The notes beneath the pieces are model-generated. The model made no database searches and was not told the DNA's origin. It saw only the letters and a program-made list of their open reading frames with translations. The position numbers and the translations under genes were made by a program. DNA of 64,000 bases, from NCBI GenBank assembly GCA_032161105.1, contig JAVHTD010000014.1; one strand, 5' to 3'. Source of the DNA: Candidatus Thermosaccharophagus tengchongensis. Lineage in GTDB: Bacteria > Armatimonadota > Fervidibacteria > Fervidibacterales > Thermosaccharophagaceae. This document shows, in pieces, positions 1-64,000 of the stretch (the stretch's first letter is position 1; each line of letters begins with the position of its first letter).

Positions 1-2
1 GG

Positions 3-3000
3 GTGATGGACACAGCCAACAATGTTGTTGATGGTGTTAATGCTGAGTTTAGTGTTGACAATGGGCAAGTAAATCCGAAGGATGCATTGGTGAGGAATGG
101 AGAGGCGACAGCTACTCTTATTGCCAGCAATGTGTCTGGTGTGGCGAATGTTAGGGTGAGGGTATTGAGGTATGTTGCTGCGACTCAGGTGACATATGTC
201 CCAGTTGATATTGCGAGGGTGAATGTCTCTGCAGCGCCGATTGAAATTCCGGTCGGAGCTTCCACTTCATCCATCTCGGTCACGGTTCTTGACTCATCCA
301 ACCGCCCAGTTGAAGGCGCAGTGGTTACATTCTCCACAGATAAAGGCTTCCTCATTGTCGGACAAGGTATAACAAATGCGGCGGGGATAGCGACTGCCAC
401 GCTATACAGCGATACGACTGTTGGAGAGGCGACGGTGACGGCAACTGCCACATATGAGGGCAAGGTTGCCACAGGGCAAGTTAAGGTCAGATTTATCCCC
501 GGAAGTGCCGCAAGAATAACCATTGAGGTTAGGAACAGCCGTGGCGAGGTGGTAGATCCGAATGAAAAGCCAGTTGAAGCAAACAATGTTGACTATTACG
601 AGCTCATTGCCTATGTTACCGACCAGTATGGCAATCCGGTCAGGGATGGCACAGTTGTGACATGGAAGATTGACCCCAACTTCCGTCAAACTGCACAAGG
701 TGGCGTGTCAACGACACAGAATGGCAAAGCGAGGAATGAAATTCTCTCAAGCGTCTTCTGTGTTGGGCAGGTTGCTGCAATCGTTGACCCAATATTCGCC
801 ACAACGCAACTTGTCTTTGTTCCCGGTCCGCCTGTGACGGTTGTCGCAAATGCTATACCACCAGTCATTGAAGCCGGCGTTGGTGAGGCAATCATAACGG
901 CAAGGGCTTTTGATGCGCAGAAGAATCCAATTAACATTGAACTTGGTGGCACACCCGGTGCTGGAGTGCCGAATGTCATCAAGGGCAAAAGGAGTGTTGA
1001 CTTCGTCTTCTCAACGAATGCCGGCTTGCTTGATGACCTTGAAAGCGGTGTCAATCATGAAATTGGCACAACTGTCACCGTCAAGGGGGATACAATCGTT
1101 GACAATGGCGGCATTGCAACTGTAAAGCTGATTGCCGGGAGCACCGCCAACACAAACGCAACGATAACGGTTAAGGCAGGAACCGCCGTTGGGACGGTAA
1201 GTGTTGCATTTGTCCCAAGCGAGGCAGCTCAGTTGGTCGTAACAGCACAACCGCAGCAAATACCGGGCAACATGATTGCCACAAGCACATTGCGTGTTGA
1301 AGTTAGGGATGAAAAAGGCAACCCAGTCCGAGATGAGACACCAGTCCAATTTGAGATAGAAAGCGGCAATGTTGAGGACGGCGTCTTCCTGCCGAGTAAT
1401 GGCACGCGCCAGACTGCATTGACAAGCGGCGGAGTTGCCACCGTCGTTTACCGAAGCGGTCTGAACATACTTGATGGCACAAAGAATGTGTCAATCAAGG
1501 TGACAAGCGGAAAGGCAAGCATCAGGTATAGCATAACGCTGCAGTCGGCAAAGCCGCATTCAGCAACGCTTGTTGCAAATCCATCCACGATACCGGCAAA
1601 TGGCTTAGCCACATCAACGATAACGGCGACAGTGCGCGATGCCAATGGCAACCCAGTTCCAATTGGAACTGTGGTTGTGTTCAAGACGGATAATGCCACA
1701 TTCGTGAATGCCACTTCGGGTGATGGAAAAGAGGCAAGAGGTGCCACCGATGTCAATGGGGTTGTGGTTGTCACTTTGAGGAGCAGCACAAGGGCTGGTA
1801 TTGCGAAGGTTTGGGTGGATGAGGCAATAGTCAATGGGACAACAGTAACACTCACGCAAGTTGGCAGCACAACTGTCCAAATGATTGGAGTTCAAGCGGT
1901 GATGACGCTGGTGTCCGACAAGGCAAGCTTGCCGGCTGACGGCACAAGCTATGCCATGCTTACGCTCACGCTCAGGGATGCTCAGGGCAACCCAATTGTG
2001 ACCGACCCAACCAAGGATGAGGACAACATCAGGTTCACCACAACTGGTGGCACGCTGAAGACGCTCACCGGTGCTGACTTGCCAATTAATGGCGTTGATA
2101 CCGATGCCAACGGCACTGTAAAGGTGCGCTTGGTGGCGCCATTCAATCCGGGGGCTGCTACAGTCACTGCAACATTTGTGAGAGATGGCGTCATAACGAG
2201 GGCTCAAGAGGATGTGGTATTCCATCCGCTCGCCATCAGAGTGGTTGCCAATCCAGACACCATACGAGCTGATGGCATATCCACATCAACGATAATGGCG
2301 TTCTTGCAAGATGCAGTGACGAGTGAGCCGGTAGCTCAAGGCACATTGGTGACATTCACAACGACGCTTGGGACTATCACGGCAGCCGATGAATCGCCGG
2401 AGCTTCCGGGCATACAGGTGAGCGTGAAAGGTTATAACGGGCAAGTCACAGCGACTTTGTTGAGCAGTCATCAGCCCGGTGTCGCAACTGTCACCGCATC
2501 GGTTGGCACATCCTCAGGCAGTGGGAACATCACACTCATTGGTGCACCAGCGAACATCACCTTGACAGCAGTGCCAGCGCAAATAAGGTCTGGTGGGATG
2601 GACACATCAACGATAACTGCCCAAGTTGTGGATGCAGCTGGAAATCCTGTCTGGGATGGGACGCTCATAACATTCCAGACCACGCTCGGAACGCTTTCAC
2701 CAGACGAAGATGGCAACCCAGCTAACGGCGCTCAAAGGCACACAGTTGGCGGAAGAACATTTGTCCTGCTGACGAGCGGCAATGAGGTTGGCATTGCAAC
2801 TGTTTCGGCGAAGACCGAGAACGATGTTGTGGCATCGGCGCTCGTGCAAATAACATCTGGTGCGCCTGCGAGCATCGCGCTTGTGGCAGAGCCAGATAGA
2901 ATTGTTGCAGATGGTGTGACAGGTTCTCGCATTATCGCCACAGTGAAGGACGCAAATGGCAACCCGGTTGTCAACGCGCCAGTTTACTTCTCCACGACTC

Positions 3001-6000
3001 TCGGGACAATTGTGCCGCAGGTAGCCATTACGAATTCGCAGGGCATAGCAGCGGCAACCTTAACAAGCACATCTGTTGGCGTGGCTAATGTTACAGCCAC
3101 ATCTGGTCCGGTTTCAAGCCGCGTCACAGTCACTGTCATCAAAGGTGTGCCGGCGACAGTGACCTTAAGCAGCAATGTTGATGAAGTCTACGCTCACGGT
3201 GTCGGAAAGGCACCAGACAGCGCAACGATTACAGTTACAGTGCGCGATGCAAACAATGCTCCGGTTGATGGCGTGCCCGTCTTCCTGACGACCACACTCG
3301 GCAGCATTACATCAAGCGTCACAACGAATGCACAGGGGACTGCAACAGCTACATTCACAAGCGGCTTGCAGTCTGGTGATGCCGTCATAACTGCACAGGC
3401 TGGCAGCATTGCAGCCAGCTTGACTATAAAGGTCAAGCCCGGTGCGCCAGAGCAAGTCGTATTGAGCGCCAACCCGAATGTGATATTCGCCGATGGTGTT
3501 AGCACTTCGCGGTTGACAGCGACAGTGTTAGACAAGAATGGCAACCCGGTTGAGGATGGCACTCAGGTGGAATTCAAAGCGACTGCTGGGACAATTATTG
3601 GCAGCCCGGCAGCTACAGCCAATGGACAAGCGCAAGCCACATTGCGCTCCACAACGAGCGAGACCAATGTCACAGTGACGGCAACCGCGAATGGCAAGAG
3701 CGATAGCACGATAGTGCGCTTTGCTAAGGTTGAGCCGGCTGCGATACAACTGAGCGCTCAGCCGAGCTCGCTCAGCGTTGGCGGCATCGCCGGCAGAGTG
3801 ACGCAAAGCAAAGTGACAGCAGTTGTGCTTGATGCTCAGGGGAGACGCGTAGCCAACGGGACACCTGTGGTGTTGCGCACAAGCAAAGGCAACTTTGTTG
3901 AGAGTGGGCAACCGACATACGAGGCGTTGACGAGCAATGGGCAAGTTGTAGCCACGCTTGATGTGAGCGGTGAGAATGAGAGCGGCATTGCGCTTGTCAC
4001 CGCTGAAAGTGGGCAGGCTGTTGCATCGCTGAGCATACCTGTGCAACCCGGACCGCCAACTGCGATAACGCTAACGGCAATGCCAAGTTCAATACCGGCG
4101 GATGGCGTAAGCTCATGCACGCTTATCGCCAGAGTGCAAGACCAATACGGCAACCCAGTGCCTAACCAGCCTGTGGCGTTCTCCGCAACGAGGGGCAACA
4201 TCAATCCAGTAACAGCAACTACGAATGTCCTCGGCATTGCCTCAGCTACTCTGACGAGCGTTTCAAGCAGCGTTGATATTGTGGTTGCAGTTACGGCTCA
4301 AAGCGGCAATACGACGGCGACGGTAACGGTGACATTCACAGCTGTCAGGGCGGCAAGCATAACATTGACGGCAAATCCACCAACCATACCCGCAGATGAC
4401 ACGACGACATCCACGATAACGGCGGTTGTGAATGACGCAAATGGCAACCCGGTTCCGGATGGCACGACTGTCACATTCGTCACCGACTTCGGTGAATTCA
4501 CAAATGGCTTGACAACTCAGGATGTTGGGACGCTCAACGGAAGGGCAAATGTGGCGCTGCGCTCTCGTGCTTGGCTTGCTGGCATTGCCCATGTCACTGC
4601 CACATCCGGCAATGTGAGCCAGACTGTCACAGTGACCATAACTGCGGGCATGCCGGCATTGGTTGAGTTATCAGCGATGCCAGAGAGGGTGCCGGCAGAC
4701 AATCAAACGGCGGCGATTGTGAGAGCCGAAGTAAGGGATATCGCAGGCAACCCGGTTTCGGGTGCGATTGTGACATTCAGCACAACACTCGGAACATTCA
4801 CCAATGCACAGGTGTCAACTGATGCTCAAGGTGTGGCTGTAACGCAGATACGAAGCAACAGGGTTGGCACTGCAACGATAACGGCTGTCTCGGGAAGCGC
4901 AAGCAGCGTGCAAGTGCAGGTTGAGTTTATCACACCTGCAGCAACGATACAGCTTGTAGCGGCACCGACAACGATCAAAGCTGATGGAGGACAATCACGC
5001 ATCACTGCCACTGTGATGGATGGCTTTGGAAAGCCAGTCCCAGATGGCACGGTCGTCAGGTTCAGCATACCGAGTGCCAATCATGGCAGGCTGCAACCCG
5101 ACACCGATGCTAACCCGGTAACGGAGCCCGTAAAGACGGCAAATGGGCAGGCGTCGGTGACGCTCATTGGCAGTGTGAATGTTCCACCACCCGGCGTTTG
5201 CCCGGTGACTGCGGAGGCTGATACTGCAACTGGCGTTGTGCGTGCGACGGTTGAAGTTGTGTTGGCAAAAGAGCCAGCGCGAATAATGCTCACTGCCATA
5301 CCGAGCTCAATAAGGGCTGATGGAACAAGCACATCGCAAATTCGTGCCCTCGTCACCGATGAGAACAACCATGCTGTTGCTGATGGCACGCCGATTAAGT
5401 GGAAGGCTGCAGCTGGAAGAATTGACGCTCAAACTACGACGGTGAACGGTGAAGCGAGGGCAACACTCACAAGCAGCCCAGTGCCACAGGCTAAGCCGGT
5501 CACAGTGACGGCATTCTACGATGCAAATAACAACAACGATGTGGATCCAGGTGAGGCATTCGGAACGGTTGATGTCATCTTCAGCGCCGGACCAGCTGCA
5601 TCACTCATGCTAACCGCACAGCCGCAGACACAAGTTGCCGATGGAGTAAGCGTTGTCCAGCTGAAGGCGATAATCAAGGATGAGCTTGGCAACCCAGTGG
5701 CTGATGGCACTGCGGTCATCTTCCAGACCAACCTCGGCACATTCGTTGGCGCACCGGCTCCCGGAACAGCATACCCAACGAGCACCGTCAACGGTGAGGC
5801 AAGCGCATCGCTCATCAGCAATCAAACCGGGCTTGCAACCGTCACTGTGCAAGTTGGCTTGCTTGCAAGGCAAGTTGTTGTGAGCTTCAAACCCGGTCAG
5901 GCTGCATCAGTGGCGCTTTCGGCGAATCCGGCGGTGGTCTTCCCTGAGGATGGGCGTGAGGTGCTAATAACGGCGACGGTGCTTGACAGGCTCAACAATC

Positions 6001-9000
6001 CAGTTGAGGATGGCACGAGGGTTGAATTCACAGTCACAGCATACGATGGCACCGATTACACAGCCAACTTGCGCAGGCTTGATGGCGTATACAGCAACAT
6101 TGTTAGCACCGTCAGCGGGTTGGCTCAAATCAAGCTTGTGCGTGCCACAAAGAACGATGTCGGAATTTACACTGTGCGTGCCAACGCTCTCTCCAATGGC
6201 AATGTGCTGGCGTCGGCACTTACACAAGTGCGCTTTGCTGGCGAGCCGGCGGAATTGATTGCGGCAGCTAACCCGACGGTCATCATCGCCGATGGCAGGT
6301 CAACTTCAACGATAACGGTGACGGCAAGGGACATCCTTGGCATGCCAGTTGCTGATGGGACGGTGATCAACTTCACAACCACTTCCGGAAGCGTCACCTC
6401 AACTGGAAGAACCGTTGGCGGGCAAGTGGTTGCAACATTGACAAGCTCAATGCAACCAACACCGCCGAATGCGCCGGCAGTTGTGACGGCGTGGTATGAT
6501 GCCGACGGCGACAGGATGCCATCTTATGGCTTTGAGCCGATAGCCACCGTTGAGGTTGTGTTCACGACTGGGGCACCGGCAAGAGTGACATTGACAGCGA
6601 CGCCAACGCAAGTCGTTGCTGATGGGATAAGCACATCCACGATTGTCGCAACAGTAGTGGATGCGCTCAATCGCCCAGTCATTGATGGCGTGCAAGTGAC
6701 ATTCACAACGAACCTCGGGACATTCCCGAATGGTCAGCCGGCATTCACAACCGTGACGAGCGGCGGCACAGGTCAAGCAAGCGCAATACTTACAAGCCCG
6801 AGGGCGCCTGGAGTTGCGAATGTGACAGCGACGGTCGCAGGGATAACAAGCACACCAGTAACAATCTCGTTTGTCCCGGGTGAGCCGGCTTCCATCATTT
6901 TGACTGCATCGCCGATGCGCTTGAAGGCTGGCACAAGTATGACATCGCTCATAATGGCAACGCTCCGTGATGCCAATGGCAATCCGGTAGCTGACGGCAC
7001 TGAAGTGACATTTGAGGTGAGCGGCACAAGCCAGTTCATAACTTCAATTCCGGCTCTAACGAGAAATGGCGTTGCTGTAGCTACATTGCGCGGCGACGAA
7101 ACAAATCCTGCACCACGCCGTGAGCTCATCACAGCGAAGGCTAAAACGAGCAGCGGCTATGTGAGCAACATAATTGAAATCCCATTCATCGGCGCGCCGC
7201 AATATGTCACACTGACGGCAGCTCCAACGACAATAACGGCAGATGGCACCTCAACTGCGAGGATAACGGCTACCATATTTGATGCGGCTGGCAACCCAGT
7301 TTACGATGGCACGGTTGTTGAGTGGAGTGTTGTTCCAACACCGCCAGATTTGACTGTGCGCATCTCGGGCGATGGAAGCACAAGTAACGGTGTTGCAACG
7401 GCAACACTCAGAGCGCCAAATCGCCCCGGAAGCGCCGCAGTGACAGTGACAGCAACGGAGACGGGTGTTCAGGCGTCCATCACGATAAGGTTCATACCGA
7501 ATGCAATTGCGCAAATCACGATCACAGCTGAGCCGCCGGAGATTGATGTCCTTGGTGCCAATGGCATTGAGGCAACGACGATAACGGCAGTCGTCACAGA
7601 TGCAGCTGGCAATCCCGCACCCGATGGGACAATCGTCTTCTTCAGCGCAACGAGCGGGACGATTGAACCGGCAAAGCCAACTCAAGGTGGTATCGCAAGG
7701 GCTACATTGGCGAGCAGCACTATCGCCAATAACAATGTCGTAGTCACTGCACAGACTAACGGTGTGAGCGCTCAAACAACGGTTAAATTCCGTCCCGGTC
7801 CCGCAAGGCGAGTGAGCCTCACCGCAACACCGAACCGAGTGGTAGCAAACGGCTATAGCCAAATTGCGATAACGGCACGCATCGTTGATGTCAATGGGAA
7901 CAATGTGGCAGATGCAACTCCAGTTTGGTTCTTCGCCACGCAGGATAACCATCAACCCGGCATGTTCATTGGTGGCACTTACGATCACGCCCAGAACAGG
8001 GCTCAAATTAGGTCGTTCACTCAGGGTGGCGTTGCTACAGCGGTGCTGCGTTCAAGTAAGACTGCCGGCACCGTCACAATTGTTGCCCAGGCATTCCTCA
8101 TCACCGATGAGACAGGTGACCCGAACAATTTGCCGCCGGCACAGGCAAGCGGGAATGTGCAAGTTGTATACGAGTCTGGTGTGCCTGCAACTGTGCAAGT
8201 GAGCGTTGACCCGAGATCAATCTATGTCAGCGGCGTCGGCGTTGAGCCATCAAGCGCCATCATAACCGCATTTGTGCTTGACGCGGATGGTATACCGGTT
8301 GAAGGTGGCACAGCCACATTCTCAATTGCAGCCAATCAGGGCACCTTGACTGACGAGTATGGCAATGATAACGACGGCTCACCGATGACAGAAACGGTGA
8401 CGATTGGCGTTGGCGATAAGGCTGGCATTGCGAAGGCACGCATAACTGCAGGAACAATTGCCGGGACGGTGACAATCTCAGTCGCAGCGACGAAGTTAAG
8501 CGTGACGGCAACCGGCGTGGGTAGCATCACATACATGCCCGGTCCGGTGCACACGATTGTGTGCTTTGCCAACCCAACTGCAATACCCGCTGATGGGACA
8601 AGCGTGACAACTATCTCGGCGATAGTGCGTGATGCACACGGCAACGCAATACCATCGGTTACGGTGACATTCGTATCCGACATTGGGACTATACCTGTGC
8701 CTCAATCGGTTACGGATAGCAGGGGCATAGCGACAACGACATTGCGCAGTGTGGCAAGCGATAAGACTGTCACGGCAACAGTTACGGCAAGGTCCGGTGA
8801 CAAGTCCGCCACAACACAAGTGACATTCAGCAGCGTCCTTGCTGACACAATCGTGCTTGCAGCCAACCCGATGGCAATTGTCGCTGACGATGGTCAAAGC
8901 GCGATGACTGTTACAGCAACAGTTACTGCAAGAGGGCAACCAGTCCCGGATGGGACTATGGTCACATTCTCGGTATCGTCTGGCTCCATTGACTCAGCTC

Positions 9001-11903
9001 AAACCCCAGACGAGGATGCTGCTGCACCCGGTTGGCAGCGAAAGACTATCCAAGGGGTTGCGATAATCAGGCTGATGAGCGGGAGGGTTGCAGGACCTGT
9101 CATCATCACTGCTACATCCGGTGTGGCGTTCGCCAGCTTGCAGGTGACATTCCTCCCAGGTCCGCCGGATGAATCACAATGCACGATAAGCCCTAACCCA
9201 TCAACGATACCGGCTGATGGGACAACTCCATCAACAATAACGGTTACCGTCCTTGACAGGTTCCAGAACCCAATACCTGGTGTTGTTGTTGACTTCACCG
9301 CCGTTGGCGGGACTGTCACTCCGGCGCAATCAAAGACGAACGCACAGGGCGTTGCCACAACAAGGTTTACGAGCACAACACAAGGTCAAGCCACAGTGAC
9401 GGCGAACTTCGGCGGTATAGTCAAAAGTGTGAATGTGACTGTTGAAGCCGCGCCAGTGGCATCAGTCACATTGAGCTTCAGCTACCCCAACCTGTATGTG
9501 ACTGGTGTGACAGTCAATGGTCAACCAGTCGGGACACCGACGCTGCCTACGGAGGGAACAGTTACAGCGACCGTTAGGGATGTAAATGGCAACCCAGTTG
9601 GCGCTGGCATATTGGTGACATTCAGCACGACGCTCGGCGCAGTTGAAGCCTCTGCAATGACAACTGCCGGTGGCACAGCACAGGTCAAATTGACGGCTGG
9701 AACGACATCCGGAATTGCAAGGGTAAGGGCGGCGGTGGGTAGCATCACCGGGACGATTGACATACCGATATTGCCGGGCGATGCAGCGTCAATAATGCTC
9801 AGCGGAGTTCCGACTGTAATACCGGCTGATGGTAGAAGCACAGCCGCAATCACAGCTGTGGTCAGGGATGCAAATAACAATCCAGTCAGGGATGGAACGA
9901 GGGTTGAATTCTTCAGCCGAGATACAAAAGTTGGCTATCCGCCAGCAGCTGGCGACCCACCGGGCAATCCGATGGGCACGATAACAGCAAAAGCTGACAC
10001 GATAAATGGCGCTGCTAACGCCACATTGGTTAGCCGCTCAAGCGTTGTTCGGCTTGTGGCGTATGTTTCAGCAAGGGTGAGAGTGGGCGCAACTTATGTC
10101 TACAGCGACAGCATACCGGGCAATGCAACGCTTGACCCACTTGAGGTGACATTTGAGCCGGTAGCTGCAGCTACATTGACTCTGAGTGCGGAGCCGTCAA
10201 AGATTTATGTCAGCGGTGTTGGCTTGATCCCGACAACATCGCTCATAACGGCACAGGTCCTTGACGCCGCTGGCAACCCAGTGCCAGATGGAACAATAGT
10301 CAACTGGATGACTGACAGAGGAGCCCTTCAAGACCCAGATAGCGGACTGCCGTCTGATCAGTCGGCAACTGCCGGAGGTGTGGCGAAGATTCAGCTTGTA
10401 AGTGGTCCACTTTCCGGCAGGGCGACAGTGACGGCAGTTATACGAGACCCCAACAACAACCCGATATTGTCACAATCAATCCAAGTTGAGTTCATGCCCG
10501 GCTTGCCGGCACCGTATCCACACTCAACGATATCGCCTAACCCGCCAGTGATATCCGGAAATGGCATAGCAAATTCAACCATAACTGTGACGCTGAGGGA
10601 TGCAAATGGCAACCCAGTTGTTGATGGGACAAAGGTGGCATTCGTGACAAATCATGGGACTATAATGCTTGCTCGTGGCTATGAGCAGGGCACCGTTGGC
10701 GGGGTGTCTATGGCGCTCCTGATAAGTGAAGTTGTAGCTGTTGATACTGATGCCTATGTCAAGGCAAATGCGCCTGCAGGTTCGCCATTCTTTATCGGAA
10801 CTGATATTGATGGCTCGCAACTCGGTGGACAGCACTGTATTGTGACGATGGTTAAGAGCATACCTACGACAATATCGGCATCAATAGACAATGCAAGGCT
10901 TACACCTGATGGTGTCTCAAAGGCGAACATAACAGTTCGTGTTGCTGACCAGTTTGGCTTGCCCGTGCCGGATGGCACCGTTATTGACTTCTCAGTTGAC
11001 CTTGGCACAGTGACAACGCCAAGCGTAACCAAGAATGGAGTTGCCTCAGCTGTCTACACAGCCGGCACAACTCCCGGAATCGCCACAATTAGCGTTTCAG
11101 TCCATGAATACCCGCACATTAAAACAGGTTTACAAGTTTACCTGCCGGGTGGTGTCGTCAAGATACTGATGGGCTACAATCCGGCTAAAGTTTACGAACC
11201 GAGCATTTGGGCTGATGGTGTTGCCGGGCAAGAAATTGTGGCGCAATGCATTGACAGGTTCGGTAACCCCGTCGACGGGGTGGAAATAATCTGGACTACA
11301 ACAGCGGGCTCAATTACACCACCCACTGACAAGACAAGACCAAGGAAGATAAAGGACTTTAATGGCCATGAGCGAGACTTACAAGGTGCATCAATTGCCA
11401 CATTGGTCTCACAGCGCTCTGCAGCCGGGTTGAGTGCGACTGTAACTGCAATTGTGCCAAATGGTGAGACAGGCGTCGTTATGGCATCCACATATGTGGG
11501 CTTCATGGGCGTTCCAACGCAGGTTGATTGGGAGTGGTATAACACTACAACAGGGCTTTATAACGAGCCGGTGGCAATTTATGATGCACCAACTGGCAGG
11601 ATTCATATTCGCATCCGAATAAGGGATCAAAATGGCACGAATGTTCCCGATGGGACTTTGGTCACATTTGAGATTATTAACGAATCCGGAGGCGATGGTG
11701 GCAGCCTATCAAATGCCTCACAGACAACAAGTAATGGTTGGACGCGTCCATGGTTGCATTATGGCCAAACGAATTGGAACACTGCCGCAACAATAAGCGG
11801 TGGGACTCCTGGAAGAGTATGGCGATGCGAAGTAGTGGCAACTGTTAGCACGCCATTCGGTTCGCTATCCTTCAGAGCACCCGGAGTGTTTGGGCATAAT
11901 TAA
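3..11903 (+). CDS. Giant Big-1 (invasin/intimin-type bacterial Ig-like) repeat surface protein, 5'-truncated by the window edge
   Basis: 3966-aa open frame with roughly 35 diverged ~100-aa repeats of the pattern 'P..IPADG.STSTITA.V.DA.GNPV.DGT.V.F.T..G......T..G.A.A.L.S...G.A.VTA'. Thr/Val/Ala-rich. The frame is open at the 5' edge, so the true start is probably upstream. Confidence 0.9.
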   Translation: MMDTANNVVDGVNAEFSVDNGQVNPKDALVRNGEATATLIASNVSGVANVRVRVLRYVAATQVTYVPVDIARVNVSAAPIEIPVGASTSSISVTVLDSSNRPVEGAVVTFSTDKGFLIVGQGITNAAGIATATLYSDTTVGEATVTATATYEGKVATGQVKVRFIPGSAARITIEVRNSRGEVVDPNEKPVEANNVDYYELIAYVTDQYGNPVRDGTVVTWKIDPNFRQTAQGGVSTTQNGKARNEILSSVFCVGQVAAIVDPIFATTQLVFVPGPPVTVVANAIPPVIEAGVGEAIITARAFDAQKNPINIELGGTPGAGVPNVIKGKRSVDFVFSTNAGLLDDLESGVNHEIGTTVTVKGDTIVDNGGIATVKLIAGSTANTNATITVKAGTAVGTVSVAFVPSEAAQLVVTAQPQQIPGNMIATSTLRVEVRDEKGNPVRDETPVQFEIESGNVEDGVFLPSNGTRQTALTSGGVATVVYRSGLNILDGTKNVSIKVTSGKASIRYSITLQSAKPHSATLVANPSTIPANGLATSTITATVRDANGNPVPIGTVVVFKTDNATFVNATSGDGKEARGATDVNGVVVVTLRSSTRAGIAKVWVDEAIVNGTTVTLTQVGSTTVQMIGVQAVMTLVSDKASLPADGTSYAMLTLTLRDAQGNPIVTDPTKDEDNIRFTTTGGTLKTLTGADLPINGVDTDANGTVKVRLVAPFNPGAATVTATFVRDGVITRAQEDVVFHPLAIRVVANPDTIRADGISTSTIMAFLQDAVTSEPVAQGTLVTFTTTLGTITAADESPELPGIQVSVKGYNGQVTATLLSSHQPGVATVTASVGTSSGSGNITLIGAPANITLTAVPAQIRSGGMDTSTITAQVVDAAGNPVWDGTLITFQTTLGTLSPDEDGNPANGAQRHTVGGRTFVLLTSGNEVGIATVSAKTENDVVASALVQITSGAPASIALVAEPDRIVADGVTGSRIIATVKDANGNPVVNAPVYFSTTLGTIVPQVAITNSQGIAAATLTSTSVGVANVTATSGPVSSRVTVTVIKGVPATVTLSSNVDEVYAHGVGKAPDSATITVTVRDANNAPVDGVPVFLTTTLGSITSSVTTNAQGTATATFTSGLQSGDAVITAQAGSIAASLTIKVKPGAPEQVVLSANPNVIFADGVSTSRLTATVLDKNGNPVEDGTQVEFKATAGTIIGSPAATANGQAQATLRSTTSETNVTVTATANGKSDSTIVRFAKVEPAAIQLSAQPSSLSVGGIAGRVTQSKVTAVVLDAQGRRVANGTPVVLRTSKGNFVESGQPTYEALTSNGQVVATLDVSGENESGIALVTAESGQAVASLSIPVQPGPPTAITLTAMPSSIPADGVSSCTLIARVQDQYGNPVPNQPVAFSATRGNINPVTATTNVLGIASATLTSVSSSVDIVVAVTAQSGNTTATVTVTFTAVRAASITLTANPPTIPADDTTTSTITAVVNDANGNPVPDGTTVTFVTDFGEFTNGLTTQDVGTLNGRANVALRSRAWLAGIAHVTATSGNVSQTVTVTITAGMPALVELSAMPERVPADNQTAAIVRAEVRDIAGNPVSGAIVTFSTTLGTFTNAQVSTDAQGVAVTQIRSNRVGTATITAVSGSASSVQVQVEFITPAATIQLVAAPTTIKADGGQSRITATVMDGFGKPVPDGTVVRFSIPSANHGRLQPDTDANPVTEPVKTANGQASVTLIGSVNVPPPGVCPVTAEADTATGVVRATVEVVLAKEPARIMLTAIPSSIRADGTSTSQIRALVTDENNHAVADGTPIKWKAAAGRIDAQTTTVNGEARATLTSSPVPQAKPVTVTAFYDANNNNDVDPGEAFGTVDVIFSAGPAASLMLTAQPQTQVADGVSVVQLKAIIKDELGNPVADGTAVIFQTNLGTFVGAPAPGTAYPTSTVNGEASASLISNQTGLATVTVQVGLLARQVVVSFKPGQAASVALSANPAVVFPEDGREVLITATVLDRLNNPVEDGTRVEFTVTAYDGTDYTANLRRLDGVYSNIVSTVSGLAQIKLVRATKNDVGIYTVRANALSNGNVLASALTQVRFAGEPAELIAAANPTVIIADGRSTSTITVTARDILGMPVADGTVINFTTTSGSVTSTGRTVGGQVVATLTSSMQPTPPNAPAVVTAWYDADGDRMPSYGFEPIATVEVVFTTGAPARVTLTATPTQVVADGISTSTIVATVVDALNRPVIDGVQVTFTTNLGTFPNGQPAFTTVTSGGTGQASAILTSPRAPGVANVTATVAGITSTPVTISFVPGEPASIILTASPMRLKAGTSMTSLIMATLRDANGNPVADGTEVTFEVSGTSQFITSIPALTRNGVAVATLRGDETNPAPRRELITAKAKTSSGYVSNIIEIPFIGAPQYVTLTAAPTTITADGTSTARITATIFDAAGNPVYDGTVVEWSVVPTPPDLTVRISGDGSTSNGVATATLRAPNRPGSAAVTVTATETGVQASITIRFIPNAIAQITITAEPPEIDVLGANGIEATTITAVVTDAAGNPAPDGTIVFFSATSGTIEPAKPTQGGIARATLASSTIANNNVVVTAQTNGVSAQTTVKFRPGPARRVSLTATPNRVVANGYSQIAITARIVDVNGNNVADATPVWFFATQDNHQPGMFIGGTYDHAQNRAQIRSFTQGGVATAVLRSSKTAGTVTIVAQAFLITDETGDPNNLPPAQASGNVQVVYESGVPATVQVSVDPRSIYVSGVGVEPSSAIITAFVLDADGIPVEGGTATFSIAANQGTLTDEYGNDNDGSPMTETVTIGVGDKAGIAKARITAGTIAGTVTISVAATKLSVTATGVGSITYMPGPVHTIVCFANPTAIPADGTSVTTISAIVRDAHGNAIPSVTVTFVSDIGTIPVPQSVTDSRGIATTTLRSVASDKTVTATVTARSGDKSATTQVTFSSVLADTIVLAANPMAIVADDGQSAMTVTATVTARGQPVPDGTMVTFSVSSGSIDSAQTPDEDAAAPGWQRKTIQGVAIIRLMSGRVAGPVIITATSGVAFASLQVTFLPGPPDESQCTISPNPSTIPADGTTPSTITVTVLDRFQNPIPGVVVDFTAVGGTVTPAQSKTNAQGVATTRFTSTTQGQATVTANFGGIVKSVNVTVEAAPVASVTLSFSYPNLYVTGVTVNGQPVGTPTLPTEGTVTATVRDVNGNPVGAGILVTFSTTLGAVEASAMTTAGGTAQVKLTAGTTSGIARVRAAVGSITGTIDIPILPGDAASIMLSGVPTVIPADGRSTAAITAVVRDANNNPVRDGTRVEFFSRDTKVGYPPAAGDPPGNPMGTITAKADTINGAANATLVSRSSVVRLVAYVSARVRVGATYVYSDSIPGNATLDPLEVTFEPVAAATLTLSAEPSKIYVSGVGLIPTTSLITAQVLDAAGNPVPDGTIVNWMTDRGALQDPDSGLPSDQSATAGGVAKIQLVSGPLSGRATVTAVIRDPNNNPILSQSIQVEFMPGLPAPYPHSTISPNPPVISGNGIANSTITVTLRDANGNPVVDGTKVAFVTNHGTIMLARGYEQGTVGGVSMALLISEVVAVDTDAYVKANAPAGSPFFIGTDIDGSQLGGQHCIVTMVKSIPTTISASIDNARLTPDGVSKANITVRVADQFGLPVPDGTVIDFSVDLGTVTTPSVTKNGVASAVYTAGTTPGIATISVSVHEYPHIKTGLQVYLPGGVVKILMGYNPAKVYEPSIWADGVAGQEIVAQCIDRFGNPVDGVEIIWTTTAGSITPPTDKTRPRKIKDFNGHERDLQGASIATLVSQRSAAGLSATVTAIVPNGETGVVMASTYVGFMGVPTQVDWEWYNTTTGLYNEPVAIYDAPTGRIHIRIRIRDQNGTNVPDGTLVTFEIINESGGDGGSLSNASQTTSNGWTRPWLHYGQTNWNTAATISGGTPGRVWRCEVVATVSTPFGSLSFRAPGVFGHN

Positions 11904-12035
11904 GCTTGGAGGGTGGTTCTCTTGAGCCGCTGAATGCATGTGCATATATAGCGTGCGCGAAATTTAACAAAGGCGCAAATAGGTGGCATCGTTAGTGGTG
12001 GTAGCATTCGCATCAAGTGGAAGGGGGGATTTGCA

Positions 12036-15000
12036 ATGATGGTATTGTCGCAATCGCTTCTGCGCAATAAAAAAGTTGCGAGGATTTTTGTAGCCTTTGT
12101 TGCATCTTTCATCCTCATTGCAGGTGGAGTTGGCTTCAAGCTATTCATGGCAATGGCACAAGGTGTGCCGAGGGTGACTTCAATTGTCCGAGAGGATGGA
12201 AAACCAATTAATCCACCGCACGACATGAGGACAAACTGGGGAAGTAACACAGAGACAGTAAAAGTCATCATAAGCGGTATAAACCTTGATAATACGCGAA
12301 ATGTTAGCCTCATTAGCCCTTCAATTGGCGGAGCCAGAATTGATGGCACGGATATTTCGGCGTCAAGTGACAGAGTTGAGGCTAAATTTAAGTTGGTTGA
12401 GAAGATGCCGGGCACCTACGACCTGGAATTAACAACGCCATCGGGGAGAGCGTATTTGTCCAACGCATTTTTCGTTAAGTCAGGACCTCCCAAAATAACA
12501 TCAATTGAGCGTGAAGATGGGAAGCAACTCTCAGACGGGAGCACAAATTGGGGGAGTAACGCCGAGGGCGTCGTCAGGTTCATCATAAGGGGTGAGAATC
12601 TCTTCCCCGGCGCCGTAGTTTACATCAACTCAAATGGGCAGCCGGGCACCGAGGTCGCACGCGCAATCAGCGTAAAAAGTTACAACGATGATAGAGACGG
12701 AGTTGATGAAGACCCACCAGAGGATGAAGATGGTGACGGGCTTTATAATGAGGATCCGCCAAATGGGCGAGATGATGACTATGATGGGCAAGTTGACGAG
12801 GATTGGGTGGGGATTAATAACGATGGCGATGGAAATGTTGATGAGGATTGGGTTAACGGGATTGACGATGACAGAGATGAACGAATTGATGAGGATCCAA
12901 AAAATGGGGAGGATGATGATGGTGATGGACGAATTGACGAGGATCCGGCTGGGATAAGTTTACTTATTGAGTTGCCATTGATGGGTGTCTCTGAAGGTTG
13001 GTATTATGTCATTGTGCGAAATAATGATGGACAATATGTTGTGTGGCCCGAGCCACCGACAACTCCGGGTCCATCCACAGGCGGATTGAGAGTTGTCAAA
13101 TTAACACCACTAACTTATGTGTCAGTGACTGGTATTGAGCCAGTTAGCGCCTCAAATAAGGGCACGGTTACAATGACGATTAGAGGGACTGGATTTAAGG
13201 AACCGGTAAGTGTTAGCCTCCGAAAATCTCCACCAATATCGCCATCTCTGCCCGGATGGGCGCAAAATATAAGTGCCACAAGTGTGTCGCTTGACCCTGA
13301 CAATCCGACGCAGCGGATGACAGCTACATTTAATCTTGCAGACCCTTGGGATCGTGACCCAGATGATCCAGCACCTCCCGGTCACTGGGATGTCGTCGTC
13401 ACGGTTGCAGGCAAGACTGTAACACTTTCTAACGCTTTCCAAATCACTTCAGACCCGATATCAATAAGCAGCATAAACCCGTCAAGTGGGTATAACAACA
13501 CAACCGTCTCAATTCGCATTGATGGCTCTAATATGTTTGAGGGCGTTTATGCTGAATTGTATGCTAAATTGAATGGCTTTGAGCAGACTGTTTATCCATC
13601 CGATGTGATTTACCCAAGAAATGACAGGAATAGGATAACAAAAAGCATTGATGTAGTGTTTGACCTTTACGGGTTGCACCCCGGCAGCTGGACATTGCGT
13701 GTATACAACACGGATTATCCGACTCCGACAAGGCAGTTTGCACAGACAACATTTACGATTAACAATAGCGGTGGAATCTATTTGATATCGGTTTCCCCGA
13801 CCTCAAACACCAACCTTAAAGGTGATAACCCATTCACGCTTACAGTTAATGGAGCGAATTTTGATGGGGGGACAACATATTGGGTATTTTTGCGAGACGC
13901 AAGAAATCCAGAATATAGGATTAGTTCGCAAGTTACATCTACTTCACCATCCCAAATTGAGGCTAACTTTGACCTTTTTGCTGAGAATGCACGCCCGGGG
14001 TTGTATGATGTCGTTGTTACGACAGATTCTGCCGGAAACAATGTAGTTGGACGGCTTGGGTCGGCATTTAGAGTTACATCGCCGATGATTATAGTTGACT
14101 ATTGGAATGACACGAATTTTCCCGGTGGAATACCGAATAACTTGCCACCACGGGTTCGGGATCAAGATAGGCAGGCATTTACAGGCGGTGAACCAGGGAG
14201 CACCGTTGATTATAACATCATCACCATACGAATACTTGGTAACGCCAACTTTGCAGGCGTAACAAGCGTCCGTCTGCAATCTGCGCAAGGTTCATCTGAC
14301 AATCCACGAGGTGGCTCAAGGGTCGTAATTACCGCGCAAAACATACGCATTAGTCCAGATGGCAGGATTATTGACGCAACATTTATGCTTGATGATGATG
14401 TCGCTTACGCTGGGGATTACTGGCTCACGATAGAAAAGCCAGGCGCTGGCGGAAGATCAGAGGTGGCAAATGTTCCATTTACGCTCTACTATCACACGCC
14501 TCGTGTAATTGACATATACACGCCGCCCCCCGGACCAGGTCAGAGCACACCGCCACGGCAAAGATCAAGATGGGCTTGGTATAAGGATGTTGACAGACGC
14601 CACACAGGTGGCTTAGGTATTGTTGTGACAGGTGACGATTTTCATAGCGCTTGTGTTGAAGGAAACAATATTCAAACGCGCCAACCAGGTGTGGGACTAT
14701 ATTTGAGGGTTTGGAGGCAAATTGCCCCGGGGTATACATCCATTTATGACGATGGTGTGAATGACAACTTTTATTCACATACTTCAGCATTTACGACTGC
14801 TGTTAGGGATGCCTCAGGGCTGCCTGGAGTTGTGAACGAGAATGAATGCCGTTTCCGTTTGTTCGGGGATCCTACGGATCCAAGCTTGACTTCCTCTCCC
14901 GGCAACCACTATGCTATGGCTTCACACCCTTGGGCAAAACAAGTTCTGTTCATTGATGGCGATGGTGGCGACCCAAGAGATGACGCTGGTGCCCCTCTTA

Positions 15001-18000
15001 TGTCAACAAATCCGCTGTTTTCCATTTTCCTTGACTATCCGAGACCGGTTGGAGTTGAACCCATGACAATTTCAAATACTGGTGTCTCGGAGTGGGAGAT
15101 GAAGGTATACGGATTGGTAGGCTCCCCATCTTTTTCGCTTGATCCGCACATGTTTGCCCCGGGTGTGGAAGTGCAGCTTTCAAAGGTTGGTGAGCCAGAT
15201 CACCCGATGAATATACGCACGGTTGAAAAACCGTTATGGCAAGGCAGGGTAATAACTTGCAGATTCCCACCGCTTTCAGACCCATACCGAACTGGCAAGC
15301 GTGCGGAGCCAGGCTACTGGAGCGTAATTGTCAGGAATACTGACAACAAGTGGACTGTTCTGCCAAATGCCATCAGGATAGTCTCACCGCCGCCAGTTAT
15401 CACAAGAGTCGTTTACTATGCAAATACGAAGGATAACAATCCGGCGCAGTCTGTTTGGAATGGACCGCCGAGCCAAGACGGCGAGACCGGCATAATCTAC
15501 ATTTATGGCGATAATTTCATGCCGGGGTTGACTGTAAAATTTAAGCGCAATGGGACTTATAACCCGGGTCAAGACCCGGCATCAGGAGACGATGTTGTGA
15601 CTATTCCATGGGAAAGCGATAGAATTTTGAACAAGGGCGAATTGCTCACAAGAAGGACCCTTATTAGAGTCCGAGCTAATTTCTGGGGCAAGGCACCTGG
15701 TGCTTGGGATGTTGAAGTGATCAACGAGGATGGTCAATATGGGATATTGCAAAGGGCGATAAATGTGCTCGCAAAACCGATTATTTCCGGGATTTCACCC
15801 GCGGAGGTTTCTAACAAGAGCAATGCCATTGTGACAATTACAGGCGAAAACTTCTGGCCCGGCATTAGCGTCAAATTTGTGCGTCAAGGGTTCACCGACA
15901 TCGTTGGCTCAAATATTAAGCTGAGTGACAAAGTCCAAAACCCGAGTCCGCCAAATGTCGTCGGTGGGTATGCAACGCTGACTTGCACAGTTCCCACGCT
16001 CGGCAAGCCACCCGGTGTTTGGGATGCAGTTTTGACAAATATTGGCGGACCACCAAGCGATATCCAAGTTGAAGGCGAAGGTGGACCAGAAGACCTTAAG
16101 ATAACTGCAGACCCACCGGTCGTCATATCTGTGTCTCCAAACAAGGCTTCAAACTCAAGCACATCTGTCACAGTCCTTGTCAAGGGGCAGAACTTCTTTG
16201 CCGGTGCAAAATTGAAGCTGTTTAGGAACACATACACCAGTGGTATAGTTGAGCGATATGCTGCTGGCGTTAATGTGACAAGTCAGACAAGCATTGTCGG
16301 GACTTTTGACCTAACTGGACTTGAACCCGGAAGTTGGCGTGTTGTGGTCGAAAATGCCGATAGAAAATCAAATATTGACAGAGATGGCGATGGGTCAGTT
16401 GATGTTGACTATGAGGGTGCTGGCAATGAAGATGGCGATGGTTCCACTGACGAAGATGGTCCGAATCCGGGGAGCTTGTTCTACATTTCTGCAATTGCGA
16501 GAATCGTCAGGATTAATCCAGAGGCAAACTCAAATCAACCTGGGAATAATCCATTCCAATTGACAATTTACGGCTCCAATTTCTGGGGCAGTGAGGTAAA
16601 CGGGTTGAGAGTTGCTCTAAGGCGAACCGGATACAGCGATATTGAGGCAACCGGTGAACAAGCCTCAAGTGACAACAGCCAGATAACTTGCTGGGTTAAT
16701 GTAACAGACGCGCAGGTGGGCAAGTGGAGTGTTGTTGTTGCCAATCCGGATTCGCCAGAAGTTGTCTTGAAAGATGCCTTTACAGTCCTTGGACCTGCGC
16801 CAACTGTAACAAGCGTTAGCCCAAGTTCTGCCCCGAACGACGCTGTCAGGAGGCTTGTAATAAATGGCGATAATTTTGTCACGGGTTCATCAGTCCGCCT
16901 GACACGGGCAGGTTACGCCGACATTGTTGGAACGAATGTCGTGGTGATATCCAAGACACAAATGGCAGCAGATTTTGACCTTACTGGAAAAGCACCCGGG
17001 CAATGGAATGTCGTTGTGACTAATCCCGATGGCGGTGAAGGCATTGGTTTGAATCTTTTCACAATAACTGCACCAAATCCTGTAATCACAAGCGTAATTC
17101 CTTCCGAGGCATCCAACGCATTAGAAAGTGTCAATGTGGTCATCCAAGGTAGCAATTTCTTCCCGGGATGCACGGTGGAAGTGAAAAAGGGAGCTTATGT
17201 TATGCCAGTTAGCAATGTTAGGGTTGTCCGTTCCGACCAAATTGCTGCAACATTTGCCGTAAAGGATATGCCAGCTGGCAAGTGGGATGTCTATGTTGCA
17301 GCTGCTGATGACGATGGAGATCCGACAAATGGCATTAAAGATAGCGGAAATACTGGATTAGGTAAGTTCACAGTGACTGCGAGGGCGGTCGTGACAAGTC
17401 TATCGCCATCCTCACAGTTGAATGATGCAGCAAGCAACCCATTCCAATTGGCAATTTATGGCTCCAATTTCTGGGGCGATGAATCTACCGGTTTGGATGT
17501 CAGGCTTAGGCGAACTGGTTATAGCGACATAATGGCGACTAATGAGCAGGCAGTTAACAACAACACGCAGATAACATGCAATTTGAGCGTCAAAGATGCG
17601 GCTCCCGGATACTGGAACTTGGTCGTCAGGAATCCGGAAAGCCCTGAAGTTGTTGTTTCAAATGCCTTCGTGGTTCAAGCCAAGGCAATAGTCGATTCAA
17701 TATCTCCATCAAGTGCGCCAAATTCTGACATAGTCACAGTGACGATAAACGGGAGCAACTTCTGGAGTGGCTGCGATGTCAGGTTACGCAAAGCTGGTGA
17801 AACCGATATTGTCGCAAGGAATGTCGTTGTGTCAAACGGCGGGACAAAGATAACATGTGATTTTGATTTGAGGCTAAAGGCAACCGGAGACTGGAATCTC
17901 ATTGTCACAAACATCTTGAGCCCATCAAGTGATCCAAAGACCTTCACCATAAACCCAGCTGGCAATCCGAGCGTCTCAAGTATTGAACCGAACTCCTCGC

Positions 18001-21000
18001 TGAATGATTCCACAGTTGATGTCAAAATCACTGGCAGCAACTTTATACCGACTGATTCAGCCAAACTTGTGCCGTTAAGCATATCCGGGAGCGACACGGA
18101 AATTCGTGCAACGAATGTCACAGTGAGCGATTCAAGGACAATTTATTGCCGCTTTAACCTGGTGAAGCGTTGTCCCGGTGACTGGAAAGTCGTGGTATTC
18201 GGTCTAAGAAATGGCAATCAGGTTGAGAGCACCGAGGATGTCAGGTTCACAGTGATCGCAAAACCCGCAATCAGCAGTGTAACGCCGGATAATGCGTTGA
18301 ATACCGATCCTGTGAGTGTGACGATCAAAGGCTACGACTTTATGCCGGGTGCAAGGGTGAGACTCAGGGATGGCGGGAATGTGATTGATGGCACCATTAA
18401 TTCGGTCAAAAGAGACGAGATTGTGTGCGAATTTGACATAGGAAACAGGCGGCCGGCAAAGATGGATGTTGAGGTTGAAAATACACCAACTCAGGTTGCC
18501 TCCCTCAAAGAGGCGTTCACAATACAGGCAAAGGCATCCGTCAGCAAGGTTGAGCCAGATGAAGCGGATAATAGGCAGGCAAGCTTGAAGGTGACAGTTG
18601 TCGGGGACAACATTTGGAATGGTGCAACTTGCAAGCTAAAGAGGGCAGGCTTTAGCGATATACTTCCGATTGCTCAACCGCAAGTTGAGGAGCGGTTTAT
18701 TGGCGGCGAGAATAAGAACAGTGAGCTTGTGTGCCAGTTTGATTTGAGAGGCAGAGCACCTGGCACATGGCAGCTTGTTGTTATAAACCCATACAACAGC
18801 CCAGAGAGTGACCCAGTTGACTTCAAAATCAACGGGGTGTATAGCCCGGACTACCCAGAGGTTGCGGGTATTGACCCGAAAGTTGGCGCAAATACTGGCA
18901 ATTTGGACGCCACAATTACGGGTCGCTTCCTGTATGAGGGCGCAACCGTGAAGTTGGTGAAAGATGGTAACGAAATTGTGGCGCAAAATGTTAAATGGAT
19001 GCAGGATGGGACAAAACTTACATGCACTTTGCCGTTGCTCGGGAAAGAACCCGGAAGATATGACCTCGTCGTGATAAATACCGACGGTAAAAGTGTGACA
19101 GTTTCCAAGGCATTCACGGTTATTGCTCCGGCGACCATTACCTCCGTTTCTCCAACTACAGCCAGTAACGCAAGCGATTCCTTCACGCTGACAATCGTGG
19201 GTAGCAACTTCTGGGATGGCATAAAAGTTAGCCTGCGCCGTGCCGGCTATGGTGACATAGTTGCAACAGGTGTCAAGGTTGTCAGTAGGACGCAGCTCAC
19301 CTGCACATTCAACTTGAAGGATGTTGACAATAACCCGGCAAATGGTGATCAATCTGCAGCGCCCGGCAAGTGGTCAGTTGTTGTCCAGAATGTGCCTAAT
19401 GATGAGCCGCCAATGAGCCCAGAGGCAATTAGGTCAGATGCTCTCACAATTACCGCTGCCCAACCGACTCTGACGAGTATCAACCCGAATGAAGGGGATA
19501 GGGATTCAACAGTTACGGTGACGATAACTGGAAATAACCTGTTTGCCGGTGCCTCGGTGGCTCTCAGGAAAGCTGGTCAAACACCAATCATAGCTGGCAA
19601 TGTGCAAGTTATCAGTAATACTGAGATTCGGAGCACATTTGACCTAACTGGAGCAGCACTTGGATGGTGGACTGTTGTTGTGACTAATGTTGATGGTCAG
19701 TCCGCAATGCTTGCTGATGCGTTCCTCGTAAAGGGTAAAGCACCAAGGATTGACAAAGTTAACCCGAATCAAGCCTTAATAGGTTCAGTCATCGGTGTCA
19801 CCGTTGAGGGCGAGAACTTCTATCCGGGAATTTCCGTTGAAATGCGCAAAGGAAATGAGAGAATAGTCGGCACAAACATAACGCTCTTGAGCGATAAGCA
19901 AGTTTGGGCAAGGATTGACCTGAGGAATGTAAGCGATGGCGATTGGGATGTCGTTGTTACGAATGCTGATGGACAGAGAGCAACACTAAGTGGCGGGTTC
20001 AAAGTGTTTGAGGTGCCCAATGTCAAACCGGTTGTAAGCGTCATCTCGCCAAATGTGGGCAATAATGACCAAGTTGTTACAGTGACGGTAACTGGATCCA
20101 ATTTCTACCCGAATGCGACAGTGAAACTTGTTAAGTCTGGGCAGTCTGACATAGTTGGAACCATCCTCAGCATGACCGATAAGGATGGGGATATTGGGAA
20201 TGGGAATGAGGAGTTGCGATGCACATTTGACCTCAAAGGTAAGGCACCCGGAAACTGGGATTTGGTTGTGATCAACGCCAATGGTTTGCAAAATGATAAC
20301 ACCGCAAACGACGACTTCACCATAAAGGCACTTGCAGTAATAACCGGAGTTACGCCGTCATCTGCACAGAATACGGCAAAAGTGAGCGTGACAATTACTG
20401 GGGCTAATTTCTGGGCAGGTGCAACTGTTAAGTTGCGCTACTCAGTGGGCAATGAGATTGTGGGTGAGAATGTTACAATTGCCGATAGAACTCGCATAGT
20501 GTGCACATTTGACATCCGTGGCAAACTTCCGGGTGCATGGGATGTGGTCGTTCAAAATGAGCGCAGTGATGAGGCTGTAAGGCAAAAGGCATTCACAGTG
20601 ACCGCAAATTCACCAGTAGTTTCATCCATATCACCGAGTGAAGGGACGAATGACAAGGTTGTGCAAATCACGATTGACGGCAATTACTTCTACAACCCGA
20701 CGGTCAAGCTCACTCAGGCAGGTCAAGCGGACATCATTGCAACTGGTATTGTTGTGCAAGATAAAAATAGTGACATGCATGGTGATAGGATTGTTTGTAA
20801 TGTCAATCTCACAAATGCTGCGATTGGGCGATGGAATGTTGTCATCACCAACTGCGATGGTAAGTCAATAACACTCTCAAATGCCTTCATGGTTAAATCC
20901 AAATATCCGCCGACTGTGACTTCCATCTCGCCGAGTAGTGTGACCAACTATGGGTCGGTTAATGTGACAATTACAGGTGGTAACTTCTTCAGTGGGGCTG

Positions 21001-22595
21001 TTGTGAGGATTGAGAAAGACAATGGAACGAGCAAGAAAGTTATCACCGCAACGAATGTGAATGTAGTGAATGCAACGCAAATTACAGCAACATTGAATGT
21101 GCATAATGCAGAACCGGGCAATTGGGATGTTGTAGTTGTTAACCCGGATGGACAGTCAGGGAAGTTGACGGGCGTTTTTGTGATTGTTCAACAGGGTGCG
21201 CCACAAATTGTAAGTGTCAGCCCATCTTCAGCACCCAACACTGGCACTGTTACAGTCACAATCAATGGTTCAATGTTCCTCAGAGGCGCAACGGTTCGCC
21301 TGACGAAATCCGGTCAAACGGACATAGTTGGTATGAATGTCAACTTCGTCGATTCAACGACACTTACATGCCAGTTTGACCTGCGCGATAAAGCGCCCGG
21401 AGATTGGAATGTCGTCGTCCGCAATCCCGATGGTAAAGAGGGCAAGAAGGATAACGCATTCAAGATAACGGCTCCGGCACCGGTTGTCAGCGGGATAACA
21501 CCATACACAGGGGCAAATACTGGCATGGTTTCCGTGACAATTACCGGAAACAATTTCTTCAAAGGCGCGATGGCATTCCTGAGGCTGAATGGCGAGAATA
21601 TTGAAGGGATTAACCCATCGGTGTTGTCAAAGACCACGATGACTTGCCAGTTCAACCTGAACCGTAGGCGACCGGGCAAGTGGGATGTCGTCGTAAGGAA
21701 TACTGATGGACAGGAGGGTAAGAGGGAAGCTGCATTCACTGTGACTGCCCCAGCAACCCTGACGGGTATAACGCCAAGTTCTGGCGAAAATAATGGCAAT
21801 GTAAGCGTCACAATCACGGGGAGCAACCTTTGGACTGGTGCATCCGTAATTTTGAGGCGCAGCGGTCAACCTGATATAATTGGAACGAATGTGCAGGCAA
21901 ATGCTGCTAACACGCAATTGACATGCCAATTTAACCTCACAGGCGCCTCACCCGGTTGGCGCTCGCTCGTTGTGGCAAACCCATACAGTCCATCAGTTGT
22001 CCTTGGTAATGCCTTCTTGGTGCGTGCACCAGCGCCAAGCATAACCTCCGTAACGCCATCGGAAGGGCTCAATTCAACATCGGTGACAGTGAGGCTTTAT
22101 GGCAGTAACTTCTACCCGGGCATGATTGCAAGGCTGATCAAGGATGGGCAAGCTGATATCGGTGGGACGAATGTGAGTGTGCTTAGCCAAAATGAGGCAA
22201 CTTGCACATTTAACTTGGTCGGTAGAGCGCCCGGCAAATGGACTGTAAGAGTTGTGAATGCTGATGACAGGTATGGTGAGTTAAAGGACGGCTTCGTCAT
22301 TAAAGCGCAAGCAAAAGTGTCAGCAATAACGCCAAATCGTGGCTATAGTGGCTCTTCAGTGAGCGTTGTGATAAGCGGGAGCAATTTCTGGAGCGGCGCA
22401 AAAGTTCTTTTGCGCAAGTCAGGGCAGAATGACATTGTGGCAACGAATGTCGTTGTTGAGAGCGGGACAAGGATTAGGGCAACCCTTAACCTGACTGGTG
22501 CCGCAAAAGGTGCATGGGATGTCGTCGTCATAAATGTCGTAGATGGCATTGAGAGTCCGCCAGGCGCCCTTCAGGGGGCATTTACGGTTCAATAA
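12036..22595 (+). CDS. Giant secreted IPT/TIG (Ig-like) repeat protein with acidic DxDxDG..DED repeats
   Basis: 3519 aa with a G-rich RBS (GGAAGGGGG) upstream. The N-terminus is basic then hydrophobic, ending AMA-Q like a signal peptide. Roughly 30 repeats of 'P.I.SI.P..G.N...V.VTI.G.NF..GA.V.L...G..DI...NV.V.S.T.ITC.FDL.G..PG.WDVVV.N.DG...L..AFTV'. Confidence 0.9.
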   Translation: MMVLSQSLLRNKKVARIFVAFVASFILIAGGVGFKLFMAMAQGVPRVTSIVREDGKPINPPHDMRTNWGSNTETVKVIISGINLDNTRNVSLISPSIGGARIDGTDISASSDRVEAKFKLVEKMPGTYDLELTTPSGRAYLSNAFFVKSGPPKITSIEREDGKQLSDGSTNWGSNAEGVVRFIIRGENLFPGAVVYINSNGQPGTEVARAISVKSYNDDRDGVDEDPPEDEDGDGLYNEDPPNGRDDDYDGQVDEDWVGINNDGDGNVDEDWVNGIDDDRDERIDEDPKNGEDDDGDGRIDEDPAGISLLIELPLMGVSEGWYYVIVRNNDGQYVVWPEPPTTPGPSTGGLRVVKLTPLTYVSVTGIEPVSASNKGTVTMTIRGTGFKEPVSVSLRKSPPISPSLPGWAQNISATSVSLDPDNPTQRMTATFNLADPWDRDPDDPAPPGHWDVVVTVAGKTVTLSNAFQITSDPISISSINPSSGYNNTTVSIRIDGSNMFEGVYAELYAKLNGFEQTVYPSDVIYPRNDRNRITKSIDVVFDLYGLHPGSWTLRVYNTDYPTPTRQFAQTTFTINNSGGIYLISVSPTSNTNLKGDNPFTLTVNGANFDGGTTYWVFLRDARNPEYRISSQVTSTSPSQIEANFDLFAENARPGLYDVVVTTDSAGNNVVGRLGSAFRVTSPMIIVDYWNDTNFPGGIPNNLPPRVRDQDRQAFTGGEPGSTVDYNIITIRILGNANFAGVTSVRLQSAQGSSDNPRGGSRVVITAQNIRISPDGRIIDATFMLDDDVAYAGDYWLTIEKPGAGGRSEVANVPFTLYYHTPRVIDIYTPPPGPGQSTPPRQRSRWAWYKDVDRRHTGGLGIVVTGDDFHSACVEGNNIQTRQPGVGLYLRVWRQIAPGYTSIYDDGVNDNFYSHTSAFTTAVRDASGLPGVVNENECRFRLFGDPTDPSLTSSPGNHYAMASHPWAKQVLFIDGDGGDPRDDAGAPLMSTNPLFSIFLDYPRPVGVEPMTISNTGVSEWEMKVYGLVGSPSFSLDPHMFAPGVEVQLSKVGEPDHPMNIRTVEKPLWQGRVITCRFPPLSDPYRTGKRAEPGYWSVIVRNTDNKWTVLPNAIRIVSPPPVITRVVYYANTKDNNPAQSVWNGPPSQDGETGIIYIYGDNFMPGLTVKFKRNGTYNPGQDPASGDDVVTIPWESDRILNKGELLTRRTLIRVRANFWGKAPGAWDVEVINEDGQYGILQRAINVLAKPIISGISPAEVSNKSNAIVTITGENFWPGISVKFVRQGFTDIVGSNIKLSDKVQNPSPPNVVGGYATLTCTVPTLGKPPGVWDAVLTNIGGPPSDIQVEGEGGPEDLKITADPPVVISVSPNKASNSSTSVTVLVKGQNFFAGAKLKLFRNTYTSGIVERYAAGVNVTSQTSIVGTFDLTGLEPGSWRVVVENADRKSNIDRDGDGSVDVDYEGAGNEDGDGSTDEDGPNPGSLFYISAIARIVRINPEANSNQPGNNPFQLTIYGSNFWGSEVNGLRVALRRTGYSDIEATGEQASSDNSQITCWVNVTDAQVGKWSVVVANPDSPEVVLKDAFTVLGPAPTVTSVSPSSAPNDAVRRLVINGDNFVTGSSVRLTRAGYADIVGTNVVVISKTQMAADFDLTGKAPGQWNVVVTNPDGGEGIGLNLFTITAPNPVITSVIPSEASNALESVNVVIQGSNFFPGCTVEVKKGAYVMPVSNVRVVRSDQIAATFAVKDMPAGKWDVYVAAADDDGDPTNGIKDSGNTGLGKFTVTARAVVTSLSPSSQLNDAASNPFQLAIYGSNFWGDESTGLDVRLRRTGYSDIMATNEQAVNNNTQITCNLSVKDAAPGYWNLVVRNPESPEVVVSNAFVVQAKAIVDSISPSSAPNSDIVTVTINGSNFWSGCDVRLRKAGETDIVARNVVVSNGGTKITCDFDLRLKATGDWNLIVTNILSPSSDPKTFTINPAGNPSVSSIEPNSSLNDSTVDVKITGSNFIPTDSAKLVPLSISGSDTEIRATNVTVSDSRTIYCRFNLVKRCPGDWKVVVFGLRNGNQVESTEDVRFTVIAKPAISSVTPDNALNTDPVSVTIKGYDFMPGARVRLRDGGNVIDGTINSVKRDEIVCEFDIGNRRPAKMDVEVENTPTQVASLKEAFTIQAKASVSKVEPDEADNRQASLKVTVVGDNIWNGATCKLKRAGFSDILPIAQPQVEERFIGGENKNSELVCQFDLRGRAPGTWQLVVINPYNSPESDPVDFKINGVYSPDYPEVAGIDPKVGANTGNLDATITGRFLYEGATVKLVKDGNEIVAQNVKWMQDGTKLTCTLPLLGKEPGRYDLVVINTDGKSVTVSKAFTVIAPATITSVSPTTASNASDSFTLTIVGSNFWDGIKVSLRRAGYGDIVATGVKVVSRTQLTCTFNLKDVDNNPANGDQSAAPGKWSVVVQNVPNDEPPMSPEAIRSDALTITAAQPTLTSINPNEGDRDSTVTVTITGNNLFAGASVALRKAGQTPIIAGNVQVISNTEIRSTFDLTGAALGWWTVVVTNVDGQSAMLADAFLVKGKAPRIDKVNPNQALIGSVIGVTVEGENFYPGISVEMRKGNERIVGTNITLLSDKQVWARIDLRNVSDGDWDVVVTNADGQRATLSGGFKVFEVPNVKPVVSVISPNVGNNDQVVTVTVTGSNFYPNATVKLVKSGQSDIVGTILSMTDKDGDIGNGNEELRCTFDLKGKAPGNWDLVVINANGLQNDNTANDDFTIKALAVITGVTPSSAQNTAKVSVTITGANFWAGATVKLRYSVGNEIVGENVTIADRTRIVCTFDIRGKLPGAWDVVVQNERSDEAVRQKAFTVTANSPVVSSISPSEGTNDKVVQITIDGNYFYNPTVKLTQAGQADIIATGIVVQDKNSDMHGDRIVCNVNLTNAAIGRWNVVITNCDGKSITLSNAFMVKSKYPPTVTSISPSSVTNYGSVNVTITGGNFFSGAVVRIEKDNGTSKKVITATNVNVVNATQITATLNVHNAEPGNWDVVVVNPDGQSGKLTGVFVIVQQGAPQIVSVSPSSAPNTGTVTVTINGSMFLRGATVRLTKSGQTDIVGMNVNFVDSTTLTCQFDLRDKAPGDWNVVVRNPDGKEGKKDNAFKITAPAPVVSGITPYTGANTGMVSVTITGNNFFKGAMAFLRLNGENIEGINPSVLSKTTMTCQFNLNRRRPGKWDVVVRNTDGQEGKREAAFTVTAPATLTGITPSSGENNGNVSVTITGSNLWTGASVILRRSGQPDIIGTNVQANAANTQLTCQFNLTGASPGWRSLVVANPYSPSVVLGNAFLVRAPAPSITSVTPSEGLNSTSVTVRLYGSNFYPGMIARLIKDGQADIGGTNVSVLSQNEATCTFNLVGRAPGKWTVRVVNADDRYGELKDGFVIKAQAKVSAITPNRGYSGSSVSVVISGSNFWSGAKVLLRKSGQNDIVATNVVVESGTRIRATLNLTGAAKGAWDVVVINVVDGIESPPGALQGAFTVQ
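12684..12950 (+). repeat. Intragenic tandem acidic repeat (about 6 x D-D-D-G-D-G-x-V/I-D-E-D), probable Ca2+-binding
   Basis: Translation NDDRDGVDED..DEDGDGLYNED..DDDYDGQVDED..NNDGDGNVDED..DDDRDERIDED..DDDGDGRIDED, inserted within the second IPT-like domain. Confidence 0.8.
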
Positions 22596-22640
22596 ACGGC
22601 TGTAGAGTTGGGCATCAACTGCGCTCTGAGTTGCGTGAAT

Positions 22641-22690
22641 GTCGGGGCGCATGGAATGCGCCCGAAAAGGGCGGGTTTCACCTGTCCCTT
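22641..22690. repeat. REP-like doublet (degenerate GTAG-family palindromes in inverted arrangement)
   Basis: GTCGGGGCGCATGGAATGCGCCC-GAAAA-GGGCGGGTTTCACCTGTCCCT, nearly the same as the element at 43721-43807 and 62588-62610. Confidence 0.75.
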
Positions 22691-22758
22691 AACCAATCCG
22701 ACATAGAGGTGAGTGTTGCCGCTCTTTTGTGTGGTGAGCAGATTATCATCGTGAGGAG

Positions 22759-22783
22759 TGCAGGGGCGGCTGTTAAGCCGCCT
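22759..22783. repeat. Degenerate REP-like palindrome
   Basis: TGCAGGGGCGGCTGTTAAGCCGCCT (stem GGCGGCT/AGCCGCC). Similar copy at 23614-23637. Confidence 0.5.
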
Positions 22784-22858
22784 GACGGTGTGACTTTCAT
22801 GTCTTTTTGGCGTTGATTTGCGCAGTCAGCTTAAGGGCATGGAAATTCCCCAAAGTGA

Positions 22859-23581
22859 GTGATGAAGGCTACAGTGCGGAGAATGACAAGAAAATGCGCA
22901 TTTACCCTGATTGAGCTCCTTGTTGTCATAGCGATAATTGGCATACTATCGGCGATTCTTTTCCCAGTTTTCGCGAGGGCTCGTGAGCGTGGAAGGCAAG
23001 CCCATTGCGCTTCAAATTTGCGCCAAATTGGGCTGGCAATGATAATGTATGCCGACGACTATGATGGCTTTTATCCGACTTCGCAGCCATATTACAACTG
23101 GGAATCACACATAAAAACCATTGACTCACAAACTGGACAAGTCATTTGGCTTGATACACCGTATGGGAATAACAGCGGTTCGGGCACTTACAAGTATCTT
23201 GTTGATGTCCTGCGACCGTATATGAAGAACCTTGACATTTGGTATTGCCCATCGGATTCGGATGTGCAGGAGTATGAGAGGCGTGGCGGACCAATCAACG
23301 GTTGGGTGTCGTATATCTGGTTTCCACGCTGGATTTGGAACGATGGTGATGGGACATTCCCTGATGTCGGTCCAAATCTCGGTGTGCTTGTCCCGAGTAG
23401 CGAACCTGAGCGGATAGTGTTTGGCGAAAAGGGCATTTTCGGTTGGGATGGTCCAAAGCCGCCATATAGCGGCGAATACAATCACCCAAACGGCTATAAC
23501 GCTCTCTTTAACGACGGGCATGTTAAGCTTATTCGGTGGGATCAAAGGCGCTATACAGTTCCAGCAACACATTGGTATTAG
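22859..23581 (+). CDS. Prepilin-type N-terminal cleavage/methylation and H-X9-DG domain protein (DUF1559-like)
   Basis: [50 protein letters not shown], and C-terminal [15 protein letters not shown]. Confidence 0.9.
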
Positions 23582-23613
23582 AGCGCTTTGAGATTTTTAC
23601 GGGATGGGTGATA

Positions 23614-23659
23614 TGCAGGGGTGGCTGCTAACCGTCTACAAAGACTGATCCAACCCCTG
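23614..23659. repeat. Degenerate REP-like element with closing inverted arm
   Basis: TGCAGGGGTGGCTGCTAACCGTCT...CCAACCCCTG. About 21/25 identity to 22759-22783 by manual alignment. Confidence 0.45.
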
Positions 23660-23782
23660 TGAAGTTTTGAACTCCGAAGCAGCGATTGAATTGGGAGTTA
23701 TTGCCTCCATCGGGCAGTTTTTGCAAAATTTTGGCAAAAATCCGCCAAAATGGCAAAGCCATCAAATGGGGGTGTGTTGGAC

Positions 23783-25051
23783 ATGAGTGAGAAGGATCGC
23801 AGGACAGGCATGTTATTGTGTTGCATCATCGGGTGGGCATTAGCCGCAATCATGTTCATTGTGGCAATATACGCCATAGCTACAAGACCGTCAATTAGGC
23901 GTTCGCTTGCGGTAGCGCGCTCTGAGAGGGCTAAAGTGAGCGACAGAGTGGCAGCTATTTGCGGCATTGGTGCATTGCGCGATGCAAAATCTGTGCCCGA
24001 GTTAATTGAGCTTTTGAAGGGCGGTGATGCCACCATCAGGGCGAGTGCTACTATGGCGCTTGTTGCCGTCGGGGAGCCAGCAGTGCCAGAGTTAGCCAAC
24101 CTCATAAAGGCAGCGCAACAAATCCCGATCATCTCAACCGCGGACATGCTCCCTATGGGCACACCAGAGAGCGCTGCAGCTTATGCTCTTATTGGCATAG
24201 GAAAGGAAGCACTCCCAGAACTGATGAAGATGCTTCAATCAAAGGAGCACAAGGTCTGGTATAGTGCCGCACAGATCATCAGTCGGATTGGGAGGGATGC
24301 CCTCCCAGTGTTGACGAAAGCCTTCACTGAGACCAATGACACGGGGTTCAGTTACAACATCGCCACCACTATCGGCTTAATGGGCGATGTTGCAGAGGGG
24401 GCATTGATTGAGACATACAAAGCCACTTCCGATCAGGCAAAGCGCATTCAATTGCTCTCGCAGTTTGGCTCCATAAAGAATCCATCAAAGGATGCGCTTG
24501 AGTTGCTATTCAAAGCTGCTGAAGAGCCAACGACTGCGCCAACGGCGCTTTCGGCGCTCGGTCAGACAAGACATCCTAAGGCAATTCGTTTTTTGATTGG
24601 CAAGTTGAGAAGTGAAGACCCAGCGATACGAAACAACGCTGCAGTGGCACTTGGGATTGCTGGCGCAAAGGAAGCAGTCCCGCAGCTGATTGAGTTGCTC
24701 AAGGATGAAAAAGCTGCCTCAGGTGCAGCCAACGCGCTTGGCGCATTGCGTGACATGAGGGCATTAAACCCATTGATTGAACTCTTGCGGAAGAAGACGG
24801 ATGCTTCAATGCATGCTGCATATGCGCTTGGCTCATTGGGCGCAAAAGAAGCAGTGCCTGCACTAATCGCCACCTTGAAAGAGCTCAAGGGAAGCAAGGA
24901 GCATATAACGCTCAAGATCGCATGCATAATTGCGCTCGGGCAGTTGAGAGCAACCGAGGCAAAACCTGTCCTTGAAGAGATGTTGAACGATCCCGACCAG
25001 ATGGTTAGAGACAATGCCAAAAGAGTGCTTGACCAATTGAGCCAATGGTAA
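23783..25051 (+). CDS. Membrane-anchored HEAT/PBS-lyase repeat protein
   Basis: N-terminal TM helix, then repeats such as 'AVPQLIELLKDE..AAANALGALRD.RALNPLIELL'. The ORF track starts at 23750; ATG 23783 has a better RBS. Confidence 0.85.
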   Translation: MSEKDRRTGMLLCCIIGWALAAIMFIVAIYAIATRPSIRRSLAVARSERAKVSDRVAAICGIGALRDAKSVPELIELLKGGDATIRASATMALVAVGEPAVPELANLIKAAQQIPIISTADMLPMGTPESAAAYALIGIGKEALPELMKMLQSKEHKVWYSAAQIISRIGRDALPVLTKAFTETNDTGFSYNIATTIGLMGDVAEGALIETYKATSDQAKRIQLLSQFGSIKNPSKDALELLFKAAEEPTTAPTALSALGQTRHPKAIRFLIGKLRSEDPAIRNNAAVALGIAGAKEAVPQLIELLKDEKAASGAANALGALRDMRALNPLIELLRKKTDASMHAAYALGSLGAKEAVPALIATLKELKGSKEHITLKIACIIALGQLRATEAKPVLEEMLNDPDQMVRDNAKRVLDQLSQW

Positions 25052-25141
25052 GTGGCATGCAGCGACCTCATCTTTGCGGCTACAATTTTTAATGCGCCAT
25101 TGCGTGCTTCCTGCCTCCGTCACGAACAGGTGAATGACGGC

Positions 25142-26851
25142 ATGAGCTCAAGATTGGTTCTTTTGTTTGTTTTGCTCATCGGCGTTCTCCTTTGCTTTTA
25201 CAATCTCGGCTCATTGCCACTGTTTGATCAAGATGAGCCGAGGTATGCATCAGCCGCGAGGACAATGCTTGAAACTGGAAACTACATCGTGCCGTATTTC
25301 AATGGTCAACCGCGCTACCAAAAGCCAGTGTTCATCTACTGGCTGATGTGCGGTTCGTTCAAGTTGTTTGGCGTAAACGAGTTTGCGGCGAGATTGCCAT
25401 CCGCGATTGCTGCAATCGTGCTTGTCATAGTGACATTCGCATTCGGACGGATATACTTGGGCTTGCTTGGCGCAACCGTTGCTGCGCTATCGCTCGCCAC
25501 ATCGTTTGGCGTTGTCGTAAGTGGGCATGTGGCAACAACCGATGCAGTGTTGCACTTGCTAATCGCAGGCTCGTTCATGTCCTTCTTCCACGCTGAGCAA
25601 TTGCGCACCGACGCTGCGCACACAAGCAACCTGTTGAGCGCGTTGTGGTATGCTCTTGCATACATCCTCTCAGGCATTGCCGTGCTCACGAAAGGACCGA
25701 TCGGCGTTTTGCTGCCCGCTATTGGCATCGGCTCTTACTGGCTTTTCACGGGGCAGCTGTTAGATGGTTTAAGGCGCTCTCACATCCTGCTCGGATTGCT
25801 TTTGCTCTTGCTCATCAACTTGCCTTGGTGGGTGCTCATCAATGTCAAGACGAATGGTGAGTTCATGCGCGTCTTTATGCTCCGCGAGAACCTGCAACGC
25901 TTTGCTGCGAAGGAGCATGCGCAACCAATTTGGTATTTCATCCCAGTGCTCTTTGTCTTCTTCTTCCCGTGGAGCGTTTTCGTCCCGCAGGGATGGCTGC
26001 ACGCCATAAGGGTGGTATTGCGCAGGTTCGCATCATCAGTTGAGCAATTGAGGGAGCTGAAGGGGCATGAGCGCCTCATCGTATACTGCACATTTTGGTC
26101 GCTCAGCATCATCACCTTTTTCTCCATCTCAAAGGGGAAGAACCCGCAATACATCTTGCCTTCGTTTGCAGCGTTGGCGTTGCTTTGTGGCTGGTGGTTT
26201 GAGCGATTATCCAACAATGGATTTGATGCCAAGCAATTGCGCCGAGCACGCGTAGGTTTGCTCTCGCTGAGTTGGCTGCTCGCCTTGCTCGCATTGGCAA
26301 CGCCGAGCGTCATAAACATGTTCTTCAAAGAGAGGTTCACACACGGTGATATGCCAGTTGATTTGGGTTGGGGGATATGGGTTACAGCCCTTGCAACAGC
26401 TGTGTGTGGGCTAACTGGGATGAGCCTTTTGAGGGAGGGCGCAAGCGCGCGAAATTGTTTTGCTTTGCCATGGTGGCTTGCATGCTTCATGGTGATCGTG
26501 AATCTATCGCTCGCATCAACTGTTGCGCCATCGGTCGCACGCTATAGGCAAGAGCCATTGAGGGATTTCGCCGTAGCGATCGGGGCGACAGCGCATCACG
26601 ATGATGCCGTCATCGTTTTCAGGCGTGATCAATCAAGCGTCGTATACTACTCACATCGTGTGGTCATGCGAGTTGATGATGCGAGGGAGTTGAAGAGGAT
26701 GATGCAAAGCAGCAAGCGTGCCTTCATCATCGCGAAACGAAAAGACCTGAATGAACTATTGTCCTCGTTAGGCAGGGATGTGCATGTCATCCAAGAGAGG
26801 CTTGCATATGCGTTGCTTGTCGCAAAGCCAAAGGCAGTGCGGTCGCCTTAG
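25142..26851 (+). CDS. ArnT/PMT_2-family (GT39/GT83-like) lipid-linked glycosyltransferase
   Basis: DQDEPRYASAARTMLETGNYIVP.FNG.PR..KP...YW, FGVNEFAARLPS, LTKGPIG, many TM helices, K.P.YILP. Start uncertain (ORF track 25052). Confidence 0.9.
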   Translation: MSSRLVLLFVLLIGVLLCFYNLGSLPLFDQDEPRYASAARTMLETGNYIVPYFNGQPRYQKPVFIYWLMCGSFKLFGVNEFAARLPSAIAAIVLVIVTFAFGRIYLGLLGATVAALSLATSFGVVVSGHVATTDAVLHLLIAGSFMSFFHAEQLRTDAAHTSNLLSALWYALAYILSGIAVLTKGPIGVLLPAIGIGSYWLFTGQLLDGLRRSHILLGLLLLLLINLPWWVLINVKTNGEFMRVFMLRENLQRFAAKEHAQPIWYFIPVLFVFFFPWSVFVPQGWLHAIRVVLRRFASSVEQLRELKGHERLIVYCTFWSLSIITFFSISKGKNPQYILPSFAALALLCGWWFERLSNNGFDAKQLRRARVGLLSLSWLLALLALATPSVINMFFKERFTHGDMPVDLGWGIWVTALATAVCGLTGMSLLREGASARNCFALPWWLACFMVIVNLSLASTVAPSVARYRQEPLRDFAVAIGATAHHDDAVIVFRRDQSSVVYYSHRVVMRVDDARELKRMMQSSKRAFIIAKRKDLNELLSSLGRDVHVIQERLAYALLVAKPKAVRSP

Positions 26852-26869
26852 GTTAGGAGGTGGTGGGAG

Positions 26870-27925
26870 GTGAAGTGCATTCGTAAGATTCTGTGGGTGG
26901 TGCTTGCGTGCTTTGTGATGGCTCGTTCAGCAGCTCATGCTGCGGAAGTTCAGCTGATTGAGTTTGGACGCCATCAAAAGGGGCTCTTGCGGGTTGGTGC
27001 AGGCATACATCGCGTTGAGATGGTTGGCACAAAGGCGCTTCGCATAAGCTTCTCTAACGCAAGCAACATGGGGCGATTCTTCGGGATTGAAGTGAGTGTT
27101 AAGCCAGCAAACCAACAGTTCAAATCCCTTGTGGCAGTCTATCGCTTCACTCTCACTAACGGCAAGCCGCCGAGGCTTTGCTTTGTAGCATTTGATGCCG
27201 CGGACAACTCATGGTTCAAGAGCGCACAACCAATCTCTCCGACGGACGAACCTAAGGAGGCGCGCCTTTCACTTGCTGGTTTTAATCCGACTGCGTTCAC
27301 TCGGAATGCTGATGTGCCCTTTTCTATCGGCAGGATTCAGCGGCTTTGGGCTGGGTTTATTGCTGACGGCGGCTCATCTGGCGTGATTGAGCTTTACAAG
27401 CTCTCGTTGAGTGATGAACCATACAAGCCGACGCAACCGATAACGATACAGCTAACTGGCAATTGGAGGCTCATTAAAGACCCAGCTGTCGTAGGGCAAC
27501 TTGCGTTGGTGCGTGAGGGCACTCCACCAAAGCAGTGCATGAGATTTGAGTTCACATTTCCCATCGGCAGGCATATGTATGCGCTGCCAGTCATACCGAT
27601 TTATGATGTCAACCTTGCCGAGTATAGCGCATTGCAATTCACATACAGGGCTAAGTTGCCAGAGGGAATAAACGGGTTGCTCATTTGCCTTTGGGAAAGC
27701 GATGGCTCGCAGTATTATGCTGAACCAGCTCCGCCACCAAGCTCAGATTGGCACACTGTCACAATACCATTCTCCGCTTTCAAGCTTGGCGGATGGTCAA
27801 AGGATGAGAATGAACGCCTTGACTTGGAGCAAGTGGACAACATCGTCATAGGTGTTCACGGAACGGCGAAAGGAAAAGATGGCACCGGTTTCATCATTGC
27901 CTGCGACTTAAATTTTGTTCCGTAA
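26870..27925 (+). CDS. Secreted protein with two carbohydrate-binding-like (CBM11/CIA30-type) beta-sandwich domains
   Basis: Signal peptide ending AHA-A, strong RBS AGGAGG, and motifs 'ESDGSQY..WHTVTIPFSAFKLGGWSKDENERLDLEQV..I.IG'. Confidence 0.6.
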   Translation: MKCIRKILWVVLACFVMARSAAHAAEVQLIEFGRHQKGLLRVGAGIHRVEMVGTKALRISFSNASNMGRFFGIEVSVKPANQQFKSLVAVYRFTLTNGKPPRLCFVAFDAADNSWFKSAQPISPTDEPKEARLSLAGFNPTAFTRNADVPFSIGRIQRLWAGFIADGGSSGVIELYKLSLSDEPYKPTQPITIQLTGNWRLIKDPAVVGQLALVREGTPPKQCMRFEFTFPIGRHMYALPVIPIYDVNLAEYSALQFTYRAKLPEGINGLLICLWESDGSQYYAEPAPPPSSDWHTVTIPFSAFKLGGWSKDENERLDLEQVDNIVIGVHGTAKGKDGTGFIIACDLNFVP

Positions 27926-28053
27926 GCTCACAGGTTATGTTTGCCGGCGAAAGCACCGCATCGTTTGGGGATGTCACATAATCAAGGCATTCAATATTCG
28001 CGGCTGAAGCTGTTTCCCACTTCTGTTCGTTCATCATCGGCGGGTGATATTTC

Positions 28054-29181
28054 ATGGGCACAGCATATACGCCGGGATTAATCGTCACAAGTGACACACT
28101 CATCCGAAAGGAACGCAGGCTACCCGTGAAAGGCAAAGTGCTCGTCAAAGTCGGAGACAATGTCTCTCCGACCGATGTAATTGCGCAGGCTGAACTGCTC
28201 GGTCCATTAACAACTGTGCGTGTTGCTGACAGGCTCGGAATAGAACCGAGGATGCTCCCGCAAGTGATGAGAAAACAGGTTGGTGAGAGTGTCCGAAGTG
28301 GTGAAGTGCTTGCCGAAACGAAATCATTCTTCGGCTTACTGAAGGCGCGTGTTGAAAGTCCGGTTGATGGCACGGTTGAATTCATTTCGGATGTGACGGG
28401 CAATGTCGGCATAAGGCATCCTCCAACGCCAGTTCAAGTCCTCGCTTACATCCGTGGTATAGTGACCGATGTAATTGAGGACGAGGGAGGGATTGTGGAG
28501 ACAAGGGGGGCACTCATTCAGGGCATCTTCGGCATCGGTGGCGAAGCTGTTGGCGAAATAGCCATTATTGCAGATTCACCAGATGAAGATGTTAAGCCAT
28601 CAAAGCTTGAAGATGGTCATCGCGGCAAGGTGTTAGTCTGTGGGGCTGTCGCAAGATATGAATTTTTGATGGCGGCACAAGAGGTTGGTGCAGTTGGGGT
28701 CGTCACCGGCGGCATACTTGATTCCGACTTGGCGAGGTTGCTCGGTTATGAGATTGGAGTGGCGATAACGGGGCAGGAGGAAGTTGGGTTCACACTCATT
28801 GTCACAGAGGGCTTTGGAGTTATGCCAATGGCAAGACGCACATTTGAGTTGCTCTGCTCGCTGTCTGGCATGGAGGCTTCCATAAGCGGGGTCACTCAAA
28901 TACGGGCTGGCGTCATACGACCGGAAATCATTGTGCCCATGAGGTCAAATGAGACAACGCCGCCAAAGCCGTCAAAGGTTGCAATGGGAATACTTGAAGT
29001 CGGAAGCAGGGTGCGCATCATACGAGAGCCCTTCTTCGGCAAGTTAGCCACTGTCGTTGAGTTGCCACCAGAACCACGGGTCATTGAGACCGGCTCAAGG
29101 GTGAGGGTGCTAAAAGCGAGGCTTGACGACGGAACAATAGTCACAATCCCGAGGGCGAATGTTGAATTGATTGAGGAGTGA
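28054..29181 (+). CDS. Conserved hypothetical protein with barrel-sandwich/lipoyl-like N-terminal repeats and a C-terminal KOW-like motif
   Basis: 'VLVKVGDNVSPTDVIA', 'KQVGESVRSGEVLA..SPVDGTV' and 'LEVGSRVRIIREPFFGKLATV'. The stop overlaps the next start (GTGA). Confidence 0.7.
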   Translation: MGTAYTPGLIVTSDTLIRKERRLPVKGKVLVKVGDNVSPTDVIAQAELLGPLTTVRVADRLGIEPRMLPQVMRKQVGESVRSGEVLAETKSFFGLLKARVESPVDGTVEFISDVTGNVGIRHPPTPVQVLAYIRGIVTDVIEDEGGIVETRGALIQGIFGIGGEAVGEIAIIADSPDEDVKPSKLEDGHRGKVLVCGAVARYEFLMAAQEVGAVGVVTGGILDSDLARLLGYEIGVAITGQEEVGFTLIVTEGFGVMPMARRTFELLCSLSGMEASISGVTQIRAGVIRPEIIVPMRSNETTPPKPSKVAMGILEVGSRVRIIREPFFGKLATVVELPPEPRVIETGSRVRVLKARLDDGTIVTIPRANVELIEE

Positions 29182-30332
29182 TCCGCATGGGCGTTTCATT
29201 AGCTCCGCGAAGCGAAGCAAAGTTGACGCAACATTCAGTCGGCGGGAGGGCGTCAAGGGTGGCAGTGCTGCGGACAAGCCCGGAGAGAGTCATTGAAGAC
29301 TACGGGAGATTGATGCGCATGCTTGATTACGCGGCAGTGCTGCCCAAGGACTGTGGCACGATTTTGAAGATCAACATCAGCTGGCATTACTTCTTCCCGG
29401 CATGCTCAACTACGCCATGGCAGCTTGAGGGCGTCATCAAGACGATGATTGAGGATGGTTACAAACCCGAAAGTTTGGTGGCGGCGCAAAACCGCACAGT
29501 TGTGGTGAACCCGGAAGTTGGTGCAATAGCCAACAAGCACAATCCAGTGCTTGAAAAATACGGTGTGCGCACTGTGTGGCTTTATAAACCGAGCGTTGAA
29601 TGGGTTGTCTACGAGCCGAAGGGGAAGATGCTCGTGCTTGACAGGATATTCCCGGATGGAATCACGATACCGAAGTTCTTCATCGGCATGAATGCCATTC
29701 ACCTTCCGACCCTCAAGACGCATGTCTTCACCACAACCACTGGTGCAATGAAAAACGCCTTTGGCGGGCTGTTGCGTGAGAACAGGCATTGGTGTCACGC
29801 TCACATACATGAATCGCTCGTTGACTTGCTCACCATACAGAAGGAGATCCACCCGGGCTTGTTCGCCGTTATGGATGGGACATTTGCCGGCAATGGTGCT
29901 GGTCCAAGGGCTATGCAGCCAGTCGTGGCAAACTTGATTCTGGCAAGCGATGACATGGTTGCAATTGATGCAGTGGCAGCTAAGCTGATGGGCTTTGACC
30001 CGCTCTCAATCGGCTACATTCGTCTGGCACATGAGCTTGGGCTTGGCTGTGGCGATGTCCGTGAGATTGAGATACTCGGAGACGACATAAGCGGCATCAA
30101 CCTCGGCTTCTCAGTTGGTGACACATTTGCGAGCAAGGGACAAAAGGCAATTTATTGGGGTCCGTTAAAGCCGCTTGAGAGGGTTCTATTGCGCTCACCG
30201 ATTGTCCCGTGGAGTTATCTCGCCTCACGCCTTTACTACGACATATACTGGTATCACTTCGTCGGCTCAAAGCGGGTCAAAGAGATGATGAAGACGGGTT
30301 GGGGACAGCTATTCCTAAGCTATGGGCGGTGA
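29178..30332 (+). CDS. DUF362 family (putative Fe-S/metal-binding) protein
   Basis: ILKINISW..STTPWQLEG, HLPTLKTH..TTTTGAMKNAFGGL, AVMDGT..G.G.GP, ILASDD.VAIDAVAAKLMGFDP. Confidence 0.85.
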   Translation: MIRMGVSLAPRSEAKLTQHSVGGRASRVAVLRTSPERVIEDYGRLMRMLDYAAVLPKDCGTILKINISWHYFFPACSTTPWQLEGVIKTMIEDGYKPESLVAAQNRTVVVNPEVGAIANKHNPVLEKYGVRTVWLYKPSVEWVVYEPKGKMLVLDRIFPDGITIPKFFIGMNAIHLPTLKTHVFTTTTGAMKNAFGGLLRENRHWCHAHIHESLVDLLTIQKEIHPGLFAVMDGTFAGNGAGPRAMQPVVANLILASDDMVAIDAVAAKLMGFDPLSIGYIRLAHELGLGCGDVREIEILGDDISGINLGFSVGDTFASKGQKAIYWGPLKPLERVLLRSPIVPWSYLASRLYYDIYWYHFVGSKRVKEMMKTGWGQLFLSYGR

Positions 30333-31206
30333 GCATGTTTTGGGTGCGGTTCATGCGATGCTCAACTCTCGGCTTCAAATAATTTTCGTTTTGTTCGCTT
30401 TCGTCGTTGGGGCTTGCTTTGGCAGCTTCGCCAATGTGTGCATCTACAGGCTGCCGAGGAGAATGAGCATCCTTCACCCGCCATCGCACTGCGCATTCTG
30501 TGGGACGACATTGCGCTGGTATGACCTCATACCGATCCTGAGCATTGTCCTGCTGCTCGGCAAGTGCCGATATTGCAAATACCCGATTGGCTACAGGCAT
30601 TTCTTCGTTGAGCTGCTTTGTGCGCTTTCATTTGCGGTTTCATTTTGGCGCTATGGGATGACGGTTCACAGCCTAATTGTGGCGATGACTCTTGTTGGGC
30701 TCATCGTTGCCTTCTTCATTGACTACGATTGGTATCTCATCCCAGACGAAGTCCCGATGGCGATCGGTGTGCTCGGATTAATTGATGCGCTCATAGCATC
30801 ACTGCATCAGCGCTTGTTCTCACCGATGCACGGAGCTGGGATGCATGTCACGCTTTCGGGCGCCATCATGGGCATGCTTGTTGGGGCGCTCGCTTTATGG
30901 CTCATTAGGAAACTTGGCACGCTCATATTTCGCAAGGAGGCAATGGGGCTCGGCGATGTGAAATTCACAGCCGCAATCAGTTTGCACTTGGGTCTGTCAT
31001 GGACATTGCTCGGCTATTTCCTTATAGCGATAATGGTTGGCGCTGTCGTCGGCATCGCCATCTTGCTCACGATGAGGGGACGCACACACCACTACATTCC
31101 CTTTGGTCCATTCCTGTCAATTGCGGCTTCCATCTGTCTGCTGTTTCCCGAGGCAGTGAGCCATGTTATGCGGAGCATCTACGGGTTGCAACCAATCTAC
31201 CTTTGA
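30322..31206 (+). CDS. pilD: Prepilin peptidase / N-methyltransferase (peptidase A24)
   Basis: GACFGSFANVCIYRLP, S.C..C and GKCRYC zinc motifs, catalytic Asp in FFIDYD and MGLGDVK, IPFGPFL. An alternative start at 30358 is possible. Confidence 0.92.
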   Translation: MGGEHVLGAVHAMLNSRLQIIFVLFAFVVGACFGSFANVCIYRLPRRMSILHPPSHCAFCGTTLRWYDLIPILSIVLLLGKCRYCKYPIGYRHFFVELLCALSFAVSFWRYGMTVHSLIVAMTLVGLIVAFFIDYDWYLIPDEVPMAIGVLGLIDALIASLHQRLFSPMHGAGMHVTLSGAIMGMLVGALALWLIRKLGTLIFRKEAMGLGDVKFTAAISLHLGLSWTLLGYFLIAIMVGAVVGIAILLTMRGRTHHYIPFGPFLSIAASICLLFPEAVSHVMRSIYGLQPIYL

Positions 31207-31284
31207 TGCCATTTGAGGCTGGCGGGAAGCTGCTCGCAATAGATGGAGCGGGCAGATGTCATCTGACCCTGCGGAAGATCGCCA

Positions 31285-32397
31285 ATGCGTAAGCCCTTGG
31301 TGATGAAGATGGGTGAATGCGCTCACTGCAAAAAGCGCTCACGCACAATATCGTCCTCTCTATCCCTTTGCGCTGACTGCATCAAGGAGCACTATGACGA
31401 GGTCAAGCCGTTAATTGAACAAGCGCACGCATCGGCAAGAAAGCCATTCTCTCTTCCGCAGGCACCACCAAAGACAAGCGAGGGGAGGTTATGCAACATA
31501 TGCCACAATGAGTGCATCCTGAGGGGCAACGAACTGGGTTACTGTGGATTGAGCTTTGGCGGGAGGAGACTTGCGAGTGTGTCATGGTATGATGACCCGC
31601 TCCCGACAAATTGCGTTGCGACTTGGGTTTGCCCAGCGGGCACAGGTGTTGGCTACCCAGATTTCGCATACAGGGACGGTCCTGAGTATGGCTATTTCAA
31701 CCTTGCCGTGTTCTATCATGCGTGCACATTTGATTGCCTCTTCTGCCAGAACTGGCATTTTAAGCGCATGACGCATACATCGCGCCCTGTCTCGCCAGAG
31801 GAGCTTGCCTCGCAAGTCCACAAGCGCATTGCATGCATATGCTACTTCGGCGGTGACCCAACACCGTTCCTTCCACATGCGCTTAATGCTTCAAGGGTCG
31901 CCCTTAAGAATAAGCCAAACAGGATTTTGCGAATCTGTTGGGAGACGAATGGGAGTGCTCATCCGAAGTTGATGCGCCAAATGGTTGAGTTGTCGCTTGA
32001 CTCGGGCGGATGCGTGAAGTTTGACCTTAAGGCATGGGATGAGAAGCTGCACATTGCGCTATGCGGCGTGAGCAACAGGCGCACGCTTGAAAACTTTGCC
32101 ATGGTGGCGACTGAATATCTGCCAAAGCGGCATGAGCCGCCATTGCTCATAGCGAGCACATTGCTCGTGCCCGGATATGTGGATGAGGATCAAGTTGCGC
32201 AGATAGCCAAGTTCATAGCCAGCCTCAACCCAGACATACCATATAGCCTGCTCGCCTTCGCGCCGCAATTTTACATGAGTGACTTACCGACCACATCACG
32301 AACGCACGCCATGCGCTGCCTTGAAGCTGCAAAGGCAGCTGGGTTAACAAGGGTTCACATCGGCAATGTGCACCTTTTGGGGAGCGCCTATCATTAG
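31285..32397 (+). CDS. Radical SAM protein, PFL-activating-enzyme-like, with N-terminal Cys-rich zinc motifs
   Basis: CTFDCLFCQNW (CxxxCxxC), FGGDP, WETNG, KFDLKAWD, and N-terminal CAHC/CADC/CNICHNEC. Confidence 0.88.
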   Translation: MRKPLVMKMGECAHCKKRSRTISSSLSLCADCIKEHYDEVKPLIEQAHASARKPFSLPQAPPKTSEGRLCNICHNECILRGNELGYCGLSFGGRRLASVSWYDDPLPTNCVATWVCPAGTGVGYPDFAYRDGPEYGYFNLAVFYHACTFDCLFCQNWHFKRMTHTSRPVSPEELASQVHKRIACICYFGGDPTPFLPHALNASRVALKNKPNRILRICWETNGSAHPKLMRQMVELSLDSGGCVKFDLKAWDEKLHIALCGVSNRRTLENFAMVATEYLPKRHEPPLLIASTLLVPGYVDEDQVAQIAKFIASLNPDIPYSLLAFAPQFYMSDLPTTSRTHAMRCLEAAKAAGLTRVHIGNVHLLGSAYH

Positions 32398-32484
32398 CGG
32401 TCATGTGGTCATTGCATGGACATAAAGCCACCTCACTGCTCCATAGGAAGGTGACACTTCATATGTCGCTTCGTTAGCCACGCT

Positions 32485-35073
32485 TTATCGCGCCTTTTTC
32501 ATTGCCGCTTCAAGCTGCTCAAGAGTTTCAAGCACTTCCCTGTGGCGTTCCTCATACACCTTTGGGTCCTCAGCAAACTGATTTGGCGCTTTGATTATGT
32601 CGCTTGCGTCAATCAGGCGGCGCGCCTTAACAACGACCGATTGAAGCTTGCTCAGAAGCTTTGCATCGGATGCAACCTGCTTAAGCTTCCCATTGAGCAT
32701 GCATAGCAGGTCGTAATCCTCAATTCCATCCCTGAACAGCTCCGCGCGAATTGACGGAAGTGGGTCGCCGAGCTTCTTGTCCGGGTAGAAGAGGAAACCA
32801 TCGCCATTGCCTCCGGGGTATCCAGTGGCGTCCTCAAACAGGTCAAGTGGCTTACCCTTGGCATCCGTCCAGTAGTTGACACTCCAATAGAGGAAGCCAT
32901 CGCAATTGTAACGCCAAAGCCACCACCCAATTGCACGGTGCGAGACGCCGGTCCAATCAATCCGCCATATGTCTGGGTATGTGGAGCCGCATGTGCTGAT
33001 GCAAACATACATCCACACTTGCTCCCCTTTTGCTTTGCGCTCGTTGAGGAAGGGCTCATCAAAGCAATCAATGTGTGGAACCCAAATCCCGATGCTGCCG
33101 GCGAGCTTGCGATATGCGGCTCCATCGGGAGTTGGCTTGTGCGTCCTAAATGAGCCGGTTGCGCCATAGCCGGCGGTCAGCAGGATGAGCAAGTTAGGCG
33201 CATGCTCGTGAACGAACTTACATAGCTCGTTGATTTCGTCAAACGCTTTTTCCGACGGCTCGTCAAACACATAGAAGTAAAACCTGTCACTCCAACCGCG
33301 CTCCTTCAAATGCTCGCCGAGCAAGCGCAGCTTCGCTGCAACATCCTTTTGCTCCTCCTTCGGTGGTGGCTTTGTGCCCCAGCGCAGTATGCCCCATATG
33401 GAGAATGCCGTTGCACCTCTTTCCATCCACTTGATCACTTCCCTGTCAAACTCATCCCATTTGGCTTCCCAAGACCCATCGGGACGCTTTGCAAATACCT
33501 TATCCCATGGCAGCGGTGGTGGTGGCGTGAACCTGTATCGCATGCAAGTCTCATAAAAGCGCATTCGGCGCTCATCCGTCCATGCATCGCCATAAACTTG
33601 CTTGGCTTTGTGATCCCATATGAGCACGCAGCTGCGAAGGAAACTATGCTTTGGCAGGGCGACATCGTAAATGCGAGCCTTGATTGGCACGACTTGCTTT
33701 GTTGCGTTCCCGGGAAGGATGACCACCTCGCCAGAATACTCGCCGGCTATCGCGTCCTCGGGAACCCGAAGCGTAATCCAGACCGATTGCACATTGCCCT
33801 TCTTCACATCAAATGGTTGCATCGGCAAGAGCGCGTCCGGATATCTCCCCGGCACGCGGAAGCCATATGGCGTTGGCTTTTGCACTCCGACATATCCGAC
33901 AAGGCGCGCATCTGCAAAGAGCGCCCTGCCACTGGGACCAATTAACGGGCTGACATTGATGCGCACATTCTCAAGTTCCGCCTTCAACGGGGCAATGACA
34001 ATTTGAGCCGACTCAGCTTCGCCACGAGCGGCATGAATGATGATTTCCTTGCGCGGTTCCAATTGCGGCAGTTGGTCCTGACGCAACTTCAGCATCGGTG
34101 ATGGCACAAATATCGCATATGGCGCTCCTGAAGTCTCCATCAACTTCACCATGCTCACCTGCTCCTTAATGCGGTCCAAGTTGTGCTTCACTTCCAATGT
34201 GGATTGCCATTTGGATTCCGTTGTGCCGCTACTAAGCTTGCGCTCCCAATCCCTCAATGTCGCCTGCAACTTCCTTCCGTCTTCAGTTTTGCACTCTCTG
34301 GGCAGTTGCGAGAGTGTGTTTCGGACACGCATGAGCATCTCCTTGGCTTTCGTGCGCACGACACTTTGTGTTATGCTCACGGCAATGCCGAGCTTTGAGA
34401 TGCCCTCAAACTTTACCTCGCCAAATCTTTCAGGTTCGTGGAAGCCCTTAATGCACTCAGACCATGTTGTTAACTCTGGCGGAGTGACCGCATACCGCTC
34501 CCTTGCGAAGTTGATTCGCCATGTGTCGCTCAGCATCGGCAGAAGATTAAGCGATGACAGAGGTAGCTTTAACTCAACGCACCATGAGTCTGCGCTCTCT
34601 TTAGCTCCGACGATGACCTTGCTATCCCAGCGAACATCACTTGCTCCATCGCTCCAAAATTCATCACGCACAGTCCCAATGCTGTTGACGACGATGTGGT
34701 AGTAGCTGGTTGGATCTTCTGGGCATGGTGCAATGAAAACTTCAACGCAATCATCCCGCCATACTTCACCATCCTTTTCTTTGATGTTGTGGTGCAGCTG
34801 CGCCATCTGCGGTTCGTCGCACAGGAAGCCAAAGTAAATGGCATCGGATGTGAAGAGGACTCTCACGCTTGCCCTCGCGCTTGCCTTAGTCCCTTTTAAC
34901 GGTTGCGCTATTGCGAACTCAAAAGCTCCCTTCCACACATCCTCGCTAAGTGAGCCATCAATCTTTGGCATGCCCTTCACTTGCTTTATCACTGTGCCCT
35001 GTGTGATGACGACCTGCGCCAGAAGGAAAGCGCTTATTACCACGATGCACATCGTGAGCACTTTTGACCTCAT
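32485..35073 (-). CDS. Secreted CBM9-like + DUF4091 (GH123-like) glycoside hydrolase candidate
   Basis: Signal peptide and CBM9-like 'PKIDGSLSE..W..DGEVWRDDCVEVFI..W.VELKLP..WRINFAR'. Catalytic-type YVFDEP, WMYVC, GFLYW, GDGFLFYP and SIRAELFRDGIEDYD. Confidence 0.8.
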   Translation of the reverse strand: MRSKVLTMCIVVISAFLLAQVVITQGTVIKQVKGMPKIDGSLSEDVWKGAFEFAIAQPLKGTKASARASVRVLFTSDAIYFGFLCDEPQMAQLHHNIKEKDGEVWRDDCVEVFIAPCPEDPTSYYHIVVNSIGTVRDEFWSDGASDVRWDSKVIVGAKESADSWCVELKLPLSSLNLLPMLSDTWRINFARERYAVTPPELTTWSECIKGFHEPERFGEVKFEGISKLGIAVSITQSVVRTKAKEMLMRVRNTLSQLPRECKTEDGRKLQATLRDWERKLSSGTTESKWQSTLEVKHNLDRIKEQVSMVKLMETSGAPYAIFVPSPMLKLRQDQLPQLEPRKEIIIHAARGEAESAQIVIAPLKAELENVRINVSPLIGPSGRALFADARLVGYVGVQKPTPYGFRVPGRYPDALLPMQPFDVKKGNVQSVWITLRVPEDAIAGEYSGEVVILPGNATKQVVPIKARIYDVALPKHSFLRSCVLIWDHKAKQVYGDAWTDERRMRFYETCMRYRFTPPPPLPWDKVFAKRPDGSWEAKWDEFDREVIKWMERGATAFSIWGILRWGTKPPPKEEQKDVAAKLRLLGEHLKERGWSDRFYFYVFDEPSEKAFDEINELCKFVHEHAPNLLILLTAGYGATGSFRTHKPTPDGAAYRKLAGSIGIWVPHIDCFDEPFLNERKAKGEQVWMYVCISTCGSTYPDIWRIDWTGVSHRAIGWWLWRYNCDGFLYWSVNYWTDAKGKPLDLFEDATGYPGGNGDGFLFYPDKKLGDPLPSIRAELFRDGIEDYDLLCMLNGKLKQVASDAKLLSKLQSVVVKARRLIDASDIIKAPNQFAEDPKVYEERHREVLETLEQLEAAMKKAR

Positions 35074-35180
35074 AGCCCACCACCACGCGGAGTTGTAGTT
35101 GATTTGATGCCGAGCCCGATTTCATTTTATCGCCATGTGTGTTTGAGCGCAAAGTTGAAGCGCAGGGAGGACAGAAGGAG

Positions 35181-35387
35181 ATGGAGTGGCGAAGGAGGGA
35201 GCCATCACAACTCTTTTTGCCCGACCATCCCCAGCCTGTATCACACTGGCTTGAATTGGCGAAGGAGGAAGCTGTCAACCCGCAGGGCGGTGAGGTAAAC
35301 TTAGAGAAAGCGAGAAGAATCATAGAATGCAAGGCAGTAGACACTGCCAGAGGTGTGGATGAAGATGCAAATCTTGCACTTCGCTGA
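35181..35387 (+). CDS. Possible small hypothetical protein (68 aa) overlapping the sbcD start
   Basis: GGGAGG RBS about 10 nt before ATG 35181, protein-like composition, and a stop overlapping the sbcD 5' end. Confidence 0.35.
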   Translation: MEWRRREPSQLFLPDHPQPVSHWLELAKEEAVNPQGGEVNLEKARRIIECKAVDTARGVDEDANLALR

Positions 35388-36615
35388 TGCGCATATCGGC
35401 GTTGAGACGCACGGGAAGCTTGATTCATCAACTGGCTTGAATACACGCATTCTTGATTTTGTGCGGTGCTTGGAATTCATTGTGGACACAGCTATTGAGC
35501 GTCAAGTTGATGCAGTGCTCTTTGCAGGGGATGCATACGACTATGCGGTGCCAACACCAACTTACCAAAAGCTATTTGGAGCGCAAATAAAGCGTCTCTC
35601 AGATGCTGGCATACCAGTCGTGCTCATCGTCGGCAACCACGATATGCCAGTGTCATATGGAAGGGTGTCACCACTTGAACTTTTCAATGTGCTTGGTGTG
35701 CCATATGTCTATGTGGCTGCCAGACCAAAGGTGTTTAAGTTGATGACGCGCTCAGGATTGCTCCAAGTGGCATGTTTGCCCTACCCCAATAGGAGCATCT
35801 ATTTGGCGCGGGAAGAGAGCCGTTCCATGAGTGAGGAGGAGATTACAAAGCGCATTGAGGGCATTTGTAGCGACTGCATATCGGCTATGGCTAAGGAGCT
35901 TTCTCAGGATGCCCCATCGGTGCTGCTTGCGCACATAGCGATAATGGGCGCAACTTATTCAGGCTCTGAGCGAGTCGTCACATTGGGCATAGAGCCAAGC
36001 TTGATGCTTAGCGCCCTCGCTAAGCCACAATTCAAATATGTGGCTCTCGGACATATACACAGGCATCAGGATTTGAACCCACACAGCTTGCCGCATGTGG
36101 TTTACTCTGGCAGCATTGAGCGGTGCGATTTCGCCGAAGAGAATGAACCAAAGGGGTTCTGCATAGTGCGCATTGATGATGGCGAGTTTGAATTTATTGA
36201 GACGCCAGCAAGGCGGTTTGTCACCATAGATGTGAACTTGCACAGTTTTAGGGATCCAACTCAAGCGCTCATCAATGCTATATCGGAGCGCAATGTGAGG
36301 GATGCCATTGTGCGCATCAGATACAGTTGCACAGATGAACAGCAGGCAACCATTAATTGGAAAGCGATTGAACAAGCTCTCTCGGAAGCATTTAGGGTCG
36401 TGAGCGTGGTGAGGCAGGTTGAGAAGCAGCGCAGCCGCCCGAAAGCGGTGATAACCGAGCAAATGGACATAATTGAAGCGCTTCAGCGTTACATAGAGCA
36501 TAAGGACGAGCTGAAAGAGCTCAAGGACGAGTTGGTCAAATACACTCGGCAGCTTGAAGTGGAGCTTGAGAAGAGACGCGAGCGGTCACCCACAAAGAAT
36601 GTGTCTCATTTGTAG
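35359..36615 (+). CDS. sbcD: Exonuclease SbcD (Mre11-like metallophosphoesterase)
   Basis: ILHFADAHIG, FAGDAYD, VGNHD, LLAH, YVALGHIH, YSGSIER.DF.EE.EPKGF. Confidence 0.93.
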   Translation: MKMQILHFADAHIGVETHGKLDSSTGLNTRILDFVRCLEFIVDTAIERQVDAVLFAGDAYDYAVPTPTYQKLFGAQIKRLSDAGIPVVLIVGNHDMPVSYGRVSPLELFNVLGVPYVYVAARPKVFKLMTRSGLLQVACLPYPNRSIYLAREESRSMSEEEITKRIEGICSDCISAMAKELSQDAPSVLLAHIAIMGATYSGSERVVTLGIEPSLMLSALAKPQFKYVALGHIHRHQDLNPHSLPHVVYSGSIERCDFAEENEPKGFCIVRIDDGEFEFIETPARRFVTIDVNLHSFRDPTQALINAISERNVRDAIVRIRYSCTDEQQATINWKAIEQALSEAFRVVSVVRQVEKQRSRPKAVITEQMDIIEALQRYIEHKDELKELKDELVKYTRQLEVELEKRRERSPTKNVSHL

Positions 36616-36764
36616 GGATGGTTTTGCCATGAGCAGCTCTATCCAAAGATGGTTTTTGGTTTCCAAGGGCTCAACAAATGCCGTGTAAAAGGTTTAACCA
36701 TCTGCTGATACGGGCTTTAGCTCCAAACCAATCGCCCCTCCACTCTCAAGCATAGTTGTGGAGG

Positions 36765-37835
36765 ATGAACAGCATGGCGACCATGACGCCAAGGAGAAGG
36801 GTAGAAGCTGTGCTACGCGGTGAGAAACCAGACAAAATACCGTTCACCGTCTATGAGAACAAGCTCCCGCAATGCACCGTAGAGCGGCAATTGCGCAATG
36901 ATGGGCTGTGCATTGTGGAGCGTCGCTACTCCGTCTTTCGCATCCACACCCCAAATGTTCGTGTTGAAACCATCTCATACACCGAGAATGGGATCCCATA
37001 CATTCGCAGGAACTACTACACACCAGTTGGCAACTTGTATGCTATTGATCGTCCCGCTGGCTTCACCACATGGAATTTGGTCAAGCTCTTCAAAAGCCCC
37101 GAGGATTACAAGCCGTTACTTTTCATGATCAAGGATCAGCAGATTGAGCCAACTTATGAGCCCTTTATGCGTGCTCAGGAGATGCTCGGAGAGGATGTAA
37201 CACTTCGGGTCAACATAGGTTCCACTCCGCTGCATCAGATCATGGTGCACTGGATGGGTTTGGAGACATTTGCAGTAGAATGGATTGAGCGGCGTGATGA
37301 GATTGAAAGGCTCTATAAAGCCATTGTAGAGAAACACCGCCAAATATACGAAATCGTTGCAAAATCTCCGGCACTGCATGTTAACTACGGTGGTAACGAA
37401 ACTGGTGATGTAATGGGCAGGGAGCGCTTTGAGAAGTATGTCCTTCCACTTTACAACGAGGCTGCTGAAGTGCTCCACAAACACGGTAAACTTTTGGGTG
37501 CTCACCTTGACGGGAATAATCGTGTTTGGGCTGATTTGGTGGCGCAATCTGGTCTTGACTACATTGAGGCATTCACTCCGGCTCCAGACACGGATATGAC
37601 TATTGAAGAAGCCTTTCAAATTTGGTCGGGAAAGGTCCTATGGATCAATTTCCCATCGTCGGTTCACCTGCGCCCTGTGGAAGAGATTAAAGCCACCACA
37701 CAGCGCATTATTGAGGCTTCAAAGCCTGACTATCGCTTGATTATTGGCATAACTGAGGATGTGCCAGAAGACCGTTGGCAGCAGAATTTCCTCGCCATTT
37801 CCGAAACAATTAATGCTGTGGGGAGGTTGAGATAG
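36765..37835 (+). CDS. Uroporphyrinogen decarboxylase-superfamily (URO-D/MtaA-like TIM barrel) protein
   Basis: MTPRRRVEAVLRGEKPDKIPF, TPVG.L, FEKYVLPLY...LH..GK....HLDG, IEAFTP.P..D, LWINFPS. Confidence 0.8.
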   Translation: MNSMATMTPRRRVEAVLRGEKPDKIPFTVYENKLPQCTVERQLRNDGLCIVERRYSVFRIHTPNVRVETISYTENGIPYIRRNYYTPVGNLYAIDRPAGFTTWNLVKLFKSPEDYKPLLFMIKDQQIEPTYEPFMRAQEMLGEDVTLRVNIGSTPLHQIMVHWMGLETFAVEWIERRDEIERLYKAIVEKHRQIYEIVAKSPALHVNYGGNETGDVMGRERFEKYVLPLYNEAAEVLHKHGKLLGAHLDGNNRVWADLVAQSGLDYIEAFTPAPDTDMTIEEAFQIWSGKVLWINFPSSVHLRPVEEIKATTQRIIEASKPDYRLIIGITEDVPEDRWQQNFLAISETINAVGRLR

Positions 37836-37976
37836 CCGAAGTGATAGGGCTTGCGCTTCAGCATCCTTTCGTAAGGTTGAAACCAGCTTTATGGGTGGCT
37901 TATAGCTGTCCTTACAATTCAATTGCGTAACTCGTAAGCGGCTTAGGTCTCTCAAGATGGCGGAGGTGAGCAATCC

Positions 37977-40900
37977 GTGGTGCCAATAAGCTTAAAATTG
38001 CGCAACTTTATGAGCTATGGGGAGGATGTCCCGCCACTTGATTTTACAGCATTTGACTTGGCGTGCCTTTCGGGTCAGAACGGGCATGGCAAATCCGCAT
38101 TGCTTGATGCAATTACTTGGAGTTTGTGGGGTGAAGCAAGAAAGGCTCGTGGGCGCACAAGTCCCGATGAGGACCTTATTCGCATTGGCGCTCGCGATAT
38201 GGAAGTTGAGTTTGAGTTTGAAGTTGGTGGAAATCGCTACCGAGTTATCAGGCGATATTCGCGAAAGTATCACAGGCGGACAAGCCTTGAATTGCAAGTT
38301 TATTCTCCGAACGATAACCGGTGGGAGACTTTGACCGGGAAAACGCAGCACGAAACTCAGGAGAAAATAAACTCAATTTTGCGCATGGATTATGAGACAT
38401 TTATCGCATCTTCGTTCATTCTCCAAGGGCGCGCCGATGAATTCACAAGGAGGCCGCCAGGTGAGCGCAAAGAAATTCTGGCAAGCATACTCGGACTTGA
38501 CCGTTATGAGCAACTCTCGGATTTGGCAAGGGAGCATCAGAAGAAATGCGCAGATGAGGAGCAAATCCGCACGAAAGAACTTGAGGGCATAGACAGAGAG
38601 CTGGAAGAACTGCCGACACTGAAGAGGATGGCAGAGAAATTGGGGAAGGCATTGGAAGAGGTTAATGAAGAGTTACAAAGGGTTAAGAGCGAACTTAACA
38701 GCAAAAAGGACCGCTTGGCAACGCTTGAGGAAAGGAAGAGGCGTTTGGAGGACCTAAAAGAGCAAGCCAGAGGGGTTGCCAACAGCCTCAATGAAGCGAT
38801 AAGGCAATATAAAACTTGGCATAAGCAGTATGAAGATTTGTTGAGCCTGTTGAGTAGGGAAAGCGAAATTGTGTCCAACTATTTGCGCTATCAGGATGCA
38901 TTAAGGATGAACAACGAATTGACGGAAAAGTTGAACAAGCTTATGGAAGTTAAAGAAATGGCACAAAAAGTTGAACAAACAATTGAAAAGACCAAAAGTG
39001 AGTTGGAAAAAGAGTTAGCAGCTTCAAGAGAGAGGAGAAAAGAGCTGTTGCGCGAGGAAAATGAGGCAATGCAGTGGATTAACAGGCGGGCGGAAATTGA
39101 GAGAGGTTATGAGGAACTTCAAGCGCTTAGGCAGAAAGATGAGCACATGGAAGAGGTGAGGAAGAAAGATTCACAGCTGCGCGGGGTTGCTATGGAGATA
39201 GAGGTAAAAATTGATAGCGAGAGGCAGAAGCTTGAAATGCAACTCAACTCGGTTAGGGAGCGATACAAGGAGCGAGAATTGGTGGCGGGGCGAAGAAACG
39301 AGTATGAGGATGAGATTGCGAGAATAAATAAACAAATTAGCCAGCTACAGGAGGACGAAAGGCAGTTAAGCGCACTTAGAAGCAGGATAGCCGATTGCGA
39401 GAGGCGTTTGGGTGAGCTTTCGGTTAGGCGGACACAACTTGAAAATGAGTTAAAGGAAACGAGGGCAAAGTTGAACCTGTTGGTTGAATCAACGGAACCG
39501 CGCTGTCCCGTTTGTAATTCACCGCTGGATGAAGCACGCAAGGGAATGCTCAAAGCCGAGTTTGAGAGCTCGTTAGGCAGCATACAGAGGGAACTTGAAG
39601 TTACTGTAGGTGAAATTGAGGAAGTAAAGGGGCAGCGTTCAGAGCTGCAATCACGATGCGAAGAACTTGAAGAAAGGCTCAAAGATATGAGCGCACTTCA
39701 GGAGCAGTTGGCGAGAGTAAAGGCGAATTTGGAGGAAGCGAATAGAGCAGCTGAGGAATTGGAAAACTTGGCGAGGGAAATTGGCGAGCTTGAGCGGCGG
39801 CTTAAGGATGGCGACTTTGCGGCTGAATTGCGCGACCAATTGGGGGCAATTGAGGATGAGTTGCGCCGACTCGGTTACGATGAAATAGCGCACTTGCAGG
39901 TTAAGAATGCCATAAAGGAAAAAAGCGTTTATGAGGTGCAAATGGAGCATCTTAAGCAAGCCGAAGAAAAGCTTAGGGAAGTAAGGGACAGGTTGAGGGA
40001 AGTTGAGGGGCGTATTTCTGGGCTTGAAATGAAGCTTTCCTCGGGTGATTTTGCTCACGATGAGCGAAAACAGCTTGAGGAGTTAAGGAGACAAATAAAG
40101 GAACTTGGCTATGACAAATCGGAACATGATAGGGTGCGCAAGTTGCAAAAGGATCTTGAAGGCTATGTCGGGTTATATCAGAGGTTGATGCAAGCCAAGG
40201 ATGAGAAACCCAAATTGGAGAGCCAATTAGAGGGGCTGCGTCAGTCAATCAAAAATGAGCGCAAAAGATACGAGGATTTGAGGGCGCAAATTGAAAGGCT
40301 TGGGAAAGAGGTTGAGGAAATCCCGCAAGTAAGGCGTTCTGTTGAGGTGCTGGAGAGAAACCTCGCAGAAATTGAGGAAAAACGCTCAAAATTGGAGCGT
40401 GAGAGGGGGGAAATTGAGGGCAGGATCTCAAGATGTAACGAGTTGCGCCAAAGGAGGGTGGAAATTGAGCAAGATTTGGAGCGAATACGCCACGAGAGGG
40501 ATATATACGGCTTACTCGCACAGATATTTGGCAAGGATGGCATACAGGCGGTCATCATCGGCAACGCAATTGATGAACTTGAGGAAGAGGCGAATAATCT
40601 CCTGAAGGAGCTCACGCATGGTAAAGCGAGCGTCGCATTTGAGCTGCAGCGTGAGACAAAGGGCGGGGCTGTGAGGGAGACGCTTGATATAAAAGTGAGC
40701 GATGAGCTTGGCACGAGACCGTATGAGCTTTTCTCAGGCGGTGAAAGTTTTAGAATTGACTTTGCGATAAGGGTTGCCTTGGCAAAGCTGCTTGCAAAGA
40801 GGGCTGGCACAAAGGTGCGCTTCCTCGTCATTGATGAGGGCTTTGGGTCACAGGATAGCGACGGGTTGAAGCAGCTCGTTGAAGCAATTTACAGCATTAG

Positions 40901-41024
40901 GGGGGATTTTGACAAAATTTTGGTTGTCACTCACCTTGAGCACCTTAAGGACTCCTTCCCTGTAAGGATTGAAGTGACCAAAGACCCTCACATCGGCTCT
41001 CGGTTTGAAATCATTCATGCGTGA
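37977..41024 (+). CDS. sbcC: SbcC/Rad50-like SMC ATPase
   Basis: Walker A GQNGHGKS, long coiled coil, zinc hook CPVC, signature FSGGE, Walker B VIDEGFGSQD, VTH. RBS GGAGG. Confidence 0.95.
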   Translation: MVPISLKLRNFMSYGEDVPPLDFTAFDLACLSGQNGHGKSALLDAITWSLWGEARKARGRTSPDEDLIRIGARDMEVEFEFEVGGNRYRVIRRYSRKYHRRTSLELQVYSPNDNRWETLTGKTQHETQEKINSILRMDYETFIASSFILQGRADEFTRRPPGERKEILASILGLDRYEQLSDLAREHQKKCADEEQIRTKELEGIDRELEELPTLKRMAEKLGKALEEVNEELQRVKSELNSKKDRLATLEERKRRLEDLKEQARGVANSLNEAIRQYKTWHKQYEDLLSLLSRESEIVSNYLRYQDALRMNNELTEKLNKLMEVKEMAQKVEQTIEKTKSELEKELAASRERRKELLREENEAMQWINRRAEIERGYEELQALRQKDEHMEEVRKKDSQLRGVAMEIEVKIDSERQKLEMQLNSVRERYKERELVAGRRNEYEDEIARINKQISQLQEDERQLSALRSRIADCERRLGELSVRRTQLENELKETRAKLNLLVESTEPRCPVCNSPLDEARKGMLKAEFESSLGSIQRELEVTVGEIEEVKGQRSELQSRCEELEERLKDMSALQEQLARVKANLEEANRAAEELENLAREIGELERRLKDGDFAAELRDQLGAIEDELRRLGYDEIAHLQVKNAIKEKSVYEVQMEHLKQAEEKLREVRDRLREVEGRISGLEMKLSSGDFAHDERKQLEELRRQIKELGYDKSEHDRVRKLQKDLEGYVGLYQRLMQAKDEKPKLESQLEGLRQSIKNERKRYEDLRAQIERLGKEVEEIPQVRRSVEVLERNLAEIEEKRSKLERERGEIEGRISRCNELRQRRVEIEQDLERIRHERDIYGLLAQIFGKDGIQAVIIGNAIDELEEEANNLLKELTHGKASVAFELQRETKGGAVRETLDIKVSDELGTRPYELFSGGESFRIDFAIRVALAKLLAKRAGTKVRFLVIDEGFGSQDSDGLKQLVEAIYSIRGDFDKILVVTHLEHLKDSFPVRIEVTKDPHIGSRFEIIHA

Positions 41025-41062
41025 ATGGCAGTCAGTCATATCGCGCCTATATGGGTCACACA

Positions 41063-41285
41063 ATGGGACTTACCCATTTGTGATGAGTTCATAGAAAGGC
41101 TGAGCCAGATAGGTTCGGATGGCACCATGAGGGTATCGGGGCTTTCTGGTTGGCATTGAGCCGCCTCGGTGAGGGTGAAGGTCTTCTGGGGCGACGATGA
41201 GGAAGTAGATGTAGTCAAGGTCATGGCACTTGGCTGGGTTCATCGGCAATCGCCCCTCTTGGCAGGGCGGTTCTTTGCATGCTAT
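41063..41285 (-). mobile_element. Internally deleted IS701-family-like transposase remnant (MITE-like)
   Basis: The minus strand from ATG 41243 reads MNPAKCHDLDYIYFLIVA, then after a frameshift QKTFTLTEAAQCQPE, and ends AIRTYLAQPFYELITNG* at 41070. These resemble, from memory, the extreme N- and C-termini of IS701-family transposases with the DDE core missing. Confidence 0.6.
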
Positions 41286-41414
41286 CGTTATAGCAAATTT
41301 GTTGAAGGGTGAGGCTCACGCCGAGCCGTGGAAAAGGGGATGATGAGGGGGGTGGTGGGCGGGTTGTTCAATGGTGCTTGCGATTGCTAAAATGCTCACA
41401 AGGAGGGGATAGGG

Positions 41415-43580
41415 ATGTTTTGTAGTCGTTGTTTCGTCCATGTTGTGGCAGGTCTTGGGGGCGCCTTGCGGCGCAAGTTTGCGGCGTGCATTGGAGTGTT
41501 GGTTGTATGTCTTTCATTGTTGGCTCTTGAAATCTCATGCCACAAACTTCCCCGGAAACGCCCCGTGCTCGTCTCCAAAACAGGGCGCACCGAGGAACGC
41601 CCTGTGCTCGTCCCCAAAACGGGGCACATCGGTCCAGTGAATAGCGTATCCTTCAGTCCAGACGGAAGGACGATAGCTTTGGGAAGCGGTGACGGAATGG
41701 TCATCCTTTGGGATACTGAAACGGGCGAGGTGAGGCGAATGTTGGAGGGACACACCGATCCTGTGTATAGCGTATCCTTCAGTCCAGACGGAAGGACGAT
41801 AGCTTCGGGAAGCTTTGACAAAACGGTCATTCTTTGGGATGCAGAAACTGGTAAGATGAGGCGGAAGTTGAAGGGGCACACTGGTTCTGTGTTGAGCGTA
41901 TCCTTCAGTCCGGATGGAAGGACGATAGCTTCGGGAAGCCGTGACGGAACGGTCATTCTTTGGGATGCAGAAACTGGTAAGATGAGGCGGAAGTTGAAGG
42001 GGCACATCTGGCCGGTGAGGAGTCCGGTGAGGAGTGTAGCCTTTAGTCCAGATGGGAGGACGATAGCTTCGGGACACGGCAAAACGGTCATTCTTTGGGA
42101 TGCAGAAACTGGTGAGGTGAGGCGGAAGTTGAAGGGACACACCGGTTGGGTGGAAAGCGTATCCTTTAGTCCGGATGGAAGGACGATAGCTTCGGGAAGC
42201 CGTGACGAAACGGTCATCCTTTGGGATGCTGAAACGGGTAAGATGAGGCGGAAGTTGGAGGGACACACCGATTGGGTGAATAGCGTATCCTTCAGTCCGG
42301 ACGGAAGGACGATAGCTTCGGGAAGCGGTGACACCACGGTCATTCTTTGGGATGCAGAAACTGGCAAGGTGAAGTGGGAGTTAGAGGGACACATTGATTT
42401 TGTGGAAAGCGTATCCTTCAGTCCAGATGGAAGGACGATAGCGTCGGGAGGCGATGACAGCACGGTCATCCTTTGGGATGCAGAAACAGGTGAGGTGAGG
42501 CGGAAGTTGAAGGGACACACCTGGGCGGTGGAAAGCGTATCCTTCAGTCCGGATGGAAGGACGATAGCTTCGGGAAGCCGTGACGAAACGGTCATCCTTT
42601 GGGATGCTGAAACGGGTAAGATGAGGCGGAAGTTGGAGGGGCACACCGATTGGGTGAGTAGCGTATCCTTTAGTCCGGATGGAAGGACGATAGCTTCGGG
42701 AAGCGGTGACGGAACGGTCATTCTTTGGGATGCAGAAACTGGTGAGATGAGGCGGGAGTTGGTGGGACACACCGATCCTGTGTTTAGCGTGTCCTTCAGT
42801 CCAGATGGAAGGATGATAGCTTCGGGAAGCTATGACAAAACGGTCATCCTTTGGGATGCAGAAACTGGTGAGATGAGGCGGGAGTTGAAGGGGCACACCA
42901 GTGAAGTGAATAGCGTATCCTTCAGTCCGGACGGAAGGACGATAGCTTCGGGAAGCGGTGACGGAACGGTCATTCTTTGGGATGCAGAAACTGGTGAGAT
43001 GAGGCGGAAGTTGGAGGGGCACACCTGGGGGGTGAGGAGCGTATCCTTCAGTCCAGACGGAAGGACAATAGCTTCGGGAAGCGGTGACGGAACGGTCATT
43101 CTTTGGGATGCAGAAACAGGCAAGATGAAGCGGAAGTTGGAGGAGCGCACCGTTTCTGTGGAAAGCGTATCCTTCAGTCCAGACGGAAGGACAATAGCTT
43201 CGGGAAGCGGTGACGGAACGGTCATTCTTTGGGATGCAGAAACAGGCAAGATGAGGCGGGTGTTGGAGGGGCACACCCGTTCTGTGAGGAGCGTATCCTT
43301 CAGTCCAAATGGAAGGACGATAGCTTCGGGAGGCTATGACGACACAGTTCGCCTGTGGGATGTGGCTACTGGCAGGGAAATTGCCACCTTCATCAGCTTT
43401 GATTCAGGTCAAGATTGGCTTGTTATCACTCCAGAAGGCTACTACAATGCCTCTCCAAATGGCGACAGGTTCGTTCGGTGGCTTGTAGGCAACAAACTCT
43501 ATCCAGCGGAGAAATTTTCCGATCAGTTCAAGCGTCCAGACATTGTTGCGAAGGCGCTTAGGGGCGAGAAAATTCCGTAG
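41415..43580 (+). CDS. Secreted/membrane-anchored WD40 protein with 14 highly conserved repeats (two predicted 7-bladed propellers)
   Basis: RBS AGGAGG and a hydrophobic N-terminal segment ending LEISC. 14 x 'GH(T)xxVxSVSFSPDGRTIASGSxDxTVILWDAETG.MRR.L.', then C-terminal WLVITPEGYYNAS..RPDIV. Confidence 0.95.
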   Translation: MFCSRCFVHVVAGLGGALRRKFAACIGVLVVCLSLLALEISCHKLPRKRPVLVSKTGRTEERPVLVPKTGHIGPVNSVSFSPDGRTIALGSGDGMVILWDTETGEVRRMLEGHTDPVYSVSFSPDGRTIASGSFDKTVILWDAETGKMRRKLKGHTGSVLSVSFSPDGRTIASGSRDGTVILWDAETGKMRRKLKGHIWPVRSPVRSVAFSPDGRTIASGHGKTVILWDAETGEVRRKLKGHTGWVESVSFSPDGRTIASGSRDETVILWDAETGKMRRKLEGHTDWVNSVSFSPDGRTIASGSGDTTVILWDAETGKVKWELEGHIDFVESVSFSPDGRTIASGGDDSTVILWDAETGEVRRKLKGHTWAVESVSFSPDGRTIASGSRDETVILWDAETGKMRRKLEGHTDWVSSVSFSPDGRTIASGSGDGTVILWDAETGEMRRELVGHTDPVFSVSFSPDGRMIASGSYDKTVILWDAETGEMRRELKGHTSEVNSVSFSPDGRTIASGSGDGTVILWDAETGEMRRKLEGHTWGVRSVSFSPDGRTIASGSGDGTVILWDAETGKMKRKLEERTVSVESVSFSPDGRTIASGSGDGTVILWDAETGKMRRVLEGHTRSVRSVSFSPNGRTIASGGYDDTVRLWDVATGREIATFISFDSGQDWLVITPEGYYNASPNGDRFVRWLVGNKLYPAEKFSDQFKRPDIVAKALRGEKIP
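41622..43394 (+). repeat. Tandem array of 14 x 126-nt near-identical repeats
   Basis: Units start at 41622, 41748, 41874, 42000 (135 nt), 42135, 42261, 42387, 42513, 42639, 42765, 42891, 43017, 43143 and 43269. Confidence 0.95.
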
Positions 43581-43720
43581 GATTTTCCTTTCATGCCATA
43601 AAGCGGACACTGTCAATCGTGCCCATTGAGGTTGAATGTGTGGTGTTTGGTTCAAAATCAAAGTGATGCTTTGAACCTGCACTGAGTGGCTGTCTTGAGT
43701 GGTGAAATTGTGAGAGTCTC

Positions 43721-43841
43721 GTAGGGGCGCATGAAATGCGCCCGAAATGCGCATGAAATGCGCCCGAAATGCGCCCGAAAAAACGGGCGGGTTTCACCCG
43801 CCCCTACAGGATGGGTTTTTTGCGGCTAAAGCCGCTCCTAC
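43721..43841. repeat. GTAG-family REP cluster (REPIN/BIME-like) between convergent genes
   Basis: GTAGGGGCGCATGAAATGCGCCC (+), five 11-nt GCGC(AT/CC)GAAA(T) units, GTAGGGGCGGGTGAAACCCGCCC (-) and GTAGGAGCGGCTTTAGCCGC (-). Confidence 0.8.
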
Positions 43842-45115
43842 AGTTCATCCGGGTGGGCAATCCTTCCGAGGACGGCAGAAGCAGCTGCTATTGCCGGGTT
43901 GGAAAGAAAGACCTCAGATTTTGGATGTCCCATGCGTCCGATGAAATTTCGGTTTGAGGTTGAGATGCACCTTTCACCGGATGCAAGCACACCCATGTAT
44001 CCACCAAGGCATGGTCCACATGTCTCAGCTGCCACCACTGCGCCAGCTTCGGCAAACACTTCAAGCAGTCCTTCGGCAAGTGCCATTTGCCAAATTTGGT
44101 GTGTCGCCGGGATGACGATCATCCTCACACTCGGATGGACTTTCTTGCCCTTGATAACCCTTGCTGCGATGCGCAGGTCTTCAATCCTGCCATTTGTGCA
44201 TGATCCGATAAAGACTTGGTCAATTGCAATGTTGTCCTTCACTGCCTCGGAGATGGTGTGCACATTTGAGGGCAGGTGAGGGTAGGCTACCATTGGCTCA
44301 AGCTGTGAACAGTCAAACTCAATCACCTGCGAGTATTGCGCATCCTCATCCGATGAATACACCTGCCACTTGTCTTGGCTATTAGGCGCCACCTTCATCA
44401 GGTAGTCCCGTGTGACTTCATCAAACGGCATGATGCCGTTCTTTGCACCGGCTTCAACAACCATGTTGGTGATGGTAAACCTGTCGGACATGGGTAATTG
44501 CTCAATAACTGGACCTGTAAACTCCATCGCCTTGTATAAAGCTCCATTTACACCGATGCGCCCGATCGTTGCCAGTATGATGTCTTTGCCCATGACCCAC
44601 TCGTTGAGCTTGCCGCAGTAAATTAACTTCATTGTCGCCGGAACGCGAAGCCATATTTCACCGAGTGCCATAACTGCTGCAAGGTCTGTGCTCCCGATCC
44701 CTGTAGCGAAGCATGATAATGCGCCAGCTGTGCATGTGTGCGAATCGGCTCCAACATACACCATTCCGGGGAGTATCAATCCGCTGTCTGGGAGGAGCAC
44801 ATGCTCAATTCCGCCGCGACCGACCTCGTAATAGTGCTTAATGCGTTGTTCAACTGCGAACTGGCGCATGACTTTTGCCTGCTCTGCGGCGCTCACATCC
44901 TTGTTTGGAACATAGTGGCTTGCAACAAGCGCAATTCGCTCGGGGTCAAACACATGCTCAACGCCAATCTTGCGAAACTCCCTTATCGCGAGCGGTGCCG
45001 TCACATCGTTGCCCATGCATAAGTCAACCTTAGCCATGACCAGTTGCCCCGGTTTAACATGCCTTTCGCCGGAGTGCGCTGCGAGTATCTTTTCGGTCAT
45101 GGTCATCCCCATCAT
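43838..45115 (-). CDS. leuC: 3-isopropylmalate dehydratase large subunit
   Basis: GIEHVLL, GADSHTCTAGA, FIGSCTNGR, CGPCLG, STSNRNF.GRMG. Adjacent to leuA. Confidence 0.93.
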   Translation of the reverse strand: MMGMTMTEKILAAHSGERHVKPGQLVMAKVDLCMGNDVTAPLAIREFRKIGVEHVFDPERIALVASHYVPNKDVSAAEQAKVMRQFAVEQRIKHYYEVGRGGIEHVLLPDSGLILPGMVYVGADSHTCTAGALSCFATGIGSTDLAAVMALGEIWLRVPATMKLIYCGKLNEWVMGKDIILATIGRIGVNGALYKAMEFTGPVIEQLPMSDRFTITNMVVEAGAKNGIMPFDEVTRDYLMKVAPNSQDKWQVYSSDEDAQYSQVIEFDCSQLEPMVAYPHLPSNVHTISEAVKDNIAIDQVFIGSCTNGRIEDLRIAARVIKGKKVHPSVRMIVIPATHQIWQMALAEGLLEVFAEAGAVVAAETCGPCLGGYMGVLASGERCISTSNRNFIGRMGHPKSEVFLSNPAIAAASAVLGRIAHPDEL

Positions 45116-45119
45116 TTCG

Positions 45120-46646
45120 TCACCCTTGCTGCGCCTTGCTATGTGCGAGTTTGTTCAAAGCGTGCATGTAGGCTTTGGCTGCAGCTTCAATCGTGTCCGT
45201 TGATATTCCGTAGCCGCTGAAGACATTCCCTTCGTCATCGGTGACTCTGACAAACACTTCAGCGACTGCGTCAGTTCCGGGTCCTACCGAACGCACGGAG
45301 AAGTCGGTAAGGCGATGCGGTATGGTGATGAGCTTATCTATCGTCTTGTAGACAGCATCAACTGGACCAACTCCGGTGCCAGTGGCTAAGAGCAATTCCT
45401 CGCCGCGCCGTATCCGCACAGTTGCGCTTGGGACTGTGCCCTTACCGCTAACGACATGCATGTAATCAAGCTGGTAAATTTCCGGAGCAGTGTGAAGCAC
45501 ATCCGAAGCGAGCGCCTCCAAATCCATGTCCGTAACTTCGCGCTTCTTCTCAGCGAGCTCCTTGAAGCGCTTGAACACTTGATCAAGTTGCTCCCTGTTG
45601 AGTTCATAGCCGAGTTTCCTCAGCTTCATCTCAAGCGCATGTCTTCCCGAGTGCTTTCCAAGCACTATTCCCTCTTCTGTCACTCCGAAGAGCTTTGGGT
45701 CGAGTATTTCGTATGTGAGTGGGTTTGAGAGCACACCGTGCTGGTGTATTCCCGACTCATGCTTGAAGGCATTTGCGCCAACGATGGCTTTATTTGGTTG
45801 CACTGGCATCCCGGTCAAGTCGCTTACGAGCTTGCTTGTGCGGCTTATTAATTCGGTTCTGATGCATGTGTAGCAGTTGAGCATCTTTTGGCGGCAGTAG
45901 ATTGTCGCTACGATTTCCTCAAGCGATGCATTTCCGGCTCTCTCTCCAATACCGTTTATGGTGCACTCAACCTGCGAGGCGCCAGCCATTATCCCGGCGA
46001 TTGAATTTGCAACAGCCATGCCAAGGTCGTCATGGCAGTGCACGCTCACAACGGCTTTATCTATGTTTGGCACCTTGTTCATGACCGTTCTGACGAGCTC
46101 ACCAAACTCATGCGGCAACGCGTAACCAACCGTATCCGGTATGTTGACCGTTGTGGCGCCCGCATCAATCGCCACCTCAAAGACTTTGCATACAAAGTCC
46201 CAATCGCTGCGCGTTGCGTCCTCCGCTGAGAATTCAACATCGTCCGTGAAGTTGCGCGCATAGGATACGGATTTGCGTGTCGTCTCAATCACTTCCTCCC
46301 TGCTCATGCGAAGCTTATATTGCATGTGTATATCCGAGGTGGCGATGAATGTGTGTATGCGTTTTCGCTCCGCAGGCGATAACGCTTCAGCAGCTGCATT
46401 TATGTCCTCCTCCAATGCCCTCGCAAGCGCTGCTATGACTGGTCCTTTAACCTCCCTTGCAATGCGCTTAACCGACTTAAGCTCGCCCTCGGATGCAGCT
46501 GGGAAGCCAGCTTCAATTACATCCACGCCAAGCCTTGCAAGCTGCATTGCTATTTCAAGCTTCTCGCCCTCGCTCAAGCTGACCCCCGGAGATTGCTCGC
46601 CATCACGGAGCGTCGTATCAAATATGAAAATGCGCCTTCCTTCCAT
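45120..46646 (-). CDS. leuA: 2-isopropylmalate synthase
   Basis: [52 protein letters not shown], and C-terminal regulatory domain GPVDA. Confidence 0.96.
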
Positions 46647-46840
46647 TCAGCTCACCTCTTAAATGCGCAAACGATAATTGGTAATGCATTTGCACACCAA
46701 CTTGAAGGGCTGAACACCATTGAATGCATCATCGGCGACATTGAGGCGCTGCCTTTTACGCCCTCACTTGAGCAACATGCCTAATCGCCTTTTGAACCTT
46801 TGAATGGTGGCTCAGTTGAGCCGCCCATAGATCGGTTGCT

Positions 46841-47839
46841 CTAACTGATGCTTTTCAGCCACGGCATCATAGCCCTAAGCTTTGCCCCGATCTTTTCTAT
46901 GAGGTGTTCGCTTTGCCTTTTACCCTCTGCGTGATAGACCGGTCGTCCTGCCATGTTTTCAAGTATCCACTCGCGTGCAAACTCGCCAGTCTGTATCTCC
47001 CGCAGTATCTCCTTCATGGCTTGCCTGCTCGCTTCGTTGATCACCCTCTTGCCCCTCGTTATGTCACCGTATTCGGCTGTGTCGCTGATGCGTTTCCTCA
47101 TCCCCGTTATCCCCTCTGTGTGGATGAGATCAACGATGAGCTTGAGTTCGTGCAGGCATTCAAAGTAAGCTACCTCAGGTTGGTATCCGGCTTCAACGAG
47201 CGTTTCAAAGGCAGCCCTGATTAACTCGGTGCATCCTCCGCAAAGGACGACCTGTTCGCCGAACAGATCCGTTTCCGTCTCCTCGGCAAATGTTGTCTCT
47301 ATCACTCCGGCTCTCCCGGCACCTATGCCCTTCGCATAGGCGAGCGCAATTTGCATTGCGCTGCCAGTATAGTCCTGCTCAACTGCAACAAGTGCTGGCA
47401 ACCCTTTTCCATCCTCATAGAGTGAGCGCAATTGAGCCCCCGGACCCTTTGGCGCAACCAGACATACATCAACGAACTTGGGTGGGATTATCTGCCTGTA
47501 GTGGATGTTGAAGCCGTGCGCAAACATGAGCGCATTCCCTTCGGACAAGTTTTGGTGGACATGCTCCCGATAAACCTGCGGCATGACTTGGTCTGGCGTC
47601 AACATGCTTATGACATGTGCATTTCTAACCGCATCAGCTATCTCCATCACCTTGAAGCCCTCGTTGCTGGCTCTCTCCCATGATGCGCCATCTTTGCGCG
47701 CACCAACTATTACGCTTACGCCGCTGTCACGCAAGTTAAGAGCGTGTGCACGCCCCTGATTGCCATATCCGACTATGGCTACGGTCTTACCTTGAAGCGG
47801 CTCAAGCGACATGTCAGCGTCGTAGTATATCTTCGCCAT
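46841..47839 (-). CDS. ilvC: Ketol-acid reductoisomerase
   Basis: [64 protein letters not shown] before ATG 47839. Confidence 0.96.
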
Positions 47840-47840
47840 C

Positions 47841-48242
47841 TCACTCCACCTCCTCAGCCTCGGGTTGAGTGTTGCGCCAATGCCTTCCAAAGCATCTCAC
47901 ATAGAGCCCGGCTACGACGCCAACAGCTACGCCAACTAAGACGAATACAAGAAGGTTTTGAAGGAGCACATCAACCCTGTGCAAACCCGCATAGCCAGTC
48001 TTTGGATCAAATCTCATGCGATACTTGTGGAAGTGCCAAAGCGCGAGGTTAAGCACACCGAGCATTCCGAGCAGTAGCCCATTACATAAACCCCAAAAGA
48101 GCTTTCTCCTTAACGCACCCCAAATTGCACCGCAGGCTAACCCGATAATTGGTGATGCTACCGCTACGGCGAGCATCAACTTATCTGCAGCGCCTTCGCT
48201 TATTAACTCCCTCATTTGCTCTGGATGCATCTCGCTCACCAT
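47841..48242 (-). CDS. Hypothetical membrane protein (about 3 TM helices) inside the ilv operon
   Basis: The ORF fills the ilvN-ilvC gap, has three hydrophobic segments, and stops 1 nt before the ilvC start. Start uncertain (48287/48242/48230). Confidence 0.7.
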
Positions 48243-48283
48243 CCGGTGAAGCTGTAGCGCACACAAGGGCTTACTCATGCCGC

Positions 48284-48793
48284 TCAAGTTGTCTTAGAGC
48301 CGCGAGCAAGAATTATCTTGCCCGCCCTTGCAACCTCAAGTATGCCATACGGTCGGAGCAACTCAAGCATTGCGTTTATCTTGTCCTCCGTGCCGGTTAT
48401 CTCAATCATCATCGTGTCCGCACCCACATCCACGATTGAAGCACGAAATATTGTGACGAGGTTGAGTATCTCGTTTCGTTGCTCGGGCTCACAGCTCACC
48501 TTGATGAGTGCCAGTTCACGCTCAACCACATCCTCGCCGGTGTGGTCTTGCACTTTTATCACATCAACCAACTTGTTTAGGTGCTTCGTTATTTGCTCAA
48601 TTGTGGCATCGTCCCCTCCAACGACGATCGTCATCCTTGATATGGTTGGGTCATCAGTTGTGCTCACTGAGAGGCTTTCAATGTTGAAGCCGCGCCTCCG
48701 GAACAGCCCGGCAATCCTTGCGAGCACGCCGGGGCGGTTCTCAACTATCACAGAGAGCGTGTGAAGTTGTTGGCTCTTGCGCTCGCTTGCCAT
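48284..48793 (-). CDS. ilvN: Acetolactate synthase small (regulatory) subunit
   Basis: HTLSVIVENRPGVLARIAGLFRRRGFNIESLSV, QITKHLNKLVDVIKV, ERELALIKV. Confidence 0.96.
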   Translation of the reverse strand: MASERKSQQLHTLSVIVENRPGVLARIAGLFRRRGFNIESLSVSTTDDPTISRMTIVVGGDDATIEQITKHLNKLVDVIKVQDHTGEDVVERELALIKVSCEPEQRNEILNLVTIFRASIVDVGADTMMIEITGTEDKINAMLELLRPYGILEVARAGKIILARGSKTT

Positions 48794-48827
48794 CGCAGCT
48801 CACCTCGTTGAATGCAGCGCAATGTCA

Positions 48828-50576
48828 TCAAGCAGCTGCTGCATATGCAGCTGCCAGTTGCTCAAGCAGCTTTTGCTTTCTGTGCCTCAACTGCGGTGGG
48901 AGTATGATGTCCTTTATCGTTCCGCCGGCTGGTATCATCGGGTAAACATGCTCATCGGGGTCAATCCAACAGTCAATTATACATGGCTTGTCCTTCACTT
49001 CAAGGGCTATCTCAAGCGTTGGTTGAAGCTCCTCAGGCTTCTTAACGCTGTATCCGACAGCACCGAATGCCTCTGCCACTTTCACGAAATCCGGGTTGCC
49101 ATAAAGTGATGTTGCTGAATACCTGCTCCCAAAGAAAAGGTCCTGCCATTGCTTCACCATGCCGAGGTAGAAGTTGTTGAAGATGATCACCTTGATTGGC
49201 AGGCTATGTATCACAGCTGTGGCGAGTTCATACATCGTCATTTGGAAGCCGCCATCGCCAACGAATGCAATTACAAGTTCATTCGGGTTGCCAAACTGTG
49301 CCCCGATGCTTGCCGGGAAACCGAAGCCCATCGTCCCAAGCCCTCCGGAGCTTATGAATTGCCTTGGACGACTGCAAGGGTAGTATTGTGCTGCCCACAT
49401 TTGGTTTTGCCCGACATCGGTCACAACGATGGCAGAGCCACCCGTTAACTTAGCCATCACTTCAACGACATACTGCGGCTTGAGCATCTCCGATGAGCGG
49501 TCATATGTGAGCGGGTAATTTCGCTTCCAATCCATGACTTGCTCAATCCAGCTGTCATGCCTCTTAGGCTGCAAAATCTCAAGCAGCTGTTGCAGGACTA
49601 ACTTCGCGTCTCCGACTATTGGCACATCCACCTTCACATTCTTCCCTATCTCGGACGGGTCAATGTCTATGTGTATCTTCTTTGCCATCTTCGCGAACTC
49701 CTTTGGGTTGCCAGTTATTCGGTCGTCAAAGCGAGCCCCAACACATATGAGCAAGTCGCATGTGTTCAAAGCCATGTTGGCTGCCACTGTCCCATGCATG
49801 CCGCCCATTCCGAGGCAAAGCGGATGATTGTCAGGGAATGCACCCTTAGCCATGAGCGTGTAAACGACGGGTATATTGCACCGCTCGGCGAGTTCCCTTA
49901 CTTCCTCTGATGCTTCCGACGCGACTACACCGCCGCCGATGTAAAGTGTCGGCTTTGTGCAGCTTGCAATCAACTCGGCTGCCCGCTTCACCATGAGTGG
50001 GTGACCCTTCAAAGTCACTTTGTAGCTTCGCAGGCTGACTTCCTTAGGTATTGGGAAGTCATCGTCAAGCTTCGTTCGGGATATGTCTCTCGGTATGTCA
50101 ACGAGCACCGGTCCTTTGCGCCCTGTCCTCGCTATGTAAAATGCCTCCTTGACTATGCGCGGCAGCTCCTCTGCGCTCATAACAAGGAAGTTGTGTTTTG
50201 TGATTGGCATTGTCACTCCAGTTGTATCCGTCTCCTGAAAGGCATCTCGCCCGATAAACGGTGTCGCCACTTGACCCGTTATGGCGACGACAGACGACGA
50301 GTCCATCATTGCGGCAGCCAATCCAGTCACCAAGTTCGTTGAGCCAGGTCCGCTCGTCGCCATGCAGACGCCCACTTTCCCGGTTGAGCGTGCATAGCCG
50401 TCAGCTTCATGCGCTGCACCCTGTTCATGCCTCGTCAACACGAATTTGAGCTTGTCACGGTGATGATAAATGGCATCCATGATTTCCAACACAGCCCCAC
50501 CCGGTATTCCAAAGATGACCTCCACACCCTCCTCTATGAGCACATGCACCAATAGTTCGGCAGCCTTAATGCCCAT
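48828..50576 (-). CDS. ilvB: Acetolactate synthase large subunit (biosynthetic)
   Basis: FGIPGG, RHEQGAAHEADGYAR, TSGPGSTN, GARFDDR, DVGQNQMW, and TPP motif GDGGFQM..NN..LGMV.QWQ. RBS GGGAGG. Confidence 0.96.
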   Translation of the reverse strand: MGIKAAELLVHVLIEEGVEVIFGIPGGAVLEIMDAIYHHRDKLKFVLTRHEQGAAHEADGYARSTGKVGVCMATSGPGSTNLVTGLAAAMMDSSSVVAITGQVATPFIGRDAFQETDTTGVTMPITKHNFLVMSAEELPRIVKEAFYIARTGRKGPVLVDIPRDISRTKLDDDFPIPKEVSLRSYKVTLKGHPLMVKRAAELIASCTKPTLYIGGGVVASEASEEVRELAERCNIPVVYTLMAKGAFPDNHPLCLGMGGMHGTVAANMALNTCDLLICVGARFDDRITGNPKEFAKMAKKIHIDIDPSEIGKNVKVDVPIVGDAKLVLQQLLEILQPKRHDSWIEQVMDWKRNYPLTYDRSSEMLKPQYVVEVMAKLTGGSAIVVTDVGQNQMWAAQYYPCSRPRQFISSGGLGTMGFGFPASIGAQFGNPNELVIAFVGDGGFQMTMYELATAVIHSLPIKVIIFNNFYLGMVKQWQDLFFGSRYSATSLYGNPDFVKVAEAFGAVGYSVKKPEELQPTLEIALEVKDKPCIIDCWIDPDEHVYPMIPAGGTIKDIILPPQLRHRKQKLLEQLAAAYAAAA

Positions 50577-50599
50577 AGGCATAACCTCCCTCATGGGTA

Positions 50600-50810
50600 G
50601 AGTTGGGTGAGTTGAGTTGCCGATGGGGTTTGTAATGGGATGCTCTCTTCTCCGCCCGCTTTACGCGGGCAGGAGAACAACTAACAGGGGCAAGGTGCAA
50701 ATGGCTAACGAAGCGAAGTTGCAGCAGCAACCTACTAAACACGATTCGGGTAGCCAGCCAAATAAACTGCCGTCCCATCTAACCGATTCAATCCGGCGCC
50801 GCTTCATCAG
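50600..50810 (-). promoter_or_regulatory. Putative branched-chain amino acid leader peptide/attenuator upstream of ilvB
   Basis: uORF ending ...L-P-L-L-V-V-L-L-P-A* (stop at 50661), with hairpin TTCTCC(T)GCCCGC-GTAAA-GCGGGC-GGAGAA (50677-50648) over the stop and a C-rich, G-poor tract downstream. Confidence 0.65.
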
Positions 50811-50841
50811 TTCATCCCTCACTGATGCTTGTGCGAAGGGT

Positions 50842-51081
50842 TCACTCAATTACTTGGCGCTCAATCGGATCAACCCCAACGCCCTTTCGCTTTAAGCTTT
50901 CCACAGCACGCTCAATCTCTTCCTCGTCGCCCTCAATCTCCAAGTCAACCCATCCGCCATCCTGATCAACATTGGCTCGCCTTATATTCGTGATCACATT
51001 GAACTCCTTGCCCAAGTAGTAGATGATTGGCTCCGTCACGAGCTCCTTAGGGAATGTGAGATGGTATCGGTGAACCGCCAT
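50842..51081 (-). CDS. Stand-alone NIL domain protein
   Basis: LTFPKELVTEPIIY.L...FNV.TNIRRANV....GW..LEIEG....IE.A...L...GV.V (79 aa). Confidence 0.88.
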   Translation of the reverse strand: MAVHRYHLTFPKELVTEPIIYYLGKEFNVITNIRRANVDQDGGWVDLEIEGDEEEIERAVESLKRKGVGVDPIERQVIE

Positions 51082-51186
51082 TACGGCTTCACCCCGTAGC
51101 AGCTCTTTGCTACAAAGTATAGCGCACCTTTGCTCCCCCGTTATGGCAGCTCAGCCGTCCCTCACCCAGTCATCTCAAGTGATGCA

Positions 51187-52425
51187 TCAGCTTTCCAATC
51201 CCCGCAGGGCTTCCTCAAATGCCTTTAGCCTCGGCTGTATGCGTATGGGTTCTCTAAGTGATTCGCTCACCACCTCAGATGTCTTTATCCCAGCGCCAGT
51301 CACGAGAGCTACTGTCAGATCGTCTCGCTTGACGATGCCTTGCTGGACGAGCTTCCTCAAGGCAGCAATAGTGACACCGCCGGCTGTCTCAGCCCATACC
51401 CCTTCAGTCTCCGCCAATAGCTTTATCGCCTCAACGACCTCCTCATCAGTGACCTCTTCAGCCACGCCGCCGCTCTCTCTGATAGCGCGCAATGCATAAA
51501 CTCCATCCGCCGGATTGCCTATGGCGAGCGACTTAACTATTGTGTTTGGCTTGACCGGCTTTGGCATGCTCGCACCCGATTTAAAGGCATTCACAACCGG
51601 AGCGCATCCCGATGGCTGTGCTGCGTGCACCTTTGTCGGCACGGAATTAATCAGACCGATACGATGGCACTCCTTTATCCCCTTCCAGACTTTCACGAGA
51701 AGCGAACCTGAGGCGACCGGAGCGACGATATGGTCTGGGGCTTTCCAACCGAGTTGCTCAAGCACTTCAAGAACTATCGTCTTGCTGCCCTCGCTGTAGT
51801 ATGGGCGTATGTTGATGTTCACGAATGCCCACCTGAACTTTGATGCGACTTCAACGCAAAGCCTGTTCACATCGTCATAGTTACCCTCAACTGCAACGAG
51901 CTGCGGACCGTAAACAAGCGAGCCAACCACCTTGTTCAGCTCAATGTCGGCTGGCACGAACACGAAGCAGCGCATGCCAACTTTCGCAGCGTGAGCGGCG
52001 AGAGCGTTCGCCAGGTTGCCGGTTGATGCGCACGCAACTGTGTCAAATCCGAATTCCCTCGCCTTCGTCACAGCAACTGATACAACCCTATCCTTGAATG
52101 ACCATGTCGGGTTGACGGTATCGTTCTTGATGTATAGGTTGCGCAATCCAAGCCTCTCTCCCAGCCTGCGCGCTTTTATCAACGGCGTGAATCCGCCCCC
52201 CAAATCAACGCATTCATGTGGCGGTGAATCAACGGGCAACAGTTCGTAGTAGCGCCACAGGCTCGCTGGACCTTTTGCAATCTTCTCCGGGGTGACAACC
52301 TCTGAGAGGGCATCGTAGTCGTATTCCACTTCAAGAGGTCCAAAGCAATATTCGCAAACATGGAGCGGCTCAATCGGGTATTCGCTGCCGCATTCACGGC
52401 ACCTGAGTGACTTGATGCGCTTCAT
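51187..52425 (-). CDS. thrC: Threonine synthase (PLP, fold type II; N-terminal Zn ribbon)
   Basis: CRECG..CEYCFGPL, NPTWSFKDR, CASTGNLA, EGSKT, SLAIGNPADG, TG.G.K. RBS GAGGGAG before ATG 52425. Confidence 0.9.
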   Translation of the reverse strand: MKRIKSLRCRECGSEYPIEPLHVCEYCFGPLEVEYDYDALSEVVTPEKIAKGPASLWRYYELLPVDSPPHECVDLGGGFTPLIKARRLGERLGLRNLYIKNDTVNPTWSFKDRVVSVAVTKAREFGFDTVACASTGNLANALAAHAAKVGMRCFVFVPADIELNKVVGSLVYGPQLVAVEGNYDDVNRLCVEVASKFRWAFVNINIRPYYSEGSKTIVLEVLEQLGWKAPDHIVAPVASGSLLVKVWKGIKECHRIGLINSVPTKVHAAQPSGCAPVVNAFKSGASMPKPVKPNTIVKSLAIGNPADGVYALRAIRESGGVAEEVTDEEVVEAIKLLAETEGVWAETAGGVTIAALRKLVQQGIVKRDDLTVALVTGAGIKTSEVVSESLREPIRIQPRLKAFEEALRGLES

Positions 52426-52679
52426 CTGGCATCTCTCCCTCAGGTTTATGTTGCTTAATCCGATGCCACTGACGCCGTTAAGGGCGCGCAATCTCGTTCT
52501 AACTCCGTTAACGGGAACGACGCCAACGCTATGCGCCTGCAAAGCAGTGATGAACATTTACAGTCTCGCCGCGAGTTCGGTTATGTGATATTGTAACTGA
52601 CCTTACACCTTTGTGCCATGCAGTTTCATTCAAGCGCATTAGCGGGGCAAGCCCAATGGCACAGCCACTTTGCCCGTGA

Positions 52680-53501
52680 TTACATGGGCGCTTTCATCCC
52701 ATACCCGTTGAGCGAATGCTTGCATTGGCAATCGCTGCTTTCGTATCGCTCAATTGCTGCAGCAACTACGGGAAAAAGCCTATCGGCGGCTTGCTTCATC
52801 ACTTCCACAACTTCAGAGTGCGATGGATGGGCATCCAAAACGCCGGCGGCGTAATTCGTAACTACACAAACAAGCGCATAACATGTTTCAGCCTCCCTTG
52901 CGAGTGTTGCCTCAGTGGCTGCAGTCATGCCGACGACATCGCCGCCGAGGATCCTCATGGCTTTCACTTCCGCCGCTGTCTCGTATCTCGGTCCGTCGGT
53001 GCAAAAGTAGCAACCGCCATCTCTCACGCTGATGCCGACACACTTGGCTGCGTTAATGATCAGCTTGCGCAAGCGTTCGCAGTATGGCTGTGTCATGTCC
53101 ACATGGACAGCTGCGGCACATTCGTCAAAGAATGTGAACGGACGCTGCCTCGTCCAATCAACGAATTGGTCCGGGATGACGATCTCGCCGATGCCCAATC
53201 CGTCATGTAATGCCCCAACTGCAGCAGTGGCAATGATGCCATCCACTTGAAGGAGCCTCATTGCAGCTATGTTTGCCCTGTAGTTGATCAGGTGTGGCGG
53301 CAGGCGGTGTCCAAAACCATGCCGTGGCAGGATGAAAATTTCAACCTCGTCACCGCTGCGTGGGCGCCGATACTGCGCCCGCAGTAGCTTGACATCGCCA
53401 TAGCGAGTGCCCATCGCCACCTCTTTCACTTCACACAATGCGTTCCGAAATTGCCATGGGAGTTCATCAACGCCAGTGCCTGTGATTATGCCTATGCGCA
53501 A
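52680..53501 (-). CDS. mtnP: S-methyl-5'-thioadenosine/purine nucleoside phosphorylase (MTAP family)
   Basis: IGIITGTG, LPRHG..H.LPPH.INYRANI, PDQFVDWT, GPRYETAAE, GGDVVGMT..TEA.LAREA, VTNYAAG. Probable TTG start at 53501. Confidence 0.88.
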   Translation of the reverse strand: MRIGIITGTGVDELPWQFRNALCEVKEVAMGTRYGDVKLLRAQYRRPRSGDEVEIFILPRHGFGHRLPPHLINYRANIAAMRLLQVDGIIATAAVGALHDGLGIGEIVIPDQFVDWTRQRPFTFFDECAAAVHVDMTQPYCERLRKLIINAAKCVGISVRDGGCYFCTDGPRYETAAEVKAMRILGGDVVGMTAATEATLAREAETCYALVCVVTNYAAGVLDAHPSHSEVVEVMKQAADRLFPVVAAAIERYESSDCQCKHSLNGYGMKAPM

Positions 53502-53518
53502 CGGTGAGCCACCATAGC

Positions 53519-54298
53519 TCAAAAGTCCCACCCCTGCATTGCGCACAACCACAACCTGTGCGCCATTTCGTTATACGCGAACTCCATGAGCGGTTTCAGG
53601 TTGACCGTGTCGGCTTTGTTGTATTTGATGAGCAAAGCCAAGGCATCCTCATCGCCATAACGCTCATACTCGTTCCATAGCCTCACGGCATCCCACCCGC
53701 ACAACCCTTCAATCTCTTGCTCCCTCACTATGCCAAGTTGCCTCTCAACCGCCTTCAAGCCACCTTTGTATCCGAGCCGCCTCATCAAGTAACACAGGTC
53801 AATGTGGATTGGCGGTATGTGTATGTTCGGAAAACGCCTCCTCAGGAATGGAATGTCAAATCGTGAGCCATAAAATGTCACTACGATTGCTTTGCCGTGG
53901 AGTTCCCCAACCATGTCCGACATGTTATAGCCTCGGATGAAGGCTTTGTAGCGGCGTCCGTCGTATATTCCGACAACGGTGACATGGTCATCCTTCCCCA
54001 TGCCCGTTGTCTCAATGTCAAGGAAGATGGTGCTGTCTCGAAAATCTTGATAACAGCGCCAGTATTGCTCCCTCGGGAGCTTGTCCGCAAAGAAGTCGGC
54101 ATCTCTTTCTGCGAGCGCTGTTATTGAGCCCTTAATCAACCTCTTCCAATCATCCGGCACATGCTGCAATTTCCCGCGTTTACACTCCTGTAACCACTTC
54201 TCCCATGAGGTGATGCCCATTCTCCACCAAGCTCTCTCCCTCTTCTCTCCCACGCCGGGTAAGTGGATGAATGTGGCTGTGAGTAGCTTTTTAAACAT
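53519..54298 (-). CDS. RNase H-like (YprB/RNase_H_2) 3'-5' exonuclease-domain protein
   Basis: TFIHLPGVGEK.E..WW, FLDIETTG, VTFYG.RFD.PFL, HIDL, GGLK.VE..LGI.R, YNKADTVNL. Confidence 0.85.
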   Translation of the reverse strand: MFKKLLTATFIHLPGVGEKRERAWWRMGITSWEKWLQECKRGKLQHVPDDWKRLIKGSITALAERDADFFADKLPREQYWRCYQDFRDSTIFLDIETTGMGKDDHVTVVGIYDGRRYKAFIRGYNMSDMVGELHGKAIVVTFYGSRFDIPFLRRRFPNIHIPPIHIDLCYLMRRLGYKGGLKAVERQLGIVREQEIEGLCGWDAVRLWNEYERYGDEDALALLIKYNKADTVNLKPLMEFAYNEMAHRLWLCAMQGWDF

Positions 54299-54400
54299 CG
54301 CAACCACCGCCTGCGATATCTTCTGCCAATTCTTGAGAGGCACTGTCCACTCCTTCTCGGCTTCAACGAGCGGATAGGCTAACACGGTTAGATGGGTGTC

Positions 54401-55852
54401 TCATCGCTTCCTCAGACGCCTTGCTTTCTTTTGGCGCTTGCGTTCCTCAAGTATCTTCTTGATCGCCATCCTCGCGGCGCGCTTGACTTCCTTTCGCTCC
54501 TTGAAGCGCCACCACCTTGCCAAACGCTTCAAGTGGGGGAGTGCCTTTGGGTCTTTTATCTCTCCGAGAGCCTTTGCAGCCCTCGCCCTTACATTGTGGT
54601 CCGGGCTTTTGAGATCAAGCAGGAGTTGAGCAACGGTATGCGTATCAGCTACCTTGCCGAGGATCCGAATTGCTGCCTCTACAGCCCTCTCATCCCTGCT
54701 CGTGCGCAGCAAAGTCAACATCGCTTCAATGACTGGCTTTCCAATTTCGGCGAGGGCGTCCTCGGCGGCTTTTCTCACCTCTTCATCCCAGTCGCCTAAC
54801 GCCTTTACAAGCTCCGGTATGGCACGTGGGTCTTTGAGCAACTTGAGCGCCTTCACAGCAGCCCTGCGCACATACCAAACTTCATCTCCAAGTAGCGATG
54901 TTAGCGGCTCAACCGTTCCTTTGCCGCCAATCTTTGCGAGTGCCTCCGCTGCCGAAGCCCTGACTTCCCATTCGGTGTCTTTCGTTGCCTCAATTAAACC
55001 ATCAATTGAGCGTATGTCGGGAAGGACTTTCAATGCCTCAATTGCGTTAATCCTTACCTCCTTCTCGTTTGCCTTGAGCGCGCGAAGGAATGTCGGTAGC
55101 AGGCGCTTCTCTTTCCGCTCGCTCAGTTGCTCTATCGCCCCATCAACACCGGAGAGGACATCTGAGGCGAGCTTGACCAAGTCACCATAGCCCAGTTGCT
55201 CAAGCGCCCTCTCCGCAGCCTTCCTTACCCTCTCTTCGGGATCCCCCATAGCCCTTATCAAGGCTTCAATTGCGTCCGGCTCATCCTTGAAGCGAGCCAA
55301 TACGCTTACGGCGACCATCTTCGGTCCGACTCTCGGGTGGTCAAGGGCTTTGATGACTGCATCCAGAGCTTCCTTCCCGATGCCTTCCAACGCTTGTCCG
55401 GCAGCAGTCCGCACATCCCAAGAGCTGTCCTCCATAGCTTCAATGAGCGCTTCAACTGAGCGCGGGTCACGAATGTATCCGAGGGCTTCAATGGCGAGAT
55501 GACGAACCTCTGCTTCCCTGTCCTTTGCCGCTGTGATTAGGGCATCAACTGCAGCGCTGCCGAGACGAATGAGTGCAGCCTGAGCTGCATTGCGCACATC
55601 CCACGATTCATCCCTTAAAGCCTCAATCAGCGGCTCAACCGCCCTTGCATCTCCGATCCAGCCGAGCGCCGATGCTGCAGCACTCCTTGCAGCATCGGAT
55701 TCATCTGAGCGGAGCATTTCAATCAGTGGCTCAACTGCGCGGTGCTCCTTCATCCTGCCAAGCTCATATGCCGCCGAGGAGCGCAAAGTCCAATCCGGAT
55801 GCTTAAGTTGGTCAAGCAATCGTTCAACTTGGCTCACATCCATTTCGTCCAT
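54401..55852 (-). CDS. HEAT/PBS-lyase repeat protein
   Basis: Many 'VR.AAA.ALG.IGD.RAVEPLIEAL.D' repeats and a basic C-terminal tail. Confidence 0.9.
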   Translation of the reverse strand: MDEMDVSQVERLLDQLKHPDWTLRSSAAYELGRMKEHRAVEPLIEMLRSDESDAARSAAASALGWIGDARAVEPLIEALRDESWDVRNAAQAALIRLGSAAVDALITAAKDREAEVRHLAIEALGYIRDPRSVEALIEAMEDSSWDVRTAAGQALEGIGKEALDAVIKALDHPRVGPKMVAVSVLARFKDEPDAIEALIRAMGDPEERVRKAAERALEQLGYGDLVKLASDVLSGVDGAIEQLSERKEKRLLPTFLRALKANEKEVRINAIEALKVLPDIRSIDGLIEATKDTEWEVRASAAEALAKIGGKGTVEPLTSLLGDEVWYVRRAAVKALKLLKDPRAIPELVKALGDWDEEVRKAAEDALAEIGKPVIEAMLTLLRTSRDERAVEAAIRILGKVADTHTVAQLLLDLKSPDHNVRARAAKALGEIKDPKALPHLKRLARWWRFKERKEVKRAARMAIKKILEERKRQKKARRLRKR

Positions 55853-55968
55853 TTCGGTTGCCCCCACAAACCGCTTGAGTATGCGCGCTTTTTGTTGCAA
55901 GCGCCGTCAAGTTTCAAGTTTAGCGCAAAGCCCTTTGAGACACCTGCAATGTGATTTCTCTGTCGCGC

Positions 55969-56421
55969 TCATTTCGGCATGAGCCTTTTGAGTGAGCTTG
56001 AAAGCACATCAAGCGCTATGTGGAGTGTGTCAGCTATAAGCATCCCGATGATGAAGCTTAGAGCGTGTCTCGGCAATGCCCCATGAAATGCCAACCTGAT
56101 ATTAACACCGCATGCGATGAGAAATATCAACACCACCATGCAAAGGATGCATAGATATGCCGTCCGAAGAATCAATCCGAGGACGGGCACATGAGATATG
56201 CGCCTGTGAGCGGCAACCTTCGCGTATGGCAACCATAAGACGCGAAGCAATCCCCATCTCGCTGCAGCCCTTGACTTGCTCAAGTCAAGGTCTGGCGAGA
56301 AAAACATCGTCCCAACAATGTATCCCATTGCCAAAGGAAGCGGCTCAAGCGGCTTCGGAGTGAGGATGGCAAGCGGAAGCAATGCTAAGTTGAAAGCATC
56401 ATGCACCTTTCCAGATGGCAT
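55969..56421 (-). CDS. DUF2227-family putative metal-binding membrane protein
   Basis: MPSGKVHD, FSPDLD, RWG.LR.LW.PY...HR..SH, LHIALD. Confidence 0.8.
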   Translation of the reverse strand: MPSGKVHDAFNLALLPLAILTPKPLEPLPLAMGYIVGTMFFSPDLDLSKSRAAARWGLLRVLWLPYAKVAAHRRISHVPVLGLILRTAYLCILCMVVLIFLIACGVNIRLAFHGALPRHALSFIIGMLIADTLHIALDVLSSSLKRLMPK

Positions 56422-56448
56422 TCCCTTTTCATTTCCCCCGTCGCTCCA

Positions 56449-57792
56449 TCATGCGTTCCACAACTCCTGCCAGATGGGCAACAGCGAATCAAATGTCAGT
56501 TGGAAGTAGCCGGCGAACTCGGGTTGGTATGTTAGCCAGAGCCCAGCTACAACATCATCGCTGAGGCGCATGTTTTCAATTGGCACAATAATGCTGTTGG
56601 GTTCGCTGAAGCGGAAGTGCTGTGGGGCATCTGCCAGTTCAATGGCTATTGAGCCCCTGTATGGGCGCTTGTCGGGGTTGCTCAGGTGCATGTGCATTCG
56701 GACAAGTTCCCTATCGCCGCCATACTTAGCCACCTCTGCCTCAATCAACTCCGCACTAAAGCGAGGATGCTTGAACACGAATGGAAGCATGTATTCAATC
56801 CTGATGAGCATTGTGTTGCTCACTCTCGCCTGCCATACTTCAAGGAATTCCCCTGCATGCGCAAATATGAATTTGAGCGCCACATCAAGCTCCTCATGCG
56901 TGTATCGGCGCAATTCAAGCATTGGCAATTCCGTCCAATCAATGGCGCTTATATCCTCCTCAGCGAGGAAAACGGCGCTCGGCTCACTGAATGCCGCCGG
57001 CTCATGAAAGCATCTCAGGAACCTATCCCAAATGCCGCCACGCAGTTCATGCGCTATTGTTATGAGCAGGTCAAATGCCCCGACATCAAATCCAAGCCAT
57101 CCAACGACATACTCGCTTTCAAGCATCACCTTGATGAAGTTTGGTATGTGCCAAGCGCTCGGCAAACGCAATGGCAGCTTGTCGGGCATTTGAGCTATAC
57201 CGCGCTTCGGGAGTTCAAGCAAACCGTGTGTTATCAGGATGGCTTGGATGAATGGGTTTGTGTAATCGCAGTTGCTCCCCTTCACAATCGCATTTGTTGT
57301 TTGCCTCAGGCGTTCCCTGACCTCGTTCTCATCAATGACATCCAATTTTATGCCGTGCTCGCCCTTCAATATCTCACAGACACTCGGCAGGACAAGCTCA
57401 AGTTTCTCCGGAGGCGCACCAAAGTGCCAAACCTCAAACCTCTGCATGCGCAGGGAGTTTGACCACTTTCGCTTGAGCGTCACATATCGCTGGACAAGCT
57501 TCCTGCGCATGGTCGTGTGTTTCATCTCCCTTGGATAGTGAGAGAACTTTTCGGATAGGTCTACAAACACGATCAGCTCATCGTTGCGGCACCCAATTAG
57601 GTCAACATCAAAATCCCGCCCATCAAAGGCGTTCACTTGGTATAGCACCTTATCGCACCCGACTATGCATGTGAGATAGGCAGCAGTCGCGTGTTGCTTC
57701 ATTTCGTAATAGCGCACCGCAACTTCACCAACCCTATAGCGAGTTTTGTATTGCCCGCCACAGTGAGCTGAGGTTTGGCACGCCGTAGCCAT
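56449..57792 (-). CDS. Hypothetical protein with an N-terminal PD-(D/E)xK-like nuclease fold (possibly degenerate) and an unknown C-terminal region
   Basis: AYL..IVGCD.V.Y.V...DFDVDLIG....IVFVDLSEK..., F..W...P, NPFIQAILI. Start may be 57702. Confidence 0.55.
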   Translation of the reverse strand: MATACQTSAHCGGQYKTRYRVGEVAVRYYEMKQHATAAYLTCIVGCDKVLYQVNAFDGRDFDVDLIGCRNDELIVFVDLSEKFSHYPREMKHTTMRRKLVQRYVTLKRKWSNSLRMQRFEVWHFGAPPEKLELVLPSVCEILKGEHGIKLDVIDENEVRERLRQTTNAIVKGSNCDYTNPFIQAILITHGLLELPKRGIAQMPDKLPLRLPSAWHIPNFIKVMLESEYVVGWLGFDVGAFDLLITIAHELRGGIWDRFLRCFHEPAAFSEPSAVFLAEEDISAIDWTELPMLELRRYTHEELDVALKFIFAHAGEFLEVWQARVSNTMLIRIEYMLPFVFKHPRFSAELIEAEVAKYGGDRELVRMHMHLSNPDKRPYRGSIAIELADAPQHFRFSEPNSIIVPIENMRLSDDVVAGLWLTYQPEFAGYFQLTFDSLLPIWQELWNA

Positions 57793-57997
57793 GCAGCCGC
57801 ATTCATGACATTGACCCTTCGTAGTCCATTATAGGTTGGCATGCTGCCATTGCGCAAATTGAATTTTGCTCAACGGTCTTTCCGGCAATGTGACACATTG
57901 TTGCACAAGCAAACTTCTCGGGTGTAAAATTGCAGCAGGTTAAATCATCCTAAAGGTGAGCCACATTAACTTTGAGCGCATTGGCTGGTGCTAAGCG

Positions 57998-60010
57998 ATG
58001 GGTAGCCGCATCTCCGGAAGCAGCGCAGCTCCTCGCTATGTGTCCAGGGTGGTTGTTATTTCCGTTGCGCTATCGGTGCTCAGTTGGTGGCTCGTTGAGC
58101 CAGTCCCGATTGGCTATCTCGCCGAGATGCGTCCGCCACTTGCATCTATGCGTTGGTTCATACATGACATGATGATGCGCTTGCATGCGCGTATGCATAG
58201 CCTTTCCGGCAAAATACCGATTACCATCATATCCATTGATGAACCATCGTTGCGCCAGTATGGTCTGCCCATCAGGAGGAAATACTATGCCGAGGCTATA
58301 AAGCGATTGAGTGCAGCCGGCGCAAAGGTGATTGCCATTGATGTGCTATTCGCTGGCGAGACCAAAGACGATGTTGCTCTCGCTAATGCCATCATGGAAG
58401 CATCACGCAAGTCAAGCATCATCCTCGCATCAAATGCGCTTTTCAGCTGGCGTGAGGTAACGCCATCTCCGGTGCCAAGCCGCGTGGCTATCCCGAGGGA
58501 GAATGTGGTCGGGAAGGTGACGGCCATCCCAGCGATTGAATTCTCAACATTGCCGTTACCGCTCGGCGAGAGCAATTTTGGTGTTGTGAACCTGTTCATG
58601 GATGAGGATGGAGTTTGCAGGCGCATGCCGCTCGCTTTTGAGTGTGGTGGAATGACTTTGCCATCATTTGCGCTTGCTGCAGCGTGCGGCTATCTCGGTG
58701 TGCCACTCAACCAACTGCACGCTATTGGTGGCAATGGCATATGGCTGAAGGAACACTTCGTCCCAACTCAATCAGCTCCGAGATGGTTTGGATGGGAGAA
58801 TGAGTTTGTCATAGGGATTGACTTCAGGCAGCGCCTTGAAAACGGCATCGTTATAAAACCGCCCTTCAAAACATATTCGTTCCTTCGGGCTGTCTCGGGT
58901 GACATACCGGTGGAGGAAATTGCCGGGCACATTGTTTTGATCGGTGCAATCTCGCCTTCGCTCCCTGACCTCAGACCAACTCCGATTGAGCCCGCTATGA
59001 GTGGAGTTGAGATATTCGCACATGCCATCTACACCATCCTATCTGGGACATCCATAAGAGATGCGCCAAGCCTCCTGCATCTTCTTCTATCGCTCTCCGT
59101 TGGTGTTGCAACTTGCATGTTGCTTTTGCGCTCTCGCACATTAGCCAGTCTGCTTTGGGCTTCCAATGTGCTTGTTGCATCATTCGCAATTCCACAGCTT
59201 GTCCTGATGAAGTGGCACATCGTTTTCAACCCGCTGTGTGCATTGGTGAGTTGGTTCATTGTTTCACTTTTCGTTGCCGTCATAAGAGCAGCGTATGCCG
59301 AGAGGCGAGCTGAGTATCTCGTCAACATGCTCAGTTTGTATGTTGCACCTGAGGTGGCAAAGCAGTTGGCGAAGGAAGCGGGATTGGAGGAGCAGCTTAG
59401 CGGTCAAAAGCGCGATGTCACCATACTCTTTTCCGACATACGAGGCTTTACGGGTCTGGCACATTCACTGCAACCGTATGAGACCGTTTCGCTCCTAAGC
59501 CGTTATTTCACGGTCATGTCTGAGATCGTCTTCCTGTATGGTGGCATGGTTAACAACATGATGGGTGATGGCCTGATGGCAATCTTTGGCGTCATGCCTG
59601 ACAGGGAAGACCACGCCGAGATGGCAGTGCTTGCGGCATGGCATATGATTGAGGCGCTTGATGAGTTGCAATTTGAGTGGGAGCGCGTAGCCGGAAGAAG
59701 GCTTATCATCGGAATAGGTGTCAACACTGGTGAGGCAGTGGTCGGCGACATAAGGACGCCATACAAGGGTCACTTCACCGCCATCGGCAGCTGCGTCAAT
59801 TTGGCTCAACGCCTTGAACAGCTGACGAAGGAGTTGAATTGCAAGCTGCTAATTGGCGAAGAGACTTATGAGCGCGTTGGGTGGATGGTGGTTGCCGAAC
59901 AGGTGAGAGCGCAGGTTAAAGGGTTTGATGAGCCGATCACCGCCTACAATGTCACTGGGCTTTCAGAGCACGGGATGCGCTTTAGGCGTTCACATTCAGC
60001 CGGCAAGTGA
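57998..60010 (+). CDS. CHASE2-domain class III nucleotide cyclase (adenylate/guanylate cyclase family)
   Basis: CHASE2 motifs IDEPSL, GAKVIAIDVLF, DEDGVCRR.PL, MSGVEIFAHAI, then 3 TM helices and a cyclase domain (ILFSDIRGFT, MGDGLMAIFG, IGIGVNTG, VNLAQRLE). Confidence 0.92.
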   Translation: MGSRISGSSAAPRYVSRVVVISVALSVLSWWLVEPVPIGYLAEMRPPLASMRWFIHDMMMRLHARMHSLSGKIPITIISIDEPSLRQYGLPIRRKYYAEAIKRLSAAGAKVIAIDVLFAGETKDDVALANAIMEASRKSSIILASNALFSWREVTPSPVPSRVAIPRENVVGKVTAIPAIEFSTLPLPLGESNFGVVNLFMDEDGVCRRMPLAFECGGMTLPSFALAAACGYLGVPLNQLHAIGGNGIWLKEHFVPTQSAPRWFGWENEFVIGIDFRQRLENGIVIKPPFKTYSFLRAVSGDIPVEEIAGHIVLIGAISPSLPDLRPTPIEPAMSGVEIFAHAIYTILSGTSIRDAPSLLHLLLSLSVGVATCMLLLRSRTLASLLWASNVLVASFAIPQLVLMKWHIVFNPLCALVSWFIVSLFVAVIRAAYAERRAEYLVNMLSLYVAPEVAKQLAKEAGLEEQLSGQKRDVTILFSDIRGFTGLAHSLQPYETVSLLSRYFTVMSEIVFLYGGMVNNMMGDGLMAIFGVMPDREDHAEMAVLAAWHMIEALDELQFEWERVAGRRLIIGIGVNTGEAVVGDIRTPYKGHFTAIGSCVNLAQRLEQLTKELNCKLLIGEETYERVGWMVVAEQVRAQVKGFDEPITAYNVTGLSEHGMRFRRSHSAGK

Positions 60011-60165
60011 AGAGCATCGGTGAGCATTCACTGCATGCTAATTAGCATTCATCCAAAGCGGAGTAATTTGAAATTTGAAGCGCAACACGCTATCGCACTC
60101 AACGCTGCACGCTGTTTGAAGCGATGCTCTTGCACGACAAAAAGATTCCTCAGTTTGAGGTGGCG

Positions 60166-61284
60166 TTATCGGGCTTCGGAAGTTTGAATGGCGAATTCTC
60201 CCAATGCTGCCTCGTCAACTTCAATTCCGATTCCGGGCTGGTTGCTCACAATCAGATTGTCCTTATGCATCTGAACGCCACTCGCTATGGGCGCCGATAG
60301 AAATTGCAACCCGTCAACTTCAATGCCAACGCGAAAATGCATCCCGCAAAATGTCTGCAGCGCACAGGCAATGCCGACTTGAGTTGACAGCCTCGTCCGC
60401 ACGACCAATTCAAAGCCGTGAGCGATTGCCACCTGCGATATCTTCAATGCTGCGGAGAGACCACCCAACTTCGGTATATCCACAATGACCATATCGGCAG
60501 CATTGAGGTGCGCCAATAGAGTCACATCCTGTGGCACGACGCATTCCTCATCGGCTGCAATTGGCAGTGGTGAAGCGCGCTTCAACCTTTGAAGCGAAAA
60601 GGGGTTGCTCCCTCTGAGTGGCGATGAGCACAATGCCACATTCCCGACTCCGCCAGCCTGCTCAAGGAAACGGAGCGCTTCAGAGACGGAATCAAAGCCG
60701 CCGCCAGCGTCAAGCCAAAGCTGTGCTTGAGGGTGCAGCCGAGCTACCTCCTCAACCCTGTCCAAGTCCTCTCCGACATTTCCAGCCAAGTTCACCTTAA
60801 GCCAACTCGGCTGCTCAAGGTCGCTGACTTGGTCGTAAATCCACTCTGGCGGTGTAAGGCTGACAGTGTATGCGACTGGTATTCGCTCAAAGCGCTTTCC
60901 GGCAAGGAGCGTGAATGCCGGCACGCCAAGATGCCTTGCGAGCAAATCAATGCACGCCATCTCAAAGGAAGCGAATGCCAACCTGAAAGATGGGTCGCTC
61001 CATTCGTTGAGCATTGCAAGCTCAACGAGCACATTGCGCAGCTCAATTTCGTCCCTCCCAAGCGCTCTCGGCAGAATGCGCCTTGTGAGCAGATTGCAAA
61101 TGTGAATGGCTTGCAAGTCATCAACGGGCACTTCACCCCACCCAACTGCGCCGTCGCTTGATTGGAGCTTAACGAATACATGTGTTGAGTGGTCATGCTC
61201 AGGTTGGCGCACAACTCTTGCAGCAGCGTAGCGCCGCTTGAATGGGAAACGGGCTATAACAACGGATGCAACTTCGGCAGCCAT
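60166..61284 (-). CDS. Mandelate racemase/muconate lactonizing enzyme-family protein, catalytically degenerate
   Basis: DGAVGWGE, EMACIDL.AR.LGVP...LL.G, PIAADE, KLGGL, PGIGIEVD. KxK appears as KVN and E-x-P as SSP. Confidence 0.85.
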   Translation of the reverse strand: MAAEVASVVIARFPFKRRYAAARVVRQPEHDHSTHVFVKLQSSDGAVGWGEVPVDDLQAIHICNLLTRRILPRALGRDEIELRNVLVELAMLNEWSDPSFRLAFASFEMACIDLLARHLGVPAFTLLAGKRFERIPVAYTVSLTPPEWIYDQVSDLEQPSWLKVNLAGNVGEDLDRVEEVARLHPQAQLWLDAGGGFDSVSEALRFLEQAGGVGNVALCSSPLRGSNPFSLQRLKRASPLPIAADEECVVPQDVTLLAHLNAADMVIVDIPKLGGLSAALKISQVAIAHGFELVVRTRLSTQVGIACALQTFCGMHFRVGIEVDGLQFLSAPIASGVQMHKDNLIVSNQPGIGIEVDEAALGEFAIQTSEAR

Positions 61285-61507
61285 GGTGTTTCACCTCGCA
61301 GCCACAAACTAAGGTAGTGCGGGCTCCGTGGGTTATGCAAGGGATGATGCCTCCACGGCGTGAGTAAGTGAATGACACTTGTAAAGCGCACCTATGGCGC
61401 ACCAGCCATAAGGTGACAGCAATCCGTAGGAAGGCTTTAGCCCCGAAGAAGGATGATGATCCCTTTGCCCGCAAGCTGATTGTAGCAGCAAAACTGAGAT
61501 GCCTGCC

Positions 61508-61536
61508 TTGACGGAGCCATTCTCTTTTGCTATAGT
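61508..61536 (+). promoter_or_regulatory. Sigma70-type promoter for the pilin-like gene
   Basis: TTGACG-17 nt-TATAGT with an extended TGn before the -10 box. Confidence 0.65.
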
Positions 61537-61709
61537 GTGAGTTTGAAGACGCAGCTTGAGCTGCCGAAAGGCGAAAGAGATGCTCATGAAGATAAAGGAG
61601 GTGATGGAGTGCAGCATTGGATGATGGTTCTCTAAAAACCCAGTTGAGCAGCGCACCGAGAGGCGCTAAAAACCATCCGTTCAAAATTCAGCTAAGGGAG
61701 GGATGCAAA

Positions 61710-62507
61710 ATGAGGTCGGCAAACGGAAGGCTTAACGAGAGGTTAATTGGATTCACCCTGATAGAGCTGCTGGTGGTGATTGCTATAATCGCCATCCTGG
61801 CAGCGATTTTGTTCCCGGTGTTTGCGAGGGCGAGGGAGAAGGCAAGACAGTCAAGCTGTTTGTCAAACTTGAAGCAGATCGGCACGGGCATCCACATGTA
61901 TGTTCAGGACTATGACGAGAGAATGGTGCCGAGGTCAATGAGGTATGGGGCAGGTAGCAAGCAATGCAACTGGCAACAGCTCATCTACCCATATACGAAG
62001 AATGAGCAGATTTATGCCTGTCCATCAAACCCGAATAATAGAAGCGCAGTGGCTGGTTCATCAGCGGGCGCCGCATATGGTTATCCATCGTTCATACCGC
62101 GCTCGTATGGTATCAACCCGCGCATTGCTCCCGGTGATGGTTCTGAGTGGCGTTGTCCAATTTTGGCATCCATAAGGAAGCCAGGCGAACGGATACTCGT
62201 AAGCGAGCTTCGCGGGACAACAGATTGGGAGGACATGGCGGCACCATGGTGGACAGGAGTTCCGGGGAACTGGGCAAATGTGTATGCATACCATCTGGGA
62301 ACGATGTCATGTTTGTTTGTTGATGGGCATGTGAAGGCGCTTCGTCCCACAAGGCAAGTTGACCCGATCAACATGTGGGGTTGCATGAACGGTGGCAGCT
62401 GGGGCAGAGGCAACTGGGATGCCGATGTTATAGAGTGCCTCAACTATGAAGGCATAGAACCGATACTTGTTCAAGCTATGCAGTATGTTGAAAGCATAAG
62501 TCAGTGA
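61710..62507 (+). CDS. Prepilin-type N-terminal cleavage/methylation and H-X9-DG domain protein (DUF1559-like)
   Basis: [79 protein letters not shown] before ATG 61710. Confidence 0.92.
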
Positions 62508-62587
62508 TTGAGTTAAAGTAACCCCTCGCCTGCGTGAGCAGGTGATATGCTGGTTGTATATCCCTCGTTGGCTGGATAGGGAGATTA

Positions 62588-62638
62588 GCAGGGGCGCATG
62601 GAATGCGCCCGAAGGGAAAAGCTTTATTCACCCCCTAT
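62588..62638. repeat. REP-like palindrome with decayed inverted partner
   Basis: GCAGGGGCGCATGGAATGCGCCCGAA, followed by ...TTCACCCCCTAT. Same core as 22641 and 43721. Confidence 0.7.
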
Positions 62639-62746
62639 TTTCGTCTGCTTGAGCGCGTGGTATAGTGATTGTGAAGGCGATGTTCCAGTTGTAGTTTTTA
62701 CGATGCGGAGTTGCCATCGCGAGAATTTGGCGGGCGGTGATGTTGC

Positions 62747-63823
62747 ATGCGCGAGATACGCTTTGGCATTATTGGTGTTGGTGTCCCAAATCAGGTTTCT
62801 GTGGGACCAATTGGTGCTGACCTTTACAGCGGGATAGCTGAATGGCATGCGCGCTACATAAATGAGACGCCAGGTTGCAGGGTTGTTGCGGCAGCTTCAC
62901 GCACTGAAGCTCATGTGAAGCTATTCGCTCAGAAGTTTAACCTCGGTGATAACTGGTATACTGACTACCGCAAGATGCTTGAGCGAGATGACATTGACGC
63001 CGTCTCAATATGCACCCCGAGCGGCTTGCATGCGCAGATAGGCATTGATGCTGCGAGGGCTGGGAAGCATGTCCTCGTTGAGAAGCCGATAGATGTGACG
63101 CTTGAGAAGGCTGACGCGTTGATTGAGGAGTGTGACAAGGCTGGTGTAAAGCTTGCCGTTGTCATGCCTTTGCGCTTCTCAAAAGTTGTGAGGTTTATCA
63201 AGCGCTCACTTGAGGACGGCACCTTGGGCAAGCCTTTGCTTGCAAACGCATTTTGCAGGCGCTACAGGACTGAGGCTTATTATGCCGAGAGCGATTGGCG
63301 TGGCACATGGGCGCTTGATGGTGGCGGGGCGTGCATGAATCAGGGCATTCATGTCATTGACACCTTCATTTACTTGGTTGGGGGCGTTAAGCGCATACAT
63401 GCGCGCATGGGAACTCTTGGTCATAAGGCGCTTGAGGTTGAGGATGTGGCAGTCGCCGATGTTGAGCTTGAGAATGGCGCTCTCGGAATGATTGAATGCA
63501 CAACATGCGCCTATCCGGACTTCGGAGATTCAATTCACATCTACGCTGAGAGAGGCACGGTCATAACCGATGGCACACCGCCGAGGTTGACAACATGGGA
63601 GCTTGTTGATTCGGATTTCAAGCCAAACCTTGAGGAGTTGGAGGAGCGCAAGGAGCCATTCACGCTTCACAGGCAAGTTATAGCCGACTTCGTTGACGCC
63701 ATACGCAATGACCGTGAACCAACTGTCAGTGGGAGGGAGGGACGAAAGGCTGTTGAAGTTATACTTGCCCTTTACAAATCGGCGAGGGAGGGCGTGGAAG
63801 TTGAGTTGCCGTTAAGGCGATGA
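62747..63823 (+). CDS. Gfo/Idh/MocA-family oxidoreductase
   Basis: RFGIIGVG, DAVSICTPSGLH, GKHVLVEKP, WRGTWALDGGGACMNQGIH.ID, EVEDVA. Confidence 0.93.
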   Translation: MREIRFGIIGVGVPNQVSVGPIGADLYSGIAEWHARYINETPGCRVVAAASRTEAHVKLFAQKFNLGDNWYTDYRKMLERDDIDAVSICTPSGLHAQIGIDAARAGKHVLVEKPIDVTLEKADALIEECDKAGVKLAVVMPLRFSKVVRFIKRSLEDGTLGKPLLANAFCRRYRTEAYYAESDWRGTWALDGGGACMNQGIHVIDTFIYLVGGVKRIHARMGTLGHKALEVEDVAVADVELENGALGMIECTTCAYPDFGDSIHIYAERGTVITDGTPPRLTTWELVDSDFKPNLEELEERKEPFTLHRQVIADFVDAIRNDREPTVSGREGRKAVEVILALYKSAREGVEVELPLRR

Positions 63824-63960
63824 CTTGGGATTTGATGTGCGCAACCGCATCATGAGCCAGATGGCACACCCTTGGAAAGGCTGAACCACCTTGGTGGTAT
63901 GAATTGGTTGGTTATATCAGCTGCTGAATGAGCGTAAGCACAAGTGCGCTGAAAGCGGTG

Positions 63961-64000
63961 ATGGGAATGGCTTCGGAGAAAAAGCGCATCCTCGTCGTTG
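63961..64000 (+). CDS. 5' fragment of a probable response-regulator receiver protein (truncated by the window end)
   Basis: ATG GGA ATG GCT TCG GAG AAA AAG CGC ATC CTC GTC GTT G = MGMASEKKRILVV(D/E?), a typical receiver-domain beginning. Confidence 0.5.
   Translation, partial: MGMASEKKRILVV

Follow-up and report, generated by a model that had tools for sequence, protein, structure and literature searches.

What a hot-spring bacterium does with a protein built of fourteen similar WD40 units, each differing from the others at a few positions and none attached to an enzyme, is the question raised by a gene in the window, a 64,000-nucleotide stretch of DNA from Candidatus Thermosaccharophagus tengchongensis (assembly GCA_032161105.1, contig JAVHTD010000014.1). 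The initial annotation, made from the letters alone, had proposed an extracytoplasmic recognition protein diversified by recombination. The analysis below follows the array, its variable codons, its copies, its tail and its leader in turn, and weighs other explanations where the relevant evidence arises.

Organization of the gene

The gene product is a 'highly repetitive' 14-blade WD40 protein, modelled as two 7-bladed propellers with a hydrophobic leader in front and a small tail domain behind (Table 1). Pfam WD40 (PF00400) matches 14 stretches of the 721-residue protein, scoring 570.5 bits (cut-off 27; E 5.3e-178), and the AlphaFold2 model (mean pLDDT 91.7, pTM 0.79) has four strands per unit. 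As first annotated, there is no NACHT domain, the 721 residues being filled by leader, WD40 units and tail. The regular repeat structure described earlier stands as far as the 14 units are concerned, and fails at unit 4, which is irregular through a duplication and a deletion; this 41-aa unit type recurs at other array positions in metagenomic contigs L031, L032 and L036. The Asp-His-Ser-Trp network is complete in the scaffold. The promoter-like site comes from a consensus scan that found 2 sites where 1.5 were expected; the metagenomic copies are preceded by a related site, TTGACA. The GGAGG ribosome-binding site is kept in a second copy of the gene (the paralogue described below).

Table 1. 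Mapped parts of the gene and its cassette (positions in the window)
Feature	Position	Strand	Basis
Duplicated cassette, whole (5' leader region, coding sequence, 3' untranslated region)	41343-43807	+	blastn against second locus
Promoter-like site, TTGGCA - 18 nt - TATCGT, with TG ahead of second hexamer	41259-41288	+	consensus scan
Ribosome-binding site GGAGG, ATG 8 nt downstream	41402-41406	+	read from sequence
Coding sequence, 721 aa plus stop	41415-43580	+	ORF list, Pfam WD40, AlphaFold2
N-terminal leader, aa 1-45: RRK, then 17-residue hydrophobic stretch	41415-41549	+	sequence, AlphaFold2 model, crude signal rule
Short linker, RPVLV.KTG twice, ending in N-terminal cap strand before first GH	41559-41621	+	sequence
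WD40 units, n=14, 126 nt each, two predicted 7-bladed propellers	41613-43385	+	repeats in codon register, model
Irregular WD40 unit 4: 4-codon duplication (PVRS), 1-codon deletion before Asp turn	41991-42125	+	unit alignment
C-terminal tail, aa 658-721 (64 aa), predicted small alpha/beta domain	43386-43577	+	tail homologues; model secondary structure
3' untranslated region, common to paralogue	43581-43807	not assigned	repeat finding, blastn, hairpin scan
Palindromic tandem repeat, 11/22-nt, inside 3' untranslated region	43727-43780		
Terminator-like hairpin, inside 3' untranslated region	43785-43803	minus	

The repeat array and its variable positions

Tandem Repeats Finder reports a single array (41621-43331; period 126, 13.5 copies, 84% matches). 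The claim of near-identical 126-nt repeats is upheld for the array and its 14 units and was too strong as to near-identity, since the mean pairwise DNA identity of units is 83% over all codons (88% over scaffold codons), and units 1 and 14 match the rest at only 69-85% of the scaffold; the internal units 2-13 are 86-99% identical at scaffold codons. At the protein level, units average 0.77 pairwise identity across the 42 positions, and 0.72 by a regex-based measure.

Variation is concentrated in five codons per unit. Across the 14 units, codons 7, 8, 10, 26 and 28 each take 6-7 different residues, with an entropy of 2.2-2.6 bits and a pN of 0.54-0.70. In the scaffold (pS 0.24, pN 0.08), entropy is 0-0.4 bits at most codons; codons 1, 3 and 39-42 are intermediate (0.7-1.75 bits), and hardly any variation is seen in the bottom loops, at codons 15-19 and 35-38. 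Per-codon entropy and pN bear out the five hypervariable positions of the initial annotation, whose x-x-V-x sets and Asp-flanking residues all read back exactly. By the V-R1-R2-V fingerprint that defines hotspots in the available text of Wu et al. 2012 (PMC3419727), codons 8, 10 and 26 are the top-face positions R1-2, R1 and D-1, and all three of these a-priori positions fall within the five most variable of 42 codons (chance 741/850668 = 8.7e-4). In the secondary structure of the model, codons 7 and 8 lie ahead of strand a, whose second residue is codon 10, and codons 26 and 28 stand on either side of the Asp in the b-c turn, which places the five variable residues of each blade in the d-a loop, the start of strand a and the b-c turn. 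On this mapping, which combines the secondary structure of the model with the published hotspot rule, the protein has 70 top-face residues (five in each of 14 blades) that differ in almost every blade. The residue alphabet at these sites is limited (G/D, S/W/L/P and N/Y/E dominate), a better fit to a pool of shuffled unit types than to free randomisation. A diversity-generating retroelement, which would act through a reverse transcriptase and a template repeat and leave adenine-specific changes, was considered and rejected, as reverse transcriptase (PF00078) gave 0 matches in the genome and substitutions in the variable codons affect all bases and 14 of 14 units.

Exchange of units between paralogues, and divergent alleles

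Searching for paralogues with the same DNA repeat, as the initial annotation had suggested, revealed a second 14-unit copy on contig 19 of the same genome (G000, about 51421-53802). The two loci are 84.2% identical over 2468 nt by blastn, with no match beyond the cassette ends. Uroporphyrinogen-decarboxylase-like genes occur near both copies; a functional tie to them was rejected as coincidence, the two being 19% identical to each other and lying outside the duplication. Scaffold identity between the two copies, 0.877, is of the same order as that within the gene (0.880) or within the paralogue (0.872). When units are labelled A (gene at 41415-43580) or B (contig 19 paralogue) and numbered, the top scaffold identities (A5-A8, 99%; A8-B8, 98%; A3-B6 and A9-B13, 97% each) follow no diagonal, and the only orthologous, one-to-one pairs between the copies are the end units (A14-B14, 95%; A1-B1, 85%). 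For the 12 internal units, likeness between the two genes equals likeness within each gene. Among 96 internal units from 10 genes there are 89 distinct five-residue signatures, and the two variable clusters of a unit are associated no more strongly than after shuffling (409 of 2000 shuffles reach the observed value). Units have been exchanged within and between paralogues, in line with the recombination originally proposed, and the uniform scaffold and shuffled units appear to be the work of unequal crossing-over and gene conversion, both inside arrays and from one dispersed copy to another.

The same gene family is found on nine hot-spring metagenome contigs from three metagenomes. One of these (L034) matches the paralogue's locus at 97.3%. 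Another (L032) matches 41037-41409 at 98.9% identity in its 5' flank and carries 13 units, all with different signatures and none common in order with the gene; the strain comparison suggested at the outset thus finds an array that is not invariant. Open frames hold 13, 14 or 15 units and once 4, all on short-read contigs, whose counts may be assembly products. Unit order and number in general rest on short-read assemblies, and the pieces in public runs are short contigs whose depth is not readable as copy number. Two bins (41988-42159) are without cover in run X1, which is uninformative. No RNA run among the public runs matched the window.

These limits raise the question of whether the array or its variability could have arisen from mis-assembled short reads of several strains. 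In none of the four runs does a contig reach across the array, short variant pieces occur by the hundred in runs other than X1, and contig L033 contains an exact tandem duplicate unit. Such an origin is nevertheless highly improbable: the two variable clusters of a unit are 48 nt apart, inside one read, so that unit-level diversity is no assembly product; exact pieces of 41381-41796, 42732-42861 and 43099-43733 are present in run X1; and the same unit family recurs in independent assemblies (three metagenomes and four runs of four studies). What scope is left for artefact is limited to unit order and count.

Selection on the variable codons

At the five codons, pN/pS is 1.64 in the gene at 41415-43580 and 2.49 in the paralogue, and 0.34-0.35 in the scaffold. 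In the 96 internal units, the first two bases of the five codons have a nucleotide diversity of 0.515. The corresponding values for the scaffold are 0.022 at the first two bases of its codons and 0.150 at its 17 fourfold sites. The five-codon bases are therefore 3.4x as diverse as fourfold-degenerate sites (Mann-Whitney p = 9e-5), an excess that may partly reflect selection against homogenisation rather than faster change, because gene conversion lowers the synonymous diversity of the scaffold. In 281 unit pairs with <=3 scaffold differences, the per-site difference at the five codons is 16.6x that of the scaffold. Together with the unit identities, these pairwise pN/pS and nucleotide diversity values agree with the homogenised scaffold and diversified top-face codons of the initial annotation, and suggest that diversifying selection keeps the 70 top-face residues different.

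A nascent propeller without any recognition role, in which one blade has been amplified recently and the top face varies as the least constrained surface, is an unlikely account of the same pattern. It draws on the available text of Hu et al. 2017 (PMC5587647), where 305 highly repetitive WD40 proteins are read as young duplications, and of PMC9218822, where continual amplification and frequent decay of such propellers are described, as well as on the loss of an effector domain in the clade of this gene (see below). Relaxed constraint alone, however, should stay at or below the neutral rate, so the excess over fourfold sites counts against it, as do the sixteenfold contrast in the closest unit pairs, the low pN/pS of the scaffold and the open frames of exactly 14 units in both genomic copies.

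The tail domain and the missing protease

A search with the full-length protein returned 7921 generic WD40 matches ranked by repeat count (best identity 66%) and was uninformative on orthologues, so the tail was used as the query. It found 144 proteins at E<=1e-3; the 120 matches listed are 38-58% identical, and the residues invariant in the tail-family alignment are present in the 721-aa protein; Pfam gave no match to the tail alone or to the leader alone. Among the matches listed, nearly all tail-bearing proteins continue after the tail for 300-440 more residues with the caspase His/Cys. The tail places the protein in a widespread exported family composed of a signal peptide, 14 WD40 units, the tail and a caspase (Peptidase_C14), and the cap strand agrees with the 'PEIFVQLGH' consensus of that family. 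The best same-phylum relative found is full-length, with a signal-like leader, 14 WD40 units, tail and caspase. The 721-aa protein, by contrast with these, stops 64 residues past the last blade, and the proteins of its clade end right after the tail and so are without the protease. The tight, lineage-specific clade of this gene descends from the signal peptide-14 WD40-tail-caspase family with loss of the protease. Its arrays are also more uniform, internal unit identity being 0.72 in the gene versus a median of 0.38 and a maximum of 0.68 in 86 family members. In the 97.4%-complete genome there are 0 matches to caspase (PF00656) and 0 each to the candidate trans partners CHAT (PF12770) and DUF4384 (PF14326).

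The surroundings of the gene bear on whether it is a decaying remnant, a fragment of a WD40-caspase gene gained by horizontal transfer and on its way to loss. Its neighbours are sbcC and leuC, between which the ~2.46 kb cassette is an insertion; in two congeners (G001 and G002) the ends of these genes are ~25-30 nt apart and the site is empty, and a search for the tail found nothing in 3 of 3 same-genus genomes. To this can be added the missing caspase, and the 4-unit contig and a degraded kinase-WD40 gene, which attest to WD40 gene decay in these genomes. Such a remnant is very unlikely, considering the ten open frames of 13-15 units without internal stops in one genome and three metagenomes, the conservation of the promoter-like site, ribosome-binding site and 3' untranslated region, and the strong purifying constraint on the scaffold. 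Of the two neighbours, LeuC has as its closest named matches proteins from several phyla at only 62-66% identity.

The leader and the location of the protein

The leader of the gene at 41415-43580 passes a crude signal-peptide rule and forms a helix at aa 18-40 in the AlphaFold2 model. It lacks a canonical cleavage site, unlike the paralogue, and five basic residues follow its hydrophobic stretch; cleavage-type sites occur at the matching place in the paralogue (SLA/EE) and in contig L035 (ALA/EE). A lipobox is of the L-[AS]-[GA]-C type and stands at the end of the hydrophobic stretch. The triplets that precede Cys in the leader are FAA, a VVV-type and EIS, none fitting after the hydrophobic stretch, and the possible lipoprotein Cys of the initial annotation accordingly finds no support. 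The leader is probably an export signal or a signal anchor, and export of the gene product is plausible from its sequence. The extracytoplasmic location claimed at first can thus be retained in part: the hydrophobic helix and the signal-peptide-like N-termini of 92 of 110 family members starting with M (crude rule) speak for it, and the basic residues after the stretch and the leaderless state of 4 of 9 close metagenomic relatives speak against it. These four start at the propeller cap, each with its own ribosome-binding site, so the family is not uniformly extracytoplasmic.

The leaderless relatives, the basic residues on both sides of the hydrophobic stretch and the fact that cytoplasmic, STAND-linked propellers are both the nearest solved relatives and the most repetitive ones would all suit a cytoplasmic sensor with a non-working leader and an unlinked effector, comparable to the WRAP-type propellers of STAND NTPases. 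This is unlikely in view of the signal-peptide-like parent family, the canonical sites in the paralogue and L035, and the conservation of leader DNA between the two genomic copies (89% identity over 172 nt). Nor did searches of the genome and of the gene's surroundings find a partner of the NTPase, caspase, CHAT or DUF4384 kind.

Proposed role and its implications

The explanation judged probable is that of a homogenised, top-face-diversified 14-blade WD40 binder, exported in the case of this gene and its paralogue, free of an effector and directed at predicted non-self ligands. Exchange of units by unequal crossing-over and gene conversion would yield a uniform scaffold with shuffled blades, and diversifying selection on the 70 top-face residues would give each allele a different predicted binding surface. 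The leader would carry the propellers over the cytoplasmic membrane, where the effector-less protein could act through binding alone (blocking, trapping or adhesion) or pass a signal to an unlinked partner. Variable non-self molecules, for example phage or competitor proteins, are the likely predicted ligands.

A more speculative extension, offered tentatively, is that the clade forms a free-standing, population-level repertoire of variable binders freed from both the NTPase switch and the protease, in which cassettes swap blades and the gain or loss of the leader sets envelope versus cytoplasmic location. Blade exchange among dispersed cassettes would then be comparable to silent-cassette antigenic variation. 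Were such a repertoire real, a hot-spring bacterium would possess an antibody-like recognition layer working by binding alone. Until now, the combination of near-identical WD40 blades and variable contact residues has been linked to intracellular immune-type receptors in which an NTPase or death domain converts binding into a response; here the same evolutionary engine operates on a protein whose effector has been lost and which bears an export leader in some copies. Should phage or competitor molecules prove to be bound unaided, the variable propeller would serve as a recognition module in its own right, and the purpose of the sensor half in the large, unstudied exported WD40-caspase family would be explained as well. 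A compact, thermophilic family with the full Asp-His-Ser-Trp network is a natural starting point for engineered binders.

Comparison with known systems

Statements about published systems in this section refer to the available text of the sources cited. The best solved match is 2YMU (E 9.3e-176 by sequence; E 4.5e-66 and 50% identity by fold). WRAP/2YMU likewise has 14 near-identical blades arranged as two 7-bladed propellers (PMC6805158, PMC9218822), and its branch has been connected with innate immunity in prokaryotes and with rapid turnover (PMC9218822). WRAP differs in being the C-terminal sensor of a cytoplasmic STAND ATPase (PMC6805158, PMC9218822), whereas the protein described here has no NTPase, an export-type leader and a family-specific tail; with only 66 residues before the array and, among the 25 matches listed, only WD40-type Pfam hits, no STAND NTPase arrangement was found. 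WRAP blades also differ by just 10 residues in 563, compared with 5 of 42 residues in nearly every blade of the present protein.

The HNWD/NWD genes of Podospora anserina (HET-E, HET-D, HET-R) show the same concerted evolution of units within and between paralogues (PMC1805685, PMC2873952). Their unit number varies, and four interaction-face residues per unit are under diversifying selection (PMC1805685, PMC2873952). The frames of this family hold 13-15 units, once 4, on short-read contigs only, and five residues per unit vary. Unlike the protein described here, the cytoplasmic fungal proteins possess a HET effector and a NACHT NTPase; RIP mutagenesis is a fungal feature and does not apply; and the fungal role, allorecognition with cell death, depends on an effector, which is missing from this protein. 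A survey of caspase homologues in prokaryotes covers forms with WD40 (PMC3501461). The exported WD40-caspase proteins ('caspase family protein') share the cap motif, 14 WD40 units and tail domain with the gene product, and differ in the ~400 C-terminal residues with the His/Cys caspase domain.

The Highly-Repetitive WD40 class of Hu et al. 2017 (PMC5587647) agrees in an internal amino-acid identity of at least 0.7, their rule of eight contiguous repeats being replaced here by mean pairwise identity, and in a conserved scaffold with variable predicted top-face hotspots at R1-2, R1 and D-1. That survey treats the class in general; its available text contains 0 mentions of signal peptides and no allele or paralogue exchange analysis of an effector-less exported form (PMC5587647). 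A literature search on an exported, hypervariable bacterial WD40 family gave no match to the point. The general phenomenon is already in print, as highly repetitive WD40, as WRAP/2YMU and as fungal HNWD. The pattern is thus familiar from fungal and cyanobacterial immune-type receptors, and is here found in a protein without an attached enzyme.

Structure of the WD40 protein and its variable codons

The hypervariable WD40 array of the window gene is real and well supported. In the encoded protein, the 14 blades (units A1-A14) are flanked by a 66-aa N-terminal part and a 64-aa C-terminal tail, and unit 4 is irregular (a 1-codon deletion and a 4-codon duplication). Pfam recognizes WD40 in 14 stretches (E 5.3e-178), with solely propeller families among the 25 matches listed. 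The AlphaFold2 model, based on a 66-sequence alignment (mean pLDDT 91.7, pTM 0.79), predicts that aa 18-40 form a helix, that each unit has four strands and that the tail is a small alpha/beta domain. Among solved structures, the 'highly repetitive propeller' 2YMU from Nostoc ranks first by sequence (E 9.3e-176) and also by fold (E 4.5e-66, 50% identity), where other double 7-bladed propellers come next.

Features of the WD40 locus, its paralogue and neighbouring genes in the genome (G000, assembly GCA_032161105.1)
Feature	Window	Other contig	Strand	Remarks
WD40 gene	41415-43580		+	ORF list; product 721 aa
Tandem array	41621-43331			Tandem Repeats Finder: period 126, 13.5 copies, 84% matches, single array
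14 units x 42 aa	41613-43385		+	codon register
Duplicated cassette	41343-43807	contig 19, about 51421-53802		84.2% identity over 2468 nt
11/22-nt tandem repeat	43727-43780	contig 19, about 53737-53790		shared 3' UTR
Uroporphyrinogen-decarboxylase-like gene	36756-37835		+	between SbcD-like and SbcC-like genes
Giant ORF	3-11903		+	3966 aa
Giant ORF	12036-22595		+	3519 aa
Ser/Thr-kinase-like gene in pieces		contig 13, about 31970-35379	-	ordinary non-repetitive WD40 repeats

The variable residue sets listed for each unit in the initial annotation match exactly when re-read from the sequence, but its description of the units as near-identical is overstated: pairs of units average 83% DNA identity when all codons are counted and 88% on the scaffold, with internal units at 86-99%. 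Codons 7, 8, 10, 26 and 28 hold 6-7 residue kinds across the 14 units, versus mostly 1-2 in the remaining (scaffold) codons, and entropies of 2.2-2.6 bits versus about 0-0.4 bits for most of the scaffold; codons 1, 3 and 39-42 are of intermediate variability. The face on which these codons lie was assigned from the secondary structure of the model and from the rule in Wu et al. 2012 (PMC3419727), where top-face hotspots are set by a (V/L/I)-R1-R2-(V/L/I) fingerprint and the tetrad Asp. Applied to V9-x10-S11-V12 and D27, this rule makes codon 10 R1, codon 8 R1-2 and codon 26 D-1, with codons 7 and 28 as neighbours of canonical hotspot codons. The model places codons 7 and 8 in the loop ahead of strand a, codon 10 at the second residue of that strand, and codons 26 and 28 on either side of the Asp in the b-c turn. 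Codons 8, 10 and 26 are thus predicted top-face hotspots, in line with the binding face proposed in the initial annotation, and the opposite-face loops (codons 15-19 and 35-38) show almost no variation. All three canonical hotspots rank in the top five of the 42 codons for variability, an outcome with a chance probability of 741/850668 = 8.7e-4.

Related loci in metagenomes and probable selection on the variable codons

A scan of metagenome contigs for the tail yielded 232 relatives, nine of which (L029-L036 and L039, six of them from one metagenome) share 91-98% tail identity with the window protein; the next locus has 61%. The same kind of units occurs in all eight close loci that hold array units (L034 breaks off inside its last unit). 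As assembled, open frames contain 13, 14, 13, 15, 13 and 14 units; a further frame, cut by a contig end, has at least 9, and L029 has only 4 together with a leader remnant. In 96 internal units drawn from 10 genes, each of these five codons takes 9-15 residues (entropy 2.2-3.2 bits) and 20 of the 37 other codons are invariant. The units show 89 distinct five-residue signatures, with 51 triplet types and 40 pair types. The two variable clusters show no association beyond that of shuffled data (mutual information 3.53 versus 3.49 +/- 0.04; 409 of 2000 shuffles reach the observed value).

Within the window gene, pN is 0.599 at the five codons and 0.082 in the scaffold, and pS is 0.365 and 0.244, respectively. 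The resulting pN/pS at the five codons is 1.64, and 2.49 in the contig 19 paralogue, the synonymous yardstick here and in the diversity comparison being lowered by conversion. In the 96 internal units, first and second bases of the five codons have a nucleotide diversity of 0.515; the figure is 0.150 for 17 fourfold-degenerate scaffold sites and 0.022 for first and second bases of the scaffold (Mann-Whitney p = 9e-5). Among the 281 pairs of units whose scaffolds differ at 3 or fewer sites, per-site change at the five codons is 16.6 times that of the scaffold. Release from constraint could bring these codons up to the neutral rate but not beyond it. Hence either their change is driven or selection opposes their homogenisation; either way, the diversity appears to be kept by selection.

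Exchange of units between dispersed cassettes

One paralogue with the same DNA repeat is present in the genome (2.74 Mb, 44 contigs, 97.4% complete), on contig 19. It has exactly 14 units (B1-B14) and the same leader and tail as the window gene, and the duplicated cassette takes in the ribosome-binding site and 3' UTR. Scaffold identity of internal units is 0.877 between the two genes versus 0.880 and 0.872 within them, and matches ignore position (scaffold codons: A5-A8 99%, A8-B8 98%, A3-B6 97%, A9-B13 97%). End units are only 69-85% identical to internal units over the scaffold and are orthologous across copies (A14-B14 95%, A1-B1 85%). Unequal crossing-over and gene conversion leave array edges untouched, and internal mixing with orthologous end units would be their classic footprint. 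The view that the scaffold is homogenised and the protein diversified by recombination is upheld by internal units that are equally alike within and between genes, without positional correspondence.

Comparison with metagenome contigs also shows that the array differs between alleles: L032 is an allele of the window locus (373 nt of 5' flank 98.9% identical to 41037-41409; tail and 3' UTR 96.5% identical), and its 13 units, as assembled, form no diagonal with those of the window gene. L034 matches the paralogue locus at 97.3% over 3.7 kb, and L035 is joined to sequence found on contig 21 of the genome, where no cassette is present. L033 is another allele of the paralogue locus, in which a P-type ATPase gene present in G000 and L034 is skipped after the cassette; its positions 2699-2950 are 98.8% identical to contig 19, 56859-57110, 3 kb further on. 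This junction in L033 reflects a deletion variant, or else the contig is chimeric.

Public run X1 contains 58% of sampled words of the stretch, with exact pieces at 41381-41796, 42732-42861 and 43099-43733 and no contig spanning the whole array. Three runs from other studies, all hot-spring metagenomes, contain 388-689 short pieces that are 90-100% alike. Because one read can cover both variable clusters of a unit, diversity at the single-unit level is secure; the order and number of units hold as assembled only. The 3' UTR repeat is built of the palindrome GGGCGCAT-GAA-ATGCGCCC, with 16 copies in the genome. In other hot-spring runs the summed depth over its bin is very high, and many contigs break or join there. 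The palindrome looks like a REP-type dispersed element and may mark recombination or assembly break points.

Genomic site

The tail was not found in any of three same-genus genomes. The ends of sbcC and leuC lie about 25-30 nt apart in two of these (G001 and G002), and in the third the junction holds 4.9 kb (L026, G003:C82, 590-5496) with four ORFs whose products of 531, 214, 167 and 118 aa have no Pfam match. The sbcC/leuC junction, which carries the cassette in the window, is a hot spot at which cargo varies. A tail missing in congeners and a junction empty or differently filled argue that the cassette is a recent insertion.

The SbcD-like and SbcC-like genes are adjacent in G001 and G002, making the uroporphyrinogen-decarboxylase-like gene a second insertion in the neighbourhood; another such gene, 19% identical, lies just upstream of the contig 19 paralogue. 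The two giant ORFs of the window, the longer with about 25 Big_1 / Invasin_D3 Ig-like domains and the shorter with TIG domains, probably encode giant surface proteins. On contig 13, the kinase-WD40 pieces are split over distinct short frames that flank a lipoprotein-like ORF, and look like a degraded gene.

Wider family, caspase loss and leader

A tail-only search retrieved 144 proteins (38-58% identity among 120 listed) from Smithella, Syntrophaceae, Nitrospirota, Thermodesulfovibrionales, Treponema and others, nearly all of about 900-1250 aa and many named 'caspase family protein'. In these relatives the propellers and tail are followed by 300-440 further residues, except in P0179, P0199 and P0137, which end at most 48 residues past the tail. 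The family consensus runs from signal peptide through 'PEIFVQLGH' cap, 14 WD40 units, tail and linker to a caspase domain whose His and Cys hardly vary, and 92 of 110 members starting with M have signal-peptide-like N-termini by a crude rule. The window protein and its paralogue end directly after the tail, caspase is absent in all nine closest loci, and PF00656 (caspase, Peptidase_C14), CHAT and DUF4384 have no matches in the genome. The best relative among 40 related genomes (1139 aa) has leader, 14 WD40 units, tail and caspase, with divergent blades. Internal unit identity is 0.72 in the window protein, compared with a median of 0.38 and maximum of 0.68 in 86 tail-bearing proteins; by that measure, 12 of 115 generic top matches, mostly cyanobacterial STAND proteins, reach at least 0.7.

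The export-type N-terminus proposed in the initial annotation is partly borne out: the window copy has RRK ahead of a hydrophobic stretch of 17 residues, but this is followed by five basic residues and no clean cleavage site is present. Canonical cleavage-type sites occur at the matching place in the paralogue (SLA|EE) and in L035 (ALA|EE). The suggested lipoprotein Cys is not supported, as no Cys has a preceding lipobox. L030, L031, L036 and L039 lack the leader and start at the propeller cap, with their own GGAGG, the same promoter-like region and six codons in place of the leader. The presence of the leader in some copies and its absence in these four close relatives suggest that the clade has both exported-type and cytoplasmic-type forms.

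Comparison with known systems

Highly-Repetitive WD40 proteins, with variable hotspots, are defined in Hu et al. 2017 (PMC5587647), and the WRAP papers (PMC6805158, PMC9218822) describe a STAND ATPase with 14 near-identical blades, in a branch linked to innate immunity. For fungal HNWD genes, Paoletti 2007 (PMC1805685) and Chevanne 2010 (PMC2873952) report concerted evolution, number variation and four surface residues under selection. Unlike these systems, the window clade has lost the effector, has a leader present or absent by copy, swaps blades between dispersed cassettes, and includes an allele pair with near-identical flanks and unrelated arrays. The literature search found no paper on an effector-less, leader-variable, blade-exchanging WD40 form. 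Concerted, hotspot-variable repetitive WD40 proteins are already known, and the effector-less, leader-variable form is a variation on them.
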